Part shown: one piece after another, positions 1 to 64,000 of the stretch
Position numbering within the stretch: position 1 is the first letter of the stretch
How the letters are laid out: each line of letters starts with the position of its first letter
Source of the DNA: Firmicutes bacterium CAG:460
Lineage (GTDB): Bacteria; Bacillota_I; Bacilli_A; RF39; UBA660
Length of the DNA: 64,000 nt
NCBI GenBank assembly: GCA_000437355.1
Contig: FR899774.1
Coordinates: 114,595 to 178,594, forward strand
Direction: 5' to 3'
The notes under the pieces: generated by a model
Database searches by the model: none
Told to the model about the DNA's origin: nothing
What the model saw: only the letters and a program-made list of their open reading frames with translations
Program-made: the position numbers and the translations under genes

Positions 1-67
1 AAGATAAAGAAAAAGTATCCATTGATAAGGATACTCCTATTAAAATAATGGATACTAATTCTTGCAT
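1..67 (-). CDS. First 22 codons of a membrane protein gene that runs off the left edge (MntP/YtaF DUF204-like N-terminus)
   Basis: Reverse-strand ATG at 67-65 with GGTGA 4 nt upstream. Reads MQELVSIILIGVSLSMDTFSLS: a hydrophobic helix followed by an S-x-D-x-F motif. Confidence 0.35.
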   Translation of the reverse strand, partial: MQELVSIILIGVSLSMDTFSLS

Positions 68-191
68 ATTATCACCAATTAATTATATGTGAAATACAAT
101 TTTATATACAAGCTATTATAGCAAAAACAAAAATAAAATAGCAAATCCAGTAATAATTATAATTGATTATACATACTTTTTTTCATTTAAT

Positions 192-371
192 TTAAAATAA
201 TAAAATTAATGTTTCATTATTTGGTAAGTTTCAGTTATTTTCATAACTACTTATTGCTTTAGCACTAATATTTATTTTTTGTGCTAATTCTTCTTGATTT
301 AATTCTTTTTCCTTTCTAAATTTTGCTATGTTTTTTCCAACATTCATACGTACTTCTCTTTCAAAATACAT
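192..371 (-). pseudogene. Short XRE-family HTH ORF interrupted by an in-frame TGA
   Basis: Reverse-strand ATG at 371 gives MYFEREVRMNVGKNIAKFRKEKELNQEELAQKINISAKAISSYENN, then TGA (233-231). The same frame continues NLPNNETLILLF to TAA (194-192). The HTH pattern S-x-x-E-N-x-x-x-P is split by the stop. Confidence 0.3.
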
Positions 372-373
372 AA

Positions 374-397
374 TACCACATTTAAATTAATGTGGTA
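374..397 (-). terminator. Hairpin downstream of spoIIR
   Basis: TACCACATT (374-382) pairs with AATGTGGTA (389-397). It lies between the spoIIR stop (414) and the next ORF and is followed on the minus strand by a T-rich stretch. Confidence 0.45.
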
Positions 398-413
398 CCT
401 ATTTATTCGAGAG

Positions 414-917
414 TTAATATTTATTCATTAATTCTTGGATGTATGAAGTGTAAGTTATATCATCATAATTGGTTTCATTCGCTTCAAGTAAACATAATGG
501 TGGAAATAAAACACACCACCAATTGTCACCGAGTCCATCACCTAAAGTTATAACTAATGATTCATAGTTTCCTTCTTTGTATGTTACTCCTTTATAATTC
601 TTTTCTGGAAAGAAATTTAAACCGTAATTTACATCATATGTTGTATTAAATTTATCTATTACATGATTTATTTTATATAGATTGTTATTTATTTCAGTTT
701 TGGTTTCTTCTTTTGTAGTGGAATTCGTTAAAATATCTCCGATGATTGGTTCTAATTCATTTCTTATTTCTATCTTTTCTTTTTGGTCTTCGATAGAATT
801 ACTATTTGCTATTATTCTAAATCTAATGGCATCTTCTGGAATTAATACTTTGGTTTCTTCTTTATTTACTAAAACTAATACTGTTACTATAAATAGACAT
901 ACTATTATTTTTTTCAT
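414..917 (-). CDS. spoIIR: Stage II sporulation protein R
   Basis: N-terminal signal anchor. Contains IRFRIIANSNSIEDQ and GDNWWCVLFPPLC, both characteristic of SpoIIR. Confidence 0.85.
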   Translation of the reverse strand: MKKIIVCLFIVTVLVLVNKEETKVLIPEDAIRFRIIANSNSIEDQKEKIEIRNELEPIIGDILTNSTTKEETKTEINNNLYKINHVIDKFNTTYDVNYGLNFFPEKNYKGVTYKEGNYESLVITLGDGLGDNWWCVLFPPLCLLEANETNYDDITYTSYIQELMNKY

Positions 918-959
918 ATGTTATCACCTTAAAAAGATGATGGGAAGAATAACAGTTAT

Positions 960-1679
960 TTATTCAAAAAAAATAAATAAATATCTTGGTAAACCTTGTA
1001 AATCATTTTCAAAACTGTATTTTAAGTTTAATTCTTTTACTAAAGGTTCTAGTAATTCTTTTTGGTTATCACCGATTTCAAAAGCTATTATTCCTGGTGA
1101 ATTTAAATTATCTAAATGCTTATTTAATATTTCTTTATAAAAATATAGTCCATTATCTTTAGCAAATAAAGCAATGTTTGGTTCATTGTTTTTTACCTTT
1201 TCTTCTACAAAACCATCATATGGAATGTAAGGAGGATTTGATATAATTATGTCATAGTTGTTAGTTAAATTATCTGTCATACTCTTATTTATAAATGTTA
1301 TTTCTGTGTTATTAAGTTGAGCATTAGTTTTAGCAAGAGATAAAGCATCCTTTGAAATATCTAAAGCTGTTAAGTTACAGTCCAAATTTTTCTTTAAAGA
1401 AATTGCTATACATCCACTACCTGTTCCGAGGTCAATGATATTTATTTTGTTAGTAAAAATTCTTTTGGCATATTTAATTGTTTTATCCACTAGTAATTCA
1501 GTTTCATATCTAGGTATTAATACTCTTTCATCAACATTTATAATTGAACCATAAAAATCTACATTACCAATTAAATATTGAGGTGGATAATTTGTTAGTT
1601 TATCTAATAATTCTTCAGCATTGGGATATTTCTTAGTTAAAATTATCCAGTCAGGTTCACTAATATAATCTGGTTTCAT
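960..1679 (-). CDS. prmC: Release-factor glutamine N5-methyltransferase
   Basis: SAM motif DLGTGSGCI and catalytic NPPY (IISNPPYI). Sits directly downstream of prfA, as in most bacteria. Confidence 0.9.
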   Translation of the reverse strand: MKPDYISEPDWIILTKKYPNAEELLDKLTNYPPQYLIGNVDFYGSIINVDERVLIPRYETELLVDKTIKYAKRIFTNKINIIDLGTGSGCIAISLKKNLDCNLTALDISKDALSLAKTNAQLNNTEITFINKSMTDNLTNNYDIIISNPPYIPYDGFVEEKVKNNEPNIALFAKDNGLYFYKEILNKHLDNLNSPGIIAFEIGDNQKELLEPLVKELNLKYSFENDLQGLPRYLFIFFE

Positions 1680-1707
1680 GTTACCTCCTTAAATTGAAAA
1701 AGCTGGT

Positions 1708-2772
1708 CTACTCTAAAGACATACCAGCTAGTTTTAATTTTAAATCTTCAGTTATTAAAGCTTCAATAACTGGTTCTAGTTCTCCATCCATAACTCTATC
1801 TAAAGTCATTGTTGAGAAATTTATTCTATGGTCCGTGACACGATTTTGTGGATAATTATATGTTCTTATCTTTTCCGAACGGTCACCGGTTCCAATTTTT
1901 GATTTTCTTTCAGCTCCGATTGCACTTTCTTGTTTATGCATTAATTCATCATTAATTTTAATTTTTAAAAGTTGCATTGCTCTTTCTTTGTTGCGAAGTT
2001 GACTTCTTTCAGTTTGACATGTAACAACTACTCCAGTTGGAACATGAGTTATACGAACTGCTGAGTTGGCGGTGTTAACTGATTGTCCACCAGCTCCACT
2101 AGAATGATATACATCTATTTTTAAATCACTTTCTTTAATATCGATATTGACATTATCAACTTCTGGCATTACAAGAACTGTTGATGTTGATGTATGTACC
2201 CTTCCTTGTGTTTCTGTTACAGGTACTCTTTGAACTCGGTGTGAACCACTTTCATATTTTAATTTACTATAAACATTAGCACCTTTTACCATGAATTCTA
2301 TTTGAGAATATCCTCCACTAGTACCTTCTAGAGCATGAATAACTTCAATCTTCCAACCATTTGCTTCTGCATAGTATGAATACATTCTAAATAAGTCTCC
2401 GGCGAAAATATTTGCTTCATCTCCTCCAGCTGCTCCTCTTATTTCCATAATAACATTCTTACCATCGTTTTCATCTTTTGGTACTAATAAAACTTCTAAC
2501 TCATGATATAACTTATCTATTACATTAGTTAAATTATCTATTTCTTCTAAAGCTATTTCTCTTAGTTCTGGGTCATTTTCCATAACTTTTGCTTCTTCTA
2601 AATTGTTTTTAGCTTGTTTATATTTTTGATAAGTCTTTACAGTTTCTTCTAAATCACTTTGTTCTTTTGATAATTCTTTTACTTTATTAAAATCATTTAG
2701 TATTTCAGGATTTGATAAATCCTTTGTTAATTCATTATATTTTTCTTCTATAGCATCTAATCTATTAAACAT
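1708..2772 (-). CDS. prfA: Peptide chain release factor 1
   Basis: GGQ motif (SSGAGGQSVN), PVT-like tripeptide region, RF1 length. Confidence 0.97.
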   Translation of the reverse strand: MFNRLDAIEEKYNELTKDLSNPEILNDFNKVKELSKEQSDLEETVKTYQKYKQAKNNLEEAKVMENDPELREIALEEIDNLTNVIDKLYHELEVLLVPKDENDGKNVIMEIRGAAGGDEANIFAGDLFRMYSYYAEANGWKIEVIHALEGTSGGYSQIEFMVKGANVYSKLKYESGSHRVQRVPVTETQGRVHTSTSTVLVMPEVDNVNIDIKESDLKIDVYHSSGAGGQSVNTANSAVRITHVPTGVVVTCQTERSQLRNKERAMQLLKIKINDELMHKQESAIGAERKSKIGTGDRSEKIRTYNYPQNRVTDHRINFSTMTLDRVMDGELEPVIEALITEDLKLKLAGMSLE

Positions 2773-2819
2773 TTTATCTTTCCTTTCTTTTTTAGTTATA
2801 ATAAATATTTAAAGTAGAG

Positions 2820-3251
2820 CTATAAATTACTTTCATCAAGGTCATCAACTACAACTAAATCTGCTAAATCATCATCTGGAACATCATCAGTATCATCATC
2901 TTTGTCATAGAAGATATCATCATCTTCTTCAATGTCTTCATCTTCCATGTCATTTTCATCTTCTTCGTCTTCTTCATCATCCATATCAAAAACAATATCT
3001 AATTTATGTCTTGATTGTAAATCCCAATAACCTTTGTCTAACATAACAAATTTTTTGTTGATAGACATTAGTTCAAAGAAATCCATTAATTCTTCATCAA
3101 TTCTTTCTTCAGGTAATTCTAAAACATTGATTACTTTAGCAAAAATATCACGAAGTTTCATTTTTTTGCCACTTTCTTGTAATATTAGTAAAGCAATGTC
3201 ATCATAACCCATTAATTCTAATTCTTCTTTTGGTATTTGCTTTAATTTCAT
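2820..3251 (-). CDS. rpoE: RNA polymerase delta subunit
   Basis: Folded N-terminal domain (YDDIALLILQESGKKMKLRDIF) followed by a long Asp/Glu-only tail, the Firmicute RpoE architecture. Confidence 0.8.
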   Translation of the reverse strand: MKLKQIPKEELELMGYDDIALLILQESGKKMKLRDIFAKVINVLELPEERIDEELMDFFELMSINKKFVMLDKGYWDLQSRHKLDIVFDMDDEEDEEDENDMEDEDIEEDDDIFYDKDDDTDDVPDDDLADLVVVDDLDESNL

Positions 3252-3264
3252 AAATCATTTCTCC

Positions 3265-4869
3265 TTACATTTGTTCTGGTGGGATAACCCCGATTAAATC
3301 TAGGGCATTAAATAATGTTTGTTTAACACCTTTTATTAAATTTAAATTTTCCAAAGTTTCTTGTTCGTTTTCAGTAAGTACACGATTTTTTGCATAGTAT
3401 AAATGGAATAAACTAGCAAGTTCATATACATAGTTAGTAATTAAATGTGGTAATTCTTTTAATGCCGCATTTTTTACTACTTCTGGGAACTCATAAACTT
3501 TTTCTAAAACATTATATGATGTATTGTCATTAATTGCAATATATTTTTCACATTTTTCAATATTTTCTTGTCCTTTTAAGATTGAACAAATTCTTGCATA
3601 GGCATAACATACATAAAATACTGGGTTTTCATTTGATTTACTTTTAGCTAAACTTAAGTCAAAATCCATTTGAGTATCTAAGCTATATTTAGAAAAATAA
3701 TATCTTGCTGCATTTACTCCGACTTCATCGATTAGTTCTTTTAATGTTACTGATTTACCTGTTCTTTTACTCATTTTTACAACTTCACCATTTTCTACAA
3801 GACGCACAAGTTGTAATAATTTTACTTCTAATTTTTCTGGATCATTTCCTAGAGCTTTTACACTGCTTTTTAAACGTGCTACATATCCATGATGGTCTGC
3901 TCCGAATATGTCAATCATTTTATCAAAGCCACGATTAAATTTATCCATGTGGTATGCGATATCTGGTAAAAAGTATGTTGGTATGCCATCTTCTTTAATT
4001 AATACATGGTCTTTATCATCAAACAAAGCACTACATTTAAACCATGTTGCTCCATCTAATTCATAAGTGTAGCCATTTTTATTTAAAATATTCACAACAC
4101 CCATTAAATCATATTTTTCCGATAAAGCTTTTTCACTGGTTTTAACATCATATTCAATTCTATATTCTTTTAAATCATCAAATATGTGCCCAACCATTTC
4201 ATTTGTACCTAACTTTTTAAAATAATCTAAATCATTATTTAATAAAGTATCTTGATGTTCTTCATAAAGTTTGCTCGCAATTTCAATTATTTCTTTTCCA
4301 TAATATCCATTTTTAGGCATGTTTGCTGGAAGTCCACAAGCTTCTTGATAACGAGCTAGAATTGATAAACCTAAGTTAGTTATTTGATTTCCTAAGTCAT
4401 TAATGTAATATTCTGTTGTTACATCAAAACCACTAAATCTCATGATACGAGCTAGTGAGTCACCATAAGCACCGCCACGAGCATTTCCTAAGTGTAGTAT
4501 TCCTGTTGGATTGGCACTTACAAACTCTATATTTATTTTTTTACCATTACCAATATTTGAACTACCATATCTTTCTTTTTCTTCTAAAACTTTATTTAGA
4601 TTAGCAAATAAATAATCTTTACTTACAAAGAAGTTTATAAATCCTGGAGCTTTTACTTCTATTTTTATTACATTTTCATCACTTATTTTACTAGCAATAT
4701 TATTTGCTATTTCTAAAGGATTTTTCTTTAAAACTTTAGCAAGCTTCATCGCAATATTACTTGAATAATCTCCATTTTCAGGTAATGCTGGTTTACTTAT
4801 TTCAATTTCTGCTTCAACATTTAATTCTTCTAAAGCTTTTTTAATTAATTCTTTTAATAATTCCTTCAT
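3265..4869 (-). CDS. argS: Arginine-tRNA ligase
   Basis: Class I HIGH-type motif (PTGILHLGNARG), MSKRTG (KMSKS-like), C-terminal anticodon-binding domain ending in ..PEQM. Confidence 0.95.
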   Translation of the reverse strand: MKELLKELIKKALEELNVEAEIEISKPALPENGDYSSNIAMKLAKVLKKNPLEIANNIASKISDENVIKIEVKAPGFINFFVSKDYLFANLNKVLEEKERYGSSNIGNGKKINIEFVSANPTGILHLGNARGGAYGDSLARIMRFSGFDVTTEYYINDLGNQITNLGLSILARYQEACGLPANMPKNGYYGKEIIEIASKLYEEHQDTLLNNDLDYFKKLGTNEMVGHIFDDLKEYRIEYDVKTSEKALSEKYDLMGVVNILNKNGYTYELDGATWFKCSALFDDKDHVLIKEDGIPTYFLPDIAYHMDKFNRGFDKMIDIFGADHHGYVARLKSSVKALGNDPEKLEVKLLQLVRLVENGEVVKMSKRTGKSVTLKELIDEVGVNAARYYFSKYSLDTQMDFDLSLAKSKSNENPVFYVCYAYARICSILKGQENIEKCEKYIAINDNTSYNVLEKVYEFPEVVKNAALKELPHLITNYVYELASLFHLYYAKNRVLTENEQETLENLNLIKGVKQTLFNALDLIGVIPPEQM

Positions 4870-5198
4870 TTTTCCTCTTTTCTGGTAATTTCTATTACCT
4901 TTTTTTCATCCGCTAAGCTATATGTTAACCTTATTATATTATCTTCTTCAAAATAATTTGTATTTATATTATATTTTAAATCATTACTTGCAAATTTTAC
5001 GGTTAATATGTTGTTATTAAAATCAACTCTGAATATATCTTCAGGACTTCTTCGTTCATAGATTTTATTTTGTAAATCTACAACATGAGTGCCATATTCA
5101 TCGATGTAATAAATGGTATTGTCTATAAATTCTACATCTTTATTTAGTTCTTCGATAACAATTTCTTCACCATCGAATAACCTCCAGTCGATTTTCAT
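4866..5198 (-). CDS. DUF1934-like small beta-barrel protein (YwiB-like), upstream of argS
   Basis: The track ORF is trimmed to the internal ATG at 5198, which has an AGAGGTGA SD. It overlaps the argS start by 4 nt, the usual synteny in Firmicutes. Confidence 0.5.
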   Translation of the reverse strand: MKIDWRLFDGEEIVIEELNKDVEFIDNTIYYIDEYGTHVVDLQNKIYERRSPEDIFRVDFNNNILTVKFASNDLKYNINTNYFEEDNIIRLTYSLADEKKVIEITRKEEK

Positions 5199-5319
5199 GC
5201 ACACATCACCTCTTTTTTTCTCACATATTATAACAAACTTTGTATTAATTGTATAGTAAAATTGCATATTTTTTTGAAACTTAACTCATACTACTTTTAG
5301 GTGATGCCTTTTGAGAGCC

Positions 5320-7266
5320 ATGAAATTTTTTGTTAAATCATTTATATTCTTATTTATTTCTTTTGTGGTTATCATAATAAGTCTTTATGTTTATGCTTAT
5401 TTGAGCCCGAAATTGGATTTGAAAACTAGTGGTAGTTTATATCTTTATGATAATCAAAATGGACTTATTTATCAAGGGTCTAGAAGTAATGAATGGGCTA
5501 ATTTAGAGGATATAAGCCAGTATTTGATTGATGCAGTTGTGGCTGTTGAAGATAAAAATTTTTATAATCACCATGGGTTTGACTATCCGAGAATAGCGAA
5601 AGCGATGTTAACAAACATTAAGAAGAAAGCGATTGTTCAAGGTGCTTCAACTATATCTCAACAATATATTAAGAATTTGTATTTGGATTTTGATAAAACT
5701 TGGGAAAGAAAGATTGAAGAAGCTTTTTTAACATTAGAATTAGAAGTACATTATAATAAGGATGAAATATTAGAAGGTTATTTAAATACAATTAATTATG
5801 GTCAAGGTAACATGGGGATTGTTAATGCTGCAAGTTATTATTTTAATAAAAAACCTAAAGATTTAACTTTAGAAGAAGCTATTATTTTGGCAGGTATTCC
5901 TAAAAATCCAGCAGGATATAATCCTGTTAGTAATTATGATGCATCTGTTAAACGCGCTTGGGTTGTTGCTAAATCTATGCTTAATAATAAGTATATTGAT
6001 AAAGATACATATAATAATTTGTTTAAAGAAAAATTAGAGATTTTTGGTCAAACTAAAAATAATAATCTACAAATGATTATGTATTATCAAGAGGCTGTTT
6101 TAAATGAACTTTCTAATATAAAAGAAGTTCCAGCTTCATTAGTAAATGCTGGTGGTTTAAAAATATATACTACACTCGATTTAGAAGAACAAACTAATAT
6201 GGAAGAAAATATTTTAAATAATAAAGTTGATGATGATTTACAAGTAGCAAGTGTTATTGTTGACCCCAAGAGTGGTGCTGTTAAAGCTTTAACTGGTGGT
6301 ATGAATTATGCTAAAAGTCAGTATAATAGAGCTTTAAAAAGTAAAAGACAGGTTGGGTCAACTATGAAACCGTTTTTGTACTATGCTGCTTTAGAAAATA
6401 ATATGACCATGTCAAGTAGTTTTAGAAGTGAAGAAACAACATTTAATTTATCAAATGGGAAAACTTATGCTCCACAGAATGCTGGAAATATCTATGCAAA
6501 TAAAGAAATAACTATGGCTGCAGCATTAGCTTTATCTGATAATATTTATGCTGTTAAAACTAATTTGTTTTTAGGTGTAGATAAAATGATTGATGTTGCT
6601 AAAAGAACTGGTATTGAAGCAAATTTAGATGAAGTTGCATCTCTTCCTTTAGGTACTAGTGAAATAAATATATTAGATTATGCAACTGGTTATACAACAT
6701 TTGCATCCGGCGGATATAAGAAGAACATATATTTTATAGAAAGAATTGAAGATTTAGATGGTAATTTGTTATATCAACATGAAACTGAAAATAGTTTAGT
6801 TATTAATCCAAACTATACTTATATATTAAATGAAATGATGAGGTCCACTACTAATGAAGCTTATGTTGATTATACAACGCCGACAGCTTTAAATATTGCT
6901 GCAAATTTAACACATAAATATGCATTAAAAACTGGGTCTACTAATACTGATTATTGGATTGTTGGTTATAATCCTGATAGAATGATGATGATGTGGATGG
7001 GTTATGATGATAATAAAAATGTGGATGGTAATGTTAGAAATAGCGCTAAGAAAATATGGGCTAGTACAATTGAAGCTTCCCTAGAAAATATCGGAGATAA
7101 TTGGTATGATACTCCGAAAAATGTTGTGGCAATTCCTTTAGATGCTGTAACTGGTAAAGTTACTAATAATCAAAATAAAGCTACTCTATACTATTATGTT
7201 AAAGGTAGTGAACCCGGTGTTACTAATGAACAATATGTTATGAGTGAAGAAAAAGAAAAAGACTAG
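5320..7266 (+). CDS. Class A penicillin-binding protein (glycosyltransferase + transpeptidase)
   Basis: GT51 motifs EDKNFYNHHG and RKIEEA. Transpeptidase motifs STMKP (SxxK), SDN and KTGST. N-terminal TM anchor. ATG at 5320 preferred over TTG at 5311. Confidence 0.92.
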   Translation: MKFFVKSFIFLFISFVVIIISLYVYAYLSPKLDLKTSGSLYLYDNQNGLIYQGSRSNEWANLEDISQYLIDAVVAVEDKNFYNHHGFDYPRIAKAMLTNIKKKAIVQGASTISQQYIKNLYLDFDKTWERKIEEAFLTLELEVHYNKDEILEGYLNTINYGQGNMGIVNAASYYFNKKPKDLTLEEAIILAGIPKNPAGYNPVSNYDASVKRAWVVAKSMLNNKYIDKDTYNNLFKEKLEIFGQTKNNNLQMIMYYQEAVLNELSNIKEVPASLVNAGGLKIYTTLDLEEQTNMEENILNNKVDDDLQVASVIVDPKSGAVKALTGGMNYAKSQYNRALKSKRQVGSTMKPFLYYAALENNMTMSSSFRSEETTFNLSNGKTYAPQNAGNIYANKEITMAAALALSDNIYAVKTNLFLGVDKMIDVAKRTGIEANLDEVASLPLGTSEINILDYATGYTTFASGGYKKNIYFIERIEDLDGNLLYQHETENSLVINPNYTYILNEMMRSTTNEAYVDYTTPTALNIAANLTHKYALKTGSTNTDYWIVGYNPDRMMMMWMGYDDNKNVDGNVRNSAKKIWASTIEASLENIGDNWYDTPKNVVAIPLDAVTGKVTNNQNKATLYYYVKGSEPGVTNEQYVMSEEKEKD

Positions 7267-7309
7267 ATATTTTTAATATTTTATAATATAATTGTTTTAG
7301 GTGATAAAG

Positions 7310-7633
7310 ATGTATAATTATCCTTTTAAAGAAAATGAAGAACATGTGTTAAATGAAACAGAAAACGTTAATATTAAATTTGCTAATAGAAATATACTTG
7401 TTAATATTTTGTTAACCAATAAAAATGTTTTAGTATTTTATGATACTGAGAAAGATAATGCTATGAAAGCTGGAGGAATGCAAGTAATGCCTCAGTATGA
7501 AATAGTTTTTAAAATTGATTTAGGTAATATGGATTATAAAATAAATGAAGAAGATACAGTAGTTAATATTGATGGTAAAGAAGTTATTTTATATAATTTT
7601 AATTTAAAAAATTTCATAGAAAAAGATGATTAG
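7310..7633 (+). CDS. Hypothetical small protein
   Basis: ATG at 7310 with AGGTGA SD. No recognisable motif. Convergent with the noc-like gene, overlapping its stop by 4 nt. Confidence 0.5.
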   Translation: MYNYPFKENEEHVLNETENVNIKFANRNILVNILLTNKNVLVFYDTEKDNAMKAGGMQVMPQYEIVFKIDLGNMDYKINEEDTVVNIDGKEVILYNFNLKNFIEKDD

Positions 7634-8730
7634 TTATCATCTTTTTTAATTATTATATTTATATGATATTCGTTTGGTAAACTCATTTCTTCTAGTTTAA
7701 CCTTGTTGCTATCTAAATTTAGGTCACGGATTGTTTTTATAACATAATTTAGATAATCATTGTTTTCATTATTTGTTGGAGTTTCTGGAAAATCTAGCAT
7801 TTCAATTTCTTCAGTTTGATTTTCAGGTACAACACTTTCTTGTTTTGGTATTTCAAATGTTGGGGTAACTTCTGTTGTGTCTAAGTTTGCTGCCGTATCT
7901 TCAAGAAAATTAAAGAATTTGTTTGGCATTTTTTCAGGATTTGAGAAGAATGCATCTGGGGTAATTGGTGTTGTATCAATTAATTTTTCAGGTTCTTCAT
8001 GTGGTACGATATCTTCACTTTCTAAAGCACTTGAAAATAAGTCTTCAATACTTGTTAGATTTTCTTTTTTTGGTTCTTCGTGAGTCTCAACATTAACTGG
8101 AGTTTCAACTGGAGGTAATGTATCAATGTTTTTTATTTCATCTTCAAGCTGTTTTACTGTTAATCTTTCATTTATTATTTTATTTAATAATTCTTTTTGT
8201 TTTTCATGTGATGGAACTTTTAGTAAAGTTCTAGCATGTCTTTCTGATATTTTTTCTGCCAGAATTGCTTCTTGAACTGCTTCATCTAGTGTTAATAACC
8301 TTAATTTATTAGAAATTGCTGATTGAGATAAGCCCATTTTTCTTGCTAATTCTTCTTGGGTCATGTAACCTTTATCAAGAAGTGCTTGGTAAGAACGTGC
8401 TTCTTCAATAGCTGTTAAATCCTTTCTTTGAATATTTTCAACAATTGCTACTTCAGCTGATGTATTATCATCAAGATTAGAGATTACTGCAGGTACTGAA
8501 GCAAGTCCAGCAAGTTTGGCTGCTTTATATCTTCTTTCACCAGCAATTATTTCATATTTATCATTTTTTCTTCTTAAAACTAGTGGTTGAATAATACCAT
8601 GTTGTTTAATAGAAGATGCTAAATCTGAAAGCGATGCATCATCAAAAGATAACCGTGGTTGAAAACGGTTAGGAATTATGTCCTCGATAGGAACTTGTAA
8701 TATTGTTTTTTCCATTTGTGTATTATTCAC
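7630..8730 (-). CDS. noc: ParB/Noc-family CTP-dependent DNA-binding protein, Noc-like HTH, with a ~170-aa low-complexity C-terminal extension
   Basis: Contains PNRFQPR, GERRYKAAKLAG (arginine patch), LSQSAISNKLRLLTL and ISERHARTLL. Immediately downstream of rsmG, the position noc holds in B. subtilis. Confidence 0.7.
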   Translation of the reverse strand: MNNTQMEKTILQVPIEDIIPNRFQPRLSFDDASLSDLASSIKQHGIIQPLVLRRKNDKYEIIAGERRYKAAKLAGLASVPAVISNLDDNTSAEVAIVENIQRKDLTAIEEARSYQALLDKGYMTQEELARKMGLSQSAISNKLRLLTLDEAVQEAILAEKISERHARTLLKVPSHEKQKELLNKIINERLTVKQLEDEIKNIDTLPPVETPVNVETHEEPKKENLTSIEDLFSSALESEDIVPHEEPEKLIDTTPITPDAFFSNPEKMPNKFFNFLEDTAANLDTTEVTPTFEIPKQESVVPENQTEEIEMLDFPETPTNNENNDYLNYVIKTIRDLNLDSNKVKLEEMSLPNEYHINIIIKKDDN

Positions 8731-8770
8731 TTAAATCAACCCTTTATCATCTATAATGATACATTATTTC

Positions 8771-9493
8771 TTAGATTTTTGCAAGGGGCTTTTTAATAAT
8801 TTTTTCATAAGGCCTTAATTCACTAGGTAATGTATCATTTATTTTTTTTATCTTAACAATATTTCTTGCTCCACCTTCATTTGGTAAAGAAAAAGTTTTA
8901 ATTTCTTTAACTTCTCCATGAGACTTAGTAATTGCAGGCAGGCTTTTTGCAATTTCTTCTTTATTACCACCTTTTAAAGCAATGAAATATCCACCATTTT
9001 TTATAAGGGGCAAAGCAAGTTCTGTTAAAACAGGCATGTTAGCTACTGCTCTAGCTGTTATGACATCATAAGAATTTAATCTTTCTTTTCTTATATTTTC
9101 TACTCTTGTGTTGATAAGTTCAAGGTTATCAACACAAATTTTTTCTTGTAATTCTGTTAGGAACTTTATCTTTTTATTATTACTATCTAACAAAGTTACC
9201 TTTAATTCTGGGAAAAATATCTTTAAAACCATTCCTGGAAAGCCTGCTCCAGTACCAAAATCAAGAAGATTTTTACAAGTCTTTAAATCAATTACTTTGG
9301 TTAGTGTTAAACTATCATAAAAATGTTTTAAATAAATATCTTCTAATTTAGTTATCGCTGTAAGATTAGTATGTTCATTATATTCTTGTAAAAACTTAGC
9401 ATAAATATCTAATTTTTCCAATATTTCTTTCGTAGGATTTAAACCTAAAGATTTTACTTCTTCAATAAATTCATTAATTGTCATTTTTGCCAT
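8771..9493 (-). CDS. rsmG: 16S rRNA (guanine527-N7)-methyltransferase
   Basis: SAM motif DFGTGAGFPG. Conserved mnmG-rsmG synteny. An alternative ATG at 9484 is possible. Confidence 0.92.
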   Translation of the reverse strand: MAKMTINEFIEEVKSLGLNPTKEILEKLDIYAKFLQEYNEHTNLTAITKLEDIYLKHFYDSLTLTKVIDLKTCKNLLDFGTGAGFPGMVLKIFFPELKVTLLDSNNKKIKFLTELQEKICVDNLELINTRVENIRKERLNSYDVITARAVANMPVLTELALPLIKNGGYFIALKGGNKEEIAKSLPAITKSHGEVKEIKTFSLPNEGGARNIVKIKKINDTLPSELRPYEKIIKKPLAKI

Positions 9494-11339
9494 ATTCCTT
9501 TTTTAAATAAATTGTTAAAACTGAGATATCAACTGGGTTTACTCCACTGATACGTGATGCTTGAGCAAGTGTTTTTGGTCTTATTTTTTCTAACTTTTGG
9601 CGTGCTTCACTAGCTAAGTTGGTAACTTTTTGATAATCAATATCTTCAGGTATTTGTTTTTCTTCTAATTTTGCTAATTTTTCAACTTCTTTATAGGCTT
9701 TTTTAATATAACCATCGTATTTAGCTTTTATTTCTACTTGTTCTTTTACTTCAGTAGGATAATCTAAAGTTATAAAGTTTTCAATAAATTCTAGATTTAT
9801 TTCTGGTCTTTTTAATAAATCATAATAATTTAAACCTGTCAAAGGTACATTTATGTTATTTTCATTAAATATTTTTGTTACTTCACTGGTTATATGAAGG
9901 GTATTTTCTTGTAAATACTTAGTTAATTCTTGTATTTTTTCTTCTTTATCTAGCAATCTTGCATATTGTTCTTCAGTAATTGTTCCAATATCATGGGCAT
10001 AGTGGCGAAGTCTTAAATCAGCATTATCATGTCTTAAAATAAGGCGAAATTCTGCACGAGAAGTTAACATACGATAAGGTTCTATTGTTCCTTTTGTTAC
10101 TAAGTCATCAATTAAAACACCGATGTAAGCATCACTTCTTTTTAGGATTAAAGCTTCTTTATTGTCTACTTTTAATGAGGCATTTATACCGGCGATTATC
10201 CCTTGGCCAGCAGCTTCTTCATAACCACTTGTACCATTGATTTGACCTGCAGTAAATAAATTTTCTAATACTTTATTTTCTAGTGATGGCTTTATTTGTA
10301 ATGGGTCAATGGCATCATATTCTATAGCATAAGCATATTTTGTTATTTCGGCATTTTCTAACCCATGTAAGCTATGAACCATTTTTTCTTGAACATCTTC
10401 TGGCATACTTGTGGAAAAACCTTGTAAATACCAATCATCATAGTAAAGACTTTCTGGTTCTAAAAATAGTTGATGTCTTTCTTTATCTGCAAATCTTACT
10501 ATTTTATCTTCAATTGATGGGCAATATCTAGGTCCTACTCCAGTTGCATAACCACCATACATTGCAGATTTATCAAGATTATCTCTGATAATTTGATGAG
10601 TTAATTCATTTGTGTATAATAAATAACATGATTTTTGGTCTTCAAGTTTGTATGAAGGAGCGAAGTCATTTGAAAAAGTCCAATAAGTGTTATCACCATG
10701 TTCTTCACTCATAACAGAAAAATCTATAGAACTTTTCTTTATTCTTTGTGGTGTTCCTGTTTTTAATCTAATTATTTTTAAACCATATTCATTTAATTTT
10801 GTTGATAAATAGTTACTTCTTCTTTCTCCATGAGGTCCTCCGGGAGTATTTTTACTACCAACTAAAATATTTCCACGTAAATAAGTACCAGTTGTTAAAA
10901 TAACTGTTTTACCAAATATTTTTTCGTTATTTTCAGTAATAACTCCTTTTACTACGTTATCTTCAACTATTAAATCTTCAACTAAAGCTTCTTTTATTTC
11001 TAAATTAGGCATTTTCATTAAATATTCTTGCATGTTTTTAGGATATGTAATTTTATCTGCTTGGGCACGTAGACTTCTTACAGCAGGCCCTTTAGAATTA
11101 TTAAGCATTTTTATTTGAATGTGTGAAATATCTGCAATATGTCCCATTAAACCACCGAGAGCATCAACTTCACGGACAATTATTCCTTTGGCAGTACCTC
11201 CGATTGATGGATTACATGGCATGTCCCCGATATTTTTGATATTTCCTGTTATAAGTAAAGTTTTTTTACCAATTTTAGCAGCGATATGACTTGCTTCAAT
11301 TCCTGCGTGTCCTCCTCCTACTACTATAACATCATACAT
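9474..11339 (-). CDS. mnmG: tRNA uridine 5-carboxymethylaminomethyl modification enzyme
   Basis: FAD motif MYDVIVVGGGHAGIEA. Start trimmed to ATG at 11339, which has an AGGTGA SD, leaving an 11-nt gap to the mnmE stop. Confidence 0.96.
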   Translation of the reverse strand: MYDVIVVGGGHAGIEASHIAAKIGKKTLLITGNIKNIGDMPCNPSIGGTAKGIIVREVDALGGLMGHIADISHIQIKMLNNSKGPAVRSLRAQADKITYPKNMQEYLMKMPNLEIKEALVEDLIVEDNVVKGVITENNEKIFGKTVILTTGTYLRGNILVGSKNTPGGPHGERRSNYLSTKLNEYGLKIIRLKTGTPQRIKKSSIDFSVMSEEHGDNTYWTFSNDFAPSYKLEDQKSCYLLYTNELTHQIIRDNLDKSAMYGGYATGVGPRYCPSIEDKIVRFADKERHQLFLEPESLYYDDWYLQGFSTSMPEDVQEKMVHSLHGLENAEITKYAYAIEYDAIDPLQIKPSLENKVLENLFTAGQINGTSGYEEAAGQGIIAGINASLKVDNKEALILKRSDAYIGVLIDDLVTKGTIEPYRMLTSRAEFRLILRHDNADLRLRHYAHDIGTITEEQYARLLDKEEKIQELTKYLQENTLHITSEVTKIFNENNINVPLTGLNYYDLLKRPEINLEFIENFITLDYPTEVKEQVEIKAKYDGYIKKAYKEVEKLAKLEEKQIPEDIDYQKVTNLASEARQKLEKIRPKTLAQASRISGVNPVDISVLTIYLKKEYGKNDN

Positions 11340-11350
11340 ATATTTTTCAC

Positions 11351-12700
11351 CTACTTTCCTAGACAAAAATTACTAAATATTTTGTCAATTAGTTCATTAT
11401 CATAACTGTCCCCAATAATTTGTCCTAGATACTCCCAGGCACTTTTTAAATCTATTTCTATCATATCAACAGAATAACCATTATCTAAGTTACTTTGGGC
11501 ACTTAATAAAGCTTCATGAGCTTTATTTATTAAATCTATTTCTCTTAGATTACATAGATAACTCATATCTTTATTTACAATATTATCTAAATTTAATTTA
11601 GTAATTATTCTTTCTTTTAATTTATCTAAACCATTTATATCTATGGTATTTCCATAAATTACATCTTGTAAATTAGTTGATAATACTAATTTTGTTTCTA
11701 AATCCATTTTATTTACAAAGATAATTAGTTTATCACTATTATATTTATCAAGCATTTGTTGTTCTTCTTCACTTAAAGCTTCGTTATTATTTAAAACAAG
11801 TAAAATTAAATCAGATGCATCAGCAGTTTTTTTACTTTTATCTACACCGATTTTTTCAACAATATCTTCAGTTTCACGAATTCCTGCTGTATCTATAAAA
11901 TTAATTGCTACCCCATTTAGGGTAATTGTTCCTTCAACTATGTCTCTAGTTGTTCCTGGAATATTTGTAACAATGGCTTTTTCTTCATCAAGTAAACTAT
12001 TTAAAATACTACTTTTACCTACATTTGGTTTACCTATTATAGCTATATTTACACCATTTTTAATAAGCCTGCCATTTTTAGAACCACTAACTAAACTATC
12101 TAATTCTTCTTTAATTTCATTTAAATATCCATGCATTAAATCTTCTGTTACTTGTAGTTCATCAGTATATTCTGGATAATCAATATTTACTTCAATATTA
12201 GCAAGTATTTTAGCGATTTTATCCCTTAAAGTGCTTATTTGTTTACTAAGCTTTCCATCAACATTATTTATTGCTAAAGTTCTAGCAGCATCTGTTTTGG
12301 CAACAATTAAATCATTAACACTTTCTGCTTCTAAAAGATTTATTCTACCATTTAAATATGCTCTTTTTGTAAATTCTCCAGGTTCTGCTAATCTACATCC
12401 AGATGCAAGTAAGACTTCCATTATTTTTTTAGTGGTATTTATTCCTCCATGACAATTTATTTCAATTGTATCTTCAGTTGTATAAGTCTTTGGTCCACGC
12501 ATTAACATTACTAATACTTCATCAATTACTTCTTCATTATATTTAATATGTCCATAATGAATTGTGTGGCTAGAAGCATTTTTTAAATCATGGTCAAAAA
12601 TACTATCTACAATGTTGATAGCTTCAGGACCAGTTAAACGCACAATAGATATTGCTCCGATACCCATTGAAGTTGATATTGCACAGATTGTATCTTCCAT
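11351..12700 (-). CDS. mnmE: tRNA modification GTPase
   Basis: G1 motif GKPNVGKSS, G3 motif DTAGIR, C-terminal CLGK tetrapeptide. Confidence 0.96.
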   Translation of the reverse strand: MEDTICAISTSMGIGAISIVRLTGPEAINIVDSIFDHDLKNASSHTIHYGHIKYNEEVIDEVLVMLMRGPKTYTTEDTIEINCHGGINTTKKIMEVLLASGCRLAEPGEFTKRAYLNGRINLLEAESVNDLIVAKTDAARTLAINNVDGKLSKQISTLRDKIAKILANIEVNIDYPEYTDELQVTEDLMHGYLNEIKEELDSLVSGSKNGRLIKNGVNIAIIGKPNVGKSSILNSLLDEEKAIVTNIPGTTRDIVEGTITLNGVAINFIDTAGIRETEDIVEKIGVDKSKKTADASDLILLVLNNNEALSEEEQQMLDKYNSDKLIIFVNKMDLETKLVLSTNLQDVIYGNTIDINGLDKLKERIITKLNLDNIVNKDMSYLCNLREIDLINKAHEALLSAQSNLDNGYSVDMIEIDLKSAWEYLGQIIGDSYDNELIDKIFSNFCLGK

Positions 12701-12704
12701 AAAA

Positions 12705-12730
12705 AATACTTCCTTTCATTCGGAAGTATT
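12705..12730 (-). terminator. Hairpin plus T-run directly upstream of the mnmE start, overlapping the mnmE SD and -10
   Basis: AATACTTCC (12705-12713) pairs with GGAAGTATT (12722-12730). On the minus strand it is followed by TTTTTT, then the ATG. A TGTTATAAT extended -10 (rc, around 12728-12736) overlaps the upstream arm. Confidence 0.5.
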
Positions 12731-12860
12731 ATAACATACTTTTTAATAAATATAAACATTTTATGTAGCCACAAGATTATTATTTTGTAATTTGTAATTC
12801 TATTTAAATCGTTGGATATAAATGGATTTTGATAAAAATGTTTTATCATATAAAATATTA

Positions 12861-14177
12861 TCAACATCCTTTTACATTATGAACTAATATATTACTTTCT
12901 GATACATAATAAGTATGGTTATTTGCTACCTCAAAATTATAAACAATATTATTTTCTTTCATATATTCAATTTTATTTATGTTTATAAGTTCATTATTAC
13001 TATCTAATAATTTGTCAGTTAATTTCAAATCTTTAACAGCTATCCATTCGTAGTTGTTATTTCTTAATACATAAAATCTATGATATGGTGTAACTCTAAT
13101 TATTTCATTATTTAAATATAAATTATAAATTTCAATATCTTCATGAATAAATGTTTTTGTAACTTTGTTTAATTCAACTTTATTTGTTGTTTCATTGTAT
13201 GAGTATACAATGTCATTAACTCTAATGTCTTCAATATTTTTATAACCATTTTTAGTAAATATTTTTGTACCAGCTGTAAAACAAGATACAGTTACAGTTT
13301 CGGTTGTATATGTTTCAGATTTATTTCCCTCATTATCAATTATATACACTGTAAAATTAAATTCTCCTCCATTACAAAAAAGTCTATCATCCGTCGGTAT
13401 ATAATATGTAAATTCATTTAAAGATCTTGATTGTTGTTCAAAATATTCTCCTTCTTTACTTGGATTAGTTTTTTTTGCTTTAATATAAGAAGTACTGATC
13501 TCATTTTTGCTTGTATATTGAATATTTAATTTTATAACCCTCCAGTCTGCACTTACAACTGTAATAGAGTTAATAACAGGTTTTGATGCTTTAGTTGTAC
13601 TACTTAATGTATAATTAGATGATTTATTGCCTTTTGTATCATCAACATAAACTACAATATTATACGTTGTGCTATCATCAAGACTACTAAATGTATAAGT
13701 ATTACTGTTACTTTCTGTAAATGTTGTTCCATTATCTTTAGAATAATAATATTTATTTACATCAAATGTTCCCTTTTTAGATGTAGAATTTATCGTTATT
13801 GTACTATCTGTTACTTCTGTTACGGATGCGATTATCGTTGGTAAAATTAATTTATCAAAATAAATATAGCATTTATCTGACATATTTCCTGTCATTAAAA
13901 TAACTTTTCTTGTATCATCCCAACTTAGTTCTCCACCATTTTCACATTTTGATAATGTTGCATTAAAAAGATATCCAGTTGTTGGCCAATTTTCTCCAGA
14001 AGACATAATATAATCTCCACTATCATTTTCTAAATAATATGATAATAAATTTTTCTTTTTTCTAACAACTAGATTGTTCTCATCTTGAAATTCAATTTTC
14101 TCATTATTAGAAATTACATTTATTGTTATTGTGCATGCGATAAATACAGATGCTACTATCGCTAATTTTTTTCTCAC
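12861..14177 (-). CDS. Predicted lipoprotein with two FN3/Ig-like beta modules and a C-terminal Hint (intein/Hedgehog-type autoprocessing) domain
   Basis: GTG start with TAAGGA SD. Lipobox VFIAC (Cys16). The Hint domain spans residues 299-434: CFTAGTKIF (block A), TPYHRF (block B TxxH) and NHTYYVSESNILVHN (blocks F/G). Only VKGC follows. Confidence 0.75.
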   Translation of the reverse strand: MRKKLAIVASVFIACTITINVISNNEKIEFQDENNLVVRKKKNLLSYYLENDSGDYIMSSGENWPTTGYLFNATLSKCENGGELSWDDTRKVILMTGNMSDKCYIYFDKLILPTIIASVTEVTDSTITINSTSKKGTFDVNKYYYSKDNGTTFTESNSNTYTFSSLDDSTTYNIVVYVDDTKGNKSSNYTLSSTTKASKPVINSITVVSADWRVIKLNIQYTSKNEISTSYIKAKKTNPSKEGEYFEQQSRSLNEFTYYIPTDDRLFCNGGEFNFTVYIIDNEGNKSETYTTETVTVSCFTAGTKIFTKNGYKNIEDIRVNDIVYSYNETTNKVELNKVTKTFIHEDIEIYNLYLNNEIIRVTPYHRFYVLRNNNYEWIAVKDLKLTDKLLDSNNELININKIEYMKENNIVYNFEVANNHTYYVSESNILVHNVKGC

Positions 14178-14213
14178 TATATCACATCCTTACTTAATAA
14201 TATAATATTATTT

Positions 14214-14251
14214 TAAGCCAAAATGGCTTAAATGTCAATAAGCCATTTTGG
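14214..14251. promoter_or_regulatory. Two copies of a palindromic operator-like site in the divergent promoter region between the Hint gene and the XRE gene
   Basis: TAAGCCAAAATGGCTTA (14214-14230; AAGCCA/TGGCTT inverted repeat) and TAAGCCATTTTGG (14239-14251), which matches the reverse complement of the first site. Confidence 0.45.
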
Positions 14252-14282
14252 AATATGATATCTTTTTGTTGTAGGTGAAAAT

Positions 14283-14528
14283 ATGAATAGACTTAAAGAA
14301 TTACGTGAAGATAAAGATATAATACAGAAAGATATAGCTAAAATACTAGGAATAACACAGACTGGTTACTCTAAATATGAAGTTGAAACTAATGATATAC
14401 CAACTGATGTGTTAAAAAAATTAGCTAAGTTTTATAATACCTCAATTGATTATTTATTATATCTTACTGATGAGAGAAAACCTTATCCTAAATCTATTAT
14501 GGACATAGAAAAAACAAGTTCAAAATAA
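14283..14528 (+). CDS. XRE-family helix-turn-helix transcriptional regulator
   Basis: LKELREDKDIIQKDIAKILGITQTGYSKYE..IPTDVLKKLAKFYNTSIDYLL is the canonical Cro/C1-type HTH. Confidence 0.85.
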   Translation: MNRLKELREDKDIIQKDIAKILGITQTGYSKYEVETNDIPTDVLKKLAKFYNTSIDYLLYLTDERKPYPKSIMDIEKTSSK

Positions 14529-14542
14529 TACATGAACTTGTT

Positions 14543-14875
14543 TTAGTTTGTAACTTTAGCATTTAAAGAGTCAGCATAACCAATTAATCTAAGTTGGTCT
14601 TCAGTAGCTAAATAAGTAAATTTTTCTAATAGTGCTATTTCTTTTTCACTTAGGTTTTTTGTAATATATTTTATTGGGGTATCATCATCTGTTAAACCCA
14701 GCAAATAGTCTGTTGAAGTTTCTAAATATTTTGCTAATTTTATTAATACTGTTGCACTTGGATAACCAACTCCAGACTCATACATACTTATTGATTCTTG
14801 AGTTACTCCAACTTCTAAAGCTACATTCAATTGGTTCTTATGTCTTTTTTCTCTAATTTTTCTTAGATTTTCCAT
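14543..14875 (-). CDS. XRE-family helix-turn-helix transcriptional regulator with C-terminal extension
   Basis: LRKIREKRHKNQLNVALEVGVTQESISMYESGVGYPSATVLIKLAKYLETSTDYLL. ATG at 14875 preferred over the GTG at 14893. Confidence 0.8.
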   Translation of the reverse strand: MENLRKIREKRHKNQLNVALEVGVTQESISMYESGVGYPSATVLIKLAKYLETSTDYLLGLTDDDTPIKYITKNLSEKEIALLEKFTYLATEDQLRLIGYADSLNAKVTN

Positions 14876-15074
14876 GTTACTTATTCCTTTCACAAATTAA
14901 TTTTATAATATTAATTTATACTAAAAATAAGTATATATTATATTCTTTATAAAATAAATTTATACAGGCAATAATTTATTATGGTTATAGACATTTTCTT
15001 TACTTATGAAACTAAGAGATTATTGATTATTTTGAAATAATACTTTATAATTTAGCTAGAATATGGAGGTTACT

Positions 15075-15395
15075 ATGAAAAAGTTACTATATGTAAGTAT
15101 AATTTTTGTTGCTGTTTTGGGTATTTCTATTTATATTAATGGTAATAAAAAATTAGATAGTAATATAAATAATGATAAGTATGATACTTTAGGTTTATTA
15201 CTTGAAACTGAAGTTGGTTCTGGAATTTATGAAACATCTAGTTCTGATACTTACCCAACTAGTGGTTATAAATTTAATAGTGAGTTATCGAAATGTGAAA
15301 ATGGCGGAGAACTTTCTTGGGATGATGTAAATAAAAAAGTGGTTTTTTCAGGAAATGTTTCTGATAAATGTTATATCTATTTTGATAAAGAATAA
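15075..15395 (+). CDS. Small secreted/membrane-anchored protein, paralogue of the N-terminal module of the Hint lipoprotein
   Basis: ATG at 15075 with GGAGG SD and an N-terminal hydrophobic anchor. SGIYETSSSDTYPTSGYKFNSELSKCENGGELSWDD..GNVSDKCYIYFDK aligns with residues 53-109 of the 12861-14177 product at about two-thirds identity. Confidence 0.7.
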   Translation: MKKLLYVSIIFVAVLGISIYINGNKKLDSNINNDKYDTLGLLLETEVGSGIYETSSSDTYPTSGYKFNSELSKCENGGELSWDDVNKKVVFSGNVSDKCYIYFDKE

Positions 15396-15399
15396 TCTT

Positions 15400-15423
15400 A
15401 GAACCAAGTATGGTTCTTTTTTT
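15400..15423 (+). terminator. Rho-independent terminator
   Basis: AGAACCA-agta-TGGTTCT followed by TTTTTT. Confidence 0.8.
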
Positions 15424-15444
15424 GTAGGATTTATGGGATGGTTG

Positions 15445-15522
15445 CACCAAATTCCTGCTTTTTCTTTCGCATTTTCACACATTTTTCCATGGTTTTTACA
15501 CTTAATTTTACACAAAATTTCT
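15445..15522 (+). repeat. Left copy of an imperfect ~75-nt direct repeat bracketing the AAA ATPase gene
   Basis: CACCAAATTCC..ATTTTCACACATTTTTCC..ATTTTACACAAAATTTC aligns with 16920-16993. Blocks CACAAAATTCC, ATTTTACACATTTTTCC and ATTTTACACAAAATT are shared, about three-quarters identity by eye. Confidence 0.6.
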
Positions 15523-15552
15523 TAAAAAAAGTAGTTTTTATTTTAACTACTT

Positions 15553-16893
15553 TTATAGTTTTGTCTCAGATATGTATCTTTTTAGTAAGAATGTTAAAAA
15601 ATATGGAAATGTGTAAAATTTACCATTAAAACCAATGTTTTTACTACATAACTTAATACCATATTTTATATCTTTGTACTTTTCGCTATTTATCAAGTTG
15701 TTCAATGAAACAGTTGCATTATCATTTGCTTTAACTTCAACTGGAATTAATGAATTTTTATCTCTAATAAAGAAATCCATTTCTATTGTGCCTTTTTCAT
15801 TTTTATAAAAATACAACCTGTATCCTTCTTTAACTAGCATTTCCCCAATAATATTTTCATATATTGCACCTTTATAAGTATTAAAATTATTATTTTTTCT
15901 TAAATCTTCTTGAGCTTCATCATCTAATGATGCAATTAATAATCCAGTATCTGAGAAATATAATCTATAATTTTCTGGATTATAATTTCCTTTTAAAGGT
16001 AGTTCACAGACCTCCATGCAATATGATATATTCACTATTCCAGCATCAGACAACCAATCTGATACACCTCGATATTCACGATTTCTAGCACCTTCAGTTA
16101 TTTTTGAAATTTGAAATTTCTTGTTTTCATTTCCTAAAAATGCAGCTATCTTTCTATATGCATTTAAAACTCTTGCTTTATCTAAACCTTGAGCATATTT
16201 TGCTATATCCTCTTCATAGTCAAGTAATATTTGTTTTTGCATATCTAGGATGCCACTAAAGTTTTTTTCCTCTACAAATTTAGATACAATGGCTGGCATA
16301 CCACCAACTAACATATATTCTTTAAATAATTCCATCATCACATTCATTTCTGTACTTGATAAAGGTGTACAATTTTTCATACATACATAAAGGTCCTCTA
16401 TTTGACTTTCTTTATAACCTTTAGCCCATAAAAATTCTTCAAAATCCATTGAATACATAATGTAATCCTGTTTATTACCTACACTATTTGACTCAATTTC
16501 ATTATAATTAATGCCCATCATTGAACCAGAACATATTACATCAAACCTTTTATCAATATTAAACGACTTTAATGATGTTGCACAATTAATACAATCTTGA
16601 ATTTCATCGAAAAATATTAATGTTTCGCCAGGTTCAAAAACAAGCTCATTATTAATTAATGATATATTTTTAATTATTTCATCTACTCCAAAGCCACTGT
16701 CAAATATGCTTTTATATTCTTTATGTATTGCAAAATTTATTTCAATAAAGTTTTTATAATTATTTTTCGCAAAATTTTCTATTGCATCTGTTTTTCCTAT
16801 TTGTCTAGCACCTTTTACTATAAGTGGCATTTTAAAATCTGAGTTTTTCCAATCTATTAAAAATTGGTCAATTTTTCGCTTTAATCTTGGCAT
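15553..16893 (-). CDS. AAA+ ATPase of the AAA_14/DUF4143 type
   Basis: Walker A GARQIGKT and Walker B LIFFDEIQ. The long C-terminal region has the DUF4143-like layout. GAGGTGA SD upstream of ATG at 16893. Confidence 0.75.
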   Translation of the reverse strand: MPRLKRKIDQFLIDWKNSDFKMPLIVKGARQIGKTDAIENFAKNNYKNFIEINFAIHKEYKSIFDSGFGVDEIIKNISLINNELVFEPGETLIFFDEIQDCINCATSLKSFNIDKRFDVICSGSMMGINYNEIESNSVGNKQDYIMYSMDFEEFLWAKGYKESQIEDLYVCMKNCTPLSSTEMNVMMELFKEYMLVGGMPAIVSKFVEEKNFSGILDMQKQILLDYEEDIAKYAQGLDKARVLNAYRKIAAFLGNENKKFQISKITEGARNREYRGVSDWLSDAGIVNISYCMEVCELPLKGNYNPENYRLYFSDTGLLIASLDDEAQEDLRKNNNFNTYKGAIYENIIGEMLVKEGYRLYFYKNEKGTIEMDFFIRDKNSLIPVEVKANDNATVSLNNLINSEKYKDIKYGIKLCSKNIGFNGKFYTFPYFLTFLLKRYISETKL

Positions 16894-16919
16894 TTTTATT
16901 CACCTCATTATTAATTTAT

Positions 16920-16993
16920 CACAAAATTCCAGTTATTTCAAGATATTTTACACATTTTTCCTCTTTTTTTTGACTTATTTTACACAAAATTCC
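16920..16993 (+). repeat. Right copy of the direct repeat bracketing the AAA ATPase gene (also its promoter region)
   Basis: CACAAAATTCC..ATTTTACACATTTTTCC..ATTTTACACAAAATTCC; see 15445-15522. Confidence 0.6.
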
Positions 16994-17043
16994 ACGTAAT
17001 TTAGTTCGTTTTTTACTTTTTTTTCCAGAATTATAGTATTTAA

Positions 17044-17064
17044 AAACCGCTGTTATAGCGGTTT
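17044..17064 (-). terminator. Hairpin overlapping the jag stop codon
   Basis: AAACCGCT-gttat-AGCGGTTT, flanked by A/T runs on both sides, so possibly bidirectional. Confidence 0.5.
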
Positions 17065-17658
17065 AATTACGATATGTCTGTTTGGTTCTTCGCCTTCACT
17101 TTCGGTTTTTACACCTTTAAAATCAGTTAAGGCACTGTGAACTATTCTTCTTTCATAAGAAGTCATGTTATCTAAAGCAACTGGAACATTTGTAGAGGCT
17201 ACTTCTTTAGCTGTTTTTTTTGCTAACCATTCTAGTCTTTTAATGTTCTTTTCTTTATAATTTGAAACATCTAAATTAAATTTATAATATATTCCTGTTG
17301 TATTTTGAATATATTGTTTTGCTAACGTTTCTAAAGCTTTTAGGGTTGCACCTTCTTTACCAATTAAGATATAGTCTTTATTAGAAAACATTCTTATTGT
17401 AACTCTGTCATCTTTATTAGTAAGTTCCATTGTTACTTCAAGTCCCATGTTTTCTACAACTTTTCTTAAGAATTCTTTAATTTCATTGTTGATATCAGTC
17501 TTTAAATAGGCTGTTACTTCATAGATAGTTCCTTGAAATAACTTACCTTTTTTAACTGTGCTTGTGTAAAGGAATTCTTCTTTTGAAAGATTATTTTCTT
17601 CCATTAAAGCACTTAGTGCTGCTTCAATACTTTTTCCCTCTTTAATTATCTTTTCCAT
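17053..17658 (-). CDS. jag: KH/R3H RNA-binding protein Jag (KhpB)
   Basis: Jag N-terminal domain, KH-like core, R3H motif (SYERRIVHSAL). Downstream of yidC as usual. Confidence 0.88.
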   Translation of the reverse strand: MEKIIKEGKSIEAALSALMEENNLSKEEFLYTSTVKKGKLFQGTIYEVTAYLKTDINNEIKEFLRKVVENMGLEVTMELTNKDDRVTIRMFSNKDYILIGKEGATLKALETLAKQYIQNTTGIYYKFNLDVSNYKEKNIKRLEWLAKKTAKEVASTNVPVALDNMTSYERRIVHSALTDFKGVKTESEGEEPNRHIVIKPL

Positions 17659-18670
17659 ACTTCATACCTTCTTTCTTAACTAATTTATCTTTTATTTTAT
17701 CATTTTTCTTTTTATTAGTTAAGTCTTTGTTATTAACTTTATTAATAATAATATTTTGTACTGCGATGAATGCATATGTTACAATCCAGTAGAATGCTAA
17801 TGCTGTTGGAAGTGTAAGTGATGCATAAGTTATTACAACAAGCATTACATATAACATTGTTTTCATTTGTTTTGCTGCTTCAGGTGCTGCACTTCCTGTT
17901 TGTGACATTGTTTGTTTAAATGAGAAATATGTTGATACGGCGATTAAAACTAAAAGTAATAAATATAGATAATTACCTGTTTTAATTCCCACAAGTGGGG
18001 TCATACCTAAATTAAATGTTAATAATGTTTCTTCATAAATGGCTGGTGTTCTATAAATTGCTTGTAAGAATGCAAAGAATAATGGTAATTGAATGAACGC
18101 CATTAAGCAACCAATCATTGGATTTACTTTATATTTTTTATAAACCATCATTGTTTCTTGACTTTTAGCCATTAATGACTCATTATCTGTTCTATTACGA
18201 TATTTTCTTTCAATCTTTTCTATTTCAGGTTGAGCTTTTTTCATATTCATTGTTTGCTTAGTACTTTTAATTGTAAATGGTAAAAGAATAAGTCTGATAG
18301 CTAAACCAATAAGTATTAAAGAAATACCAAAGTTACCAACAAGTTTTCCTAAAGCAAGAATTAAGAATGCTAAAGGTTTTACAAATAAGAATTCCCACAA
18401 TCCTGATGATTCATTTGAATTAACTTTAAAATCAGTACATGCTGGTAAATCTTCAAAATCAACATTAAGTTGGTCTTTATATTCTTTATAAAGGTTATAT
18501 AATTCTCCATCTTTTTCTGGTAAACATACAATATCTTTTTCAAGCATTTGACCAGTTGCTTCATATGTTACTATTTTGTTATCTTTATCTTTTATATACT
18601 TGTTATCTCCACAACCACTAGTAAGAAGAAGGACACATACAAGTATTATTGCCATTATTTTATTTTTCAT
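17642..18670 (-). CDS. yidC: Membrane protein insertase YidC/SpoIIIJ (lipoprotein type)
   Basis: Lipobox LLTSGC, five-TM YidC core (PLFFAFLQAIY..), basic C-terminal tail. Confidence 0.92.
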   Translation of the reverse strand: MKNKIMAIILVCVLLLTSGCGDNKYIKDKDNKIVTYEATGQMLEKDIVCLPEKDGELYNLYKEYKDQLNVDFEDLPACTDFKVNSNESSGLWEFLFVKPLAFLILALGKLVGNFGISLILIGLAIRLILLPFTIKSTKQTMNMKKAQPEIEKIERKYRNRTDNESLMAKSQETMMVYKKYKVNPMIGCLMAFIQLPLFFAFLQAIYRTPAIYEETLLTFNLGMTPLVGIKTGNYLYLLLLVLIAVSTYFSFKQTMSQTGSAAPEAAKQMKTMLYVMLVVITYASLTLPTALAFYWIVTYAFIAVQNIIINKVNNKDLTNKKKNDKIKDKLVKKEGMKYGKDN

Positions 18671-18995
18671 GTATTTCCTTTCTTAGTGTATTTATTAAAT
18701 CTTTTTCTAAATCACTAAATGAAGCATTATTTGCTTCCCTTTTAATCATTATAATATAATTATGATTATTTTTAAAGAGAAATTTGTTATTATCTACAAT
18801 ATTTCGAAATTGTCGTTTAAATTTGTTTCTAACTACAGCATTACCAAGCTTTTTTCCTACGGCAATACCAAAGTTAGGTTTAGGATATTCTTTTTCTTTA
18901 GAAAATATTAGTACATATTTTCCTTTTTGTTTGTATCCTTTATTTATAATCTCATTAAATTCTTCATGAGATTTTACCATTTCATATCTTTTCAT
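18660..18995 (-). CDS. rnpA: Ribonuclease P protein component
   Basis: Basic RNR-like motif KKLGNAVVRNKFKRQFR. Start trimmed to ATG at 18995. rpmH-rnpA-yidC synteny. Confidence 0.9.
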   Translation of the reverse strand: MKRYEMVKSHEEFNEIINKGYKQKGKYVLIFSKEKEYPKPNFGIAVGKKLGNAVVRNKFKRQFRNIVDNNKFLFKNNHNYIIMIKREANNASFSDLEKDLINTLRKEIHEK

Positions 18996-19034
18996 AATAG
19001 TTTCTAGGAAAAAAAACCACATTAAAGTGGTTTT

Positions 19035-19157
19035 TTACTTACATAAAACTTTGCGTCCTTTTCTACGACGATTCTTTAAAATATCAGTTTCTTTACGAGC
19101 AAAAAATCCATGTTTCTTTGCTGCTTTTCTTTTATTTGGTTGATATGTTCTTTTCAT
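19035..19157 (-). CDS. rpmH: 50S ribosomal protein L34
   Basis: Not in the ORF track (40 codons). The reverse strand reads [40 protein letters not shown], with an AAGGAG SD. A TTGACT..TATAAT promoter lies upstream (rc of 19180-19215). Confidence 0.9.
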
Positions 19158-19260
19158 AATATAATTTCTCCTTTTCTTTAATAGCGTTATTATTATAATA
19201 TTAAAATTAATGATAAGTCAAGGAAAATTGCTATTTATATACTTATAAATGTCAAATTTC

Positions 19261-19899
19261 TTACTTTTTTGGGTAAATTTCTTGATGTAATTCATGCATA
19301 AATGTTATTTTAGGAATAGTTCTTACTAATTTTGTTTCTACTAAAATACTTTTTTTAGTTGTAATTTGTTTTGGTGATACATTATTATATTGAATATCTT
19401 CTAAAGCAAATTCTGTTAGTAATTTGTTGTGTAATTCACTGGATAATGCTTGTTTTTTAGCAAAATCTCGAGCAGTTTTTGATGAAACATCTCCTTCATA
19501 AGATAAATAATAGTCATTTATAATAGAAATATTTTTCCAATCATTAAAATTATATAAAATTCTTATTAAACGACATAATTCATATTCTCTAGATTGATAT
19601 AAGCCTTGCATTTCAAATCTATCATAATGTTGGTTTCTATCATAACTTACAAATTTTACTGTATCTAAGCCACTTAAAATTCTATCTATAATATGATAAA
19701 TGTTATAAAGGGCCACTTGGTAATAAATATCGGTGTTAATTATTTGTTCTTTTCCACTTTTACTTAAATAATCTTTTGTTACTGCAAATTCTAGTTCTAT
19801 TAAAGATAATAAGTACTCATAAACTTCATTTGTTAATTTATCTTTGTTTTGGAGTAATAGTTGTTTTAAATTAGATTTTGCTTCAAAAATACTTGCCAT
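19261..19899 (-). CDS. Hypothetical protein (212 aa from ATG at 19899)
   Basis: GAGGAAG SD. No motif recognised. Lies between rpmH and the dnaA upstream region. Confidence 0.55.
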   Translation of the reverse strand: MASIFEAKSNLKQLLLQNKDKLTNEVYEYLLSLIELEFAVTKDYLSKSGKEQIINTDIYYQVALYNIYHIIDRILSGLDTVKFVSYDRNQHYDRFEMQGLYQSREYELCRLIRILYNFNDWKNISIINDYYLSYEGDVSSKTARDFAKKQALSSELHNKLLTEFALEDIQYNNVSPKQITTKKSILVETKLVRTIPKITFMHELHQEIYPKK

Positions 19900-19947
19900 A
19901 ATAATACTTCCTCTCAAATTAAGAAATATTTTAACATATTTTCAAAA

Positions 19948-20766
19948 TTAATCAACTATTTTAGGTAGATTATAGATAAATGTAAATTTATAATAGTTTG
20001 TTTTTAAACTTTTGTTGTAGTCGTACATTTTAGAAAATTTTGTATTATATTCAATACCATCTTTTAGTATATATAATATAATGTTGCACCATTCAGGATG
20101 TCTTAAATAGAAATTACTTGTTGTGTAATATTTTTTTACTTCATAAAAATCATATTCTAAAATTACTTGTTCATAAATTGTTATATCTTCATTAATCGTT
20201 AAAATACCAAATGTTGTGACTTTAGGTTTACCCATGAACATACTTATAGCGCCGGAGTTTATAAATAAATGATGACGATATTCTAATTCAAAATTACGAT
20301 GGGTGTGTGCAAAAAGGTAAATGTCTGCATTAAAATCGTTGATAAGTTTATTAAAAAGATTTAGGGATGATTTGGTAACAATTTCTCTGGTTTTATATGG
20401 ACTTCCATGTGACATACATATTTTTTTATTAGCAATAGTGATGGTTTTTGTAGTAGGTAGTGTTTTTAAATATTCTAGGTTTTTTTTAGTTAAAGAGTGA
20501 TAAGTGTAATAAAATGAATCAAATTTTTCTGTTAATTCTGCACTTTTTGGAGTTAGTTTTAAAATAGCTTCTTCACGGTTTCCTAGAATTATTTCAGCAT
20601 TTAGGGATTTTAGAGTATCAATTATCTTGTTATCATCAGGTCCATCAGTTAAAAAATCTCCGCAGACTAAAAATTTAGATATATTTTTATCTTTTAAATA
20701 TTCTAAGGCTTTATTTAATAAATATAGATTTCCGTGGATATCATTTAATATTGCTACTTTTTCCAT
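19948..20766 (-). CDS. Calcineurin-like metallophosphoesterase
   Basis: Motifs DIHGN, GDFLTDGPD, GNRE and AHTH in the canonical order. Confidence 0.8.
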   Translation of the reverse strand: MEKVAILNDIHGNLYLLNKALEYLKDKNISKFLVCGDFLTDGPDDNKIIDTLKSLNAEIILGNREEAILKLTPKSAELTEKFDSFYYTYHSLTKKNLEYLKTLPTTKTITIANKKICMSHGSPYKTREIVTKSSLNLFNKLINDFNADIYLFAHTHRNFELEYRHHLFINSGAISMFMGKPKVTTFGILTINEDITIYEQVILEYDFYEVKKYYTTSNFYLRHPEWCNIILYILKDGIEYNTKFSKMYDYNKSLKTNYYKFTFIYNLPKIVD

Positions 20767-20817
20767 TTTACATCATTATGATTATAACACAAATTTTTGT
20801 TAATAACTAGCTATTTT

Positions 20818-21023
20818 TGTGGATTGTGGATAAAATGTTGATAACTAATAAAAATTATCCACGAAATTAACAACATTTTATCAAAATAGAGTTTGTTGAT
20901 ATAATGGGGATAAGTTCATTGTTAACAAAAATTTGTTGATAGTGTTGATAAGTCGTTTTAAGTAGCATATATTAGGGATTTTTTAGGTGAATAATTTTGT
21001 GGATAAAAAAAAAGTTATCAAAA
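20818..21023. other. oriC part 1: DnaA-box cluster upstream of dnaA
   Basis: Perfect TGTGGATAA at 20825-20833 and 20998-21006. One-mismatch boxes: TGTTGATAA at 20836-20844 and 20943-20951, TTATCCACG at 20855-20863. Weaker boxes at 20818, 20894, 20934 and 21015. Confidence 0.85.
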
Positions 21024-21099
21024 TTGCAAATTTACTCTTTTATTTTTTGTAAAAATAGGTTAAAATTTAGTTATGAAATTTAGTTAGCGGGGTGAGGTT

Positions 21100-22443
21100 T
21101 TGAAAACTGATGAAATTTTTACACGTTTTTTAGAAGAGATGCAAAATCAAGTAACTCCTTCGGCTTATAGTATTTGGTTTTCAAAATTAGAGCTTCTTTC
21201 TATTGTTAACAATGTTGTTACAATAAAGGTTCCTCTTAACGTGCATAAACAAATGCTTGGAGGTACTTATAAAGAAATTATCGCTAATTCTTTCTTTTCA
21301 ATAACTGGTATTTATTATACATTTAATTTTATAACGGAAGATGAAGTGGAAACTTTTGTGGAACCAGTTGTACCTGAAGATGCTGTGGATAAAGAAATTG
21401 CATGGAATACTAATTTAAATCCAAAATTTACTTTTGATAATTATGTTGTTGGTAATTCAAATAGATTAGCATTTGTGGCGGCGAGAGCTGTTGCAGAAGC
21501 ACCGGGGACTATTCATAATCCATTATTTATTTATGGAAGAAGTGGAATAGGGAAGACACATTTGATGCAAGCAATAGGTAATTATATTAAAGACCATTCT
21601 AAGTTAAAAGTATTATATACGACAAGTAATGAATTTAGAGATGAATTTACTGGAATTGCTACAAGTAATAATAAAATGGGTTATGCAAATGATTTTAAAG
21701 ATAAATATCGAAGTGTTGATGTATTAATAATAGATGATATTCAGTTTCTAGTAGAAGCTGAGAAAACTCAACAAGAGTTCTTCCATACATTTAATGCACT
21801 TCATCAAGCTAATAAACAGATAATTATTAGTAGTGATAAGAGCCCAGATGATTTGAAAAAGATTGAGGAACGTCTTAGAAGTAGATTTATGTGGGGACTT
21901 CCTGTTGATATTTATCCACCAGATTTCAACTTAAGATGTGATATTATAAGGTCAAAAATTAAAAATACAAGTATTGAAAATAAATTAAATGAAGATGTTA
22001 TAGAATATATTGCTAATTCATGTGTTAATGATGTTAGACACATTGAAGGAACTATAAACAGGTTGCTAGCTTACACTGCAATGATGGTTCCTGATAGAAT
22101 TACTTTGGATTTTGCTAATGAAGCTTTGAATGATTATGTTAATACTAACATATTTATCAACAATTCAATAGGTTCAATACAAAATGCTGTGGCAGAATAC
22201 TTTAAAATATCGGTAGATGACTTAAAAAGTAAGAGAAGAACAAATACAGTAGTTAAACCAAGGCATATTGCAATGTACTTATGTAGAGTTGAAACAGATG
22301 AAAATTTACAGAAAATTGGACTAGAATTCGGTGGAAGAGACCATTCTACAGTATCTACAGCAATTGATAAGATTAAAGAAGAGTTAGAAACTAATCCAAA
22401 TTTAAATAACATATTAAAAGAAATAAAAATGAAGTTACAATAA
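21100..22443 (+). CDS. dnaA: Chromosomal replication initiator protein DnaA
   Basis: Walker A GRSGIGKTHL, sensor/box VII region, C-terminal HTH (RHIAMYLCR..GGRDHSTV). TTG start. Confidence 0.98.
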   Translation: MKTDEIFTRFLEEMQNQVTPSAYSIWFSKLELLSIVNNVVTIKVPLNVHKQMLGGTYKEIIANSFFSITGIYYTFNFITEDEVETFVEPVVPEDAVDKEIAWNTNLNPKFTFDNYVVGNSNRLAFVAARAVAEAPGTIHNPLFIYGRSGIGKTHLMQAIGNYIKDHSKLKVLYTTSNEFRDEFTGIATSNNKMGYANDFKDKYRSVDVLIIDDIQFLVEAEKTQQEFFHTFNALHQANKQIIISSDKSPDDLKKIEERLRSRFMWGLPVDIYPPDFNLRCDIIRSKIKNTSIENKLNEDVIEYIANSCVNDVRHIEGTINRLLAYTAMMVPDRITLDFANEALNDYVNTNIFINNSIGSIQNAVAEYFKISVDDLKSKRRTNTVVKPRHIAMYLCRVETDENLQKIGLEFGGRDHSTVSTAIDKIKEELETNPNLNNILKEIKMKLQ

Positions 22444-22548
22444 TGTTGATAAAATGGGGGTAAAAAATTAAGATTTTTCTAGGAAATAAAAGAATGTTAA
22501 TTAGTTATCCACGTTATTAACGCTATTAATAAATAATAATAAATAAAC
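22444..22548. other. oriC part 2: DnaA boxes plus an AT-only candidate unwinding element between dnaA and dnaN
   Basis: TGTTGATAA at 22444-22452 and TTATCCACG at 22505-22513, followed by an uninterrupted A/T run with TAA repeats (about 22524-22548). Confidence 0.65.
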
Positions 22549-22571
22549 ATAAAGAAAGAAGGATGTAAAAT

Positions 22572-23690
22572 ATGAAATGGACAATTGAAAAAAATGTAAT
22601 TTTGGAAGCATTAAATAATGTTACTAAAGCTTTAAGTCAAAGAACAACAATTCCTGTACTTAATGGGATTGTGTTCGATGTAAATGAAAAGGGTATGGAA
22701 TTACTTGCTAGTGATTCAGAGCTTACTATTAAAGTATTAATTCCTAATAATGATATTAAAATGATTGAGGGTAGTGGAAGAATTATTATTCAAAGTAAGT
22801 ATTTTATTGATATGATTAGAAAGATGCCTAGTGATGTAATTGATTTTGAAGTTGAAGATAATTTAAAGATTAAAATAAGCACTCCGAATAATCAATATAG
22901 ATTAAATTGTTATAATCCATGTGATTATCCAAATATTTTAATAGATAAAAGTAATGATGTAATAAATATTAATTCTGAAAAATTAAGAGAATTAATTAAT
23001 CAAACTTCTTATGCGTTATCAACACAAGAAGTAAGACCACTTCTTACTGGTATTAATTTTAAAATAAATGGTGATATATTAGAATGTATTTGTACAGATT
23101 CTTATAGATTATCTAAAAAGAATATTAAATTAGATGTACCATGTGGAAAACAAGTTAATATTGTTATTCCTGGTAGAAGTATTACAGAACTTGAAAAGAT
23201 TATTGCAGATGAAGATAATGTGGAAATCTATGTATTTACTAACAAAATATTATTTGTTTATAAAAATATTTATGTTCAAAGTAATTTATTAAGTGGTACT
23301 TATCCAGAAACTAGTCATTTTATTCCAAAAGATTTTGCTTATATAATTAATTTAAATATGAAGGAATTTTATGATGCTGTTGATAGAGCGTCATTACTTG
23401 CTCAAAATAAAGAAAAAAATATTATAAAGATGCATATTCAAGATAAAGATATGGTTATAACATCAACAAGTAATGAACTTGGTAATGCTGAAGAAAAATT
23501 ACATATTGATTGTAATAATAAAGAAAAGATTGAAATATCATTCTCAAGTAAATTTATGATGGATGCTCTAAAAGTTATTAAAGAAGAAAATATTTTGTTA
23601 CTTCTTAATACTGATGATAAGCCAATTTTGATAAAACCAGTTGAAGATGAAACGTTGACAGAGCTTATTTTACCTATAAAAACATATTAA
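22572..23690 (+). CDS. dnaN: DNA polymerase III beta sliding clamp
   Basis: Three-domain clamp length, conserved dnaA-dnaN synteny, C-terminal ..LILPIKTY. Confidence 0.96.
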   Translation: MKWTIEKNVILEALNNVTKALSQRTTIPVLNGIVFDVNEKGMELLASDSELTIKVLIPNNDIKMIEGSGRIIIQSKYFIDMIRKMPSDVIDFEVEDNLKIKISTPNNQYRLNCYNPCDYPNILIDKSNDVININSEKLRELINQTSYALSTQEVRPLLTGINFKINGDILECICTDSYRLSKKNIKLDVPCGKQVNIVIPGRSITELEKIIADEDNVEIYVFTNKILFVYKNIYVQSNLLSGTYPETSHFIPKDFAYIINLNMKEFYDAVDRASLLAQNKEKNIIKMHIQDKDMVITSTSNELGNAEEKLHIDCNNKEKIEISFSSKFMMDALKVIKEENILLLLNTDDKPILIKPVEDETLTELILPIKTY

Positions 23691-23788
23691 TTATGAAGAA
23701 AATGAACAAAATTGCACTTGTTCGTTTTTTTTCGACAAATTTTTTTACTTTGATGTGGTATTATAACCAACTAAGAAAGGAGGATATT

Positions 23789-24214
23789 ATGTTTAAAATT
23801 AGTAATAATACCCTTTTTATGGAGTTTGATGGAAGTAATACTTTAGTTATGGAAGCTGATGCTGATTATGTATTTGATGGAGATGTAATAAATACTATTT
23901 TAGATGAAAGTTGTATTTATTATGGAAGTTCATTAAATGGAAGAATTAAAGGAAGTAAAAATATAATAGGAAGTTATTATAAATTACCAGTTATAGTTAG
24001 TGAAAGAAATAATATTGTGTTTTTTCCTCTTAAAAAAGGTAATTGTTGGTGGTGGATTAATTTTAATAGTGTTAAATATTTTGAAAAAACTAGTAATGGA
24101 GTTCTGGTAAGTTTTAAAAATGAACTAAAAAAATATATAAGTGTTAGTTATACAATATTTAATAATCAAATGCTTAAATGTAGTAGATTGTGGTTAGTTT
24201 ATACAACAAGATAA
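23789..24214 (+). CDS. comK: ComK-family competence transcription factor-like protein
   Basis: ATG at 23789 with AAGGAGG SD. ILDESCIYYGSSLNGRIKGS..YKLPVIVS..IVFFPL..CWWWIN..VSF..ISVSYTIFNNQ follows the ComK pattern SC.FFGSS..GR...K.PI....FP...C.WI....F....S...F.NQ. Confidence 0.7.
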   Translation: MFKISNNTLFMEFDGSNTLVMEADADYVFDGDVINTILDESCIYYGSSLNGRIKGSKNIIGSYYKLPVIVSERNNIVFFPLKKGNCWWWINFNSVKYFEKTSNGVLVSFKNELKKYISVSYTIFNNQMLKCSRLWLVYTTR

Positions 24215-24336
24215 TATTTTGAAAAAATATACGATTTTTCTTTTATTAGGGTTAATTTTGTGATATAATTAATATGTGTATAGGTATACCAAAATGCCTT
24301 GTATTTTTAATGTAGGGCACTAAAGGGGGTAAATTA

Positions 24337-25425
24337 ATGAAAATTGATAGTTTAAGTTTAATGAATTTTCGTAACTATGAAACATTAAATATCTCTTTTG
24401 GTGACTTAAATATTATATATGGTTTAAATGGAAGTGGAAAAACTAATATAATTGAGGCAATTTATACTCTGGCACTAACTAAATCATTTAGAATAAATAA
24501 TGATAAAGTCATGATTAAGAAAGGAAAAATTAAAGCTAAGATTAAAGGAAATGTCTTAAAAAATGGTGATGAAAATACTTTTGGGGTAGAAATAAGTAAT
24601 GATGGTAAGGTTGTTACTATTAATGGAGAAAAGCAAGATAAAGTAAGTGATTATGTATCAAGAATTAATGTTATTTTATTTAATCCAAGTGATACAAGGT
24701 TAATTGACGAAGCCCCTAGTGAAAGAAGAAAAATGCTTAATATTGAAATAAGTCAGATTTATAAAGAATATTTAGTTATTTTAACAAATTATCAAAGAAT
24801 TTTGAAACAAAGAAACTTTTATCTTAGAGGTATGTATGTTAATGGAAGTTATACAAATACTTATTTAGATATTTTAACTAAGAAATTGATTGAATATGGA
24901 AGTATTATTTGTAAATATAGGGAAAAATTTGTGGATAATATAAATAAATATATTGCAAGTAATTATGAGAAAATATTTGGTAGTGGAACATTAAAAATAA
25001 GATATGTATCAACGTTTAAAAATAAGAGTGAAGATGATTTAATTAAAAGATATAAAGATAATTATCAAAAAGAATTAAGTGTTGGTAAGACTTTAGAAGG
25101 TATACATCATGATGATATAGTATTTGTTTTAGATAATAATAATTTAAAGGAATGGGGAAGTGAAGGTCAAAGAAAGAATGCAATTATTTCCTTTAAATTA
25201 GCTGAAATTAGTGTTATTAATGAGATTAAAGGATTTTATCCAATACTTATTTTAGATGATTTGTTTAGTGAGTTAGATAAAGAGAAAGTTACTAATTTGT
25301 TAGGGATGTTAGATAGAAATGTACAGACATTTATGACAACAACTGATTTAAAAAATATTAATAAAAAAGTAATTAAAGATGCCAAAAAGTTTAAGGTTAA
25401 TGATGGTATATTAGAGGAGGAGTAA
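24337..25425 (+). CDS. recF: DNA replication and repair protein RecF
   Basis: Walker A GLNGSGKTN, signature SEGQRKN, Walker B ILILDDLFSELD. Confidence 0.95.
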   Translation: MKIDSLSLMNFRNYETLNISFGDLNIIYGLNGSGKTNIIEAIYTLALTKSFRINNDKVMIKKGKIKAKIKGNVLKNGDENTFGVEISNDGKVVTINGEKQDKVSDYVSRINVILFNPSDTRLIDEAPSERRKMLNIEISQIYKEYLVILTNYQRILKQRNFYLRGMYVNGSYTNTYLDILTKKLIEYGSIICKYREKFVDNINKYIASNYEKIFGSGTLKIRYVSTFKNKSEDDLIKRYKDNYQKELSVGKTLEGIHHDDIVFVLDNNNLKEWGSEGQRKNAIISFKLAEISVINEIKGFYPILILDDLFSELDKEKVTNLLGMLDRNVQTFMTTTDLKNINKKVIKDAKKFKVNDGILEEE

Positions 25426-25428
25426 AAA

Positions 25429-27351
25429 ATGAAAGAAACACATTATACTGATAGTGATATACAGGTTTTGGAAGGTTTAGAAGCTGTTAGAAAAAGACCA
25501 GGAATGTATATTGGTTCAACTGGTGAGAGAGGTCTTCATCATTTAGTTTGGGAAATTGTGGATAATGCAGTTGATGAAGCATTAGCTGGGTTTTGTGATG
25601 ATATTGAGGTTATAATTGATAAAGATGATATCATTGAAATAAGAGATGATGGTAGAGGTATTCCAACTGGTATAAATGCTAAGACAGGATTATCAACAGT
25701 TGAAACAATCTTTACTGTACTTCATGCTGGTGGTAAATTTGGTGGTGAAGGATATAAAGTTTCTGGAGGTCTTCATGGTGTTGGGGCTAGTGTTGTTAAT
25801 GCTTTGTCTAAATGGCTTGAAGTTAAGATTTATCGTGATGGAAATGTCTACTACCAAAGATTTGAAAATGGTGGACATCCTGTTGAAGCTTTAAAAGTTA
25901 TTGATAGTTGTGATGTAGATAGAACCGGTAGTACAGTTAGATTTAAACCAGATGAAGAAATATTTACGGAAACAACTGTATATAACTATGATACTTTATA
26001 TAAAAGATTACAAGAAATTGCTTTCTTAAATAAAGGGCTTAGAATTAATTTATATGATTTAAGAGAAATGCCTGAAAAACATGATACATTCCTTTATAAC
26101 GGTGGTATTATTGAATATGTTGAAATGCTTAATAAGAGTAAGACACCGATACATGATGATATAATTTATATGGATGGAGCAGAAAATGGAATCGAAATAG
26201 AAGTTGCTTGTCAATATAATGAAACTTATTCACCAAGTATTTATTCATTTACTAATAATATTAATACTTATGAAGGTGGAACTCATGAAGATGGTGTTAA
26301 AGTTGCTTTAACTAAAGTTATTAACAATTATGCTAAAAATGCTAAGATTTTAAAAGAAAATGATGCTGCATTAATTGGGGAAGATTGTCGTGAAGGTTTA
26401 ACAATGATTATTTCATGTAAGCATCCAGACCCTCAATTTGAAGGACAAACTAAAACTAAGTTAGGTAATAGTGAAGTAAGAAAGATAGCTAGTGATGTAT
26501 TTTCACAAGGTTTTGAACGATTTTTAATGGAAAATCCTAATGAAGCTAGAACTATTGTGGAAAAATGTATTAGTGCATCTCGTGGTAGAATAGCTGCGAA
26601 GAAGGCAAGAGAAGCCACTAGAAGAAAAAGTGATTTAGATATCGTAAACTTTGGAGGAAAACTTGTAGATTGTAAAGAAAAAGACCCGAGTGTTTGTGAA
26701 ATATTCCTAGTCGAAGGGGATAGTGCAGGTGGTTCTGCGATTAAGGGTAGAAATAGTATGACTCAAGCTATACTTCCTTTGAAAGGTAAAGTATTAAATG
26801 TTGAAAAAGCAAGACTTGATAGAGCTTTAAGTAATGATGAAATTAAAACAATTATTACAGCTTTCGGTACTGGTATTGGTCAAGAATTTGATTTAAGTAA
26901 AATGAGATATCATAAAGTTATTATTATGAGTGATGCCGATGTTGATGGATCTCATATTAGAGTTTTGTTATTAACATTATTTTATCGGTTCTTTAAACCA
27001 ATTGTGGAAGCTGGTTATGTTTATGCTGCGCAACCACCATTATATTGTATAAAACATGGACAAACTATTAAATATGTTTTAAATGATGATGAAAGAGATG
27101 AATATATCAAAACATTAAATGAAAAGAATGTTAGATATGATATAGCAAGAATGAAAGGTTTAGGGGAAATGGATGCTGAAGAATTAAATGAAACTACAAT
27201 GGATATAAATCATAGAATTCTTCGTAAAATAACTGTTGATGATGCTATTAGTGCTGATGCAGCATTTAGTAAATTAATGGGTGAAGAAGTTGAACCTAGA
27301 CGTAAGTTTATTGAAGAAAATGCAACTTATGCAAAGAATTTGGATTTTTAG
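25429..27351 (+). CDS. gyrB: DNA gyrase subunit B
   Basis: GHKL ATPase motifs ([28 protein letters not shown]), Toprim [18 protein letters not shown]. Confidence 0.98.
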
Positions 27352-27360
27352 GAGGTTATT

Positions 27361-29862
27361 ATGGATCATAGTAGAGATAGACTAGAAGAAAATAATATAG
27401 TAAGTGAAATTGAATCTTCTTTTATTGAATATTCAATGAGTGTTATTATTTCCAGAGCTTTACCAGATTTAAGAGATGGTTTAAAGCCAGTTCATAGAAG
27501 AATTATTTATGATATGTTAGAAAATGGTTTAACACCAGATAAAAAACATCGTAAGAGTGCGACGATAGTTGGGGATGTTATGGGGAAATATCACCCTCAT
27601 GGAGACTCATCAATTTATGAAGCTATGGTAAGAATGGCTCAAGATTTTAACTATCGTTATTTACTTGTTGATGGACATGGTAACTTTGGTAATATTGAAT
27701 ATCCTAGAGCAGCTGCTTATCGTTATACTGAAAGTAAACTTGCAAAGATATCAATGGAGCTTTTAAGGGATATCAACAAAAATACGGTTAATTTTGTACC
27801 AAATTATGATGATTCAACTGAAGAACCTGAAGTTTTACCTTCAAGATTTCCAAATATTTTAGTTAATGGAACAATGGGTATTGCTGTTGGTATGGCAACA
27901 AATATTCCACCACATAATTTAGGTGAGGTTATTGATGGATGTATTGCTTATATTGATAATCCTGAAATTACTACGGAAGAATTAATGCAATATGTTAAAG
28001 GCCCTGATTTTCCAACTGGTGGTATTATTCTAGGTAATTCTGGAATTAAAAAAGCGTATGAAACTGGTAGAGGTTCAATAACTATTAGAAGTAAAGCTAC
28101 AATTGAAGAAAAAAATGGAAGACATTATATTGTTATTGAAGAAGTTCCATACGGAGTAAATACACTAGATTTAAAACAAAAAGTTGCGGATTTAGTACAT
28201 AATAAAGTACTTGAAGGTATTACTGATTATCATACTGATTTAAAAGATGGTATTAAGATTACTATTACATTAAAGAAGGATGCAAATCCTCAAGTAGTTT
28301 TAAATAATTTGTATAAACATACTGCTTTTCAAACAACTTTTGGTATTATCTTCTTAATGCTTGATAAAGGTGTTCCAAGAACACTAGGTTTGAAAGATAT
28401 AATTAGTAAATATGTAGATTATCAACAAGAAATTATTATTAGAAGAACTCAATTTGAATTAGATAAAGCAGAAAAAAGAGTACATATCTTAGAAGGTTAC
28501 CAAATTGTATTTGATAATATCGATGAAGTTATTAAGATTATTAAAGAGTCTAAGGCTGATGGTGAAGCAAAGCTTAAATTAATGGAACGTTTTGGATTAA
28601 CTGAAGCTCAAACTGATAATATTTTAGAAATGAAATTACGTCGTTTAACAGGTCTAGAACGTGAAAAGATTGAAGAAGAACTAAATACTTTAAAACTAGA
28701 AATAGAACGCTTACGTGGCATTTTAGCAGATAATAATAAGGTGTTAGGTATCATTAAAGATGAAATGACTGAAATAAAAAATAAATATGGTGATGAAAGA
28801 AGAACTAAAATTGATATGACTGCGGTTGATTACATTGAAGATGAGTCTTTAATACCAGAAGAAAATATCTTAGTTGTGCTTACTAACAAAGGTTATATTA
28901 AGAGAACTACATCTGATACATTTAAGTCACAAAATAGAGGTGGCGTTGGAATTAAGGGAATGTCTACGAATGATGAAGACTTTGTTGAACACATGATTAA
29001 CTTATCAACACACGATTACATCTTGTTCTTTACTGATAAAGGTAAAGTTTATAGATTAAAAGGTTATGAAATTCCAGAGTTTTCACGTCAATCTAAAGGA
29101 ATTCCAATTGTTAACTTACTTCAAGTTGAAAAAGATGAAAGAGTTAATGCTGTTATCCAAATAAGTCGTGAAGAAGAATGTAAATATTTATTATTCGCTA
29201 CTGAAGGTGGAGTTGTAAAGAAAACATTAATTAGTGAATTTGCTAATATTAGAAATAGTGGTAAGATTTGTATTTCTCTAAGAGAAAATGATAAATTAAT
29301 TGATGTTAAGAAAACAACTGGTAATGATTTAGTACTTTTAGGTAGTGATAGCGGTAGAATGGTTAAGTTTAATGAAGATGAAATCAGAGTTATGGGACGT
29401 ACTGCTTCAGGTGTTCGTGGTATTTCTCTAGATGGAAGCAAATGTATTTGTTCTGAAATCGTTAAAGAAGATGATACTATCTTACTTGTAACAGAAAAAG
29501 GTTACGGTAAACAAACAAAAGTTAGTGAATATCGCCAAACAAGAAGAGGTTCTAAAGGTGTTAAAGCAATGAATATCACTGAAAAGAACGGAAATCTTGT
29601 TAGTGTTAAAATTGTTTATGAAGGTAAAGAACTTGTTATTATGACAAATTCAGGTATGACAATGAGAATGCCTTTAGAACAAATATCTTTATTAGGTCGT
29701 GTTACACAAGGTTTAAGACTTATCAACTTAAAAGATAATCAAAAGGTATCAACTATAAGCTTAGTAGATAAAGAAGAAGAACCAGATATTGTTTCAGAAC
29801 CTACTGTAAATGAAACACCTAGTGAAAATACTGAAAATATTGAAGTAAATGAGGCTGAATAA
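27361..29862 (+). CDS. gyrA: DNA gyrase subunit A
   Basis: DGLKPVHRR, catalytic-Tyr region AAYRYTE, QRDR-like [11 protein letters not shown]-terminal beta-pinwheel repeats. Confidence 0.98.
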
Positions 29863-30036
29863 GCCTTTTTTATTTTATTGTAACAGTGTATATAAAGTAT
29901 ATACAATGTTATTTTTGCTATAAGATTATGATATTATAACTAAAGCAAAAAAGAAGAATATAAGTTATCAACAAAATATTTATTTTAAGTACTCTTTAAT
30001 TGGTAAAACAATTTATTATTTTTTTGTAAAGTGTTA

Positions 30037-30783
30037 TGTTTCACGTGAAACAATGTGTGAATAATATGTTAGTTTAGGATTTATTTTTTTTAATATATTT
30101 TTAAAATTATAATACAATAACAATAATTAAAAATAATTAATATTGTTTTCGATGTTTAAATTCTTTTTCTAATTATTATTATAATTATAGTGATGTTTCA
30201 CGTGAAACATTGTGTTGATAAGTTGTTGATTTAAGATATATTTATAATATTAAATATTTTATATTTTAAATTATCTTTTTATTATTATTAATTACTATAT
30301 TTTAATATATATTTATTTTATATATTTTAAAATACATGTTTCACGTGAAACATTGTTGATAAGTTGTTTATATTAATATTATTTCTATTAATTCTAATCT
30401 TTTTTAATAATATAAATACCATGTGATTATTAAAATAATTTAATGTTTCACGTGAAACATTGTGTTGATAATATGTTTATATTCTGTTTTAGTTTAATTA
30501 TTATATTAAATTTAATCTTTTTCCAATTTAAATTATATGTTTCACGTGAAACATATTGTTGATAACGTGTTAATTTAAGGTTTATCTATATTAATATGTA
30601 TTTTTAATATTATAATACAAGATTTTCGTAAATATATATTTAATATTATTAATCGTTAATTATTATTTTTAAATTCTATATAATTTCCTATTAAAAATTT
30701 AGGTAATGTTTCACGTGAAACATTGTTAATAGGTTGTGAATAGTTTTATTGAAAATTAATACCCATATGTTACACGTGAAACA
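30037..30783. promoter_or_regulatory. Array of seven parS (ParB-binding centromere) sites
   Basis: TGTTTCACGTGAAACA at 30037-30052, 30194-30209, 30337-30352, 30444-30459, 30538-30553 and 30707-30722. TGTTACACGTGAAACA at 30768-30783. All fit the Firmicute parS consensus TGTTNCACGTGAAACA. Confidence 0.85.
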
Positions 30784-30865
30784 TATGGACGAACAAATGT
30801 ACAATAAACTAATACTTTAACATAAGAATTTAATTATTCATTTTTATCAAATCGTATTTATAAAT

Positions 30866-30881
30866 TATTTCCCGGGAAATA
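30866..30881. promoter_or_regulatory. Noc-binding site (NBS), perfect 16-mer
   Basis: TATTTCCCGGGAAATA, containing the published B. subtilis NBS core ATTTCCCGGGAAAT. It lies inside a 22-bp perfect palindrome (30863-30884). Confidence 0.75.
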
Positions 30882-31022
30882 ATTAGTTAACATAATATTT
30901 TAGTATATTTGTGTTTTTTTGAAAAAATAAATGTTAATTAAAGCTAGATACAATAAGGTAAAAACAAGAATAGCAAGATTAAAAAAATTATTATTTTAAC
31001 AATTATTTAATTTTTGAATAAA

Positions 31023-31038
31023 TATTTCCCGGGAAATA
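31023..31038. promoter_or_regulatory. Noc-binding site (NBS), perfect 16-mer
   Basis: TATTTCCCGGGAAATA. It is part of a 38-nt direct repeat (31024-31061) that matches 30867-30904 at 37 of 38 positions and also carries a GTTAAC palindrome. Confidence 0.75.
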
Positions 31039-31207
31039 ATTGGTTAACATAATATTTTAGTCGATTAAACTTATATTAATATTTAATTTTTGGCATATTT
31101 TAGCCAAAATATTAATCATAATTAAAAATAGTACATGAGTTATCAACATAAAAATTAGTTAAATATTTAATACTATAATAACTATATAATAAATGTTGGT
31201 ATTTTAC

Positions 31208-31236
31208 TTGACTTTTAAATAGTAATTTGATACGAT
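31208..31236 (+). promoter_or_regulatory. Sigma-A type promoter of the SRP RNA gene
   Basis: TTGACT (31208-31213), 17-nt spacer, TACGAT (31231-31236). Confidence 0.6.
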
Positions 31237-31240
31237 GTAA

Positions 31241-31320
31241 ACGTGCAACAAATATGCTGTAACCTGGTCAGGATTGGAAAATAGCAGCCACATCAGCCTA
31301 TGTTTGTGTGCACATTTTTT
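31241..31320 (+). ncRNA. ffs: Small (4.5S-type) signal recognition particle RNA
   Basis: CCUGGUCAGGAUUGGAAAAUAGCAGCC matches the conserved domain IV (GGUCAGG..GGAA..AGCAGCC). The 5' GTGCAACAAATATGCTG pairs with the 3' CAGCCTATGTTTGTGTGCAC. A T-run follows. The position upstream of tadA/dnaX is typical. Confidence 0.8.
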
Positions 31321-31331
31321 TTGGAGGTAAA

Positions 31332-31754
31332 ATGAATAAAGAGTTAATAGATAAAATTATTGATAATTCTAAGTGTTCTTTGAGTTCTTTAGATGTACCA
31401 GTCGGAGCAATAATAATTAAAGATGGTATTATTATAGGCAGTGGTTATAATACTAAAGAGAAAAATCAAAATGTGCTTGAACATGCTGAGATTAATGCTA
31501 TTAGAGAAGCTCAAAAAAATTTTAACAATTGGAATTTAAATGGAAGTGATATGTATGTAACTTTAAATCCTTGTTCAATGTGTATGGAAGTAATCAAACA
31601 AGCTAGAATTAGTAATGTTTATTATTTAGCTTCAAAACCTAGTTCTAAAAAAGAATTTAATAAAACTAATTTTGTTAAAATTGATAATGAAAGTAAAGAA
31701 GAAGAATATTTAGAAATATTATGTGATTTTTTTAAAAAATTAAGAGAAAAATAA
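31332..31754 (+). CDS. tadA: tRNA-specific adenosine deaminase
   Basis: Zinc motifs HAEINAI and PCSMC. ATG at 31332 with GGAGG SD; the track ORF start lies inside ffs. Confidence 0.9.
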   Translation: MNKELIDKIIDNSKCSLSSLDVPVGAIIIKDGIIIGSGYNTKEKNQNVLEHAEINAIREAQKNFNNWNLNGSDMYVTLNPCSMCMEVIKQARISNVYYLASKPSSKKEFNKTNFVKIDNESKEEEYLEILCDFFKKLREK

Positions 31755-31791
31755 CTATTTTTATGTTATACTATTTATTAGGGAGGTTTCT

Positions 31792-33366
31792 ATGAATTAT
31801 AAAGTTTTGTATCGAAAATATAGACCAGATGGATTTGATACTTTAATTGGTCAAAAACATGTTGTAGAAATTTTAAAAAATTCTATTAAAGAACAAAAAT
31901 TAGCTCATGCATATTTATTTTCAGGTCCAAGAGGAACTGGAAAAACATCAACTGCAAGAATTTTAGCTAAATCAGTAAACTGTTTGGATAATAAGAATGG
32001 TATTGCATGTGAAAAATGTGAAAATTGTTTATCTTTTAATGGAAATCCAGATATTATTGAAATAGATGCTGCATCTAATAATGGTGTTGATGAAATAAGA
32101 GAACTTATAAATAATGTTAAAATAATGCCAACAAGTTTGAAATATAAAGTTTATATTATTGATGAAGTTCATATGTTAAGTCAAAGTGCTTTTAATGCGT
32201 TATTACTTACTTTAGAAGAACCACCAGAACATGTAATATTTATTCTAGCAACAACAAATTTAGAAAGTGTTCCAATTACAATTGTTTCCAGATGTCAAAG
32301 ATTTGAGTTTCATAGAATTACAGATAAAGACATTGTTGAAAGACTTAAGTTTGTTTGTGATGAAGAAAATATTAAATATGAAGATGATGGTTTAAAAGAA
32401 ATAGCTATTTTGGCGGATGGTGGACTTAGAGATGCTTTAAGTATTTTAGACCAGTTATCAAAAAATGAAGAAGTAATTACAAGCACTTTAGTAGCAAATG
32501 AAATAGGTAGTATATCTAATAAAAAGATAGAAGATTTAGTTCAATCTCTTGGTGAAAATGACATTTTAAATATTGAAAAAATATTTGATGAGTTACAAAG
32601 TTCTAATTTAAATTATAAAGTTTTTGTTAAAAAAGTAATTGAAGTTCTAAGCAATTTAGGAGTTAAATTATTAACATCTCCAGAAGCTTCTAGATTATCT
32701 TTTGATGATTGTAAAAATTTAGTATTAGAATTAAATAATATTTTAATGAAGATTAATATTAGTGTAAATCCATATATATTAATTAAAATGCTTATGCTAG
32801 GATATGTTGAAAAAACAAATAATTTTAATAAAGTTAGTATTGAAAAAGTACCAGAAATAAGAGAAGAAAATGAAGAAATAAAGATAGAAAAAATTATAAA
32901 AAAAGAACCAGTTAATACTGAAAAAAATTTAAAAGTTGATATTAGAATTAATAATTGTTTTGTAGATGCTTCTAAAAAAGAATTGGAAAGAATGAAAGAT
33001 TTATGGAGTTCTTTTATTAATAATATGGAAGATGCTATTATGAAAGGAACTCTTAGTGATACTATTCCTGTTGCTTCATCAAATGATTATACTATTATTG
33101 AAGTTACTATTCCTCATAAAGATATGGAACTAAATAATATGTTAGAGAAAATAGAATATTTATTTAATAGTCAAAATCAAGAAAATTTTAAATTTGTTTT
33201 TATTGGTGAAGCTAGGTGGAGTAAGGAAAAAGTTGAATATATTAATAATATAAAAAATGGAAAAAAATATGAGATATTAGAAGAAAATCACGAAAAGATG
33301 CAAAAAAGTATTGATGTATCAGAAGTAGCTGATATATTTGATATAAATAAAATTGAAGTTGAGTAA
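31792..33366 (+). CDS. dnaX: DNA polymerase III subunit tau/gamma
   Basis: Walker A GPRGTGKTS, zinc module CEKCENC, Walker B IIDEVHML, SRC motif. Confidence 0.95.
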   Translation: MNYKVLYRKYRPDGFDTLIGQKHVVEILKNSIKEQKLAHAYLFSGPRGTGKTSTARILAKSVNCLDNKNGIACEKCENCLSFNGNPDIIEIDAASNNGVDEIRELINNVKIMPTSLKYKVYIIDEVHMLSQSAFNALLLTLEEPPEHVIFILATTNLESVPITIVSRCQRFEFHRITDKDIVERLKFVCDEENIKYEDDGLKEIAILADGGLRDALSILDQLSKNEEVITSTLVANEIGSISNKKIEDLVQSLGENDILNIEKIFDELQSSNLNYKVFVKKVIEVLSNLGVKLLTSPEASRLSFDDCKNLVLELNNILMKINISVNPYILIKMLMLGYVEKTNNFNKVSIEKVPEIREENEEIKIEKIIKKEPVNTEKNLKVDIRINNCFVDASKKELERMKDLWSSFINNMEDAIMKGTLSDTIPVASSNDYTIIEVTIPHKDMELNNMLEKIEYLFNSQNQENFKFVFIGEARWSKEKVEYINNIKNGKKYEILEENHEKMQKSIDVSEVADIFDINKIEVE

Positions 33367-33383
33367 AGAAAGAGGGAAAAATT

Positions 33384-33677
33384 ATGAATATGCAACAAAT
33401 AATGCAACAAGCGCAAAGAATGCAAAGGGATATTACAAAGAAAAAAGAAGAAATTGATGGAATGGAGTTTCTTGGAAAATCTGAGTGGGTTGAAATAGTT
33501 TTTAATGGTAAACGAGAAATTAAATCATTTAAAATATTAAAAGATGTAATTGATGAAGATGATAAAGAAATGTTAGAAGATATGATTATGTTAGCAATAA
33601 AAGATGCGTTTAGTAAAATTGATAAAGAAACTGAAAGTAAATTAGGAAGTTATGCATCAATGAATGGGCTTTTCTAG
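33384..33677 (+). CDS. ybaB: Nucleoid-associated protein YbaB/EbfC
   Basis: About 97 aa, N-terminal MNMQQIMQQAQRMQ, dnaX-ybaB-recR synteny. Confidence 0.9.
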   Translation: MNMQQIMQQAQRMQRDITKKKEEIDGMEFLGKSEWVEIVFNGKREIKSFKILKDVIDEDDKEMLEDMIMLAIKDAFSKIDKETESKLGSYASMNGLF

Positions 33678-33678
33678 T

Positions 33679-34278
33679 ATGATATATCCAGATTCATTAG
33701 AAAAATTGATAAATTATTATAAGAAATTACCTGGAATTGGTGAGAAAAACGCCGAAAGATTAGCATTAGCAACATTAAATTTTAAAAAAGAAGAAATTGA
33801 TAAGTTTAAAGATGCATTAGGAAATATAAAAAAAATACATAGATGTAGTATTTGTGGGCATTTAACAGATAATGAAATATGTAATATATGTAGTGATGCT
33901 TCAAGAGATAAAAACTTAATATGTGTTATTGAAGATTCAAAAAGTGTATTTTCTTTTGAAAAAGTTGGTAATTATCGTGGAGTTTATCATGTGTTAAATG
34001 GTTTAATTAGTCCAGCTGATAATATTGGTCCTGATAATATTAATTTATCAAGTTTAGTTAAAAGAGTAAATGAAGCTTCAAAACCTGAATTGATACTAGC
34101 CTTAAAATCAACAATTGAAGGTGAAACAACAACATTATATATTAAAAAAATATTTGAAAAAAAGAATGTTTTAATATCAAGGCTTTCTTATGGTATACCT
34201 ATGGGAGCTGAAATAGATTATCTAGATATAATTACATTAGATAAGGCATTAGAAGATAGAAAAAAAATAAGTGATTAA
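33679..34278 (+). CDS. recR: Recombination protein RecR
   Basis: HhH (LPGIGEKNAERLA), C4 zinc finger CSICGHLTDNEICNIC, Toprim region. ATG at 33679 directly after the ybaB stop. Confidence 0.95.
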   Translation: MIYPDSLEKLINYYKKLPGIGEKNAERLALATLNFKKEEIDKFKDALGNIKKIHRCSICGHLTDNEICNICSDASRDKNLICVIEDSKSVFSFEKVGNYRGVYHVLNGLISPADNIGPDNINLSSLVKRVNEASKPELILALKSTIEGETTTLYIKKIFEKKNVLISRLSYGIPMGAEIDYLDIITLDKALEDRKKISD

Positions 34279-34315
34279 AATAAATATTTTTCATATAGTT
34301 TTAATGGAGAAACGT

Positions 34316-34504
34316 ATGAAAAAGGTTATATTTGTAGTAATAAAAAAAATAGTGTTAGCAATATGTTTAGTTTATGCTTTTAATTTACTAGCTAGTGGAT
34401 TAAAAGTATTTATTCCAATAAATGTTATAACTGTGAGTGTTGTGGCATCTTTAGGAATGAGTGGACTTTTAGCATTGGTAGCAATATATTTTGTTTTATT
34501 GTAG
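34316..34504 (+). CDS. bofA: BofA-like pro-sigma-K processing inhibitor
   Basis: Two-TM protein of 62 aa. IPINVITVSVVASLGMSGLLALVAIYFV resembles B. subtilis BofA VPINLVTTAISGILGIPGIAALVVI. It sits after recR, as in Bacillus. Confidence 0.6.
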   Translation: MKKVIFVVIKKIVLAICLVYAFNLLASGLKVFIPINVITVSVVASLGMSGLLALVAIYFVLL

Positions 34505-34512
34505 GAGGATTT

Positions 34513-35382
34513 GTGGAAGTAAATGTATTAGAAAATTTAGTTAAATATTATCATGAGAATAAAATATCTCATGCTTATTTAATTGAAACAAATAATTTAG
34601 AAAAATGCTATTTGGATTTACTTGAAGTAATAAAACAAATATTTTGTCAAAATGAATATAATAAAGAATGTAATAAATGCAATATTTGTAATTTAGTTAA
34701 TCAAAATTATTTACCATCTTTAGTTGTAATAAGTCCGGATGGAATGAATATAAAAAAAGAACAAATTGTGGAATTAAAAAAGAAGTTTAGTACTGTTCCA
34801 ATTTATACAAAAGAAAATATTTATGTAATTAAAAATGCTGAAAAGTTAAATGGTGCTTCGGCGAATACAATGTTAAAATTTTTAGAGGAGCCAGAACAAA
34901 ATATATTAGGTTTTTTTATAACAAATAATGCAAATAATGTTATATCTACGATTAGAAGTAGATGTGAAGTAATAAAAGTACTCTATGATATTCATGAACT
35001 TGATATAAATAATATAACAAATGATATAAATAAAGATAAGTTTGATGTAGCAATAGAATATTTATTTAAAATAGAGGTAGAAAAAAAACTAGGAATAATG
35101 TATAATAGAGATGTAGTTTTAAATAAATTTAGTGAAAGAGAAGATATCAAGACTGTTTTTAAAATTATATTTATTATTTATGAAGAATTGTTAAAGAAAG
35201 TAATGGGATTAGATAATAAATTTGATTTTGAAAAGATAAATGAATTAAGTAGTTTAGATAAAGATAAAGTGTTAAGAAGAATTAATTTAGTAACTAAGTT
35301 TATTGATGATATTGATAGTAATGTAAATGTTGAATTATTGCTAGATAAATTTGTTATAGAATTAGGTGATTATATTGAATAA
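34513..35382 (+). CDS. holB: DNA polymerase III delta' subunit
   Basis: HAYL motif, zinc-module-like CNKCNIC, SRC motif (IRSRCEV), size and synteny. GTG start. Confidence 0.8.
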   Translation: MEVNVLENLVKYYHENKISHAYLIETNNLEKCYLDLLEVIKQIFCQNEYNKECNKCNICNLVNQNYLPSLVVISPDGMNIKKEQIVELKKKFSTVPIYTKENIYVIKNAEKLNGASANTMLKFLEEPEQNILGFFITNNANNVISTIRSRCEVIKVLYDIHELDINNITNDINKDKFDVAIEYLFKIEVEKKLGIMYNRDVVLNKFSEREDIKTVFKIIFIIYEELLKKVMGLDNKFDFEKINELSSLDKDKVLRRINLVTKFIDDIDSNVNVELLLDKFVIELGDYIE

Positions 35383-36148
35383 AGTTTATGGTGTTATATT
35401 TAATGATATTGATAAGAAGTATTATTATTTAGGTGATGAAGAATTTGCTGAGGGTTCCTTAGTTATTGTTAATACTGAAAGAGGAATGCAACTAGTTAAA
35501 GTTGTTCAAGTTATAGATAAAATAAGTGAAGAAATAACTGATAAAATTGAAAGACTTGCAACAGAAGAAGAGTATGAACAATATTTAGAAAATTTAAAAG
35601 ATGCAAGTATTGCATTAAAAAAATGTATTGAGTTTGTACGAGAATTGGAATTAGAAATGAATGTTGTAAGTGCTCAATTTAATTTAGATAGAAGTCAATT
35701 ATTATTTAATTTTACTGCAGATGGTAGAGTTGATTTTAGAGAGCTTGCTAAGAAACTTGCAAGTATATATCATACAAGAATTGAATTAAGACAAATAGGT
35801 GCTCGTGATAAAGCTAAAGAAATTGGTGGAATTGGTGTTTGTGGCGGAGAACTTTGTTGTCTTAGATTTTTGAAAAAAATGGATACAATTAGTATGAATA
35901 TGGCTAAAAATCAAAATTTAGCATTAAATCCTTCAAAGATAAATGGGGCTTGTGGAAGGCTTCTTTGTTGTTTAGCATATGAAGATGAAACTTATATTGA
36001 AGCAGCTAAAAAGCTACCTAAAGTTGGAGATAAAATTAAAACTAGAAGTGGTGATGCTCAAGTTTTAAGTGTTGATATAATAAATCATCGAGGAAAAATT
36101 TTATTAGATGGAGAAAGAATAAATTATGATTTCGAAAGTGAAGAATGA
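35375..36148 (+). CDS. ricT: PSP1-domain protein RicT (YaaT)
   Basis: TTG at 35375 with AGGTGA SD gives MNKVYGVIFND.., as in YaaT. Cys cluster GVCGGELCCLRF..ACGRLLCCLAYE. Confidence 0.85.
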   Translation: MNKVYGVIFNDIDKKYYYLGDEEFAEGSLVIVNTERGMQLVKVVQVIDKISEEITDKIERLATEEEYEQYLENLKDASIALKKCIEFVRELELEMNVVSAQFNLDRSQLLFNFTADGRVDFRELAKKLASIYHTRIELRQIGARDKAKEIGGIGVCGGELCCLRFLKKMDTISMNMAKNQNLALNPSKINGACGRLLCCLAYEDETYIEAAKKLPKVGDKIKTRSGDAQVLSVDIINHRGKILLDGERINYDFESEE

Positions 36149-36842
36149 TTTATTTGATTATCCAAATAGATACATTATGCAAATAAAAGATGGATTTAAG
36201 TTTTCTTTAGATTCTTTATTGTTAGCAGAGTTTGTAAATATTAGAAAAAGTGATAAGATTATTTTGGATATGTGTACTGGAAATGCTCCGATTCCTTTAA
36301 TTTTAAGTTTAAAAACAGATGCTTTAATTGTAGGATTTGAAATTCAAAAAGATATTAGTGATTTGGCTCAAGAGTCTGTAATACTCAATGGATTAAAAGA
36401 TAATATTAGAATAATAAATGATGATATAAAAAATATAAATAAACATTATAAAACGGGAACATTTGATATAATAACATGTAATCCCCCATATTTTAAAACT
36501 AGTGAGGATGGTTACAAAAATAAAAATGATTATTTAACACTTGCAAGACATGAAATAACAATTGATTTAGATAGTTTGTTTAGTATAGCAAAGAGTTATT
36601 TAAAAGATAATGGTGTTTTTTGTTTAGTTCATCGTGCTGAAAGATTAGATGATATTATGTATTTGGGAAGAATAAATAATTTAAATGTAAAAGATTTACA
36701 ATTTATATCTACTAAAAATGGAAGTATTCCAAATACAATATTAGTTAAATGTGTTAAAAATAGTAAACCAGGTGTTAAATTAAGAAAAGAAATTTGTGTT
36801 GATAACCTTAGTACTTATCAACATATATTTGAAAGTAGGTGA
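36126..36842 (+). CDS. SAM-dependent tRNA (adenine-N6)-methyltransferase, YabB/TrmN6-like
   Basis: DMCTGNAPIPL SAM motif and NPPYF catalytic motif. Synteny after ricT. Confidence 0.75.
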   Translation: MISKVKNDLFDYPNRYIMQIKDGFKFSLDSLLLAEFVNIRKSDKIILDMCTGNAPIPLILSLKTDALIVGFEIQKDISDLAQESVILNGLKDNIRIINDDIKNINKHYKTGTFDIITCNPPYFKTSEDGYKNKNDYLTLARHEITIDLDSLFSIAKSYLKDNGVFCLVHRAERLDDIMYLGRINNLNVKDLQFISTKNGSIPNTILVKCVKNSKPGVKLRKEICVDNLSTYQHIFESR

Positions 36843-36847
36843 AATAA

Positions 36848-37399
36848 ATGAAACTTATTGTGGGATTAGGTAATCCTGACAAAGAATACGATAAGACTAG
36901 ACATAATGTTGGTTTTATGGTAATTGATAATTATTTGGGTAGTGTTAATTGGTCAAATAAGTTTAATGCTTTATATTGTGAAAAAGTAATTAATGGAGAA
37001 AAAATTATTTTTGTTAAACCATTAACATATATGAATAATTCAGGTAATGCAGTAGGAGAATTTGTTAGATATTTTAATATAGATAATAAAGATATTTTAG
37101 TTATTCAAGATGATTTAGATTTAAATGTCGGTGATTATAAATTAAAAATGCATTCTTCAAGTGGGGGTCATAATGGAATTAAATCAATCATTGCATCTTT
37201 AGGTAATCAAGATTTTCCGCGTTTAAAAGTTGGTATTGGAAGTGTTAAAAAAGATGAAGTTATTGATTATGTTCTTGGTAAATTTAGTAAATCTGAGTTA
37301 GAAGTTCTAAATGAACTTTTTAATACTTTTGATAAAATAATTAATTCATTTATAAATGAAGGAATAGATAAAACAATGAATGTTTATAATACTAAATAA
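36848..37399 (+). CDS. pth: Peptidyl-tRNA hydrolase
   Basis: GLGNPDKEYDKTRHNVGF and GGHNGIKS motifs. Confidence 0.96.
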   Translation: MKLIVGLGNPDKEYDKTRHNVGFMVIDNYLGSVNWSNKFNALYCEKVINGEKIIFVKPLTYMNNSGNAVGEFVRYFNIDNKDILVIQDDLDLNVGDYKLKMHSSSGGHNGIKSIIASLGNQDFPRLKVGIGSVKKDEVIDYVLGKFSKSELEVLNELFNTFDKIINSFINEGIDKTMNVYNTK

Positions 37400-37407
37400 G
37401 AGGTAAT

Positions 37408-40400
37408 ATGAATTTTTTAGATGAATATTTTAAATATGAAATTGGTACAGAAATATCTGGTTTAACTCATGAGTTAAACGTTTTTTACGTTCAAAAATTA
37501 TGTGAAAAATATGATAGAAATATAATTGTTCTTACTAGTTCTTTATTTGAAGCTAATAAGATATATGATAGTTTGGTTAAAATACATGATAATACATTAT
37601 TGTTTCCAATGGATGATTTTTTATCTTCGATGATTGTTGCAAGTAGTCCAGAACTTAAGTATAAAAGATTAGAAACTTTAGATAAATTAAAAAGTGATAA
37701 AAAATATATAATTGTTACTAATTTAATGGGGTATTTGAAATATTTACCTAGTGCTAATATTAAAAATTATATAGATATTAAACAAAATGATGTTATTAAA
37801 AGAGATATTTTAGCTGAAGAAATAAATAAATTAGGTTATCATAGAGAGTCTTTGGTTACAATGTCTGGAGAATATGCTGTTCGTGGGTTTATTTTAGATT
37901 TATACCCAATAGATTATGAACATCCAATAAGAATTGAATTTGATGGAAATATTATAGATAATATTAAATATTTTAATGAAAATACCCAAATGTCGACGGA
38001 AGAAACAAATAAAATTAAAATTAAAGCTATTGATGAAATGCCATCAGATGATAAGAATTCTTTATTTGATTATGCTAAAAATCCTTTAGTGGTTTATGTC
38101 GATAAATCTCAAATTGAGGCAACATATACACATTTATATGATGATATTATTGAATATAAAGAAGCAAAAGATATCAAAGAAGATTTAATGTATTCTTTAG
38201 ATGATATTAAAGATAATGATAAAATATTTATTAATTTATTTTCAACTGATGGTATTGATTTAAAAGCCCAAAGTATAATAAATTATAAAGAAAATTTTCT
38301 AAAGTTAGAAAGTGATTATAATAAATGGATTAAAGAAGGAAAAATTGTTTATTTTTATTTAAGTAATAATAATGAAAAGAAACAATTATTAAAAATAATT
38401 CCTAGTGCTCACATTATTATGAAAGAATTAGAACATGGATTTATATTAGATAAATATGTAATTATTTCTGAAAATGATATTGAAGATGTTAAAGTAACTC
38501 ACGGGGTTTATAAAAATAATTTTCATGTTGGTAAAAAAATTAAAGATTTTAATCAATTAGAAAAAGGAGATTATGTAGTTCATATTTCTCATGGTATTGG
38601 TATTTATCAAGGAATTACAACACTTTCTGTTCGTGGAGTTCAAAAAGATTTTTTAACTATTTATTATGAAGGTACAGATAAAATATATGTTCCAGTTGAA
38701 AAAATAGATTTAATATATAAATATACTTGTAAAGATGGTGTTAAACCTAAACTTAATAAGCTTGGAAGTACTAATTGGGAAAAAACTAAGAAATATATTT
38801 CTGAGAAAGTTAAAGATATTTCAAGAGAGTTAATATTACTTTATAAAAAAAGATTAGAATTAAAAAAGAAACCTTATAAAGATTATCCAGAAGAAGAAGT
38901 ATTTGCAAGTGAATTTAAATATAAGTTAACTCCAGACCAAAAAAAGGCTGTTGTGGAAATTAACAATGACTTAAAGAAAGATAATCCAATGGATAGATTA
39001 CTATGTGGGGATGTAGGTTTTGGTAAAACAGAAGTTGCAATGAGAGCAATGTTTAAGGCAGTTTTAAATAATGAACAAGTTTTATATTTGTGTCCAACTA
39101 CAATACTTTCAAAACAACAATATAATGTTGCAAAAGAAAGATTTAAAAATTGGCCGATAGAAATAGCACTTTTAAATCGACATGTAAGTGCACGAGAAAC
39201 TCATAGAATACTTGAGGATTTAAAAAAAGGTAAAATTGATATATTATTTGGGACACATAGAATACTTAGTGATGATATTGTTTGTAAGAATTTAGGTATG
39301 CTTGTAGTTGATGAAGAGCAAAGATTTGGTGTTACCCACAAAGAAAAAATTAAAACTATGAAAAGTGATGTTAATGTTTTGACACTTAGTGCAACTCCGA
39401 TACCTAGAACTTTAAAAATGGCTATGTCTGGCCTTAGAGATTTATCAGTTATTGATACACCTCCAGTTAATAGATATCCAGTTCAAACTTATGTGGCGGT
39501 TGAAGATGATTTTTTAATTAAAGATGCTATTTATAAGGAGCTTGCTAGAAAAGGTCAAATATTTATTCTTTATAATAGGGTGGAAACTATTGAAAAATAT
39601 ATGAACCATATTCATGAGTTAGTGCCTGATGCTAAAATAAATTTTGCACATGGAAAAATGGAAAAAGATGAACTTGATAATATAATGACATCTTTTATAA
39701 ATAATGAATTTGATATTTTGATTTGTACAACAATAATTGAAAGTGGAATTGATATTCCAAATGTAAATACATTAATAATTCATGATGCTGATAATTTTGG
39801 TTTAAGTCAACTTTATCAAATTAGAGGTCGTGTTGGTCGTAGTAATAAAATTGCTTATGCTTATTTAATGTATGAAAAAAATAAAATGTTAAATGATATT
39901 GCCATTAAAAGACTTAATACTATCAAAGAATTTACGGAACTTGGTAGTGGATATAGAATAGCCATGAGGGATTTAAGTTTAAGAGGTGCTGGAGATATAT
40001 TTGGAGCTTCTCAGGCTGGATTTGTTGATAGTGTTGGTATTTCTTTATATATGAAAATGATTGAAGATGAAATTAAACGTCAACAAGGAGAATTTGCCCC
40101 AGAAGAAGATAAAGAAACTCAAGCTTTGATTAATGTAAGTACTCATATTAGTGATACTTATGTAACAGATGAAGATATTAAAATTGAAATACATCAAAAA
40201 ATTAATGAAATTGATTCTTATGAAAAGATGTTAGAAATTAAAAATGAACTTGAAGATAGATTTGGTAAGGTTACTGCTGATATGCTTGTTTATATGTATG
40301 AAGAATGGTTTGAAAAACTAGCTAAGAAATATAATATTAAACAAGTTGTTCAAACTGATAGAAGTATTGAGATTACTTTACCAGAAGATGTATCAAGTAA

Positions 40401-40557
40401 TATTAAAGGCGATAAACTTTTAATTGAAGCTATGAACTTATCAAGAAGTTTTAATATAAAATATGTTAATAAGAAAATTAGTATTTTACTTTATACTAAA
40501 GATTTACCTAAACATTTTATATTTTATATAGTAACTTTACTTGAAAAGATACTTTAA
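37408..40557 (+). CDS. mfd: Transcription-repair coupling factor
   Basis: UvrB-homology N-terminus, CarD-like RNAP-interacting domain, SF2 helicase motifs (GDVGFGKTEV, DEEQRFG), TRG motif. pth-mfd synteny. Confidence 0.96.
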   Translation: MNFLDEYFKYEIGTEISGLTHELNVFYVQKLCEKYDRNIIVLTSSLFEANKIYDSLVKIHDNTLLFPMDDFLSSMIVASSPELKYKRLETLDKLKSDKKYIIVTNLMGYLKYLPSANIKNYIDIKQNDVIKRDILAEEINKLGYHRESLVTMSGEYAVRGFILDLYPIDYEHPIRIEFDGNIIDNIKYFNENTQMSTEETNKIKIKAIDEMPSDDKNSLFDYAKNPLVVYVDKSQIEATYTHLYDDIIEYKEAKDIKEDLMYSLDDIKDNDKIFINLFSTDGIDLKAQSIINYKENFLKLESDYNKWIKEGKIVYFYLSNNNEKKQLLKIIPSAHIIMKELEHGFILDKYVIISENDIEDVKVTHGVYKNNFHVGKKIKDFNQLEKGDYVVHISHGIGIYQGITTLSVRGVQKDFLTIYYEGTDKIYVPVEKIDLIYKYTCKDGVKPKLNKLGSTNWEKTKKYISEKVKDISRELILLYKKRLELKKKPYKDYPEEEVFASEFKYKLTPDQKKAVVEINNDLKKDNPMDRLLCGDVGFGKTEVAMRAMFKAVLNNEQVLYLCPTTILSKQQYNVAKERFKNWPIEIALLNRHVSARETHRILEDLKKGKIDILFGTHRILSDDIVCKNLGMLVVDEEQRFGVTHKEKIKTMKSDVNVLTLSATPIPRTLKMAMSGLRDLSVIDTPPVNRYPVQTYVAVEDDFLIKDAIYKELARKGQIFILYNRVETIEKYMNHIHELVPDAKINFAHGKMEKDELDNIMTSFINNEFDILICTTIIESGIDIPNVNTLIIHDADNFGLSQLYQIRGRVGRSNKIAYAYLMYEKNKMLNDIAIKRLNTIKEFTELGSGYRIAMRDLSLRGAGDIFGASQAGFVDSVGISLYMKMIEDEIKRQQGEFAPEEDKETQALINVSTHISDTYVTDEDIKIEIHQKINEIDSYEKMLEIKNELEDRFGKVTADMLVYMYEEWFEKLAKKYNIKQVVQTDRSIEITLPEDVSSNIKGDKLLIEAMNLSRSFNIKYVNKKISILLYTKDLPKHFIFYIVTLLEKIL

Positions 40558-40611
40558 TACATAAAAAATTCAATTTGCTCCACAATAATTAATGAAGTGG
40601 AGTGAATTTTT

Positions 40612-41124
40612 TTGAAACAAACTGGTGTAACAAGAAAAATAGATGAACTTGGAAGAATAGTTATTCCTAAGGAAATTAGAAAGAATTTGGGGATTAGAGA
40701 TGGTGAGGCTTTAGAAATATTTACTAGTGAAGATAGTATAATATTAAAAAAATATTTTGAGGTTAGAAAATATGAAGATTTAAGTAGTAAGTTATGTGAA
40801 CTTATTAAGAATATTTATAATGTTGATTTAGTAATTACAGATAGAGAAAAGGTGATTACTTCATCAAATAAAGAAATTGTGGAAAACACTAAACTTAATA
40901 ACAAATTTTTAGAACTTATTGATAATAGAGAAATGTTTATAAGTAGAGAGTTATTAACAATAAATTTTGGAATAGATGTAAGTGGTTATTTTACAGTAAT
41001 ACCAATTATTGCATCGAGTGATTCATTGGGGCTTGTTATTTTAATAAGTGCAAATGGAAGTGACTATACTGCTTTAGGAAAGTTACTAGCCAAGATTATT
41101 GCTGATAAAATTGATATATTTTAA
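40612..41124 (+). CDS. spoVT: Stage V sporulation transcription regulator SpoVT (AbrB family)
   Basis: SpoVT/AbrB swapped-hairpin N-terminus TGVTRKIDELGRIVIPKEIRKNLGIRDGEALEIF plus a GAF-like C-terminal domain. TTG start with GGAGTGA SD. Confidence 0.88.
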   Translation: MKQTGVTRKIDELGRIVIPKEIRKNLGIRDGEALEIFTSEDSIILKKYFEVRKYEDLSSKLCELIKNIYNVDLVITDREKVITSSNKEIVENTKLNNKFLELIDNREMFISRELLTINFGIDVSGYFTVIPIIASSDSLGLVILISANGSDYTALGKLLAKIIADKIDIF

Positions 41125-41149
41125 CTTGAATTAATTGTTAATATGTGTT

Positions 41150-41360
41150 AAACTATGTTTAGTTTAACGAAGAAGGAAAGAGTAGGTATCTTAGTTTCAT
41201 AGAGATTTCTTGGTTGGTGGAAAAGAAAAAATGAAGATATACGAACATGGCTCTGGAGTTAAAATCGGGTAATTACGTTAAAGATTTTAAGTTGCATGAT
41301 AAATCATGAATTAAGGTGGTACCGCGGGTTATACTCGTCCTTAGTTTGTGATTTTTTTAT
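41150..41360 (+). promoter_or_regulatory. T-box leader (tRNA-sensing riboswitch), probable Met specifier
   Basis: AGAGA box and GGUGG distal region (41201-41220). Candidate specifier AUG followed by A at 41231-41234. F-box-like ACGUUA. T-box AAGGTGGTACCGCG at 41313-41326. Terminator arms 41301-41316 and 41339-41354 compete with the AAGG/CCTT antiterminator, and a T-run follows. Confidence 0.75.
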
Positions 41361-41370
41361 TGGAGGAAAT

Positions 41371-41868
41371 ATGAGAAAGTTTGAGAAAATAAGTTATCCT
41401 GAATTTGTTAAAGTCTTTGGTGATAATAAAACTTTATATGATGATTATATGCTCCCTTTAAGAGGGACAAAGTATAGTGCAGGTTATGATTTTTTTGCTA
41501 TAAAAGATTATGTTATAAAACCAAATGAAATTTTAAAAATACCAACTGGTTACAAAGCAACATTTGAAAGTGATGAAATGCTAATGATTGTAGTTAGAAG
41601 TAGCATGGGTTTTAAATATAATGTTAGACTTACAAATCAGGTGGGAATAATTGAAAGTGATTATTATAATAATCCAGATAATGAAGGACATATGTGGGTA
41701 TGTCTTCAAAATCATGGAGATAAAGAATATATAATTAATAAAGGAGATGCTTATGCTCAAGGGATTTTTGTTAAATTTTTAACAACGGATGATGATTGTG
41801 TTAATAAAACAAGAGTTGGCGGGCTAGGCAGTACAAATAAAAAGAAAGAAGGAAATGAAAATGAATAA
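41371..41868 (+). CDS. dut: dUTP diphosphatase (trimeric dUTPase family)
   Basis: Motifs SAGYDF, VRSSMG, GIIESDYY and C-terminal RVGGLGST. ATG at 41371 with GGAGG SD; the track ORF start lies in the T-box leader. Confidence 0.8.
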   Translation: MRKFEKISYPEFVKVFGDNKTLYDDYMLPLRGTKYSAGYDFFAIKDYVIKPNEILKIPTGYKATFESDEMLMIVVRSSMGFKYNVRLTNQVGIIESDYYNNPDNEGHMWVCLQNHGDKEYIINKGDAYAQGIFVKFLTTDDDCVNKTRVGGLGSTNKKKEGNENE

Positions 41869-43393
41869 AAAATATTATATTACTACACCAATATATTATC
41901 CAAGTGCGGATTTTCATATTGGACATTGTTATACAACTATTATTGCAGATGCTATTGCAAGATATAAAAGATTAAATGGTTATGATGTGTTTTTCCAAAC
42001 AGGAACTGATGAACACGGAGCAAAAATTGAACAAAAAGCTAAAGATGCTGGTGTTACCCCAAAAGAATATGTTGATGTTATAATTGAAAATGCTAAAAAT
42101 TTATGGAAAAGTTTAAATATCTCATATGATTATTTTATTAGAACAACTGATGAAAATCACGTAAAAGCTGTTCAAAAAATATTTAGAAAATTATATGACC
42201 AAGGAGATATTTATAAAGGTTCTTATGAAGGACTTTATTGTGTTCCTTGTGAATCTTTTTGGACAGAAACTCAACTTGTTGATGGTAAATGTCCAGATTG
42301 TGGTCGTGAAGTTAAAACTGTTACTGAAGAAGCTTATTTCTTTAAGTTATCTAAGTATCAAGATAAATTAATTGAATTATATGATAAAAATCCAGAATTT
42401 ATTTTACCAGTTTCAAGAAAAAATGAACTTGTAAATAACTTCATTAAACCAGGACTTGAAGACTTATGTGTTTCAAGAACTTCAGTTAAATGGGGAATTC
42501 CTGTAGATTTTGACCCAAAACATGTTATTTATGTATGGATTGATGCTTTATCAAACTATATTACATCATTAGGTTATCCAGATGAAAATGCTCCATTGTT
42601 TAAAAAATATTGGCCAGCAGACCTACATTTAGTAGGTAAAGAAATCACAAGATTTCATGCTATTATTTGGCCAGCACTTCTTATGGCTTTAGGAATTGAA
42701 ATACCTCATCAAGTGTTTGGTCATGGATGGTTAATTATTAATGGCGGTAAAATTTCTAAATCATTAGGAAACTATAAAGACCCAAGAGAATATATTGATG
42801 CTTATGGAGTTGATGCCGTTAGATATTTTGCTTTAAGAGAGGTATCTTTTGGTAGTGATGGCGCTTTCTCTGAAGAAGCATTAATTAATAGAACAAATGC
42901 TGATTTGGTAAATAACTTAGGAAATTTAGTTAATAGAACTATAAGTATGAGCCATAAATACTTTGATGGTGTGGTAGAAAATCCAAAAGTAAATGAAGAA
43001 ATAGATAATGATTTAATTAGTGCTGTTACAAGTTTAAAAGCAAAAGTTGATGAAAAAATGGCTGGTTTAAAAGTAAATGAAGCTTTAGAAGAAATATTTG
43101 AAGTATTAAAAAGATGTAATAAATATATTGATGAAACTACACCATGGATACTTGCTAAAGATGAAACAAAACATGATAGATTAAAAACAGTTTTATATAA
43201 TATCTTAGAAGGTATTAGAGTATGTGCTATACTTCTTGAACCATTTATTAATGTTACAAGTGAAAAGATATTAAATGAACTTAATACAAATGAAAGAAGT
43301 ATTGAAAGCATAAGTGATTTTGGTAATTTAGAATGTGGAATTACTTTAAATAAGCCAGAAATATTATTTAATAGGATTGAGATTAATGAATAA
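41861..43393 (+). CDS. metG: Methionine-tRNA ligase (short form)
   Basis: HIGH (ADFHIGH), KISKS, zinc knuckles CVPCESF..CPDCG. ATG at 41861 has better SD spacing than 41855. Confidence 0.95.
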   Translation: MNKKYYITTPIYYPSADFHIGHCYTTIIADAIARYKRLNGYDVFFQTGTDEHGAKIEQKAKDAGVTPKEYVDVIIENAKNLWKSLNISYDYFIRTTDENHVKAVQKIFRKLYDQGDIYKGSYEGLYCVPCESFWTETQLVDGKCPDCGREVKTVTEEAYFFKLSKYQDKLIELYDKNPEFILPVSRKNELVNNFIKPGLEDLCVSRTSVKWGIPVDFDPKHVIYVWIDALSNYITSLGYPDENAPLFKKYWPADLHLVGKEITRFHAIIWPALLMALGIEIPHQVFGHGWLIINGGKISKSLGNYKDPREYIDAYGVDAVRYFALREVSFGSDGAFSEEALINRTNADLVNNLGNLVNRTISMSHKYFDGVVENPKVNEEIDNDLISAVTSLKAKVDEKMAGLKVNEALEEIFEVLKRCNKYIDETTPWILAKDETKHDRLKTVLYNILEGIRVCAILLEPFINVTSEKILNELNTNERSIESISDFGNLECGITLNKPEILFNRIEINE

Positions 43394-44156
43394 TTATTTT
43401 GTTGATACACATTGTCATGTATTTAAATCTGATTATGAAAATATAGATGAAGTTTTAAAAAATGCAAGTAATAATCATATAAAATATGTCATTAATAATG
43501 GAAGCAATAATGAATTTAATAAAGAAGTATTAGATTTAATTGAAAAATATCCAAATATGTATGGTGCAATTGGAATTCATCCAGAAGATGTTGATGGTGC
43601 AACACAAGAAGATATTAAGTTTATTGAAGTTAATTTAAGTAATGAAAAAATTGTTGCAATTGGTGAAATTGGATTGGATTATTATTATACAAAAGAAAAT
43701 AAAGAGAAACAAATAAAGTTATTTGAAACACAGTTAGCTTTAGCAGAAAAATATAATATACCTGTAATTGTTCACTCTAGGGATGCAACTGAAGATACAA
43801 TTAATTCTTTAAAGAAATTTAAATGTAAAGGTGTAATTCATTCTTTTTCTGGTAGTTTAGAAACTGCAAAAATTTATATTAAAATGGGTTATTTATTGGG
43901 GGTAAATGGAGTTATTACATTTAAAAATGCTAAGATAAAAGACGTAATTAAAGAAGTTGGACTTGAAAATGTTGTTTTAGAGACTGATAGTCCATACCTT
44001 ACTCCAGAACCTTTTAGGGGTAAACAAAATAATCCTGGACATGTATTTGAGGTTGCTAAGTTTGTAGCTGATTTATATAATATTTCATTAGAAGAGTTAG
44101 CAGAACAAACGAATAAAAATATTACAAATATGTATAAAAAGATGAAGTTAGATTAA
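43386..44156 (+). CDS. tatD: TatD-family metal-dependent hydrolase (YabD)
   Basis: DTHCH, GEIGLDY, HSRD, H..SG, ETDSPYL motifs. ATG at 43386 overlaps the metG stop. Confidence 0.92.
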   Translation: MNNYFVDTHCHVFKSDYENIDEVLKNASNNHIKYVINNGSNNEFNKEVLDLIEKYPNMYGAIGIHPEDVDGATQEDIKFIEVNLSNEKIVAIGEIGLDYYYTKENKEKQIKLFETQLALAEKYNIPVIVHSRDATEDTINSLKKFKCKGVIHSFSGSLETAKIYIKMGYLLGVNGVITFKNAKIKDVIKEVGLENVVLETDSPYLTPEPFRGKQNNPGHVFEVAKFVADLYNISLEELAEQTNKNITNMYKKMKLD

Positions 44157-44301
44157 TTCTTAACTTCATCTTTTTCTGACTAATTTAAAGTGAGTACCCT
44201 GACTAATTCAAAGTTTAAATGATTTTCTGTAAAATATTGTCAATTGCTTTATTACTATATTAATGTTATAATTTAGGTATCCAGTGAGAGGTGGATATTG
44301 A

Positions 44302-44829
44302 ATGAAAGTAGTAAATTATTTCGTTAGAATGTCAATTGTTATATTTATGCTTATTATTGCTAAAAGTAGTTCTGATATAAAAATGGCTGTTGTTGAAAAT
44401 GATAATTTAAATAAAACTGTTAATATTACAACAATGGCTATGAAAATAATGGAAGTTGAAGATGTTATAAAATATACTCCGATAGCTACATATACTGGAG
44501 ATTTAACTGGTTATGCCTATAATTGTCCATTATGTAATGGTACTCTTGGGTGTATGCCAAAATATAATATTAAAGATGGAACAACTACATATAAAGATTA
44601 TGAATATGGTGAAGTTAAAATTGTTGCTTCAAGTAAGAATTTAGCTTGTGGTTCTATTGTTAGATTTAACAGTAGCAGAGTTGGTGAAGGTGAACAATTT
44701 GCAATAGTACTTGACCGTGGTGTTGGAGGTTATGCACTTGATTTACTTACACCGAGTGAAGATTATGCTTCTAGATATATTGGAAGAAGTCAAATAACAT
44801 ATGATGTTTTAAGGAGCGGGTGGGAATAA
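44302..44829 (+). CDS. 3D-domain (RlpA/MltA-like double-psi beta-barrel) secreted protein, YabE-like
   Basis: Signal anchor. C-terminal TGYAYNCPLC..VKIVASS..CGSIVRF..FAIVLDRGVGGYALDLL with the conserved Asp residues. The slot between tatD and rsmA matches Bacillus yabE. Confidence 0.55.
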   Translation: MKVVNYFVRMSIVIFMLIIAKSSSDIKMAVVENDNLNKTVNITTMAMKIMEVEDVIKYTPIATYTGDLTGYAYNCPLCNGTLGCMPKYNIKDGTTTYKDYEYGEVKIVASSKNLACGSIVRFNSSRVGEGEQFAIVLDRGVGGYALDLLTPSEDYASRYIGRSQITYDVLRSGWE

Positions 44830-44848
44830 ACCCCATCCGAATTTTTTT
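44817..44848 (+). terminator. Rho-independent terminator ending at the rsmA start codon
   Basis: CGGGTGGG-aataaac-CCCATCCG (8 bp including one G:U), then AATTTTTTT. The ATG of rsmA follows immediately. Confidence 0.75.
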
Positions 44849-45628
44849 ATGAAAGCAAAAAAGAGTTTAGGACAAAATTTTTTAATAGATGATGAAGTAA
44901 TCAATAAAATAATTGATGAAGTTTCAGCATGCAAAGATGATTTAATTATTGAAATTGGCCCAGGTAGAGGAGCCCTTACAAGTAAGCTTAAAAATAAAGA
45001 ATGTAATGTAATTGCATATGAACTAGATAGAGATTTATGTAATATATTAAAAAGGTTTGAAGATGATAAATTACATGTAATTTATGGTGATTTTTTAAAA
45101 AGTAATATAAAAGAAGATATAAAAAATATTAAATATAATAATTTGTATTTAGTTGGCAATCTTCCTTATTATATTACAACACCGATTATAGAACATATTA
45201 TTGATGAAAATATAGAGTTTAGTAAGTTTACTATAATGATACAAAAAGAAGTTGCTGATAGATTTATGGCTAAGGTTGGCACAAAAGAATATGGTTATAT
45301 TACTTTAGTTTTAAAATATTATTTTGATATAAGTAAAGTTTGTGATGTATCTAAGTATGCGTTTAATCCAGTTCCTAAAGTAAAAAGTAGTGTTATTAGT
45401 TTTGTACCCAAAAAAGAAAAAATAGATATTGATGTAGAAGGATATTTTAAGTTTTTAAAAAATATATTTAGACAAAAAAGGAAGAATGTTAGAAATAATT
45501 TAAATGGTTTATATGACTTAGATAAGGTCTTGGAAGTGTTAAGTAAATATAATTTAGATTTAAGTGTTAGAGCAGAAGGATTATCTGAAGAAATATTAAT
45601 GGATATTTATAAAAATGTTACTCGTTAG
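44849..45628 (+). CDS. rsmA: 16S rRNA (adenine1518/1519-N6)-dimethyltransferase
   Basis: KKSLGQNFL, EIGPGRGALT, GNLPYYITTPI. Confidence 0.95.
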   Translation: MKAKKSLGQNFLIDDEVINKIIDEVSACKDDLIIEIGPGRGALTSKLKNKECNVIAYELDRDLCNILKRFEDDKLHVIYGDFLKSNIKEDIKNIKYNNLYLVGNLPYYITTPIIEHIIDENIEFSKFTIMIQKEVADRFMAKVGTKEYGYITLVLKYYFDISKVCDVSKYAFNPVPKVKSSVISFVPKKEKIDIDVEGYFKFLKNIFRQKRKNVRNNLNGLYDLDKVLEVLSKYNLDLSVRAEGLSEEILMDIYKNVTR

Positions 45629-45661
45629 AGTAATTTTTTTGTGTTTTTATCATAAACTTTA

Positions 45662-46453
45662 ATGGTGATATTTATTTTGAATATAGAAAAAGGTGATTAT
45701 GTAACTAGAAATAGTTATAATAATGATACTGTTTTTAAAGTAATTAATATTAAAAATGGCATTTATTATTTAAAAGGCGTAGAAGTAAGATTAGTTGCTG
45801 ATGCAGAAGTAACTGACTTAAGAAAAGAAGAAAATATAAATGAAGAAGATGTAATTGATGATATTGATTTATTAGAAGATAATTTAAATAGAGGAGAATT
45901 TTTTTATTTACCAGCGAAAGCTTTACATATTGACTCAGATGAAGAATATTTATCGAGATGTTTAAAATTTTATAAAAGAAATGGTATTATGGCAGTGGGT
46001 AAAAAAATTAATGAAAAAAATGTGTATGAACAATTACCAATGCTTTTAAAAGAATTTAAACCTGATATTGTTGTAATTACTGGACATGATGCTTATTACA
46101 GAAAAAAAGGAGATGCTAAAGATATTAAAAATTATAAGAATTCTCTTTATTTTGTTAAAGCTGTAAAGGCTGCGAGAAATTATGAAAAAAGTCATGAAAA
46201 ATTAGTCATTATTGCTGGAGCATGTCAAAGTGATTATGAAGAACTAATTAAAGCAGGAGCTAATTTTGCATCAAGTCCTAAAAGAGTTAATATACATGCC
46301 TTGGACCCAGCGATTATTGCAAGTACAGTAGCTTTAACAGAGAGAAATAAAGAAATTGATTTGAAAAAATTACTTGAGAAAACTAAATATAAAGAAGATG
46401 GAATGGGAGGTCTTATTTGTAATGGCCTTATGTATGTTGGGTATCCAAGATAA
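45662..46453 (+). CDS. yabG: Sporulation-specific protease YabG (peptidase U57)
   Basis: GDYVTRNSYNNDTVFKV.. N-terminus, VVITGHDAY and AGACQS motifs, synteny after rsmA. TTG at 45677 is an equally plausible start. Confidence 0.85.
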   Translation: MVIFILNIEKGDYVTRNSYNNDTVFKVINIKNGIYYLKGVEVRLVADAEVTDLRKEENINEEDVIDDIDLLEDNLNRGEFFYLPAKALHIDSDEEYLSRCLKFYKRNGIMAVGKKINEKNVYEQLPMLLKEFKPDIVVITGHDAYYRKKGDAKDIKNYKNSLYFVKAVKAARNYEKSHEKLVIIAGACQSDYEELIKAGANFASSPKRVNIHALDPAIIASTVALTERNKEIDLKKLLEKTKYKEDGMGGLICNGLMYVGYPR

Positions 46454-46462
46454 GGAGAGATA

Positions 46463-46675
46463 ATGAATATAAATATAATTAAACATGAGATACATAGTAA
46501 ATTAAATAGAAAAGTTATGGTATCTGTTTATGGAATGCGAAATAGAGTTAGTAGATTAGAAGGAATTTTATATAAAACATATCCTAATTTGTTTACAGTT
46601 TTAGTGGATGGAGAAGAAAAAAGTTTTTGTTATAGAGATGTTATAACTGGAGATGTAAAAATAAAATATTTATAA
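46463..46675 (+). CDS. veg: Veg protein
   Basis: 70 aa, RLEGILYKTYPNLFTV core, synteny yabG-veg. Confidence 0.85.
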   Translation: MNINIIKHEIHSKLNRKVMVSVYGMRNRVSRLEGILYKTYPNLFTVLVDGEEKSFCYRDVITGDVKIKYL

Positions 46676-46753
46676 ATTATTAAAAATATCTTGCAAAAAT
46701 TAAAATAATGTTTTACAATTAAGTTAGTAATACATCATAAGGAGGTTAAGATT

Positions 46754-47029
46754 ATGGAAATTACAAAACTAGAAATTTATAGAAGAGAAAAGGAAGGTTC
46801 AAGACTAAAAGCTTTTGTTGATTTTACCCTAGATGATTGCTTAGCAGTAAGAGGGGCTAAAATTATTGAAGGAAATTCAAGAGTATTTGTTTCTATGCCT
46901 GGTAAATTAAATAAAGAAGGTAAAGAAGAAAATGTTGTTTTTCCAACTAATAAAGAAACTAGAGATAAATTTGAAAAAGTTATATTAGATGAATATAATA
47001 AACTATTAGATAAGGAAGTTAGTGAATAA
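46754..47029 (+). CDS. spoVG: Septation/regulatory protein SpoVG
   Basis: MEITKLEIYRREKEGSRLKAFVDFTLDDCLAVRGAKIIEG..FVSMP is the canonical SpoVG N-terminal domain. Terminator GAAGTT/AACTTC plus T-run at 47015-47039. Confidence 0.93.
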   Translation: MEITKLEIYRREKEGSRLKAFVDFTLDDCLAVRGAKIIEGNSRVFVSMPGKLNKEGKEENVVFPTNKETRDKFEKVILDEYNKLLDKEVSE

Positions 47030-47119
47030 CTTCTTTTTTAGTACTATAAATTTTGGGGTTGACATATAATGTATATGTGGTATAATTAAATCCGTCGCTT
47101 AAAAAGGAGTGAAGAAATT

Positions 47120-47602
47120 ATGTTATATAGTATACAATATGTTTATGGTAAAGATAAAAAAGAAAAGAGTGTTTTAGAAGGAGCAAAAGTTATTAGTTTT
47201 GATGGGCAAAAAGCTTATGTTCAAGAAATTTATGTTGGATTAGAATTTACATTAGAAGATATTTTAGAAAATAAAATTAATAGAAATGCTATTGGAGTTA
47301 AAAACTTAGATGTATTTAAAAGTAAATATGAAAAACTTGGAGCAACTGGAGTTATTTATTTTCCTGAAATTGATAAATATGAATTCTTAGAAGCTGGGGA
47401 CATCGTTATTCCTTGGGTTAGTCATGAAAATGTAGAAAAATCTTTAGAAGAAGCTCTAAAACCATATAGAAAATTAGCGACTGATAAGGTTGTAAAACAA
47501 AGAGTGGCAGCTAAAAAAGCTTATGTTGAAAGTTTAGACCCAGAAGATGCCTTAGTTGAATTAAGTGGTTTATCTTTACAAAGACATGTATCAAGTAGAT
47601 AG
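47120..47602 (+). CDS. Hypothetical protein (160 aa)
   Basis: Own promoter: TTGACA (47059-47064), 16-nt spacer, TATAAT (47081-47086). GGAG SD. Terminator AGTAGAT/ATCTACT plus T-run. No motif recognised. Confidence 0.6.
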   Translation: MLYSIQYVYGKDKKEKSVLEGAKVISFDGQKAYVQEIYVGLEFTLEDILENKINRNAIGVKNLDVFKSKYEKLGATGVIYFPEIDKYEFLEAGDIVIPWVSHENVEKSLEEALKPYRKLATDKVVKQRVAAKKAYVESLDPEDALVELSGLSLQRHVSSR

Positions 47603-47645
47603 AATATTTTATCTACTTTTTTCATACAATTAATTGGTGATATAT

Positions 47646-47924
47646 ATGGGTGAAGTAAGTTTTGGAACACAAGAAGTTAAAATGGTTGATAGAAGTAATA
47701 TTAGTATAACTGGTGTTAATAAGATTGTTAGTTTTGATGATGAAGAGTTTTTGATGGAAACAGTAATGGGTAATTTAAGAATATTAGGTAATGGTCTTGA
47801 GTTGTTGAAATTAGATACTGGTGATGGTAATGTAAAGATAAAAGGAAAGATTAATTCATTTATGTATATTGATGGTAAAACTAAAAATAAAGAAGAAAGT
47901 ATTATAACTAAATTATTTAAATGA
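47646..47924 (+). CDS. yabP: Sporulation protein YabP
   Basis: ISITGVNKIVSFDDEEFLMETVMGNLRILGNGLELLKLD pattern. ATGA overlap with yabQ. Confidence 0.85.
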   Translation: MGEVSFGTQEVKMVDRSNISITGVNKIVSFDDEEFLMETVMGNLRILGNGLELLKLDTGDGNVKIKGKINSFMYIDGKTKNKEESIITKLFK

Positions 47925-48232
47925 ATAGTTATGTTCAAGTAATATCTTTCTTAGTATCTTTTATATATGGAATAGTGTTTTACTTGTTTGCAAGATTTAA
48001 TAAAGTTATGTTAAGTAATAAAGATAATGTTATTAAGTTTTTAATAACATTAGTGTTTGTGTTAGATATGGTTATTTTATATATTTATATGATGTATAAA
48101 ATTAATTTTGGTATGATACATCCTTATTTTGTTATTGTAGTTTTAATTGGTTATATTGTTATGATGTTGTTATATGATAAGTGTGTTGTTTTTATTAAAA
48201 ATGTTTTTTATAAGGTAAAGAGACCTCGATAG
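47921..48232 (+). CDS. yabQ: Spore cortex biosynthesis membrane protein YabQ
   Basis: Three-TM small protein directly after yabP. Terminator AGACCT-cgat-AGGTCT plus T-run at 48221-48242. Confidence 0.65.
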   Translation: MNSYVQVISFLVSFIYGIVFYLFARFNKVMLSNKDNVIKFLITLVFVLDMVILYIYMMYKINFGMIHPYFVIVVLIGYIVMMLLYDKCVVFIKNVFYKVKRPR

Positions 48233-48338
48233 GTCTTTTTTGTAAAATAAATGTAAAGAATTATAAAATAATTAATTAAGTATTTACAAGTAAGAAATAA
48301 TTAACTATAATGCAGATAAGAATGGGGAGGATGTCGGA

Positions 48339-48623
48339 TTGAAAAAGACAAGAAAAGAAAAAAAACGGCTTTTTGTTATTTCTGCCGTTATAATTCTTCT
48401 TATTGTTTCATTAGTTAGTTCTGTTGCTGGAGATTGGACTAAGATAATGGAAAATAAAAGTAAAATACAAAAGTTAAATAAAAAATATAATGAATTATTA
48501 AGTGAAGAAGAAAAATTACAAAGTGAAGTAACTAAATTACAAGATGATGATTATATACTTAGGTATGCAAAAGAAAAGTTTTTGTATTCTGAAAATGGAG
48601 AATTAATTATTAGAATGAACTAA
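48339..48623 (+). CDS. divIC: Septum formation initiator DivIC/FtsB family
   Basis: Basic N-terminus, one TM, coiled coil ([29 protein letters not shown]), [12 protein letters not shown] motif. TTG start with GGGGAGG SD. Confidence 0.8.
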
Positions 48624-49198
48624 AATTCATTCTTTTTTATGATATCATCAATAAGCCCATATTCTTTGGCTTCTTTAGCACTTAGGAAATTATCACGTTC
48701 AGTATCTTCATAGATTTTTTCTAATGGTTGATTGGTATTATCAGCTAAAATTCTATTTAATTTTTCTTTTAATTTAATGATACGTTCTGCAGCGATTTTA
48801 ATGTCTGTTGCTTGGCCTTGAGCTCCACCGAGAGGTTGATGTATCATAACTTCAGCATTTGGGAGGGCATATCTTTCATCACCACTGGAAAGAAGAAATG
48901 CTGCCATACTTGCACACATACCAACTCCGATAGTTATAACTTTACTTTCAATAAATTTCATTGTATCATAAATTCCCATTCCGGATGTGATAGCTCCTCC
49001 GGGAGAATTAATATAAATATAAATGTTTTCATGATTTATGTTATCTAAATAAAGTAGTTCACTGATAATGATATTAGACATTGTATCATCAATTTCACCA
49101 GTTAAGAAAATAATTCTGTCTTGTAAAAGTCTAGAATATAAATCATATGCATATTCTTTATTGTTAGTCTTTGTAATTACTGTTGGAATAATATTCAA
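48620..49198 (-). CDS. clpP: ATP-dependent Clp protease proteolytic subunit
   Basis: Catalytic Ser ([11 protein letters not shown]), His (MIHQPLGG), Asp region. TTG start with AGGTGA SD. Confidence 0.96.
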
Positions 49199-49294
49199 AA
49201 TTGATCACCTAAGTAAATAATAGTAAATATTGTGGATTTTTATTCACAAATTTAAAAAAAATTGATATAATTATAAAGAATAGAGGTTGGTTAG

Positions 49295-50941
49295 ATGGAT
49301 ATAGTTAAAGTAACATTTAATGATAATACTGTTCACGAGTACAAAAAAGGTACTTTGTTTTATGATGCAAGTAAAGATTTTGATATGGAAAACATTGTAG
49401 GTTATAAAATTAATAATGAGGTATTTTCTTTAGATAATAAGCTTCTAGAAGATGTTAAAGTTGATTTTATAAATACTAATGATTTAATAGGTAATAGAAT
49501 TTATAAAGCGGGATTAAAGTTTTTGTTTTTAGTTTCTTTACAAGAAGTTTTTAATGATTTTGATGTTGTTTATGAACATAGTGTTCCAAGGGGAATGCTG
49601 GGAGTTTTAAAAGGACCAAGGGTTTTAAGTCATGAAGATATATCAAAAATTAAAGCTAGAATGTGTAAATTAATTAGTGATAATGAAATAATTACGAAAT
49701 TAAATGTATCTGCTAAAGATGCAATAAAGTATTTTAATGATAAAAAAGAGTATGAAAAAGCTAATAATATCCAAAATATAAGTGATAAGGTAGTTAATTT
49801 ATATAAGTTAAAAAATAATTTAAATTATTTTTATTCATTAATGCCTTATAGTACAGGAGCTTTAGAAAAGTTTGAATTAGTTTATTTAGGAAATAATAGA
49901 ATAATATTGTTATTTCCAACAACTAGAAGTAATGGTATGGTTCCTGAATATGTTCACTATGATAAAATAATTGAAAGTTTTATGGATGGTAAAAGTTGGT
50001 TAAGCAACTTAAATATGCCATATATTACTGATTTAAATAAAGATGTAGGTAATGGTAAAATTATTAATTTTATTAAATCTTGTGAATTAATGTTTAATTT
50101 AAATATAGCTGATTGTGCTAGAATTATTGAAGATAGAAAAGATATTAAATTTATTTTAATAGCAGGTCCATCTTCAAGTGGAAAAACTACCACTACAAGT
50201 AGACTGGCATCTTATTTTGAGGCTCTGGGTTATAATCCAATTAAAATAAGTTTAGATGATTATTTTGTTAATAGAGAGGATACTCCGAAAGATGAATTTG
50301 GAGATTATGATTTTGAATGTTTAGAAGCTTTAGATGTTAAGTTATTTAATGAAAATTTAAATAAGTTATTAAAAGGTGAAAGTGTTAAATTTCCTAAATA
50401 TAATTTTATGACTGGATTAAGAGAATATTATAAAGAAGAAGTAAAGATGACTGATAAAAGTATTTTCTTAATTGAAGGTTTACATGCATTAAATGAAAAT
50501 TTAACAAAAGAAATTGAAGAAAAATATAAGTTTAAAATTTATTTAAGTCCTTTTATTCCTTTAAGTATAGATAAATATAATTATGTATCAACAATTGATT
50601 TAAGGTTACTTAGAAGAATAGTTAGGGATAATAGAACGAGAGGCTATGATGTAATTAAGACAATAGATAATTGGCAGAGTGTTAGAAATGGAGAAGAAAA
50701 ATATATTTTTCCATATATACACCAGGCAAATGTTATTATTAATACAGCATTAGCTTATGAAGTTGGGGTTTTGAAGGTTTATGTTGAGCCATTGCTTTTA
50801 TCGGTAAGTGTTGATAGCATTTATTATGAAGAAGCAAGAAGATTAGTGGATTTTTTAAAACAATTTTTCCCAATACCGGGAGAATATGTTAATGATGAAT
50901 CAATATTGCGAGAATTTATAGGAGGAAGATATAATGATTAA
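49295..50941 (+). CDS. Uridine-kinase-family nucleoside kinase with ThrRS/TGS-like N-terminal region
   Basis: P-loop AGPSSSGKTTTT in the C-terminal half. N-terminal TGS-like beta-grasp (DIVKVTFNDNTVHEYKKGT). Confidence 0.65.
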   Translation: MDIVKVTFNDNTVHEYKKGTLFYDASKDFDMENIVGYKINNEVFSLDNKLLEDVKVDFINTNDLIGNRIYKAGLKFLFLVSLQEVFNDFDVVYEHSVPRGMLGVLKGPRVLSHEDISKIKARMCKLISDNEIITKLNVSAKDAIKYFNDKKEYEKANNIQNISDKVVNLYKLKNNLNYFYSLMPYSTGALEKFELVYLGNNRIILLFPTTRSNGMVPEYVHYDKIIESFMDGKSWLSNLNMPYITDLNKDVGNGKIINFIKSCELMFNLNIADCARIIEDRKDIKFILIAGPSSSGKTTTTSRLASYFEALGYNPIKISLDDYFVNREDTPKDEFGDYDFECLEALDVKLFNENLNKLLKGESVKFPKYNFMTGLREYYKEEVKMTDKSIFLIEGLHALNENLTKEIEEKYKFKIYLSPFIPLSIDKYNYVSTIDLRLLRRIVRDNRTRGYDVIKTIDNWQSVRNGEEKYIFPYIHQANVIINTALAYEVGVLKVYVEPLLLSVSVDSIYYEEARRLVDFLKQFFPIPGEYVNDESILREFIGGRYND

Positions 50942-51935
50942 AGTAGCAATTAATGGTTTTGGCAGAATAGGTAGATTAGCATTTAGACAAATAGTTACAC
51001 AAACTGATTTTGATATTGTGGCTATTAATGACTTGACAAGTGCAGAGGATTTAGCTTATTTAGTTAAATATGATACTGTTCATGGAAGCTTTCATGAAGA
51101 TGAAATTAGAGCTGAAGGTAATGAAATAGTTGTGGCTGGTGTTAAGAGAATTAAAGTATTTAGTGAAACTGACCCAGCAAATTTACCTTGGGGAGAACTT
51201 GGAATTGATTTAGTTCTTGAATGTACTGGTAAATTTACTGCTAAGGAAGATGCAATGAAACATATTTCTGCAGGAGCTAAAAAAGTACTTATTAGTGCAC
51301 CAGGAAAAGGTGAAATGAAAACTGTTGTATATGGTGTTAATGATAATGTTTTAACAAATGAAGATGTTATTGTTAGTGCTGCAAGTTGTACAACAAATTG
51401 TTTAGCACCAGTTCTTAATATAATACATAAGAATATTGGTATTAAAAAAGGTTTTATGACAACTGTTCATGCTTATACAAATGACCAAGCAACTTTGGAT
51501 ATTGCTCATAAAAAAGGTATTAAATCTAGACGTGGTAGAGCTTGCGCTCAAAATATTGTTCCATCTAGTACTGGAGCTGCTAAAGCTATTGGCTTGGTTA
51601 TTCCTGAACTTTTAGGAAAACTTGATGGTAATGCCTTAAGAGTTCCAACTGCAGATGGTTCTGTTGTGGATTTAACACTAGAATTATCTAGAAATACAAG
51701 TGTTGAAGAAATAAATAAATTATTTCAAGATAATCAAAATGAAACAATTAAGTTTACTATGGACCCAATTGTTTCAAGTGATTGTTTAGGTAAAAAAGTT
51801 GGTGCTATAGTTGATGGTCTTTCAACAAGTATTGTTGAAGCTGAAGGTTCTCAACTTGTTAAAGTACTTGCTTGGTATGATAATGAATATGGTTATACTG
51901 CACAAATGCTTAGAACTGCTAAGAAAATGTTTTAA
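50934..51935 (+). CDS. gap: Type I glyceraldehyde-3-phosphate dehydrogenase
   Basis: INGFGRIGR, active site SCTTNCLAP, WYDNEYGY. Confidence 0.97.
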   Translation: MIKVAINGFGRIGRLAFRQIVTQTDFDIVAINDLTSAEDLAYLVKYDTVHGSFHEDEIRAEGNEIVVAGVKRIKVFSETDPANLPWGELGIDLVLECTGKFTAKEDAMKHISAGAKKVLISAPGKGEMKTVVYGVNDNVLTNEDVIVSAASCTTNCLAPVLNIIHKNIGIKKGFMTTVHAYTNDQATLDIAHKKGIKSRRGRACAQNIVPSSTGAAKAIGLVIPELLGKLDGNALRVPTADGSVVDLTLELSRNTSVEEINKLFQDNQNETIKFTMDPIVSSDCLGKKVGAIVDGLSTSIVEAEGSQLVKVLAWYDNEYGYTAQMLRTAKKMF

Positions 51936-52124
51936 TAAAAAGCTTAACTCTCAATAAATTTCGAGAGTTTTTTTGTTTTTTTAAAATGGTATATCGCAAA
52001 TTTAATGTTTTAAAATTATTTAGTTTAGATTTGATTACATGTTAGATAATCTATATTTGTTTCGTAATAAGCTGTTAAATCTGATAAATAGTTAATTGGT
52101 TTTAATCTTGATATATTGATAGAG

Positions 52125-53744
52125 TTATTTCTTTCTTTTAAACTTATTTATTAATCTGTTGCCAACTAGTTCATTTAGTAAATCTTTATTCATTATGTAA
52201 TAAAGAATTAAAGAGGCAAGCCCAATACCCGCTAGGGCAAGTAACATCGGTAATTTTCTAGTTATGTGATTAAATACTAATGGCTTCAATATTAAGCATA
52301 TTATTACTAAGATAACAATAGTTACTACTAGTTTTGGTATTGATTTAACTGTTTCTTTGTAACTAAAGTTATATTTGTGATGTAATGTGTAAAGTGGTAT
52401 AGCAAGTGATAGTAAATAACCAATTGTAGTTGCAAGAATTGCACCATAGAATGGGTATATACCTAGTTTATTAAATAAGAATATTAATGGTATATCTAAT
52501 ATTGTTTTAGTAATTAAACCTGTTGCACAAGATATGTAAATTAACTTTGTTTTAGATAGCCCTTGAAGAGCACTACATATCATTATGTAAGCAGAATCTA
52601 ATATGGCAAGTAAGATTGTATATTTAAATATTAAAGGTCCATAGAAGCTTTCTCCATAAAATATTGTCCATACTTGTTTTGAAAAAATACTTAAGAATAT
52701 TGATAATGGTAATATAACATAAAGTAGTACTTGTAATGTTTTATTAAATTGTAAATTAACTTCTTTCATATCTTTTTTAGTGTATGATTCCACGATTGTA
52801 GGGATTAAACTTATTACTAAACCTGTTGCGATTGCTGTAACTACACTCACTAATTTGCTTCCCCAGGTGGTAAATACTGATGAAATTGTTTCAATATCCC
52901 CGGCAGGATAACCAATCCAATTTAATCCTTTGATAACTAATATCATATCAACAGTGTTATAAATACTATTAGCAACATTTATAATTATAAATGGAATACA
53001 ATAACCAATTAATTTTTTTAAGATTGTTTTCTTTTCAGTTGCAGATACTTCTTCGTAAGGTACAAATAATTCTTTTTTTACTTTATTTGTTTTAATAAGA
53101 AGGTATAAATATGATACTAAAGCTCCTGCACAAGCTCCGAATACAGCGATTCCAACAGCCTCTGCAGTTGTTAAGTGGAATACTTTAAGTGCTAAGTAGG
53201 AACCAACAATTATAACTAGAACTCTGACAAATTGTTCAATTACTTGACCAATTGATGGAGCACTAATATAATGATGTCCTTGTAAATAACCTCTGAAAAT
53301 ACTTAAAAGAGGTACAACTAATATGGCAAATGATACACATCTAATTACAAAAGCAACATCTGATACAGTGTTTCCACCAGTTAAATCTCCAACAATAGCA
53401 TTAGCTATTAAATTTGCTCCGAAAAAACATATGCAAAATGATACAATAGAAAATATTCTAATAATTTTTTTTGAATATTTAAACATGTATGTTTTTTCTT
53501 TTAATTTACCTAATGTGTTGTACTCACTAGTTATTTTACTTATAGCTAAAGGTATACCTGCAGACGATATAATTAGAAAGAAATTATATATGTTGTAGGC
53601 ATAACCATATAAAGAACCACCATTTTCACCGATTATATTATAAAAAGGAATTACATAAAGTACTCCGAGTATTTTAGATATAATTATAGCAATTGTTGCT
53701 ATTAAAGCACCTTCGATAAATTCGTTTTTTTTCAAAAATACCAT
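52125..53744 (-). CDS. MOP-superfamily polysaccharide/lipid II flippase (SpoVB/MurJ-like)
   Basis: About 14 predicted TM helices, with an N-terminus like SpoVB/YabM. TTG at 53735 has better SD spacing than ATG at 53744. Confidence 0.7.
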   Translation of the reverse strand: MVFLKKNEFIEGALIATIAIIISKILGVLYVIPFYNIIGENGGSLYGYAYNIYNFFLIISSAGIPLAISKITSEYNTLGKLKEKTYMFKYSKKIIRIFSIVSFCICFFGANLIANAIVGDLTGGNTVSDVAFVIRCVSFAILVVPLLSIFRGYLQGHHYISAPSIGQVIEQFVRVLVIIVGSYLALKVFHLTTAEAVGIAVFGACAGALVSYLYLLIKTNKVKKELFVPYEEVSATEKKTILKKLIGYCIPFIIINVANSIYNTVDMILVIKGLNWIGYPAGDIETISSVFTTWGSKLVSVVTAIATGLVISLIPTIVESYTKKDMKEVNLQFNKTLQVLLYVILPLSIFLSIFSKQVWTIFYGESFYGPLIFKYTILLAILDSAYIMICSALQGLSKTKLIYISCATGLITKTILDIPLIFLFNKLGIYPFYGAILATTIGYLLSLAIPLYTLHHKYNFSYKETVKSIPKLVVTIVILVIICLILKPLVFNHITRKLPMLLALAGIGLASLILYYIMNKDLLNELVGNRLINKFKRKK

Positions 53745-53878
53745 CTCCGTATGTAATTATTATAATAAAATATTATAATGTTTACAAGTAAAGTTAAGTT
53801 AAATATATGTAAATTACATAAATTTGGCATTTATAAAATATAGAATTAATGATATAATTATGGTGGAGGATTTGCCAA

Positions 53879-54580
53879 ATGAAGTTTATAGAATTAAAAA
53901 ATGTTAATAAAACTTATAAAAATGGTATTACTGCTGTTGCTGATATGTCAGTAGAAGTTAGTAAGGGTGAGTTTGTTTTTGTTATTGGTCTTACTGCAAG
54001 TGGTAAATCAACATTTATTAAAATGCTTTATAGAGAAGAAAAACCTACGAAGGGAACAGTTTTTGTAGGTGGTTTAAATGTGGGAAAACTTAGAAATAGA
54101 AAAGTATATAAATTAAGAAGAAAAGAAGGAATTGTTTTCCAAGATTTTAAGCTGTTGCCTAGACTTACGGTTTATGAAAATGTAGCTTTTGCTTTAGAAT
54201 GTATTGGTATGAAAGGTTCTGAAATTAGACCTAAAGTTATGAGTGCTTTGGAAAGAGTAGGCTTAAAAGAAAAGGTTAGATCGTTTCCGGGAGAACTTTC
54301 TGGTGGAGAACAACAAAGAGTTTGTATAGCTAGAGCTATTGTTAATGAACCAAAGCTTTTAATATGTGATGAACCAACTGGTAATTTGGACCCTAAAACT
54401 AGTGAAGAAATTATGAATGTAATTGAAAAAATTAATAAAGAATTGGGTACTACAATTATTATGGCAACTCATGATAAAGATATAGTAAATAGAATGAAAA
54501 AAAGAGTTCTAGTTATTAATCATGGAGTACTTGTTGGTGATTATGCGAAAGGAAGTTATAAGACAAATGAGAGCGTTTAG
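53879..54580 (+). CDS. ftsE: Cell division ATP-binding protein FtsE
   Basis: Walker A GLTASGKST, signature LSGGEQQR, Walker B LLICDEPT. Followed by ftsX. Confidence 0.93.
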   Translation: MKFIELKNVNKTYKNGITAVADMSVEVSKGEFVFVIGLTASGKSTFIKMLYREEKPTKGTVFVGGLNVGKLRNRKVYKLRRKEGIVFQDFKLLPRLTVYENVAFALECIGMKGSEIRPKVMSALERVGLKEKVRSFPGELSGGEQQRVCIARAIVNEPKLLICDEPTGNLDPKTSEEIMNVIEKINKELGTTIIMATHDKDIVNRMKKRVLVINHGVLVGDYAKGSYKTNESV

Positions 54581-55460
54581 AATATTTTTTAGAAGTATAA
54601 GAGATGCGCTTAAGAGTGTTGTTAGAAACTTTTCTTTGAGCTTTGCATCAATTATGTGTACAACAATTACTTTAATTCTTGTAGCAGTTGCTGTAGTTGC
54701 TGCAGCTAATGTTAATAACGCTACAAGGTTAATTGAAGATGAATTAACAATTGTTACTTATTTAAAAAAAGATGTAACTGAAGAACAAATTGAAAATATT
54801 AAAAGTGAAATATCAAGTTATAAAAATATAGAAGAAGTAACATTTAAAAGTAAAGATGAATGGAAATTAGAAATGAGTGAATATGATGACTCATTTAAAA
54901 CTGTATTAAATTATTTAGATGAAAATCCATTAATGGACTCATTTGTGTTAAAAGTAAATGATGTAAAAAAATTAAGTGAAACAAGTGAATATATTAAAGC
55001 AATAAATGGTGTAGATACTGTTAAATATGGTGAAGGTATGGTTGAACAAGTAATATCTGTATTTGATATAGTACAAAAAATAGTAGTAGTTGTTGTAATT
55101 GCTTTAATAGTTGTAACAAGTTTTTTAATAAGTAATACAATTAAACTAACTATATTTAGTAGAAGAAATGAAATTGAAATTATGAGATTAGTTGGGGCAA
55201 GCAATATTACAATTAAATTACCTTTCTTATTTGAAGGGTTCATAATTGGTTTAATTGGTTCAATTATTCCAGTATGTATTACTATTTATGGATATGTAAT
55301 TCTTTATTCAAGATTGCATGGTAAATTATTTTCAAATATGATTATGTTAATTAAGCCATATCCATTTGTATTTTGGGTATCTTTAATAGTTATAGCAATT
55401 GGAGCTTTAGTAGGTATGTATGGTAGTATTAAAGCTGTAAGAAAGTATTTGAAGGTGTAA
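54567..55460 (+). CDS. ftsX: Cell division permease FtsX
   Basis: ATG at 54567 overlaps the ftsE stop. One TM, an extracellular domain, then three TM helices; EIEIMRLVGAS motif. Confidence 0.9.
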   Translation: MRAFRIFFRSIRDALKSVVRNFSLSFASIMCTTITLILVAVAVVAAANVNNATRLIEDELTIVTYLKKDVTEEQIENIKSEISSYKNIEEVTFKSKDEWKLEMSEYDDSFKTVLNYLDENPLMDSFVLKVNDVKKLSETSEYIKAINGVDTVKYGEGMVEQVISVFDIVQKIVVVVVIALIVVTSFLISNTIKLTIFSRRNEIEIMRLVGASNITIKLPFLFEGFIIGLIGSIIPVCITIYGYVILYSRLHGKLFSNMIMLIKPYPFVFWVSLIVIAIGALVGMYGSIKAVRKYLKV

Positions 55461-55462
55461 CT

Positions 55463-56716
55463 ATGGGTATAAAGAAACTAAGTAGTTATTTTGTAAGATA
55501 TATTTTAGTAATATTTATATTTGTTTCATGTTTTATATTTAAACCATCTGATGCTTATGCTAAGTCTGCAAATACTTTGGCGGGTCTTAGGGCTGATTTA
55601 AAGGATTTGGAAGCTCAAAAAAGAGCTAATGATAGTAAAAAGAATTTAACACAAAGTCAAATTAATAGTAAAAAAAATGAGATAAATAATGCCAATCAAG
55701 AGATAACAAATAGTAAAGAAAAGATAGAAAATGCAAAAGTGTTAATTGAAGAAACTGATAAAAAAATAACTGAGTTAGAAGAAAAAAATAAAGAATTAAT
55801 TACTTATTATCAAGTTATGTTAAGTAATAATGTTTATATGGAATTTATTACTGAGTCATCAAACATGACAGAATTAATAATGAGAAGTGATGCAATTAGA
55901 GAATTAACAAATTATCAACAAGAAAAATTAAAAGAATTAGAAGATTTAATAAAAGAAAATAAACAACTACAAGTTGATATGAAAAAGTATCAAGTAACTT
56001 TAGAAAAAAATATTATTGCTTATCAAGATGCTGTTTATTCTTTACAAGATAACTTAGCAGATTTAAATGATATTGCTTTAGATATTAATTCTCAGATTAG
56101 TTCACAAAAAGAATTAATTAAAGTTTATGAACAAATGGGGTGTAAAGAAGACCAAGATTTAGATGAATGTTCTAGAGTAGTGGGAAATGCTATGTGGTTA
56201 AAGCCTTTAATTAAGGGGAGAGTAAATAGTAATTTTGGAGTTAGAAATAATCCGTTAAAACCTGGTACTTATAAGGTTCATCAAGCTGTAGATATCGGTG
56301 GTAATGGTGAGGGAACTAAAGTTTATGCAGTTGGTTCTGGTTCTGTTGCAATGGTTATTAATGCTGAAAATACTTATAATACAAAGAAAACAAAAACTTG
56401 TGGGGGTAATCAAGTATATATTTGGATGCAAGTTGCTGGTAAATATTATACTGTTCAATATGCTCACTTGTTAAAAGTTTATGTTAAAGCCGGAGATGTT
56501 GTAACTAAGGATACTGTTATTGGTCTTCAAGGTGGTGGTGCAGGTACTAGAAAATGGGAAAGTTGTTCAACTGGTACACACTTACATTTTGGTATTGCTA
56601 AAGGTAAAATTGCTAATAATAAATATTTTATTGGTAATTGGATGGCAAATGCTATCAAACCCGAAGGTTACCCATCAGCAGGTGGTTGGTTCTATTCAAG
56701 AACTCAATGGTTTTAA
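55463..56716 (+). CDS. Coiled-coil M23 peptidase (EnvC/PcsB-like FtsEX partner)
   Basis: Signal peptide, ~200-aa coiled coil, M23 motifs HQAVDIGG and HLHFG. Directly downstream of ftsEX. Confidence 0.88.
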   Translation: MGIKKLSSYFVRYILVIFIFVSCFIFKPSDAYAKSANTLAGLRADLKDLEAQKRANDSKKNLTQSQINSKKNEINNANQEITNSKEKIENAKVLIEETDKKITELEEKNKELITYYQVMLSNNVYMEFITESSNMTELIMRSDAIRELTNYQQEKLKELEDLIKENKQLQVDMKKYQVTLEKNIIAYQDAVYSLQDNLADLNDIALDINSQISSQKELIKVYEQMGCKEDQDLDECSRVVGNAMWLKPLIKGRVNSNFGVRNNPLKPGTYKVHQAVDIGGNGEGTKVYAVGSGSVAMVINAENTYNTKKTKTCGGNQVYIWMQVAGKYYTVQYAHLLKVYVKAGDVVTKDTVIGLQGGGAGTRKWESCSTGTHLHFGIAKGKIANNKYFIGNWMANAIKPEGYPSAGGWFYSRTQWF

Positions 56717-56846
56717 AAATACTGTATAAAAAAAGCACTATTTACACAAAATGTGCGAATATAGTGTTTTTTTCTTTTTTCTTTTGTGGTAAAATGGATA
56801 TGTAAAATAAAATATCCGTGCGTGATATTGTGATGAGGTGAACAAA

Positions 56847-58301
56847 ATGCAAAATAAAAAACAAGCAATAATATTAAGTATAGTAGCAAGTTTAGCATTA
56901 CTTGTATTAATAGTCGGAGCAACATATGCATACTTTCAAGCAAGTGGTGGAACTGGTACAAGTGCAAACTTGAAAGTAACAACATATACAACAGATGTAT
57001 TTAATTTTGAAGTAGGAAATGATATATCAATATATGCAGATGCAACATCATTTGCTAGTGGTAAAGGTAATGCTAGTGGAAGTACTTTTGCAAAAGCAAT
57101 ATTAACAGCAAATAATAAAACAAATACTGCAACAGAACATTATTATTTGTATTTAAATATATCAAATAATACGTTTTTATATACTCAAAATGAAAGTACA
57201 CCAGAATTGCTTTTAACAATAACAGATGCCAGTGGCAATGCTGTAACTGATATAACAAGTCTAGCATATAAGACAGTAACAGATGGTAAGGGTACAAGTA
57301 TATCAGGATATGACATAACAAATAAAAGTGGATTAATAACTCTATTTAATAATAAAGAAATTACTGCAAGTCCAACAAAAACAGATGAATGGAATATAAC
57401 AGTAACATTAGTAAATTATGATAAAGATCAAAGTGAAAATGCAGGAAAAAGTTTTAGTGCTAAGTTAATGATACAAAAAGAAGAATATAAATTACCAACA
57501 TTAGCAGAATATGTAAAATCACAATATACAGGAACACAAGGGGATAATGGTATCTATTATCACGATAGTACATTAACAAATGGAGCAGGTGATAATTCAT
57601 ACAGATTTGCTGGAGCAAGTGATGCAGTAAATAATTATATTTGCTTGGGTTCGAATGAAGCAACATGTCCAGATGCAAATTTATTTAGAATAATCGGAGT
57701 ATTTGGAGATAGAGTAAAACTAATCAAATCAACATCTGTAGGAAAAATGAAATGGGATAGTAATGGTTCAAATACATGGTCAACATCAAGTCTAAATATA
57801 TATTTAAATAATGATTTTTTAAATGCGTTTGATGAAACAACAAAAGGTAAAATAGCAGATACAACATGGAAAGTTGGAGGATTTAGTAGTAGCGGTCAAA
57901 CAGCCCAAACAGCCCAAACAGTATATCAAAATGAAATAGTAAGTCCAGTAACAACAAATGCAACGGATAATGCAACTACATATAGTGCAAAAGTTGGATT
58001 AATGTATGTAAGTGATTATGGATTTGCAGCAGCACCAAGTGCATGGACAGCAAATTTTAACACTTATAATGGCGATGCCATTAAAAATGTTAATTGGATG
58101 TATATGGGACTTATGGAATGGACAATTTCCCGTTATGCGGACTATTCGAACCGTGCGTTCAGTGTGGCTAACACCGGCTACGTGAGCGACTACCGCGTTG
58201 GCAATTATGCGTTCGGTGCGCGTCCAGTCTTCAATCTCACATCTTCTGTGAACTATGCATCGGGAAGTGGCTCTGCCACTGATCCGATTTTGGTAAACTA
58301 G
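56847..58301 (+). CDS. Secreted protein with a TasA/SipW-type signal peptide and a C-terminal lectin-like W..S...G.RP module
   Basis: ATG at 56847 with GAGGTGA SD. N-terminus KKQAIILSIVASLALLVLIVGATYAYFQAS. C-terminus KVGLMYVSDYGF..EWTISRYADYSNRAFSVANTGYVSDYRVGNYAFGARPVFNL. Codon usage switches abruptly at about 58125. Confidence 0.8.
   Translation: MQNKKQAIILSIVASLALLVLIVGATYAYFQASGGTGTSANLKVTTYTTDVFNFEVGNDISIYADATSFASGKGNASGSTFAKAILTANNKTNTATEHYYLYLNISNNTFLYTQNESTPELLLTITDASGNAVTDITSLAYKTVTDGKGTSISGYDITNKSGLITLFNNKEITASPTKTDEWNITVTLVNYDKDQSENAGKSFSAKLMIQKEEYKLPTLAEYVKSQYTGTQGDNGIYYHDSTLTNGAGDNSYRFAGASDAVNNYICLGSNEATCPDANLFRIIGVFGDRVKLIKSTSVGKMKWDSNGSNTWSTSSLNIYLNNDFLNAFDETTKGKIADTTWKVGGFSSSGQTAQTAQTVYQNEIVSPVTTNATDNATTYSAKVGLMYVSDYGFAAAPSAWTANFNTYNGDAIKNVNWMYMGLMEWTISRYADYSNRAFSVANTGYVSDYRVGNYAFGARPVFNLTSSVNYASGSGSATDPILVN
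57897..57921 (+). repeat. In-frame 9-bp tandem repeat (CAAACAGCC x 2.8) encoding QTAQTAQT
   Basis: Read directly: caaacagcc caaacagcc caaacag. Confidence 0.9.
58134..58301 (+). other. GC-rich, NNY-codon-rich 3' segment of the CDS; candidate DGR variable region
   Basis: 23 of the 30 codons in 58134-58223 end in C or T (TAT GCG GAC TAT TCG AAC CGT ...). Hand count gives 156 G+C in 58141-58440 (52%) against 17 of 60 in 57001-57060. Confidence 0.4.
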
Positions 58302-58317
58302 GATCGGACATGCCTGT

Positions 58318-58337
58318 CTAGCGCGTCCGCGTGCTAG
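58318..58337 (+). other. GC-rich hairpin 17 nt downstream of the stop codon
   Basis: CTAGCGCG-tccg-CGTGCTAG: an 8-bp stem including one G:U, and a 4-nt loop. Confidence 0.6.
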
Positions 58338-58492
58338 GTAAACGGGGTAAAAAATTATGCAGTGGCAAGAAGGACAGCAGTAAATTATGCTAGAAAAATG
58401 TCTGTCGTGGCTCGCGGAAGAGTGCGAGGCGGGGCAGTAGGCGGGGGTGTTAAAATAGAAATTGATATAAATGTAGATATTAAAAGTAGTTT

Positions 58493-58516
58493 AAGAGCTT
58501 TTGCTCTTTTATTTTG
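58493..58516 (+). terminator. Rho-independent terminator closing the surface-protein transcript
   Basis: AAGAGC-tttt-GCTCTT followed by a T-rich tail. Confidence 0.65.
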
Positions 58517-58551
58517 GATGAAAATAGTGTAATATTAAGTTGGTGATATAT

Positions 58552-59049
58552 ATGGATATTAAAGTGTTAGTTGTCGGTGCTTTGCAAGAAAATTGTTATG
58601 TCTGTAGTATTGGAAATAATGCTTTTATTGTTGACCCAGGTGATGAAGCTGATAGAATAATTGATGCATGTATGGGTAAAAATGTTGTTGAGATAATTGT
58701 TACTCATCATCATTTTGACCATGTTGGAGCTTTAGATGAATTAAAGAAGTATTTTAAACTTGAAGAAAATGTTAAAAGTGATATCTTTGATTATGAAATA
58801 ATTGAAACTCCAGGGCATACAACTGATAGTAGAAGTATTTATTTTAAAAATGAAAAAGTTATGTTTACTGGAGATTTCTTGTTTTATCGTTCTATTGGAA
58901 GAACCGATTTAGATACAGGTAGTGATATAGATATGATAAAAAGTTTAGAAAAAATTAGTAAATATCCCGATGATATAATTATTTATCCTGGACATGGACC
59001 TAAAAGTACATTGGGTAGAGAAAAGAATAATTTTAAATATTATTATTAG
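58552..59049 (+). CDS. MBL-fold metallo-hydrolase (glyoxalase II-like)
   Basis: THHHFDH motif, TPGHT, later GD..F and PGHG. ATG at 58552 with GGTGA SD. Confidence 0.85.
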   Translation: MDIKVLVVGALQENCYVCSIGNNAFIVDPGDEADRIIDACMGKNVVEIIVTHHHFDHVGALDELKKYFKLEENVKSDIFDYEIIETPGHTTDSRSIYFKNEKVMFTGDFLFYRSIGRTDLDTGSDIDMIKSLEKISKYPDDIIIYPGHGPKSTLGREKNNFKYYY

Positions 59050-59074
59050 ATAATATAAATAGCTGAATAAAATT

Positions 59075-59105
59075 AAAACTGATAGGTTGTGCTATCAGTT
59101 TTTTT
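59075..59105. terminator. Bidirectional terminator between the convergent MBL and gerQ genes
   Basis: AAAACTGATAG-gttgtg-CTATCAGTTTT, with A-run and T-run on both sides. Confidence 0.75.
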
Positions 59106-59469
59106 AATAAGTCTTTTCTGAGAAACTATGTGAGTAAATAATTGGTTCCATGAATTCAACATAATTTAAATAAATTATTCTAATTAAGTACCAAAGATTA
59201 TTTGTGTTATCTCTGATTATAAGATGATCTCTTCCAGCTTCTTCAATAATTCCTTCATAAACTTTGTTTTGCCATGCACTACTGTCTGGATATGAAACAT
59301 AAGCTTTAATCTTTCTTCCTTTGTTTAGCCTTAAGATATTTTCAATATAACTTTGTTCATCTGGTAAAACATTATTGTTGTTATTTACTTCAGATACAGA
59401 CATGTTTCCTGGTGGTGTTCCGAAATTAGAACTTGGAAATGTTGGATTTTGGTAGAAATTACCATTCAT
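59104..59469 (-). CDS. gerQ: Spore coat protein GerQ-like
   Basis: ATG at 59469 with AGAGGTGA SD. EQSYIENILRLNKGRKIKAYVSY..YEGIIEEAGRDHLIIRD matches the GerQ core pattern. Confidence 0.6.
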   Translation of the reverse strand: MNGNFYQNPTFPSSNFGTPPGNMSVSEVNNNNNVLPDEQSYIENILRLNKGRKIKAYVSYPDSSAWQNKVYEGIIEEAGRDHLIIRDNTNNLWYLIRIIYLNYVEFMEPIIYSHSFSEKTY

Positions 59470-59567
59470 TTTATATTCACCTCTAAAACAATATATGTTT
59501 TTTATCAATAATAATTGCTAAAAAATAAATATTAGTTTATAATTAATATAGAAAAGTGGTTGAAGAT

Positions 59568-60443
59568 ATGGAAAAAATAAATTATAAAGAAATAATTTTT
59601 GATGGATGTTCATTAGTTTTTGGGCTTTTCTTTTATGCAATGTGTTTTAACTTGTTTTTAACTCCGAATGATTTAGTTGTATCTGGCTTTAGTGGTATTG
59701 CTATTGTTATGCAAAGATTATTTGGTTGGACCCCATCAATTTTCTTATTAATATCTAATATTATTTTGTTAGTTATTTGTTTTATATTTTTGGGATGGAA
59801 TACTACAAAGAAAAATATTATTGGTTCCTTGTTATATCCATTAATGGTTACATTATCAATGCCAGTTGCTAATTTTTTAACAAGTTATTTAGTTACTGAA
59901 GACTTTTATTTAACACTATTATTTGCAATATGTTTGTATGGAATTAGTAGTGGTTTTATATATAGAAGTGGTTTTACTGCGGGTGGTTCTGATATAATTA
60001 TGCAAATAATAAATAAGTATTGTAAAGTAAGTGAATCTAAGGCTATGCTATTTGCTAATGGATTTATTATACTTTCTGGTATGTTAGTATTTGGTTTTAC
60101 TAAAGGTGTTTATTCATTTATCATTTTATATTGTTCTACATTTTTTGTTGATAAGATTATGTTTGGTATTTCTGATAGTAAATTATTTTATATTTATACT
60201 AGAAAAACTAGAAAGATTAAAAAAGTTATTCTTGAAGAATTTGAAACAGGTTTTACAACAATTCCTGGTACTGGAGGATATTCTCATAAAAATGGTGTTA
60301 TAATTATGTGTGCTGTATCTAATAATGATTACTATTTACTTAAGAAAAGAATTTTAGAAATTGACCCGAGTGCATTTATGATTATTGATAAATGTTATGA
60401 AGTTAATGGAGGAGTTAAGAGAAGTAATATTCCATTTTTATAA
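59568..60443 (+). CDS. YitT-family membrane protein (DUF2179 C-terminal domain)
   Basis: Five TM helices with GGSD motif (FTAGGSDIIMQII), C-terminal soluble DUF2179-like domain. Confidence 0.8.
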   Translation: MEKINYKEIIFDGCSLVFGLFFYAMCFNLFLTPNDLVVSGFSGIAIVMQRLFGWTPSIFLLISNIILLVICFIFLGWNTTKKNIIGSLLYPLMVTLSMPVANFLTSYLVTEDFYLTLLFAICLYGISSGFIYRSGFTAGGSDIIMQIINKYCKVSESKAMLFANGFIILSGMLVFGFTKGVYSFIILYCSTFFVDKIMFGISDSKLFYIYTRKTRKIKKVILEEFETGFTTIPGTGGYSHKNGVIIMCAVSNNDYYLLKKRILEIDPSAFMIIDKCYEVNGGVKRSNIPFL

Positions 60444-60474
60444 TATTTGTGGTAAACTATTTATGTGATTGCTT

Positions 60475-61428
60475 ATGAAAAAAATTGTTATATTTGGTGG
60501 AGGAAGTGGACTTTCTCAACTTTTAAAAGGAATAAAATTATTTCCAGTGGAAATTACAGCGGTGGTATCAGTTGCTGATAATGGCGGAAGCACTGGTCTT
60601 CTTCGTCGTGAGTTAAAAATACCTGCGGTTGGGGATATAACTAAAGTTATGCTTAGTATGGCTGATACAAATCAAGATGTAATGGATTTAATGAATTATC
60701 GTTTTACTAAATCTAAAACTTTAGGTATTCATTCTGTTAAAAACTTGTTATTAATGGCTTTGATGGATTTAAAAGGTAATTTTGCGAGTGCTATGCCTGT
60801 TATGGAAAAACTTCTTGATGTAAAAGGTAATATTTTGCCATTAACTGAAGATAATGTTAATTTAGTTGGTATTACAAGTAATGGTAAAAAAGTAATCGGA
60901 GAACATCAAATAACTAAATGTGCAAGTAAGATTGTGGAAGTAAAATATGATAAAGATATAGTTGTTAATCCTAAAGTAATAAATGCTGTTAAAGATGCAG
61001 ATTTAATAATATTTTCATCTGGAAGTTTACTTACAAGTATTGTTCCACATTTAATTGATAAAAAGTTGGTTGATGTAATAAATAAAGCTAAGGGAGAAAA
61101 AGTTTATATATGTAATTTATTTACTCAACCTGGTGAAACTGATGGTTTTACTGTTTATGATCACATTAAATATCTAGAAAAATATTTAGGTAAAGGTAGT
61201 ATAGATGTTGTTATAGCTAATAATGAAGATATAAGTAGTGATTTAGCTATAAAATATAGAACTGAGGAACAAAAAGACCCAGTAGTTTTAAACATGAATG
61301 AATTAAGAGATAAAGATATTTATGTTATTTCTGATAAACTTTTTACAATAGAAGATGGTTGGTATAGACATGATGCTTTAAAAACAGGGTATTTGTTGTT
61401 CTCATATTTAATGGATGGTAGAAAATGA
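60475..61428 (+). CDS. yvcK: Gluconeogenesis factor YvcK (CofD-like, UPF0052)
   Basis: KIVIFGGGSGLS, DNGGSTG, GDI motifs. yvcK-whiA synteny. Confidence 0.9.
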   Translation: MKKIVIFGGGSGLSQLLKGIKLFPVEITAVVSVADNGGSTGLLRRELKIPAVGDITKVMLSMADTNQDVMDLMNYRFTKSKTLGIHSVKNLLLMALMDLKGNFASAMPVMEKLLDVKGNILPLTEDNVNLVGITSNGKKVIGEHQITKCASKIVEVKYDKDIVVNPKVINAVKDADLIIFSSGSLLTSIVPHLIDKKLVDVINKAKGEKVYICNLFTQPGETDGFTVYDHIKYLEKYLGKGSIDVVIANNEDISSDLAIKYRTEEQKDPVVLNMNELRDKDIYVISDKLFTIEDGWYRHDALKTGYLLFSYLMDGRK

Positions 61429-62351
61429 CGTTTACAACTAGTTTAAAAGAAGAAATAGCAAAGCATGAAATAAATAGTATTGAAGCTAGATATGAATTAA
61501 TGGCATTTTTAAATAGTGTTGCTAAGTTTAATAAAGATGAAATTAGTTTAACGCTAGAAAATGCAAGTATTGCGAGAAGAATTTATAAAGAAATAAAAGA
61601 AATATATGGGGTAAGTCCAAATATTGTAATAAGGGTTCAAAAAAGATTTAAAGTAAAGCAAATATATATATTAAATGTTAAAGAAAAAGTAGATTTTATA
61701 AAAAAAGATATTAGTGTGGGGATAAAAATTGAAGTTGATGATTTAGTTAGTGATGAAGAAAAAATTGCTTTTATTGAAGGTGCTTTCTTAGCTGTAGGTA
61801 ATGTTTCTAATCCAAGTACTAGTGGTTATCATTTAGAATTTATTTTTACGAAAGAAAGACTTGCTAAACAAGTACTTAATTTACTTAATTATTTCAATTT
61901 AAAAGCTAAATTAATTAAACGTGGTTATAAAAATATTGTTTATATTAAAGCTAGTGAAGCAATTAGTGATTTGATAAAAATGTTTAAAGCTACAAGTTCA
62001 TTGTTTTATTTTGAAGATATAAGAATTTATAGAGACCATAAAAATATGGTTAATAGGTTAAATAATTGTGAAATTGCTAATCAAGAGAAAACGTTTAGAA
62101 CAGGTCAAGCGCAACTTGAAAATATTAATTATTTAAAGATGCATGATTTATTTGATTTACTTGAAGAAAACACTAGAATTGTTGCAGATGCAAGAGTTAA
62201 GTATCCAGAAGTTTCTATGCAAGAACTTGCTGATATAGTAACCCTTGAAAATAATTATAAAATAGGTAAATCTGGTGTTAATCACCATTTTATTAAAATA
62301 AATAATTTAGTTAAAAGACATAAAGAAAGAAGTGAAGAAAATGGTAGTTAG
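61425..62351 (+). CDS. whiA: Sporulation/cell-division regulator WhiA
   Basis: LAGLIDADG-derived middle domain, C-terminal HTH (MQELADIV..GKSGVNHHF). Confidence 0.9.
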   Translation: MTFTTSLKEEIAKHEINSIEARYELMAFLNSVAKFNKDEISLTLENASIARRIYKEIKEIYGVSPNIVIRVQKRFKVKQIYILNVKEKVDFIKKDISVGIKIEVDDLVSDEEKIAFIEGAFLAVGNVSNPSTSGYHLEFIFTKERLAKQVLNLLNYFNLKAKLIKRGYKNIVYIKASEAISDLIKMFKATSSLFYFEDIRIYRDHKNMVNRLNNCEIANQEKTFRTGQAQLENINYLKMHDLFDLLEENTRIVADARVKYPEVSMQELADIVTLENNYKIGKSGVNHHFIKINNLVKRHKERSEENGS

Positions 62352-62838
62352 ACTTGCTGCAGATATACAACCAGATAGTATTTTAGATGGTTCTGGTATT
62401 AGAACTGTAATTTGGTTTCAAGGGTGTCTACATAATTGTGAAGGGTGCCAAAATCCTGAAACTCATGATATGAATAGTGGCATGGTTGTTGATATTGATG
62501 ATATAAAAATGAAACTTAAGAATTTGAAATATCAAAGTGGTATTACACTTTCTGGTGGTGACCCATTTTTTCAACCTGAGGCTGCCTTAGAAATAGCAAA
62601 ATTTGCTAAGAGTATTGGTTTAAATGTCTGGGCTTATACAGGATTTACTTTTGATGCATTGCTTAATGGAGATAAAAAAAGAAGAGATTTGTTAGAGTAT
62701 GTTGATGTTTTAGTAGATGGTAAATTTATGCTAGATAAAAAAAGTTTAAATTGTAAGTTTCGAGGAAGTACTAATCAAAGATTAATTGATGTTAAGAAAA
62801 GTTTAGAAAGCGGGAGTGTTATATTATATGGAATTTAG
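62341..62838 (+). CDS. nrdG: Anaerobic ribonucleoside-triphosphate reductase activating protein (radical SAM)
   Basis: DGSGIRTVIWFQGCLHNCEGCQNPET (CxxxCxxC cluster), GITLSGGDP, about 165 aa. Confidence 0.8.
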   Translation: MVVRLAADIQPDSILDGSGIRTVIWFQGCLHNCEGCQNPETHDMNSGMVVDIDDIKMKLKNLKYQSGITLSGGDPFFQPEAALEIAKFAKSIGLNVWAYTGFTFDALLNGDKKRRDLLEYVDVLVDGKFMLDKKSLNCKFRGSTNQRLIDVKKSLESGSVILYGI

Positions 62839-63304
62839 TGAAGGTGTTAATTATACAATACTCGTTAATAATGCAAATAAGGCTTTTTTTGAGAACTTCG
62901 AAAGTTACAAGGTTTTGGATACTATGGATGGTTTTGATGCAATTAAGATGCAGGTTGAGGTGTTTTTAAGTAAGAGAATTGTGTTTAATGAAATATGGTA
63001 TTATTTAAGTAAGGAAGAAAAGAGTGAATTATTAGAAATATTAAAAAGAAGAAATGTAAGTTTTGTTAATATAACTAGTAATGTAGAAGATGTAATATAT
63101 AGTGAGTATGTAATAGTTTATGATGATGATAAGAAAATATTAGAGGGTAATAAAGAAATGGTTTTAAGAAATGAAAAACTATTAAAAAGATTAGGTTATG
63201 GAATACCTTTTGTAGTGGATTTATCAATACAACTTAATTATTATGATATATTTGATACAGTTTATTATGATATGGATAAACTAACGGAGGCATTATGGAA
63301 TTAA
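62828..63304 (+). CDS. Degenerate ABC/ECF ATPase-like protein lacking Walker A
   Basis: The C-terminal half resembles EcfA (..VSFVNITSNVEDVIYSEYVIVYDDDKKILEGNKEMVL..LGYGIPFVVDL). There is no GxxGxGKS/T and it is only 158 aa. ATG at 62828 with GGGAG SD. Confidence 0.55.
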   Translation: MEFSEGVNYTILVNNANKAFFENFESYKVLDTMDGFDAIKMQVEVFLSKRIVFNEIWYYLSKEEKSELLEILKRRNVSFVNITSNVEDVIYSEYVIVYDDDKKILEGNKEMVLRNEKLLKRLGYGIPFVVDLSIQLNYYDIFDTVYYDMDKLTEALWN

Positions 63305-63846
63305 AATTAAATGGTAATATTATAGGTGTTGTAAGTAATGATTTTAAAGAAGATAATGTTAATGGTAAAGTAAGAGATATCATAGTAAAAAAGAGTAGTG
63401 ATGCTTTGAAAATGGTAGGTTTAGATGATACATATTTAGATAAAGATATAAGTGAGTTATCTTTGAGGGATAAAAATAAAATAATACTTGCTAGTAAGTT
63501 ACAAGATAAAGAAATTATGTTAATTAACTTTAGTAGAGGTTTAACTAATAAAGATATAGAGTTTTTTAAGAAATTGTTTAAAAAGATAATTAGTTATGGA
63601 AGAAAGATAGTTTTAGTAGATAGAAATAGTAATATGTTTATAAATTGTGTTGATAAGATGTATGTTATTAACAATAAAAAAATAGTTCTTGAAGTAAATG
63701 ATATATATGATAAAGGTTTAGAAAAATATATTGAAGTACCAAAGATAGTAGAATTTACTAATAAAACATTAGATTATGGTGTTAATATAAATCATTATAA
63801 TGAATTAGATGATTTATTGAAAGCTATTTATAGGATTAAATCATGA
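63295..63846 (+). CDS. Degenerate ABC/ECF ATPase-like protein lacking Walker A and Walker B acidic residues
   Basis: GNIIGVVSNDFKE replaces the P-loop, LSLRDKNKIILASKL replaces LSGGQ, and MLINFSRGL replaces LLLDEPT. Sits upstream of truA, where ecfA genes usually lie. Confidence 0.55.
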   Translation: MELKLNGNIIGVVSNDFKEDNVNGKVRDIIVKKSSDALKMVGLDDTYLDKDISELSLRDKNKIILASKLQDKEIMLINFSRGLTNKDIEFFKKLFKKIISYGRKIVLVDRNSNMFINCVDKMYVINNKKIVLEVNDIYDKGLEKYIEVPKIVEFTNKTLDYGVNINHYNELDDLLKAIYRIKS

Positions 63847-64000
63847 GATATTTAATTAAGTTTAGTTATGATGGAACAAGATTTCATGGCTTTCAAAGAC
63901 AAAAAGATGTTAAAAATGTACAAGGAACATTAGAAGTAGTTTTAAGTAAAGTGTTAGATGAACCAATTACTATAAAGGGAAGTGGCAGAACTGATGCAGG
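63843..64000 (+). CDS. truA: tRNA pseudouridine38-40 synthase TruA (5' part, continues past the right edge)
   Basis: MRYLIKFSYDGTRFHGFQRQ...GSGRTDAG includes the catalytic Asp motif. ATGA overlap with the preceding ORF. Confidence 0.9.
   Translation, partial: MRYLIKFSYDGTRFHGFQRQKDVKNVQGTLEVVLSKVLDEPITIKGSGRTDA

Follow-up and report, generated by a model that had tools for sequence, protein, structure and literature searches.

Conserved terminal, toxin-less type-A bacterial intein-like domain in a family of predicted surface proteins from gut Bacilli

Introduction

[quoted passage not shown] The structure 2LWY, with which the domain studied here is compared, is the CthBIL4 structure of Aranko et al. 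from 2013. To our knowledge, the biological role of BIL/PT-HINT domains, which have been known since 2003, is documented only as that of presumed toxin-releasing peptidases.

Type-A BILs form a thioester at their first cysteine (Cys1) and cleave at the C-terminal asparagine (PMC4031507; PMC5874633; PMC7765530). They can also splice without Cys, Ser or Thr at position +1, with the amine freed by Asn cyclization acting as the nucleophile toward the thioester, although cleavage products are the main outcome (Mills et al. 2014, PMC4031507). The BIL2 domain of the ciliate BUBL protein hands its N-extein to the epsilon-amines of lysines in other proteins, giving isopeptides in an ATP-independent, ubiquitin-like conjugation (PMC8616854). 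In Hedgehog, a second cysteine near the end of the Hint domain (C143) acts as a branched thioester carrier (PMC12054796). In polymorphic toxins, the pre-toxin HINT (PT-HINT) domain is placed just ahead of the toxin domain (Zhang et al. 2012, PMC3482391).

We analyzed a stretch of 64,000 nucleotides from Firmicutes bacterium CAG:460 (assembly GCA_000437355.1, contig FR899774.1, positions 114,595 to 178,594 of the forward strand), referred to here as the window. An earlier sequence-only reading had singled out one of its genes as encoding a lipoprotein with Ig/FN3-like modules and a terminal, Hedgehog-like Hint domain. Here, we compare this gene and its relatives with the systems outlined above.

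Results

The protein encoded by the open reading frame at 12861-14177 ends in a PT-HINT/type-A BIL domain, an assignment on which all tested sequence and fold criteria agreed (Table 1). Pfam PT-HINT (PF07591) matched residues 306 to 434 over model positions 2 to 136 of 137 (E = 4.9e-17; 62.9 bits; curated cutoff, 27.7), and the nearest solved protein in a phmmer search of the PDB was 2LWY, a bacterial intein-like domain from Clostridium thermocellum (E = 2.2e-19). The presence of a Hint domain was confirmed far beyond chance, and the blocks that the sequence-only reading had placed at residues 299 to 434 are intact. Cys1 is Cys299 in CFTAGTKIF (nt 13281-13283), the TxxH motif of block B is TPYH (residues 363-366), block F is NNHTYYV (residues 419-425), and the terminal His-Asn is H433-N434 in LVHN (residues 431-434; nt 12876-12887). 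The domain has 136 residues without a homing endonuclease insert, and its +1 residue is Val, not Cys, Ser or Thr. Cys1, TxxH, block F and His-Asn are retained throughout the family alignment. An AlphaFold2 (AF2) model of the whole protein had a mean pLDDT of 82 (about 90 for the Hint domain), and Foldseek aligned it best with 2LWY (TM score, 0.88), followed by the BIL2 domain of Tetrahymena BUBL (TM score, 0.78). Both checks that had been proposed for the Hint assignment, an HMM search and an AlphaFold model, thus came out in its favor. Thioester formation at Cys299, as predicted in the sequence-only reading, is the natural expectation.

Table 1. Features of the Hint gene, its product and its surroundings (positions in the window)
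Feature	Residues	Position	Strand	Basis or remark
Terminator-like hairpin and T-run between the Hint gene and mnmE		12705..12730	(-)	1 found vs 0.1 expected
Whole CDS	438 aa	12861..14177	(-)	GTG start; TGA stop directly followed by TAA
Four-residue C-flank VKGC	435-438	12864..12875	(-)	Followed by TGA TAA
Hint domain, PT-HINT/type-A BIL kind	299-434	12876..13283	(-)	Pfam, PDB phmmer, Foldseek
Hypervariable Ig-like module, ending in Ser298 (-1 of the scissile bond)	200-298	13284..13580	(-)	AF2 beta-sandwich
FN3-like module	113-195	13593..13841	(-)	AF2 pLDDT ~96; Foldseek FN3 tandems
N-module, small, all-beta, with two nearly invariant Cys (C78, C103)	44-110	13848..14048	(-)	AF2 pLDDT 87
MRKK and hydrophobic stretch; signal anchor, or lipoprotein signal peptide with Cys15	1-25	14103..14177	(-)	Read from sequence
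Promoter-like site, TTGACA-17 nt-TAAAAT, upstream of the GTG		14210..14238	(-)	11/12 matches; consensus match only
XRE-family HTH regulator, divergent to the Hint gene	81 aa	14283..14528	(+)	Pfam HTH_3, E = 2e-14

The modules ahead of the Hint domain were examined in the same model. The Ig/FN3-like modules recognized in the sequence-only reading held up, with pLDDT values of 80 to 96 and a Foldseek match of the middle of the protein to FN3 tandems (E ~1e-7); the Pfam fn3 match was weak (E = 0.018). The Ig-like module was modeled as a beta-sandwich with a pLDDT of about 80 (residues 200-290). As for the proposed lipobox, VFIAC (residues 11-15) fits the PROSITE-type pattern [LVI][ASTVI][GAS]C, and the genome encodes Lgt and LspA, along with three sortase homologues. 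In three homologues (P0012, P0013 and P0006), however, Val or Thr occupies position -1, and the lipobox Cys is missing from a fourth (P0024) and from all 17 other N-module paralogues of the genome, in which a plain signal-anchor hydrophobic helix covers the same positions. The lipobox is thus no feature of the family, and its status is doubtful; Lgt and LspA leave room for lipidation of this one protein, but a signal anchor is no less likely.

The N-module occurs in 18 open reading frames of the genome, counting the Hint gene and including a stand-alone frame of 110 residues (15063-15395); among these 18, a Hint domain is found only in the frame at 12861-14177. The module belongs to no Pfam family, and despite its confident model a Foldseek search of the PDB gave no fold match (best E, 1.8). 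A Pfam scan of six N-module paralogues yielded no significant domains. At their C-terminal position, the paralogues carry assorted, presumably functional, head domains. We rejected the N-module as a type IV pilin, because it lacks an N_methyl motif and its model has no fold match in the PDB. Genuine prepilin leaders on proteins with terminal Hints do occur in relatives.

The gene starts with GTG behind an AGGA(T)G Shine-Dalgarno sequence, and the 160 nt of intergenic DNA that separate it from mnmE contain the terminator-like hairpin. Its product belongs to a cluster (P0002) of 81 member sequences that are 99 to 100% identical. The source genome (1.1 Mb, 26% GC, 34 contigs) holds the gene in an accessory islet. 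An XRE-type HTH gene is a recurrent partner: the same 81-aa HTH neighbor is present in a sister species (L065), and a 76-aa HTH that is not homologous to that of the window is equally placed at the loci of two further family members (P0017 and P0018). Homology of the XRE partners across loci was rejected, as they share no BLAST similarity; the arrangement alone is common. Read-through of the TGA codon (genetic code 4) was likewise rejected: TGA closes 39 long open reading frames in the genome, it is directly followed by TAA here, and orthologues terminate with TGT TAA.

The terminal position, the four-residue tail and the missing toxin described in the sequence-only reading were borne out: VKGC is followed by the stop codon, and the next gene is mnmE. 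We found no toxin or immunity gene downstream of the Hint gene in the window, nor at the loci of P0017, P0018, P0003 or the sister species; the genes downstream at the examined loci are housekeeping or unrelated. The sole small gene nearby, at one locus, is a convergent DUF4177 gene. Neither a word-indexed search nor an exhaustive HMMER search returned an N-module/Hint protein that bears a toxin. The protein, which has neither the C-terminal toxin nor the adjacent immunity gene by which polymorphic toxin systems are recognized, is not part of such a system.

The word-indexed search revealed a family of proteins of 338 to 438 aa that share the N-module and end in a Hint. The 22 complete homologues with both domains all end 3 to 9 residues past His-Asn, none has a toxin-sized extension, and the members stay terminal at identities as low as about 50%. 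The orthologues P0017 and P0018, from different species, are syntenic, each with a divergent XRE gene upstream. Their Hint domains differ with a dN/dS of 0.22 at a dS of 0.68 and their N-modules with a dN/dS of 0.26, so that the Hint is constrained at least as strongly as the N-module, and their tail, AKSPC, is identical. A second comparison was provided by the sister-species allele, which lies at the same site as the gene of the window in the order jag, XRE, XRE, Hint gene, mnmE. The two alleles are identical (100%) in the N-module (dS, 0.03), 90% identical in the FN3 module and 88% identical in the Hint domain (dN/dS, 0.26). The Ig-like module beside the Hint, in contrast, has only 36% amino acid identity (dS, 1.28), so that the sister allele is a mosaic in which flanks of 88 to 100% identity enclose a divergent cassette. 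The dN/dS values of 0.22 to 0.26 show constraint on the Hint fold and not on catalysis specifically. Since 22 of 22 homologues are terminal and the syntenic orthologues are under purifying selection, the terminal, toxin-less layout is a conserved architecture under selection and not a one-off truncation.

Next to the catalytic blocks, the short tail is itself patterned. Family tails follow [AVI]-K-x(1-3)-C, most commonly [AV]-K-x(1-2)-C, with Ala, Val or Ile as the +1 residue in tails of this form; they read VKGC, AKIC, AKVC, AKGC, AKGPCF, VKAPC(K), AK[ST]PC(V/Q), AKEPC, TKAPC, IKSPCAPST and AKVPQACI, and three tails (YAI, VKAPIKE and NKSMD) depart from the pattern. In internal PT-HINTs, Lys directly follows His-Asn in 73 of 169 cases. 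Tandem Hint arrays have the junction HN-K-G-G-C(FLAGT), the Cys of which is Cys1 of the next Hint. Because tandem junctions read this way, the [AV]-K-x(1-2)-C tail resembles the linker and Cys1 of a second Hint that has been lost, and it has been conserved since. We rejected the idea that terminal Hints generally carry a tail Cys: Cys occurs at +3 to +8 in 33 of 69 terminal versus 67 of 169 internal domains, and tails of terminal Hints in related genomes lack Cys. Within the family, His-Asn is retained and the tail Lys and Cys are conserved, which suggests that the junction on the C-terminal side still matters and takes part in the chemistry, possibly via BIL-type splicing or an acyl relay.

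To place the family among other Hints, we used residues 290 to 438 as the query in the exhaustive HMMER search, which gave 18,967 matches. Among the best of these together with the family, 238 domains end in His-Asn, and 69 of the 238 have at most 20 residues after it, a count that is an upper bound because some may be gene fragments. Terminal and internal Hints retain their catalytic residues at similar rates: His-Asn is kept in 69/77 terminal versus 169/177 internal Hints and Cys1 in 74/75 versus 160/166. On a FastTree phylogeny of 222 Hint domains, the terminal/internal label required 21 changes compared with about 57 (minimum, 48) for shuffled labels, although near-copies among the 222 domains inflate the clustering of the terminal state. 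The terminal state is, by this difference, heritable, yet it has switched many times. With at least 21 switches on the tree, toxins are often lost or gained, and some of the terminal Hints outside the family may be remnants.

Of 81 genera sampled from the family to which the source genome belongs, only 4 have any PT-HINT, and two of these four contain complete open reading frames with terminal Hints and housekeeping genes downstream. Relatives encode prepilin-leader proteins in which N_methyl is followed by Big_7 and then by PT-HINT, with tails of 10 to 11 aa, as well as a protein with Listeria-Bacteroides repeats (Flg_new) and a terminal Hint with the tail KGGAI. In one pilin-leader relative (L060), 159 further residues follow the Hint. 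The protein of the window, which might be taken for a singular oddity, is therefore nothing of the kind; its conserved layout recurs on several kinds of predicted surface protein.

Discussion

The domain most closely resembles type-A BILs in sequence (E = 2e-19), fold (TM score, 0.88), length (about 136 residues without an endonuclease), Cys1, TxxH and His-Asn, and a non-nucleophilic +1 residue. Like them, it adjoins a hypervariable region of a non-conserved secreted protein, here the Ig-like module with its 36% identity between sister alleles. The described type-A BIL and PT-HINT domains, however, are internal with a substantial C-flank, often a toxin, whereas the C-flank here consists of 4 residues (3 to 9 in the family), and there is therefore nothing to release or ligate beyond a tiny conserved peptide. 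The sequence-only reading held that protein splicing was impossible with Val at +1. This was wrong, because the domain is type-A BIL-like and type-A BILs splice without Cys, Ser or Thr at that position (PMC4031507).

The likening to Hedgehog, made in the same reading, is apt as an analogy alongside BIL chemistry but not as a statement of membership. As in Hedgehog/Hog proteins, a secreted N-terminal "cargo" precedes a terminal Hint, and the cargo would be left with a modified C-terminus through the Cys1 thioester. A second cysteine near the end of the Hint, at position 140 to 141 from Cys1, recalls C143 of Hedgehog (PMC12054796), a putative likeness in position. In contrast to Hog proteins, the protein has no sterol/adduct-recognition region (SRR/ARR), its Hint ends in His-Asn, which Hog lacks, its -1 residue is Ser/Thr and not Gly, and in sequence it resembles BILs instead of Hog; the Pfam scan gave no match to PF01079 (Hog) at E ≤ 1. 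BUBL BIL2 (6TMM/6Y75; TM score, 0.78) offers a precedent for transfer of an N-extein C-terminus to a lysine epsilon-amine (PMC8616854), and the tail Lys at +2 is conserved here; the N-extein, however, is an Ig-like surface module instead of a ubiquitin-like one, the host is bacterial, and the predicted setting is extracytoplasmic. With polymorphic toxins that contain a pre-toxin HINT (PMC3482391), the protein shares the Pfam domain, a Sec-type export signal, cassette-like mosaicism and the accessory location. It differs from them in having no toxin or immunity gene and in that the variable cassette precedes the Hint instead of following it, which is the reverse of a polymorphic toxin. A canonical intein is set apart by the Val at +1 and by the host, an accessory surface protein and not a conserved site of a conserved protein. 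As the features that define Hog proteins, canonical inteins and polymorphic toxins were absent when tested for, the domain belongs to none of the three.

We favor the interpretation, with a probability of about 0.6, that the domain is active and that its terminal, toxin-less state is a selected state and not that of a decayed polymorphic toxin. From sequence and precedent, we infer catalytic activity, an extracellular location and the choice of acceptor as follows. The protein would form a surface stalk composed of an N-terminal membrane anchor, the beta N-module, the FN3 module and a hypervariable Ig-like tip, ending in the BIL-A domain. Sec export with the N-terminus inside would place the Hint at the membrane-distal end. 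After export, an N-to-S acyl shift at Ser298-Cys299 would hold the C-terminus of the stalk on Cys299 as a thioester; resolution of this thioester would free the 15-kDa Hint domain, and cyclization of Asn434 could also remove the VKGC tail. The acyl acceptor might be water, which would amount to simple shedding or maturation; the amine of the tail released from the same protein, with stalk-VKGC as the product of BIL-type splicing; or an external amine or thiol, by which the tip of the stalk would become covalently coupled. A Hint that solely sheds itself would bring no obvious benefit, and which product would be the useful one is a guess on our part. We regard transfer to an external acceptor as unlikely.

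That the Hint is a functionless leftover has to be considered against this interpretation. A Sec-exported stalk-PT-HINT-toxin protein would have lost its toxin and immunity cassette, and the [AV]K-x-C tail would be a relic, namely, the linker and Cys1 of a following tandem Hint. The name of the Pfam family and the position of the domain in described toxins (PMC3482391) agree with such an origin, as do the close similarity of the tandem junction HN-K-G-G-C(FLAGT) to HN-V-K-G-C, the 21 or more switches on the Hint tree, the pilin-leader relative with 159 more residues, the accessory islet and the patchy presence of PT-HINT in 4 of 81 genera. Nevertheless, the complete N-module/Hint members are terminal in 22 of 22 cases at identities down to about 50%, and none bears a toxin; the Hint of syntenic orthologues has been under purifying selection while already terminal (dN/dS, 0.22; dS, 0.68); catalytic residues and tail are conserved; and no orphan toxin or immunity gene lies near the examined loci. 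We therefore hold a disarmed toxin to be quite improbable. An inert head, that is, a Hint fold at the stalk tip that mediates binding or adhesion and stays uncleaved in vivo, would match the paralogues with their presumably functional C-terminal heads, and Hint folds can have non-catalytic roles. If the fold alone mattered, however, one would not expect Cys1, TxxH and His-Asn to be strictly conserved. The hypervariable part, moreover, is the Ig-like module ahead of the Hint, which suggests that this module, instead of the Hint, is the interaction surface. We consider a non-catalytic head very unlikely.

A further alternative overlaps with the favored interpretation and differs from it solely in denying transfer to an external acceptor. 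Here, the Hint would be a transient C-terminal cap (an intramolecular chaperone, an export aid or a timing device) that holds the tip of the stalk in an inert or folded state until after export and then removes itself by BIL-type splicing or cleavage, the lasting product being the mature stalk with or without VKGC. Type-A BILs do both (PMC4031507), the presence of His-Asn in 90% of terminal Hints together with the conserved family tail fits the use of both junctions, and Hints on prepilin-leader proteins would need to be removed before filament packing. On the other hand, nothing indicates that the stalk needs a chaperone, 17 N-module paralogues manage without a Hint, and a spliced four-residue tail has no evident function. 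We grant such a self-removing pro-domain a low but appreciable probability. By analogy with Hedgehog and BUBL, the favored interpretation could be extended to a terminal BIL that acts as a built-in protein ligase outside the cell, independent of enzymes and ATP, in which the tip thioester is relayed to the tail; this extension is speculative, and we would not expect it to hold. The relay would run via the tail Cys (at about position 140; compare C143 of Hedgehog) or via Lys+2 (compare the BUBL isopeptide), and the stalk tip might be fixed to an amine on peptidoglycan, on a partner N-module or pilin-like subunit, or on a host glycoprotein. If true, such a ligase would allow covalent assembly or adhesion at the surface without sortases and would account for the recurrence of terminal Hints on surface proteins with pilin leaders or many repeats.

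What appears to be new is the placement of a BIL-A domain at the very end of a predicted surface stalk, with a conserved tail of 3 to 9 residues, a previously unannotated N-module family and a variable cassette upstream of the cleavage site. Our literature search found no description of terminal toxin-less PT-HINT or BIL proteins, with the earliest primary BIL papers (2003-2004) known to us through reviews, and a search for terminal Hints in connection with pilins, surface proteins or thioesters gave nothing specific. A selected family with nothing to release argues for a second role of these domains, possibly to mature or activate surface proteins at their C-termini. With an ectodomain of about 300 aa, the protein would be a small, tractable model for the extracellular function of bacterial Hint domains; external acyl transfer, if true, would be the bacterial equivalent of what Hedgehog and BUBL do, and the domain might then be useful as a natural ligation tag. 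The analysis also flags an expanded, unannotated family of predicted surface proteins, with 18 copies (counting the Hint gene) in a 1.1-Mb genome, in an abundant uncultured gut lineage. The relatives of the source genome are gut metagenome-assembled genomes labeled as uncultured Bacilli, Tenericutes or "Clostridium sp. CAG:609."

Variable and conserved parts of the mnmE-jag islet

The Hint protein and its counterpart in the sister species (locus L065, at the same mnmE-jag site) were compared module by module. The Ig-like module directly preceding the Hint domain (window 13284-13580 versus L065 6001-7296) shared 36% amino acid identity, with a dS of 1.28, and the N-module of the same two alleles was 100% identical. 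The Ig-like module next to the Hint is a swapped cassette. In polymorphic toxins the variable part lies downstream of the Hint, whereas in the window protein it lies upstream.

The islet also differed in gene content. The DUF4143/AAA_14 ATPase gene (window 15553-16893, minus strand) and the stand-alone N-module ORF were both missing from the sister species, where a 50-aa ORF was the sole occupant of the corresponding interval (L065 4730-5303). The conserved part of the islet is an XRE-XRE-Hint core, comprising two HTH regulator genes and the Hint gene. P0017 and P0018 are syntenic orthologues of each other from different species. In the P0017 species a convergent 69-aa DUF4177 gene (L045 7046-7255, minus strand) runs right up to the end of the Hint gene, meeting it at its stop codon; the DUF4177 gene is probably not an immunity gene. 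The species carrying P0018 has an unrelated 321-aa ORF in its place.

Expansion of the N-module

The N-module unit consists of a TM anchor and a β domain of ~65 aa with two conserved Cys residues (SKCENGG...SDKCY[IV]YFD). It matched no family in Pfam and no fold in the PDB. The stand-alone ORF and 17 other sites gave 18 copies, a large expansion for a genome of 1.1 Mb, and the C-terminal domains joined to the N-module differ between copies. One N-module paralogue lies ~1 kb downstream of one of the three sortase homologues that the genome encodes; no LPXTG motif was found among the paralogue C-termini inspected.

Locations of N-module copies, the sortase pair and prepilin-leader Hint proteins
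Feature	Location	Strand	Remark
N-module copy	window 15063-15395	+	stand-alone ORF
N-module copy	G000 C14:4049-5599		example
N-module copy	G000 C33:207630-208949		example
N-module copy	G000 C32:37303-38949		example
Sortase homologue and N-module paralogue	G000 C19:1106-1597 and C19:2656-3609		pair
Prepilin-leader Hint protein	L055 814-1947		G056
Prepilin-leader Hint protein	L058 1474-2625		G056
Prepilin-leader Hint protein	L060 1024-2553		G056

Other Hint architectures among homologues

Several homologues (P0122, P0147, P0165, P0172 and others) carry two to four PT-HINT domains in tandem, separated by HN-K-G(1-4)-C linkers; each linker would become a free tri- to pentapeptide if both junctions were cleaved. 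Six short proteins of 280-330 aa (P0155, P0185, P0248, P0223, P0188 and P0189) have a coiled-coil N-terminus similar to LXG, and their C-terminal Hint has only a basic tail of 2-5 residues after it (RKTR, RKTK, VKTR or RK). They constitute a further toxin-less class with a terminal Hint. Three proteins of G056, a genome of the same bacterial family as the window, combine a type IV prepilin leader (N_methyl motif KGFTLIELLAV), a Big_7-like module and a PT-HINT; the tail past the Hint is 10-11 aa long in two of them and 159 residues in the third.

What the first reader, a model, noticed from the sequence alone, without database searches (positions are those of the whole stretch)
29863..31207. 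Plasmid-centromere-like array of seven parS sites in a dedicated 1.35-kb ORF-free slot downstream of gyrA
The gyrA-ffs spacer has no ORF of 60 codons or more. It contains seven matches to the Firmicute parS consensus TGTTNCACGTGAAACA. Six are the perfect palindrome TGTTTCACGTGAAACA (starts 30037, 30194, 30337, 30444, 30538, 30707) and one is TGTTACACGTGAAACA (30768). Start-to-start spacings are 157, 143, 107, 94, 169 and 61 bp. Several sites extend to 18-22 bp perfect palindromes, for example ATATGTTTCACGTGAAACATAT at 30535-30556. In the well-studied chromosomes I know (B. subtilis, Caulobacter, Pseudomonas), parS sites are single and dispersed over kilobases, often inside genes. Seven within 750 bp of non-coding DNA resembles a plasmid centromere. 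B. subtilis has rrnO after gyrA; here that slot is occupied by this array. No parA/soj gene and no Spo0J-type ParB are present in the window.
Basis: partly seen in the sequence, partly recalled or inferred. Interest (0 to 1): 0.8.

Follow-up and report, generated by a model that had tools for sequence, protein, structure and literature searches.

The report
Composite chromosome centromere beside gyrA
A 1.35-kb gene-free stretch about 9 kb from the replication origin of an uncultured gut bacterium carries seven docking sites for the chromosome-segregation protein ParB (five of them abutted by a site for the replication initiator DnaA) and two sites for the ParB relative Noc, and the same mixed array recurs at this spot throughout its lineage, so it offers a natural system for studying how segregation, replication and division control are linked.

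Summary
There are six perfect TGTTTCACGTGAAACA sites and one TGTTACACGTGAAACA at the stated coordinates, where chance predicts none. They lie in an ORF-free gyrA-ffs spacer about 9 kb right of oriC.

- Five of the seven parS are followed 1-3 nt later by a DnaA box, all in one orientation.
- Two perfect Noc-binding sites (TATTTCCCGGGAAATA) lie in the same spacer.
- A ParB-family gene is present in the window (7630-8730, after rsmG). Its specificity residues are Noc-type, and it lacks Noc's membrane-targeting helix.

The array is not plasmid-like. All 22 related genomes with enough sequence have 2-10 parS directly after gyrA, and 16 also have NBS there, some in strict alternation. NBS-parS distances across the clade show a 10.5-bp periodicity. 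Within the species, the motifs are more conserved than the spacers between them.

Best reading: this is the chromosome's main ParB-loading centromere, combined with Noc-type and DnaA sites. The parS-specific ParB was not found within 84 kb, and the rest of the genome was out of reach. Clustered chromosomal parS are already known, but this three-way, phased architecture appears not to be.

The parts
30037..30052 (.). parS 1, perfect TGTTTCACGTGAAACA
30056..30064 (-). DnaA box TTATTCACA (fits TTATNCACA), 3 nt after parS 1
30194..30209 (.). parS 2, perfect
30213..30221 (-). DnaA-box variant TTATCAACA, 3 nt after parS 2
30337..30352 (.). parS 3, perfect
30354..30362 (-). DnaA-box variant TTATCAACA, 1 nt after parS 3
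30444..30459 (.). parS 4, perfect
30463..30471 (-). DnaA-box variant TTATCAACA, 3 nt after parS 4
30538..30553 (.). parS 5, perfect; core of the 22-nt palindrome at 30535-30556
30557..30565 (-). DnaA-box variant TTATCAACA, 3 nt after parS 5
30707..30722 (.). parS 6, perfect; followed by a degenerate box TGTTAATAG at 30724-30732
30768..30783 (.). parS 7, TGTTACACGTGAAACA (one half-site change); has no adjacent box; degraded or absent in some strains
30866..30881 (.). Noc-binding site 1, perfect TATTTCCCGGGAAATA, inside a 47-nt direct repeat (30863-30909)
31023..31038 (.). Noc-binding site 2, perfect, inside the second copy of the 47-nt repeat (31020-31066)
29965..29973 (+). Flanking DnaA-box variant TTATCAACA, 72 nt (start to start) before parS 1; conserved in all 10 strains
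31140..31148 (+). Flanking DnaA-box variant TTATCAACA, about 60 nt upstream of the ffs promoter-like site; conserved in all 10 strains
27361..29862 (+). gyrA, with a terminator-like hairpin at 29851-29867; left border of the slot
31237..31322 (+). ffs (small SRP RNA); right border of the slot; promoter-like site at 31208-31236
7630..8730 (-). ParB-family gene directly after rsmG/gidB. Its specificity residues are Noc-type (Q, K, T, R at Caulobacter positions 173/179/184/201). It has no N-terminal membrane-targeting helix, and it has an acidic linker followed by a Noc-like C-terminal domain. Predicted binder of the two NBS sites.
20767..22571 (.). oriC region: DnaA boxes upstream of dnaA (20825-21006), dnaA itself (21100-22443), and the dnaA-dnaN spacer with boxes and an AT-rich stretch. 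The GC-skew minimum lies at about 20 kb.

Best explanation
The gyrA-ffs spacer is the chromosome's main centromere, and it is built as a composite landing pad for three proteins.

1. The seven parS palindromes nucleate a parS-specific ParB dimer. That ParB is encoded elsewhere in the genome and was not found here. By the established ParB mechanism, it closes into CTP-bound clamps that slide onto flanking DNA. This builds the partition complex and recruits SMC about 9 kb from oriC. Packing many sites into 750 bp raises the loading rate at one point.
2. The two NBS palindromes nucleate the Noc-type paralogue encoded at 7630-8730 in the same way. That protein lacks Noc's membrane-targeting helix, so it probably acts at the origin region rather than as a classical membrane-tethering nucleoid-occlusion factor.
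3. DnaA boxes placed 1-3 nt from five of the parS recruit DnaA next to ParB. This couples, or titrates, the initiator at the centromere.

Shown here: the sites, their chance-excluding density, their clade-wide conservation at this slot, purifying selection on the motifs, the discreteness of the two palindrome classes, the phasing of NBS-parS pairs, and the Noc-type residues of the encoded protein.

Inferred: actual binding, clamp loading, SMC recruitment, and any DnaA-ParB or ParB-Noc interplay.
For: - Site density: seven parS against 0.00 expected, and none elsewhere in the window or in 10 kb beyond each end.
- Position: close to the origin.
- Conservation across the clade: 22 of 22 related genomes with enough sequence have 2-10 parS within 2.5 kb after gyrA, and 16 of 22 also have NBS there. 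Of 120 metagenome contigs picked only for an NBS-parS pair, 118 are low-GC; the gyrA and tadA/dnaX matches on most of them put the pair in the same slot.
- Conservation within the species: in 10 strains, motif columns vary at 5 of 207 positions against 91 of 1167 for the rest of the spacer (p = 0.003). Copy number varies between 6 and 7.
- Two discrete site classes: 475 pure parS, 334 pure NBS and only 6 mixed sites, which implies two separate homodimeric binders.
- The window's ParB-family protein and 118 of its 120 best homologues carry Q173, K179 and R201. In Jalal 2020 this combination gives NBS specificity, whereas parS-specific variants have an invariable R173 (PMC7383237).
- DnaA boxes next to parS: 72 of 908 distinct parS half-flanks have a box against 50 of 4077 random positions (odds ratio 6.9, p = 3e-24), and 61 of the 72 lie at a gap of 0-3 nt. 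TTATCAACA is enriched about tenfold in the window and also occurs at the true oriC. Relatives carry canonical TTATCCACA at the same place beside parS.
- Phasing: NBS-parS distances peak at 26, 36, 47, 58 and 68 bp. The period is 10.5 bp (p = 0.0002; p = 0.004-0.015 after strict de-duplication). parS-parS distances show no periodicity.
Against: - No parS-specific ParB (R173/G201 type) and no Soj was found in the window, in 10 kb beyond either end, or in any of 222 fetched loci of the clade. The canonical noc-soj-spo0J operon is reduced to the Noc-type gene alone throughout the clade. The binder of parS is therefore assumed, not seen.
- In this window the NBS sites are 98 and 255 bp from the last parS, not paired as in relatives.
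- Only 35 of 144 loci have a DnaA box beside a parS, so that part is not universal.
- TTATCAACA departs from the classical box at a conserved position, and its binding by DnaA is untested.
- The periodicity test cannot fully remove shared ancestry.
Confidence: 0.7

Rival explanations
1. The spacer is mainly a DnaA-titration or replication-control locus. It would resemble the oriC-proximal DnaA-box clusters of B. subtilis or E. coli datA, and the parS sites would be secondary.
For: The spacer has the highest density of DnaA-box-like motifs in the window: 7 per 1.35 kb, more than the region upstream of dnaA. A weaker second box-like element, TGTTnAT, follows each box at an 11-nt pitch. DnaA-box clusters outside oriC are known in B. 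subtilis (Okumura 2012, cited in PMC6852036).
Against: Across the clade, parS are universal in this slot (22 of 22), whereas a DnaA box beside a parS occurs in only 35 of 144 loci. The boxes follow the parS rather than the reverse.
Confidence: 0.1
2. The spacer is an operator array. The ParB-family proteins would act as KorB-like transcriptional regulators of the neighbouring ffs-tadA-dnaX genes or of gyrBA.
For: The array lies between a terminator-like hairpin and the ffs promoter-like site. One DnaA box sits about 60 nt upstream of that promoter. ParB-family repressors such as KorB appeared among the PDB matches.
Against: Seven to sixteen sites spread over up to 2 kb is far more than an operator needs. 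In L017 the array lies downstream of ffs. Site numbers and spacings change freely between relatives, while the neighbouring genes stay the same.
Confidence: 0.07
3. The spacer is the centromere of an integrated plasmid or phage.
For: The multi-copy iterated architecture fits. Relatives have regular tandem units of 64, 82 and 125 bp (L014, L017, L015), which resemble F sopC (my own knowledge).
Against: There are no parAB, rep or integrase genes nearby. Housekeeping synteny is identical across a deep clade. Erysipelotrichales relatives already have 1-2 parS upstream of tadA.
Confidence: 0.03
4. The spacer holds a neutral or selfish repeat family (satellite or MITE-like) that happens to resemble parS.
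For: Copy number varies between strains (a 94-bp unit indel), and relatives show tandem amplification.
Against: No copy occurs elsewhere in 84 kb. Only the protein-site cores are conserved while the spacers diverge. The palindromes remain perfect across a clade whose GyrA proteins are only 44-81% identical to the window's.
Confidence: 0.03
5. The spacer is a second replication origin or an unwinding element.
For: It combines DnaA boxes with DNA of 12-20% GC.
Against: The GC-skew minimum and the gene-orientation switch lie at dnaA, 9 kb away. A standard bipartite oriC flanks dnaA. In most relatives the arrays lack DnaA boxes.
Confidence: 0.03

Closest known systems
Clustered chromosomal parS centromeres (C. 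glutamicum: ten parS in 35 kb; Caulobacter: five within 5 kb; M. xanthus: 24 upstream of parAB)
   Same: Several consensus 16-bp parS, mostly intergenic, in one origin-proximal cluster that serves as the ParB loading zone (PMC7083940, PMC5815017, PMC3778016).
   Different: This array is far denser, with 7 sites in 750 bp. It is not next to parAB. It occupies a fixed gyrA-ffs slot across a clade. It is interleaved with NBS and DnaA boxes.
DnaA boxes within the Caulobacter centromere (Mera et al. 2014, as reviewed in PMC6399470)
   Same: The replication initiator has binding sites inside the parS region, linking initiation to segregation.
   Different: Here the box abuts the parS palindrome at 0-3 nt, is repeated with each unit, and occurs in Firmicutes. 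Binding has not been shown.
B. subtilis Noc-NBS nucleoid occlusion system
   Same: The 16-bp site is identical (TATTTCCCGGGAAATA). The protein is a ParB paralogue encoded after gidB with Q173, K179 and R201 and a Noc-like C-terminal domain.
   Different: The protein lacks the N-terminal amphipathic membrane-targeting helix that nucleoid occlusion requires (PMC8429893), and it carries a long acidic linker. The sites are concentrated beside parS at the origin rather than only scattered around the chromosome.
S. aureus Noc as a brake on DnaA-dependent initiation (PMC5540599)
   Same: It is a functional link between a Noc-type protein, the origin region and DnaA.
   Different: In S. aureus the mechanism is unknown and no site array is involved. 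Here the link is only suggested by site juxtaposition.
noc-[parS cluster + NBS]-soj-spo0J arrangement seen on metagenome contig L190 (GC 49%)
   Same: Four parS and one NBS lie in one roughly 900-bp non-coding spacer next to a Noc-type gene.
   Different: In L190 the sites sit inside the canonical par operon, with soj and a parS-type spo0J (R, S, N, G) alongside. In the window's clade soj and spo0J are gone from that locus and the sites lie after gyrA.
Plasmid F sopC (tandem 43-bp centromere repeats; my own knowledge)
   Same: An iterated array of ParB-family binding sites, and relatives show regular tandem units.
   Different: The present array is chromosomal, has no adjacent partition operon, uses canonical chromosomal parS, and has irregular spacing in the window.

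Membership tests
Chromosomal parS centromere (ParABS) | 16-bp palindrome matching TGTTNCACGTGAAACA | tested here: met
   Six perfect sites and one with a single half-site change; 0.00 expected by chance
Chromosomal parS centromere (ParABS) | Origin-proximal position | tested here: met
   About 9 kb from dnaA and the GC-skew minimum
Chromosomal parS centromere (ParABS) | Cognate parS-specific ParB (R173/G201 type) encoded in the genome | tested here: inconclusive
   None found in the window, in 10 kb beyond each end, or in any fetched locus. The rest of the roughly 1.5-Mb genome could not be reached.
Chromosomal parS centromere (ParABS) | ParB nucleation and CTP-dependent spreading at the sites | not testable with these tools
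   Needs ChIP-seq or in vitro loading assays
Chromosomal parS centromere (ParABS) | Sites conserved under selection in relatives | tested here: met
   22 of 22 relatives. Motif columns are less variable than spacer columns (p = 0.003).
Noc-NBS system | 16-bp NBS palindrome TATTTCCCGGGAAATA | tested here: met
   Two perfect copies, the only ones in 84 kb
Noc-NBS system | ParB paralogue with NBS-specificity residues (Q173, R201, and K at 179 or 184) | tested here: met
   Q, K, T, R in the window protein. 118 of 120 homologues are Q-K-[S/T/N]-R. The rule is from PMC7383237.
Noc-NBS system | N-terminal amphipathic membrane-targeting helix | tested here: not met
   The ORF is maximal, and its residue 4-7 aligns to residue 22-27 of the Noc chains. 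Homologues have a median of about 17 residues before NRFQPR. The requirement is stated in PMC8429893.
Noc-NBS system | NBS scattered around the chromosome and sparse near the terminus | tested here: inconclusive
   Only 84 kb was seen, and both sites lie in the array. Relatives also have single NBS inside nearby genes.
DnaA-box cluster (DBC/datA-like) | Several DnaA boxes within 1 mismatch of TTATCCACA, outside oriC | tested here: met
   Seven in 1.35 kb, the densest stretch in the window
DnaA-box cluster (DBC/datA-like) | The box variant is one that the organism uses at its own oriC | tested here: met
   TTATCAACA occurs at 20836, 20943 and 22444 next to canonical boxes, and 23 times in the window against 2.2 expected
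DnaA-box cluster (DBC/datA-like) | DnaA binding and an effect on initiation | not testable with these tools
   Needs EMSA or ChIP and marker-frequency analysis
Plasmid-type centromere (sopC-like) | Adjacent parA-parB operon on a mobile replicon | tested here: not met
   No ParA or ParB within 20 kb of the array. Chromosomal synteny is conserved.
Plasmid-type centromere (sopC-like) | Regular head-to-tail repeat units | tested here: not met
   TRF finds no array of the parS units in the window. Regular units do occur in relatives L014, L015 and L017.

The most novel reading that the evidence does not exclude
The spacer is an origin-organising centre where ParB, a membrane-helix-less Noc paralogue and DnaA are loaded side by side in a fixed rotational register. 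NBS and parS dyads would sit about n+0.5 helical turns apart, and DnaA boxes would touch parS. In this lineage the Noc-type protein would then be a second centromere clamp that co-assembles with ParB, not a nucleoid-occlusion factor. Such mixed tandem arrays would also be the setting in which NBS arose from duplicated parS units, preserving an early stage of Noc evolution.
Probability: 0.25. Interest if true: 0.85.

Novelty: new variant of a known kind. Interest (0 to 1): 0.65.

Why it matters
ParB and Noc are the textbook pair of paralogues that diverged to recognise sites differing at two bases per half-site, and their sites are normally treated as separate systems. Here the two site classes are deliberately juxtaposed and rotationally phased across a large uncultured gut lineage. 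They sit together with DnaA boxes that touch parS, and the Noc-type protein lacks its membrane anchor.

If the sites are bound as predicted, three questions become testable on a natural substrate:
- Do ParB and Noc clamps interact, or block each other?
- How is DnaA coupled to the centromere in a lineage where no soj was found at the canonical locus?
- What did Noc do before it became a nucleoid-occlusion factor?

On the practical side, the array is a compact natural high-density loading pad for two orthogonal ParB-family labels.

Tried and rejected
1. Search for the parS-specific ParB and Soj. I walked 10 kb beyond each window end. I made synteny look-ups around four orthologues of the Noc-type gene. 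Only the Noc-type gene turned up. The rest of the genome therefore stayed out of reach.
2. Regular tandem repeat: TRF finds none for the parS units in the window.
3. Structured RNA or small ORF in the spacer: Rfam at E <= 1 finds only ffs, and no ORF exceeds 39 aa.
4. Heterodimer (half-parS/half-NBS) sites: 6 of 815, so rejected.
5. Dual specificity of the Noc-type protein for parS: rejected on the published rule that parS binders have an invariable R173.
6. Naming the organism: the cluster look-up returned no names. The titles of related records say only 'uncultured Bacilli'.
7. Periodicity in parS-parS spacing: none (p = 0.73).

Full report
**Observation.** A pattern search finds exactly seven sites matching TGTTNCACGTGAAACA with at most one mismatch in the 64-kb window. 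All lie at the coordinates given: six are perfect, and 30768 is TGTTACACGTGAAACA. Shuffled sequence gives 0.00 expected. The spacings and the extended palindromes are as described. The spacer is bounded by gyrA (27361-29862) and the SRP RNA gene (31237-31322). It holds no ORF above 39 aa and no other Rfam match. The GC-skew minimum, the switch in gene orientation, and canonical DnaA boxes on both sides of dnaA (21100-22443) place oriC about 9 kb to the left.

- The repeat unit is longer than parS. Aligning the seven units gives ATGTTTCACGTGAAACAT-nn-TGTTGATAA-nn-TGTT.
- TGTTGATAA is the reverse complement of TTATCAACA, one base away from the DnaA box TTATCCACA. It occurs 23 times in the window against 2.2 expected, including next to canonical boxes at oriC.
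- Units 1-5 each carry a box within one mismatch of TTATCCACA, 1-3 nt after parS and all in the same orientation. Unit 6 has a degenerate box and unit 7 has none. Two more boxes flank the array. With 7 boxes in 1.35 kb, the spacer is the most box-dense stretch of the window.
- Two perfect copies of TATTTCCCGGGAAATA lie at 30866 and 31023, each inside a 47-nt direct repeat. This is the 16-bp Noc-binding site used in the ParB/Noc literature.
- A ParB-family gene lies in the window at 7630-8730(-), directly after rsmG.

**The encoded ParB-family protein.**
- Its best matches among solved structures are Noc (195 bits), ahead of B. subtilis Spo0J (176 bits).
- Read from that alignment, the four specificity positions defined by Jalal et al. 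(Caulobacter numbering 173/179/184/201) are Q, K, T, R.
- That paper shows that Q173 reads the NBS-specific adenine, R201 reads the NBS-specific cytosine, and one lysine at 179 or 184 suffices. It also shows that parS-specific variants have an invariable R173 (PMC7383237).
- The protein is therefore predicted to bind NBS and not parS. Of its 120 best homologues, 118 are Q-K-[S/T/N]-R.
- It is not a standard Noc. The ORF is maximal, yet its residues 4-7 align to residues 22-27 of the Noc chains. It therefore lacks the N-terminal amphipathic helix that Noc needs to bind the membrane (PMC8429893).
- All 150 best cluster representatives likewise start at the core domain.
- It has an acidic linker with a conserved EIEMLDF-like motif, followed by a Noc-like C-terminal domain.
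- No soj or spo0J follows it, either here or in four relatives.

**Relatives.**
- GyrA relatives in the genome collection are uncultured gut Bacilli MAGs with 23-31% GC.
- All 22 with at least 400 nt after gyrA carry 2-10 parS within 2.5 kb, and 16 also carry NBS there.
- In several the two sites alternate in regular tandem units: L014 has eight 64-bp units, L017 has about seven 82-bp units, and L015 has six 125-bp units.
- In four of the five relatives checked the array lies between gyrA and ffs; in L017 it lies after ffs.
- Ordinary Bacilli have no such sites there, and a Lysinibacillus genome has an rRNA operon in that position.
- Erysipelotrichales relatives have one or two intergenic parS just upstream of tadA, so the slot is older than the array.
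Of these, 118 are low-GC, and the gyrA and tadA/dnaX matches on most of them place the pair in the same slot.
- One exception, L190 (GC 49%), shows the canonical arrangement: a Noc-type gene, then four parS plus one NBS in a non-coding spacer, then soj and a parS-type spo0J.
- The other exception, L200 (GC 38%), carries the triple composite parS-T-TGTGGATAA-aat-NBS twice.

**Evidence for function.**
- Ten strains of the window's species keep the same layout with 6-7 parS. Motif columns vary at 5 of 207 positions against 91 of 1167 in the rest of the spacer (Fisher p = 0.003).
- Across all loci the palindromes fall into two clean classes, with 475 pure parS, 334 pure NBS and 6 mixed. This argues for two separate homodimeric binders.
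- A DnaA box within one mismatch of consensus lies within 15 nt of 72 of 908 distinct parS half-flanks, against 50 of 4077 random spacer positions (odds ratio 6.9, p = 3e-24). Of those 72, 61 lie at a gap of 0-3 nt.
- NBS-parS centre-to-centre distances peak at 26, 36, 46-47, 58 and 68 bp. The strongest period is 10.5 bp (Monte Carlo p = 0.0002). The signal persists after collapsing pairs whose gap sequences are at least 60% identical (p = 0.015 and 0.004). parS-parS distances show none (p = 0.73).
- These peaks correspond to roughly n+0.5 helical turns.
- Two caveats apply. The metagenome loci were selected for a pair at 21-51 bp, which limits the range but cannot create a period. Shared ancestry is only partly removed.

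**Interpretation.** The most economical reading is a chromosomal centromere. Its dense parS cluster would load a parS-specific ParB, and through it SMC, close to oriC. The same spacer also carries loading sites for the Noc-type paralogue and DnaA boxes. Each element has a precedent:
- Clustered chromosomal parS are known (PMC7083940, PMC5815017, PMC3778016).
- DnaA boxes occur inside the Caulobacter centromere (PMC6399470).
- Noc restrains DnaA-dependent initiation in S. aureus (PMC5540599).
- Spo0J and Noc act together in B. subtilis (PMC6852036).

None of seven full-text searches returned a paper describing the three site types combined in one dedicated, clade-conserved slot, the contact spacing between DnaA box and parS, or the phasing of NBS and parS.

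**Main gap.** No parS-type ParB was found in the 84 kb examined or in any fetched locus, and the tools could not reach the rest of the genome. Its existence is inferred from the strict conservation of perfect parS and from the Q173 rule. All binding, clamp loading, SMC recruitment and protein-protein interplay are inferred.

**Verdict.** The added features make it a new variant of a known kind and of real interest to specialists.

Noticed in passing
window 23693-24214 (+): A ComK-family ORF sits between dnaN and recF. The same arrangement is seen in relatives (L101, L102).
   Followed up: partly
window 12861-16893 (-): A variable island lies between jag and trmE. It holds a PT-HINT pretoxin protein with a Tli3-like hit, an HTH_3 regulator and an AAA_14/DUF4143 ATPase. 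Relatives carry Transposase_mut genes at this position instead.
   Followed up: no
window 19261-20766 (-): A 218-aa ORF with no Pfam match and a metallophosphoesterase are inserted between rnpA/rpmH and the DnaA boxes upstream of dnaA. In relatives rpmH lies directly beside that region.
   Followed up: no
window 7630-8130 (-), C-terminal half of the Noc-type protein: An acidic linker of variable length (whole proteins range from 227 to 821 aa across the family) carries a conserved (E/D)EIE(M/L)LD(D)F motif just before a Noc-like C-terminal domain. The motif looks like a short peptide for docking onto another protein.
   Followed up: partly
L200 97-141 and 516-560: On a GC-38% contig, parS, a perfect DnaA box and an NBS are packed into 45 nt (parS-T-TGTGGATAA-aat-NBS), and this occurs twice.
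   Followed up: partly
L190 741-4110: A GC-49% contig shows the canonical order: a noc-like gene, then four parS plus one NBS in a roughly 900-bp spacer, then soj and spo0J. Multi-parS spacers that include an NBS therefore also exist inside classical par operons.
   Followed up: partly
L036 14134-14346, L049 14208, L075 9300: Erysipelotrichales relatives have one or two intergenic parS just upstream of tadA and another inside dnaX. This suggests the site position predates the arrays.
   Followed up: partly
L001-L004, L020 (for example L004 17820): Perfect NBS sites recur at the same position inside a methyltransferase gene, encoding YFPGNNFD. The window's orthologue (36126-36842) has no NBS there.
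   Followed up: no
window 41161-41345 (+): A T-box leader lies upstream of the methionyl-tRNA synthetase gene (41855-43393). It overlaps the start of a dUTPase-like ORF call (41296-41868).
   Followed up: no
window 30863-30909 and 31020-31066: Each NBS is embedded in a 47-nt direct repeat (91% identical) that also contains GTTAACATAATATTTTAGT. The two copies are 157 nt apart, the same distance as parS 1 to parS 2.
   Followed up: no

Follow-up and report, generated by a model that had tools for sequence, protein, structure and literature searches.

A repeated pairing of parS sites with predicted DnaA boxes near the origin of uncultured gut Bacilli

Described links between DnaA and the centromere

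It has long been asked how bacteria couple the onset of replication to that of segregation. The few known mechanisms differ from one another: in Bacillus, Soj acts on DnaA; in Caulobacter, DnaA is found at parS; and in Vibrio, ParB2/RctB are involved. The closest of the described systems is that of Caulobacter crescentus, where DnaA binds the parS centromere region (Mera, Kalogeraki and Shapiro 2014, as related in the review PMC6399470). According to the review, the boxes are inside the parS region a few kb from the origin, domain IV of DnaA that reads the origin is used, and the proposed role is to couple the initiation potential to the start of segregation (PMC6399470). The locus analysed here, which we call the hub, likewise has predicted DnaA boxes inside a parS region. 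Caulobacter is however an alphaproteobacterium with a polar ParA/PopZ system, and the accessible text describes no repeated parS-plus-box unit with a fixed spacing in base pairs (PMC6399470), whereas the hub carries a tandem composite 5-6 times, belongs to uncultured low-GC Bacilli and includes Noc sites.

The DnaA-box clusters (DBCs) of Bacillus subtilis are a second relevant case, this time within the Bacillota. They lie outside but near oriC and restrain initiation, and their deletion is synergistic with that of spo0J (Okumura et al. 2012, PMC3245932). Our hub has a comparable density of boxes (~8 good ones in 1.2 kb), but the B. subtilis clusters and parS are separate loci, whereas here the boxes abut parS at 1-3 bp. 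The original prediction regarded the pairing of parS and DnaA boxes as undescribed; the Caulobacter and B. subtilis systems are precedents for it (PMC6399470, PMC3245932).

An initiator and ParB are also known to share one short region in rctA/parS2 of Vibrio cholerae chromosome 2 and in cisII/cisMP of Deinococcus, linking replication with partition (PMC6399470, PMC7671480). These differ from the hub in being on secondary replicons; the Vibrio initiator is RctB, and the Deinococcus repeats are both origin and centromere (PMC6399470, PMC7671480). For V. cholerae and D. radiodurans, there are reports of contacts between ParB and DnaA (PMC7022226). The datA locus of Escherichia coli resembles the hub as an origin-proximal DnaA-box cluster, whose function is to lower the initiation potential, but it works through IHF-dependent hydrolysis of ATP-DnaA and has no parS. 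To our knowledge, E. coli has no ParABS system and the Bacillota have no IHF.

Organisation of the hub and of oriC

The hub is a non-coding gap of ~1.37 kb that separates the gyrA stop from the SRP RNA gene (29863..31236 of the window, i.e. of the whole 64 kb stretch of DNA analysed). It is located about 9-10 kb to the right of oriC, and the 2 kb composition bin containing it has ~20% GC. We found seven parS sites in the hub, while shuffled sequences give 0.02. Six of them are perfect copies of TGTTTCACGTGAAACA (30037..30052, 30194..30209, 30337..30352, 30444..30459, 30538..30553 and 30707..30722, numbered 1 to 6), and parS 7 at 30768..30783 has one mismatch (TGTTACACGTGAAACA). These sites have the origin-proximal location and the 16 bp palindrome TGTTNCACGTGAAACA of the chromosomal parS in Bacillota.

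Six of the seven parS sites are followed, 1-3 bp on, by a 9-mer resembling a DnaA box on the minus strand, namely four copies of TGTTGATAA, one TGTGAATAA and one degenerate TGTTAATAG. Each of these 9-mers has a weaker second box of the TGTTNAT type behind it on the same strand, 11 bp away from start to start. The box after parS 1 (30056..30064, gap 3 bp) reads TGTGAATAA on the plus strand and TTATTCACA on the minus strand, and its weak partner is TGTTAGTTT at 30067..30075. The word TGTTGATAA, which is TTATCAACA on the minus strand, follows parS 2 to 5 at 30213..30221, 30354..30362, 30463..30471 and 30557..30565 with gaps of 3, 1, 3 and 3 bp, and the respective weak boxes are TGTTGATTT (30224..30232), TGTTTATAT (30365..30373 and again 30474..30482) and TGTTAATTT (30568..30576). 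The degenerate TGTTAATAG lies 1 bp after parS 6 at 30724..30732, where the relative L157 reads TGTTAATAA, and its weak box TGTGAATAG is at 30735..30743. There is no box after parS 7; this site is part of a longer palindrome, and the conserved motif ACGAACAAATGTA comes next.

Two further boxes, both reading TTATCAACA on the plus strand, bracket the hub. The one at 29965..29973 is 100 bp past the gyrA stop and 100% conserved in L152 and L157. The other, at 31140..31148, precedes the -35 of the SRP RNA promoter by ~60 bp and is kept in L157 despite diverged flanks. Five of the six parS-adjacent 9-mers are within one mismatch of the consensus TTATCCACA, and the sixth is two mismatches away from the commonest variant of the window. 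Overall, the hub has seven boxes within one mismatch, one degenerate and six weak ones in 1.2 kb, ~9 kb from oriC, and five of the seven abut a parS. It is hence a predicted DnaA-box cluster outside oriC, with several boxes in non-coding DNA near the origin.

The original prediction held on recheck in every coordinate of its parS-box pairs, in the bracketing of the hub by oppositely oriented TTATCAACA boxes and in the use of TGTTGATAA at oriC (20836, 20943 and 22444). It did not include the degenerate sixth unit (30707), the second weak boxes, the box-less seventh parS and the two Noc sites described below. Conservation in an alignment of the seven units is limited to ATGTTTCACGTGAAACAT, a gap of 0-2 bp, TGTTGATAA, two positions NN and TGT(T)NAT. 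The spacers of the array are AT-rich, unconserved and unequal in length (157, 143, 107, 94, 169 and 61 bp).

The oriC itself consists of two parts. Part 1, upstream of dnaA (20767..21099), contains TGTGGATAA twice, TGTTGATAA twice and other one-mismatch boxes, and coincides with the GC-skew minimum. Part 2 in the dnaA-dnaN spacer (22444..22571) has TGTTGATAA, TTATCCACG, a spacer, the triplets CTA TTA ATA... and an AT-rich run, and is likely the unwinding module. The word TGTTGATAA occurs 23 times in the origin-proximal window against 2.2 expected, a ten-fold enrichment.

The hub also carries sites for a Noc-type protein, as our data indicate. Two perfect copies of the palindrome ATTTCCCGGGAAAT come after the parS array (30867..30880 and 31024..31037), both with the conserved flank aattaGTTAACATAAT, and the window encodes a Noc-type ParB paralogue, which we read together as Noc-binding sites (NBS) and their protein. 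The Noc sites thus have a conserved non-DnaA flank of their own, so a conserved flank alone is no proof of a second bound protein. The paralogue, at 7630..8730 on the minus strand next to gidB, has Noc as its best match among solved structures and Q..K..R at the specificity positions. It does not have the N-terminal segment which we take to bear the membrane-binding helix in B. subtilis Noc. It is the sole ParB-family gene in the 64 kb window, which has no parB or parA gene. Searching all the fetched loci with this protein by tblastn gave classical ParB only in unrelated contigs of higher GC, and a large protein search returned only its orthologues, with 70-100% identity. The perfect NBS and parS consensus and the Noc-type paralogue by gidB are as in Bacillus. 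The NBS of B. subtilis are however scattered over the chromosome, whereas here and in the relatives they cluster within the centromere hub; in some relatives they strictly alternate with parS or are fused with a DnaA box into a 44 bp unit.

Two other kinds of signal were considered for the hub. A promoter reading of TTGATA... was rejected, as promoter-like sites show no enrichment in the hub (28 against 20.6 +/- 4.9) and the -10 is at no constant distance. An Rfam search over the region gave the SRP RNA and a distant T-box only, with no RNA element in the hub.

The pairing in relatives

The pairing is kept in the relatives whose GyrA is 78-98% identical to that of the window. They retain the order of parS, 0-5 bp, a TGTTGATAA-like word, NN and TGTTNAT, and their spacers vary in both length and sequence. 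The substitutions stay within the box family, from TGTGAATAA to TGTGGATAA and from TGTTGATAA to TGTTTATAA or TGTTAATAA; e.g. the box of unit 1 is TGTGAATAA in the window and the perfect TGTGGATAA in L157. One way for the original prediction to fail was for the 9-mer to drift freely beside a conserved parS, and no such drift was seen within the sub-clade of the window, since the pairing persists in genomes with unalignable spacers. At close range, i.e. among the window, L152 and L157, the boxes are 78% and the spacers 72% conserved, which is not a clear difference; footprinting of these three is uninformative because they have diverged too little, and the wider comparison carried the argument.

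In the genomes that we compared, the box beside parS is of the variant that the genome uses at its own oriC. The window and L016 use TTATCAACA both beside parS and at oriC, L009 and L013 have TTTTCCACA-type boxes in both places, and in L002 the perfect TTATCCACA is present at oriC as well as 1 bp from parS. L004 has TTATCCACA beside parS and no one-mismatch box in a 600 bp scan of its oriC. As the words are shared with oriC and the variant tracks the oriC of each genome compared, the view that the parS-adjacent 9-mers behave as DnaA boxes is supported, and we treat them as predicted sites. The classical stringent consensus from E. coli work is TT(A/T)TNCACA, from which TTATCAACA departs at position 6. 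Nothing relevant to the word TTATCAACA was found in a search of the literature.

A metagenome-wide scan for a box and a parS separated by 0-6 bp found at least 119 loci, and among those listed at least 70 passed a filter for the low-GC clade and the gyrA-hub-tadA context. Many arrays among the matches listed have 4-7 composites, and all but one of the composite-bearing genomes listed use a single polarity. The gap in the 146 unique composite flanks among the matches listed peaks at 1 bp (74 flanks) and 3 bp (35), with 0-6 bp permitted by the search pattern. A 44 bp unit of the form NBS-aatt-TTATCCACA-a-parS, with a perfect consensus box, occurs five times in L083, four times in L155 and twice in the distant L163.

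The pairing is not universal. It stands in the sub-clade of the window as predicted, but in about two thirds of the wider clade the parS hubs are box-free, with Noc sites often present in place of the boxes, and so the pairing is dispensable for a parS hub. The predicted fixed orientation likewise applies to the local relation of box and parS, but lineages differ in the polarity of the composites with respect to gyrA and oriC, and the boxes of two genomes, L009 and L013, are oriented oppositely to parS. The second box is weakly conserved outside the genus of the window. The array in L138 is a very recent amplification with a period of 84 bp, and arrays can become homogenised by unequal exchange, as in this genome, which inflates the site counts.

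The significance of the pairing was estimated at the levels of sites and genomes. Five of the seven parS sites in the window have a strict box within 10 bp, which at a per-site probability of 0.016 gives P of about 2e-8. Since the units are repeats, these sites cannot be counted as independent, and other genomes are hence the real test. We collected 22 clade genomes through GyrA alone and re-placed their parS sites at random within the same hubs in 5000 rounds. A strict box lies within 10 bp of 15 parS sites against 4.08 +/- 1.81 expected, a number reached in 0 of the 5000 permutations. At the genome level, the same procedure gave pairing in 7 genomes against 3.3 expected (P 0.012). When judged against the locus-wide box density with the window left out, the genome count has P 0.0018, and its significance is lost once a box near parS is taken to be 5 times as probable as the locus-average estimate; the hub-local permutation was run because of this sensitivity. 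By these tests, neither chance nor recent duplication suffices to explain the pairing.

Possible functions of the composite units

Our preferred reading is that the hub is a conserved centromere combined with a DnaA-box cluster, in which the composites seat DnaA beside ParB and put the two under reciprocal control. We give it a probability of roughly one half. The pairing near the origin suggests a built-in tie between the start of replication and chromosome segregation. The composite unit in this genus would consist of parS, a good DnaA box 1-3 bp on and a weak box one helical turn further, with the ...ACA end of the box abutting parS. Domain IV of a DnaA molecule on this box would be directly beside a parS-bound ParB dimer. 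At origins, ATP-DnaA oligomers grow off the ...ACA end. In the hub, such growth would meet parS in place of an unwinding element, and DnaA and ParB would therefore have to touch or compete. This geometry would not be universal, given the opposite boxes in L009 and L013.

Reciprocal control between DnaA and ParB would be the most likely result. In one direction, the occupancy by DnaA, reporting the initiation potential, would gate the nucleation of ParB and the loading of its clamps at the centromere. Conversely, the occupancy by ParB would set the DnaA capacity of an origin-proximal sink, with ~8 good and six weak boxes as large as oriC in box number. We also speculate, with more doubt, that the arrangement is a cis switch throughout an order-level clade of uncultured gut Bacilli. 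The composite centromere would there hold DnaA against ParB, or between ParB and Noc in the lineages with the 44 bp unit, and either the gating of CTP-dependent ParB-family clamp loading by DnaA-ATP or that of DnaA occupancy by the clamps would tie initiation to segregation and nucleoid occlusion. If so, the switch could possibly replace the route mediated by ParA (Soj), none being seen in the window.

A repeated unit in which a predicted initiator site and the site of ParB loading are 1-3 bp apart would be a defined DNA substrate for in vitro work. It would let one ask whether DnaA and ParB assist or exclude one another and whether DnaA controls the CTP-dependent loading of the clamp. In this large lineage of uncultured gut bacteria, the gyrA-ffs gap appears to be conserved as a predicted landing pad for three proteins that organise the chromosome, and the hub should be useful for annotating such genomes and for locating their origins and centromeres.

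The two functions could also share the hub without any coupling, a less likely alternative. A real DnaA titration cluster, comparable to the B. subtilis DBCs or E. coli datA, would then lie by parS only because both kinds of site occupy the one large non-coding gap near oriC, the unit having been amplified as a block, and ParB and DnaA would act independently. The units are indeed tandem repeats, very recently amplified in L138, the hub of L009 has many boxes away from parS, and many clade members have box-free parS hubs; also, position and copy number are all that matters for the action of the B. subtilis clusters (PMC3245932). On the other hand, the gap is held to 1 or 3 bp in the 146 distinct flanks among the matches listed, where 0-6 bp were allowed, and five of the seven one-mismatch boxes in the hub of the window abut parS. 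The adjacency also recurs in other geometries and lineages (L009, L013 and L163), the 44 bp unit places a perfect box between NBS and parS, and box and gap persist while the spacers diverge past alignment.

It is improbable that the 9-mer is bound by another protein, whether an OmpR-family response regulator or ParB itself through an extended contact. TGTTGA-N5-TGTTGA does resemble the WalR motif TGTWAH-N5-TGTWAH or a reversed PhoP box, both being hexamer repeats spaced by one helical turn, and the two half-motifs in the genus of the window are 11 bp apart from start to start. The off-consensus position 6 of TTATCAACA and the conserved flank of the NBS are also compatible with another protein. 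However, the ATAA of the 9-mer is conserved although it would be the spacer of a hexamer-repeat site, and the second repeat is barely conserved across the clade. The relatives swap the word for the perfect TTATCCACA or for TTTTCCACA, in step with their own oriC. An extended ParB contact is incompatible with a box in both orientations to parS across the lineages.

The hub could in principle be a second replication origin, with its box pairs and AT-rich DNA as the unwinding element, but we regard this as very improbable. The tandem boxes do adjoin very AT-rich spacers, and Bacillota with bipartite origins are known. The box pairs resemble the basal unwinding system of origins in that a strong and a weak box are in tandem, 2 bp apart and in the same orientation (PMC8287927, PMC6669920). 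In the published unwinding module, the ...ACA side of the box has to carry at least three DnaA-trios within 16 bp and then an AT-rich element (PMC8287927). The dnaA-dnaN spacer follows this layout, having a box and then, on the ...ACA side, a spacer and NTN triplets. In the hub, by contrast, the ...ACA side is occupied by parS (TGTTTCACG...) with no run of NTN triplets, and of the two boxes the downstream one is stronger. As parS replaces the trios and the AT-rich element and the strong-weak order is reversed, the hub is, on these sequence grounds, not an unwinding module. The GC-skew minimum and the switch of gene strand are at dnaA and not at 30 kb, and many relatives have box-free hubs. The original idea of a second initiation locus is hence unlikely if a second origin is meant, there being no trios or unwinding element where the box orientation requires them.

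Chance co-occurrence in AT-rich DNA is practically ruled out, although TGTTGATAA is AT-rich and the hub has ~20% GC, by the permutation tests, by the ten-fold enrichment of the word in the window, by the low per-site probability of an adjacent box and by dozens of genomes in which the pairing recurs. The hexamers enriched within 20 bp of parS in the 22-genome set include TCCACA, TATCCA, GGATAA, TTGTTG, TTGATA and TGATAA, which are fragments of TTATCCACA or TTATCAACA.

The origin region and the composite units

The window is the origin region of a genome with roughly 26% GC. Up to 20.7 kb its genes run leftward, i.e. prfA, argS, a Noc-type parB paralogue, gidB, gidA, trmE, jag, yidC and rnpA, and from there dnaA, dnaN, a comK-like gene, recF, gyrB, gyrA, tadA, dnaX, recR, holB and others run rightward. 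The cumulative GC skew turns at 20-21 kb and DnaA boxes are present in both the dnaA-upstream and the dnaA-dnaN spacers, and therefore oriC is located at dnaA.

Some neighbouring genes deserve mention. A ComK-family gene (23693-24214) is placed between dnaN and recF, a slot that in Bacillus is taken by the gene of a small S4-like RNA-binding protein. Between trmE and jag, two insertions break the otherwise classical origin-flanking gene order: a protein whose C-terminal domain is of the pretoxin-HINT type (12861-14177) and an AAA/DUF4143 ATPase (15553-16893). We also found a T-box leader in 41161-41345, upstream of a gene at 41296, and a gene (45662-46453) for a YabG-type (U57) peptidase, a sporulation-associated family.

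Between gyrA, which stops at 29862 (terminator at 29851-29867), and the SRP RNA gene (31237-31322) lies a non-coding gap of 1.37 kb, called the hub here; its seven parS sites include six perfect ones. The original prediction coupled these sites to DnaA-box-like 9-mers, and all its coordinates were correct on re-check. Four parS are followed by TGTTGATAA at gaps of 3, 1, 3 and 3 bp and the first one by TGTGAATAA at 3 bp, while TTATCAACA in the opposite orientation brackets the hub at 29965 and 31140 and is the word reused at oriC (20836, 20943 and 22444). This word is ten-fold over-represented in the window, with 23 copies vs 2.2 expected. The prediction had missed a degenerate box TGTTAATAG at 30724 beside the sixth parS, a weaker second box 11 bp start-to-start after each box, and two perfect Noc-binding sites (NBS), ATTTCCCGGGAAAT, at 30867 and 31024, 3' of the array. 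Our alignment of the units bears out that conservation is limited to the parS and the box: a core of ~45 bp, consisting of ATGTTTCACGTGAAACAT, a 0-2 bp gap, TGTTGATAA, NN and TGT(T)NAT, is conserved and the spacers vary in length and sequence.

The parS at the end of the array (one mismatch; region 30757-30802) has no box; it is part of a longer palindrome, CCATATGTTACACGTGAAACATATGG, with ACGAACAAATGTA after it. Several species of the window's genus-level group have a related motif, ACGWACAWATG, after their last parS.

Recurrence of the pairing in other genomes

The box is enriched beside parS in the window as predicted (binomial P ~2e-8), at sites that are repeats and hence non-independent, and the test was therefore moved to other genomes. 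We fetched the same region via GyrA from the GTDB species representatives, which gives an unbiased set; its closest members are metagenome-assembled gut 'uncultured Bacilli' or 'Tenericutes' bacteria with GyrA 59-81% identical. The order dnaA to gyrA, gap, tadA, dnaX is kept in all 24 clade members, and a parS cluster occupies the gap in nearly all of those whose sequence reaches it. A strict box (TTWTNCACA or TTATCAACA) lies within 10 bp of a parS in 7 of 23 genomes vs 1.5 expected. In case boxes are simply dense in hubs, we re-placed parS randomly inside each hub: the 15 adjacent sites compare with 4.08 +/- 1.81 and were reached in 0 of 5000 permutations, and at the genome level the comparison is 7 vs 3.3 (P 0.012). 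Without any motif given, the most enriched hexamers up to 20 bp from parS, counting those present in four or more genomes, include TCCACA, TATCCA, GGATAA, TTGTTG, TTGATA and TGATAA, all of them fragments of TTATCCACA or TTATCAACA.

A second set came from scanning a metagenome collection for TTATCMACA-N0-6-parS, which selects for at least one composite (a parS with its adjoining box) per locus. It gave at least 119 loci, at least 70 of which pass a filter for the low-GC clade and the gyrA/tadA/dnaX context. Many of these arrays, which are open to homogenisation by unequal exchange, have 4-7 relaxed composites vs the single match required for detection. Among the matches listed, 146 distinct composite flanks show a gap of 1 bp in 74 cases and of 3 bp in 35, with 0-6 bp equally allowed.

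Loci of the same species as the window (L152, L094), of a species with GyrA 91% identical (L157) and of four more species groups (78-97%) all keep parS, 0-5 bp, a TGTTGATAA-like box, NN and TGTTNAT, and end with a boxless parS followed by one to three NBS; their spacers vary in length and sequence while the units persist. Free drift of the 9-mer beside a conserved parS, which would count against the pairing, is not seen in the window's sub-clade, since the unit architecture is kept among the relatives and the gap is tight at 1 or 3 bp. In about two thirds of the wider clade, parS sites occur without boxes.

Four lines of evidence say that the parS-adjacent 9-mers are predicted DnaA boxes. They are words of this genome's own oriC. 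The variant beside parS tracks the oriC variant among the genomes compared: TTATCAACA, which departs from the classical stringent consensus at position 6, is at both places in the window and in locus L016, TTTTCCACA-type boxes are at both in L009 and L013, and L002 has a perfect TTATCCACA at oriC and 1 bp from parS. In L004 a perfect TTATCCACA stands beside parS and a 600 bp scan of its oriC found no one-mismatch box. Substitutions in orthologous units remain within the box family, e.g. unit 1 has TGTGAATAA in the window vs a perfect TGTGGATAA in L157. Finally, the ATAA part of the 9-mer is conserved, which argues against the hexamer-repeat site of an OmpR-family regulator that the TGTTGA-N5-TGTTGA look might suggest.

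The fixed orientation of the original prediction stands in part. A single polarity is found in all but one composite-bearing genome, but the box is opposite beside parS in L009 and L013, which looks like an independent solution and weakens models requiring one fixed geometry. Both polarities relative to gyrA and oriC are common among lineages, and therefore the local box-parS relation is conserved, not the relation to fork direction.

Noc sites and the ParB family

Several of the relatives that lack boxes have tandem arrays instead in which parS and Noc sites strictly take turns, with periods of ~64 bp (L014, 3819-4310), ~125 bp (L015, 12471-13170), ~82 bp (L017, 13107-13750) and ~73 bp (L024, 2843-3180). 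Unlike the scattered Noc sites of B. subtilis, those of the relatives are concentrated at the centromere. A 44 bp triple composite of NBS, aatt, a perfect TTATCCACA, a, and parS has five copies in L083 (~2338-3895, reverse strand as fetched), four in L155 and two (97-141 and 516-560) in L163, a more distant lineage with 38% GC; the spacing is 270-420 bp in L083 and L155. The box-free arrays and the triple units thus make the gap after gyrA a putative landing pad that, throughout the clade, would serve up to three chromosome-organising proteins in lineage-specific combinations.

The NBS have a flank of their own, GTTAACATAAT, 4-5 bp after each perfect site (30867-30909 and 31020-31066), which is not a DnaA box. 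Most species of the window's genus-level group keep it beside the NBS even as other flanks diverge, and therefore a conserved flank alone is no proof of a second protein.

No parA or parB gene was found in the 64 kb window. Its sole ParB-family gene (7630-8730, minus strand) is assigned to the Noc type because of its best structural match, its specificity positions (GLSQSAISNKLRLL...SERHAR) and its place next to gidB, just 40 bp upstream; no soj or spo0J follows it in the window. The 366 aa product has a long acidic low-complexity C-terminal extension, and we take it to start ~25 residues short of the membrane-binding N-terminal helix of B. subtilis Noc.

Outside the clade (36-48% GC), a single parS in small parS clusters has a perfect TGTGGATAA 2-6 bp on, at L084 2224, L087 2090, L146 7937, L109 5553, L140 1095, L156 1768 and L174 2917. 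A classical parB gene is near the pair in at least L084, L087 and L146.

A possible coupling of DnaA to ParB

We give a probability of about one half to the hub being both a centromere and a DnaA-box cluster, in which DnaA would be seated against ParB in each unit and the two would influence each other. This reading takes the observed sites, spacing, polarity, conservation and match to the oriC variants as its material, and supposes DnaA binding, a DnaA-ParB contact and a physiological effect. The proximal parS half-site, the good box and the weaker box are each ~11 bp apart in 4 of 6 units, a spacing that would put the ParB helix-turn-helix and two DnaA domain IVs on one helix face. Occupancy by DnaA-ATP may gate ParB nucleation and clamp loading; or, in reverse, ParB occupancy may set the DnaA-holding capacity of the hub as a sink, its box number being equal to that of oriC. 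The main rival, which we consider less probable, is that the two sites reside together without coupling, as a plain titration cluster amplified along with parS. Evidence against this rival is the tight gap, the fact that the pairing recurs in different geometries, and the box sandwiched between NBS and parS.

In the dnaA-dnaN spacer of the window, the ...ACA side of a box leads into a spacer, then NTN triplets, then AT-rich DNA, the layout of the published unwinding module (PMC8287927). In the window-type composite it is parS that adjoins the ...ACA end (with the box read as TTATCAACA); an oligomer of DnaA started on the box pair would be directed into parS. Since parS occupies that side, the hub units are not unwinding modules, the strand assignment of the layout being taken partly from the B. 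subtilis sequence.

Three precedents come closest. In Caulobacter, DnaA binds the parS region, apparently licensing segregation (PMC6399470). In B. subtilis, removing the oriC-proximal DnaA-box clusters leads to early initiation, with a severe synthetic effect when spo0J is deleted as well (PMC3245932). In V. cholerae and D. radiodurans, contacts between ParB and DnaA have been reported (PMC7022226). Our literature search, with most subscription journals outside its coverage, turned up neither a repeated unit that joins parS to a DnaA box at base-pair-level spacing nor an NBS-box-parS unit.

The right-hand bracketing box (31140-31148), intact in L157 despite diverged flanks, is upstream of the likely SRP RNA promoter (TTGACT, 17 bp, TACGAT; region 31208-31236), at ~60 bp from its -35, and DnaA may regulate the ffs-tadA-dnaX operon. 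Inverted pairs of an extended box (TGTGTTGATAA, 8-9 bp, TTATCAACA) are found within gidB (9107-9134) and where a methyltransferase gene ends, 25 bp short of pth (36795-36823), the latter kept in L152 and L154; these may be DnaA operator-like sites.

Follow-up and report, generated by a model that had tools for sequence, protein, structure and literature searches.

ParB and Noc are paralogous DNA-binding proteins that arose by duplication and diverged in both specificity and role. ParB recognizes few sites near the origin and acts in chromosome segregation, whereas Noc recognizes many scattered sites and acts in nucleoid occlusion. The two recognition sequences are the parS site and the Noc-binding site (NBS), respectively.

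The Noc-NBS system has been characterized in several studies (Wu et al. 2009; Adams et al. 2015, PMC4331003; Pang et al. 2017, PMC5540599; Jalal et al. 2020/2021, PMC7383237, PMC8429893). In S. aureus, 41 Noc loci are distributed over +/-700 kb, and in B. subtilis the sites extend over the chromosome's origin-proximal two-thirds (PMC5540599). S. aureus Noc also influences replication initiation (PMC5540599). Noc function depends on an N-terminal amphipathic helix formed by residues 1-14 (Adams et al. 2015, PMC4331003). Four residues set the preference for parS or NBS, R-T-A-G in ParB and Q-K-K-R in Noc (Jalal et al., PMC7383237). Of the NBS bases, A1 is read by Q173 and C6 by R201, while position 179 or 184 takes a permissive Lys or Arg, and a single K or R at either position was enough in 91% of NBS-specific variants (PMC7383237). 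G201 is absolutely conserved in extant ParB; in a scan of Caulobacter ParB, dual-specificity variants mostly carried T or S at 201, and Ser also occurred in parS-specific ones (PMC7383237). In a literature search, neither a mixed or adjacent parS/NBS array nor a Noc protein without its helix was found to have been described.

Predicted Noc-binding sites beside the parS array of CAG:460

The assembly of Firmicutes bacterium CAG:460 comprises 1,102,474 bases in 34 contigs, with 26% G+C and 94% completeness. The window, by which the whole analysed stretch of 64,000 nucleotides is meant, lies on contig C33. In it, gyrA (27361-29862, plus strand) and ffs, the gene for the small SRP RNA (31237-31322, plus strand; RF00169, 58.8 bits), border a gene-free spacer of 1.35 kb that holds all seven parS sites and both NBS of the 1.1-Mb genome. 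The parS array (30037-30783) contains six perfect TGTTTCACGTGAAACA sites and one variant, which are the only parS sites of the genome. It is followed by NBS1, NBS2, and ffs, with tadA and dnaX beyond. NBS1 lies 98 bp after the last parS, and the pair falls 100-260 bp from it and about 8.4-9.8 kb from dnaA (21100-22443, plus strand), which was identified from its place in the gene order and from tblastn matches in relatives and marks oriC. The sites are few, clustered, and origin-proximal, as in a ParB-parS chromosomal centromere.

Both predicted NBS are perfect 16-bp palindromes of sequence TATTTCCCGGGAAATA, at 30866-30881 and 31023-31038, and, like the parS sites, carry no strand assignment. 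A sequence-only reading of this DNA had named them at these positions, and direct reading of the letters and a pattern search confirmed both. Each conforms to the published 14/16-bp palindrome (T)ATTTCCCGGGAAAT(A). Sequence comparison also upheld the claim that each half-site of these Noc-type palindromes departs from parS at two positions (TGTTTCAC for NBS, TATTTCCC for parS), in agreement with PMC7383237. Neither site has the G at position 1 and the A at position 6 of each half-site that distinguish parS, and both are the NBS variant.

The NBS pair is far beyond chance occurrence. A search of the window for ATTTCCCGGGAAAT with up to two mismatches returned two matches only, both at the NBS pair, compared with a mean of 0.18 matches to this 14-mer, at the same tolerance, in 100 shuffles of the window. 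From base composition, 0.0002 perfect 16-mers are expected per genome. A genome-wide scan, suggested along with the sequence-only reading, covered all 1,102,474 bases of the assembly, again with up to two mismatches, and the NBS pair gave the only matches. Classical NBS number in the dozens and take up half to two-thirds of the chromosome on its origin-proximal side; this spread is not seen in this genome, which has two copies in 1.1 Mb.

Each NBS lies within a longer direct repeat. The 38-nt units at 30867-30904 and 31024-31061 differ by a single base (A/G), as first described (37 of 38 identical), and a repeat search extended them to two 47-nt copies, 157 bp apart and 91% identical (family D5). 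Both composite copies (30863-30909 and 31020-31066, plus strand) run from the NBS through an AATT palindromic extension into (A/G)GTTAACATAAT; the repeat search delimits both, and flank conservation in the genus also supports the first. The GTTAACATAAT elements occupy 30886-30896 and 31043-31053, both on the plus strand in fixed orientation. Where about 4.4 copies of the element are expected in the genome, three occur, two of them beside the NBS pair. The possibility that the 38-nt unit or GTTAACATAAT belongs to a dispersed repeat, which would have undercut the link to Noc drawn in the sequence-only reading, was rejected, since neither is enriched elsewhere in the genome. The unit is local, and that link survives.

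The spacer has further features. TTGTTGATAA follows most parS sites. The seventh, variant parS forms the centre of a longer palindrome, ACCCATATGTTACACGTGAAACATATGGAC (30761-30790), which a scan scored as terminator-like on the minus strand. A small hairpin, TTTTGGC-N8-GCCAAAA (31087-31109), lies between NBS2 and ffs, and a similar 'tttggc' is found in close relatives. The longest open reading frame for tadA begins with the GTG at 31308 and shares 31308-31322 with the 3' end of ffs, and the ATG at 31333 is probably the real start. A DnaA-box-like 9-mer, TTATCAACA, is found in the same orientation at both spacer ends (29964-29972 and 31141-31149; repeat family D8).

Conservation of the layout in the genus and family

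Perfect 16-mer NBS, one to three per genome, are present in 21 of 24 other species of the genus, and a reversed-pattern control gave none. The order gyrA, parS array, NBS, ffs is found in 10 of the 12 genus loci examined, and the NBS form pairs 147-171 bp apart in many species. One member (G001) has no perfect NBS and carries ATTTCCTGGGAAAT variants with one mismatch at the same places. A second recurrent position in the genus is the 3' part of mnmE, where the site always encodes N-I-S-R-E-I, 108 codons from the end; perfect in-frame copies occur in loci L007, L016, L017, L019, L024, L027, L030, and L031. The mnmE gene of CAG:460 contains no relic NBS, and its homologous position reads AAATTACATCTTGTAAATTA and encodes TNLQDVI.

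The pattern extends beyond the genus. Among 81 genomes of the order, representing 58 genera, 70 genomes (52 genera) contain 1-10 perfect 14-mer NBS, and the reversed-pattern control found none in any of the 81. At 16 loci from other genera, NBS are clustered in the gyrA-tadA spacer, inside dnaX, recF, or mnmE, or beside jag, and all these clusters are within about 25 kb of dnaA. Perfect in-frame NBS occur in dnaX at L146, L150, L151, L155, L156, and L159, and in recF at L157 and L158. In several genera, the start of each NBS is 25-28 bp away from that of a parS. In CAG:460 the NBS adjoin the parS array without interleaving, and functional coupling is less evident than in those genera. The few NBS in other families of the class are imperfect and scattered, for example at 539, 581, 1931, 2280, and 2350 kb in G038. 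The joint presence of parS and NBS at the origin had been called unusual from the window alone; published Noc sites are indeed scattered (PMC5540599), and the layout proves to be clade-wide here.

Conservation around the NBS is asymmetric in the genus. The NBS itself has near-maximal information content, positions +6 to +17 carry 0.57 bits per position, and the left flank, which is not conserved, carries 0.22. GTTAACATAAT keeps its orientation at most genus sites. This flank conservation bears out the earlier proposal that more than the Noc core is conserved. The placement of the element varies, from 5 nt downstream of the NBS in one subclade of the genus to about 30 nt upstream in another. 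In another genus, GGTTGACATAAT (as TTGACATAAT) appears on both sides of the NBS within a 46-bp palindrome. The family consensus is itself a longer palindrome, AAATT-ATTTCCCGGGAAAT-AATTT, which accounts for the first few bases of the 38-nt extension. The GTTAACATAAT element may be a -10-like promoter element or the site of a second protein. Its identification as a good DnaA box was rejected, as it matches the consensus TTATCCACA at only 5 of 9 positions.

Two ParB paralogues and their predicted sites

The CAG:460 genome has exactly two ParB_N genes. One lies in the window at 7630-8730 on the minus strand and encodes a 366-aa protein, the predicted reader of the NBS. It adjoins rsmG (8771-9493), which is directly upstream, the usual position of noc. 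Its ParB_N and HTH_ParB domains are well supported (PF02195 at 1.9e-33, PF17762 at 2.5e-33), and of the solved structures it best matches those of Noc (7nfu, 7ol9; Geobacillus E 2e-56, B. subtilis E 1e-52), followed by Spo0J, with KorB (8qa8, E 7.6e-13) as a distant relative. The NCBI Noc model TIGR04285 scores it at 278.8 bits, compared with 236.8 for Spo0J of the same genome, although the curated cut-off of 315 bits is not reached. Among the Noc-like proteins, GERR and ENIQR of the CTP motifs are invariant. The domains, structure matches, Noc-model score, and residue alignment together sustain the sequence-only description of this protein as Noc-like.

The second paralogue is a 298-aa Spo0J on contig C11 (L001/L181), encoded directly after Soj (ParA) and followed by ychF, rpsF, and ssb. 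The soj-spo0J genes are on a different contig and so do not adjoin the Noc-like gene in the assembly. Both paralogues are present in every genome of the genus, in which the Noc-like protein has 361-446 aa. In one genome without perfect NBS, the Noc-like gene (G014:C1:26804-27901, L047) has an in-frame TAG and may be a pseudogene or contain a sequencing error.

The specificity residues of the two proteins differ. In the Noc-like protein they are Q-K-T-R, which a HMMER alignment places against Q-K-K-R of 7ol9 and 7nfu and opposite R, H, T, and G of B. subtilis Spo0J. Three of the four NBS-type residues (Q173, K179, K184, and R201 in Caulobacter ParB numbering) are thus identical, including both base-reading residues, and the third position is Thr instead of Lys. 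The Q, K, and R are invariant in 24 of 24 genus orthologues and in about 60 orthologues from the family. Spo0J on contig C11 has R-M-K-S, with R173 as in ParB and SMSHAR in place of SMGHxR. ParB combines R173 with G201; Spo0J of the genus has R173 yet S201, and all 19 genus proteins checked are R-[I/L/M]-[K/R]-S with Ser at 201. In a family sample of 26 Spo0J proteins, position 201 is Ser in 13, Gly in 10, and Ala in 3.

Since the residues of the two paralogues match the two site classes, two readers are the simplest assignment. Most likely, to judge by these residues, two proteins read the two types of site, and one protein reading both is less likely. A single protein serving both, raised as a question from the window, does not hold as the leading interpretation, as the four specificity residues of each paralogue fit its own class of sites. 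However, Ser201 makes some cross-reading of the NBS by Spo0J possible, and the assignment of sites may not be exclusive.

In its strong form, cross-reading would mean that Spo0J of this genus, with Ser201 and Lys184, has become less strict in its specificity and loads at both parS and NBS, which would make the NBS part of the ParB centromere. The R-[I/L/M]-[K/R]-S pattern of the genus proteins would suit this explanation, as would the invariance of G201 elsewhere in ParB, the prevalence of T/S at 201 among dual-specificity variants (PMC7383237), and the physical coupling of parS and NBS across the family. Yet Ser201 is also found among parS-specific variants (PMC7383237), and R173 reads G1 of parS, not A1 of NBS. 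Moreover, NBS clusters also persist in the family members (13 of 26) whose residue 201 is Gly or Ala, and every genome retains a dedicated paralogue in which Q, K, and R are invariant. Loading of Spo0J at both types of site is therefore considered unlikely.

Assignment of the NBS to the Noc-like protein agrees with much of the Noc-NBS system of B. subtilis and S. aureus. The 16-bp palindrome is the same, and the paralogue is ParB-derived, follows rsmG, and has the base-reading Q and R, a permissive K, the CTP motifs, and a C-terminal domain of the ParB/Noc type. However, there are two sites here and 1-10 across the family, compared with about 40-70 classically, and all are found no further than about 25 kb from oriC, next to parS or interleaved with it. 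Further differences are the score below the NCBIfam Noc cut-off and the separation of soj-spo0J from the gene in CAG:460.

The Noc-like protein also has a different architecture. It lacks the N-terminal amphipathic membrane helix, as indicated by the alignment, by stop codons upstream of the start, and by AlphaFold2 rather than by a hydrophobic-moment scan of N-termini, which is non-discriminating at such short lengths. Ahead of the segment aligned with about residue 27 of B. subtilis Noc there are just six polar residues; a stop codon is directly upstream of the start, and the same short N-terminus is found family-wide. In other families of the class, Noc begins with helix-like motifs (MGLFDFLG, MASLFNIL, MRKSILDIFEK, MPNRFFDIF). 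An AlphaFold2 model built with 36 homologues (mean pLDDT 72) shows no helix at residues 1-9, a folded region at 10-203, and a folded C-terminal domain at 323-361. The intervening linker of about 120 aa (204-320) is disordered and acidic, with a net charge of -23 and a short modelled helix at 273-278. Most of the linker is unalignable, but two short motifs are conserved, the near-invariant EKMPNKFFNFLEDxAANM (about 266-282), with F272 and F273 invariant in 36 sequences, and EEIEMLD(D)F (about 306-314).

The first of these motifs (268-278) resembles the N-terminal motif MPNRFFDIFTE of Erysipelotrichaceae-type Noc, a likeness that rests on few residues. This similarity suggests that the membrane helix may have been relocated into the linker as PNKFFNFLE, rather than simply lost. 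The modelled confidence of the region is low (pLDDT only about 55), and the motif is absent from several genera of the family. The N-terminus also lacks the ParA-interacting LG(K/R)GL motif that Spo0J has, and no ParA partner of the Noc-like protein is evident.

Possible roles at the origin

Compared with the ParB/Spo0J-parS centromere, the NBS pair is similar in consisting of few, perfect, clustered, origin-proximal palindromes, located in the same intergenic slot as the parS array, with a CTP-dependent ParB-family clamp as the predicted reader. Unlike that centromere, it has the NBS variant, and its predicted reader carries Q and R at the base-reading positions in place of R and G and lacks an evident ParA partner or an LG(K/R)GL motif. 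From the sequences and uniqueness of the sites, the residues and architecture of the paralogues, and the conservation of the layout, we infer how the Noc-like protein would bind, spread with CTP, contact the membrane, and act in the cell.

The two palindromes would be the genome's only loading sites for the 366-aa paralogue, a predicted CTP-dependent DNA clamp of the Noc family, while Spo0J (ParB) would load at the seven parS sites. Both paralogues would then come together at a single origin-proximal locus, about 9 kb from oriC, and form a centromere-like region of two proteins. With two sites, both at the origin, the Noc-like clamp could not coat the chromosome arms as Bacillus Noc does and would most likely be confined to the origin region. 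That this clamp loads only at the two NBS beside parS and acts on the origin region is, on present sequence evidence, probable. It may serve as an origin tether or marker, with the conserved PNKFFNFLE helix of the linker perhaps providing contact with the membrane. Alternatively, it may block division over unsegregated origins or modulate either initiation or ParB/SMC loading. MinC (PF03775) was not detected in the 94%-complete assembly, which makes an origin-bound division inhibitor conceivable; a class A PBP and SpoIIR are present. For initiation, S. aureus Noc offers a precedent (PMC5540599), and the ParB-family sites here are origin-proximal and next to DnaA-box-like 9-mers, although the GTTAACATAAT element next to the NBS has the poor DnaA-box match described above.

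A more conventional explanation is classical nucleoid occlusion by an ordinary Noc, for which two strong origin-proximal sites and spreading would suffice in a very small cell and genome. The nearest structural and sequence relatives of the protein are Noc, its gene occupies the noc position after rsmG, and published NBS are biased to the origin-proximal chromosome, with Noc spreading over 8-10 kb (PMC5540599). The lack of a detectable MinC makes some division-site control by Noc plausible, and the linker motif might provide membrane binding. Nevertheless, the N-terminal helix required for Noc function (PMC4331003) is absent, and spreading over about 10 kb from two sites would take in 1-2% of the chromosome, compared with 41 loci over +/-700 kb in S. 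aureus. The tight pairing with parS across the family is also foreign to classical Noc. An ordinary occlusion role is thus improbable, though it fares no worse than relaxed reading by Spo0J.

It is slightly less probable still that the NBS and GTTAACATAAT form an operator-promoter, with CATAAT as the -10 element and the Noc-like protein as a KorB- or VirB-like transcriptional regulator of a short rightward transcript or of the ffs-tadA-dnaX genes. KorB and VirB are ParB-fold CTPase switches that also use few specific sites near promoter-like sequence, KorB is among the structural relatives of the protein, and the orientation of GTTAACATAAT is fixed beside the NBS, each of its positions suiting an operator that overlaps a promoter. 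However, the protein is much closer in sequence to Noc, and a partner such as KorA was not identified. A sigma-A or sporulation-sigma promoter at the extension was rejected as more than a minor candidate, since a convincing -35 element is absent and the scan performed no better than shuffles; the AT-rich spacer has 28 promoter-like matches against 20.5 expected, and the NBS sites are not singled out. The ffs gene has its own promoter, TTGACT-17-TACGAT, at 31208-31236. In addition, many NBS of relatives lie in coding sequence (mnmE, dnaX, recF) without GTTAACATAAT, and in most genera the partner of the NBS is parS, not GTTAACATAAT.

Recent local duplication of a functionless chance palindrome would account for the 91% identity over 47 nt, but it is effectively refuted by the minute number of sites expected per genome, by the retention of NBS at one and the same locus across most of the genus and family even as the neighbouring DNA, including the left flank, diverges, and by the empty reversed-pattern control.

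Loading of the Noc-like clamp at the origin NBS is thus the preferred reading. A broader proposal, advanced only tentatively and with clearly less confidence than the loading itself, is that this family of uncultured gut Bacilli with small genomes has a two-paralogue centromere, in which a Noc-derived clamp that has lost its N-terminal membrane helix, perhaps by relocation into the linker, and that loads only at origin-proximal NBS beside or interleaved with parS is combined with a Ser201 ParB. If this is true, Noc would have been repurposed from a chromosome-wide division inhibitor to an origin organizer or tether. Alternatively, the arrangement would preserve an intermediate stage by which Noc evolved from ParB. 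Noc-type specificity is kept here, the distribution of sites is ParB-like and tied to parS, and the membrane helix is gone from its usual place. Both proteins are small and appear soluble, and the claims can be addressed in vitro or in E. coli or B. subtilis without culturing the organism. If confirmed, the Q-K-T-R Noc and the R-x-K-S ParB would provide natural variants for the published specificity rules, and the Noc recognition code would be separable from the nucleoid-occlusion function. Confirmation would also reveal an undescribed organization of the origin region in abundant uncultured gut bacteria without detectable MinC.
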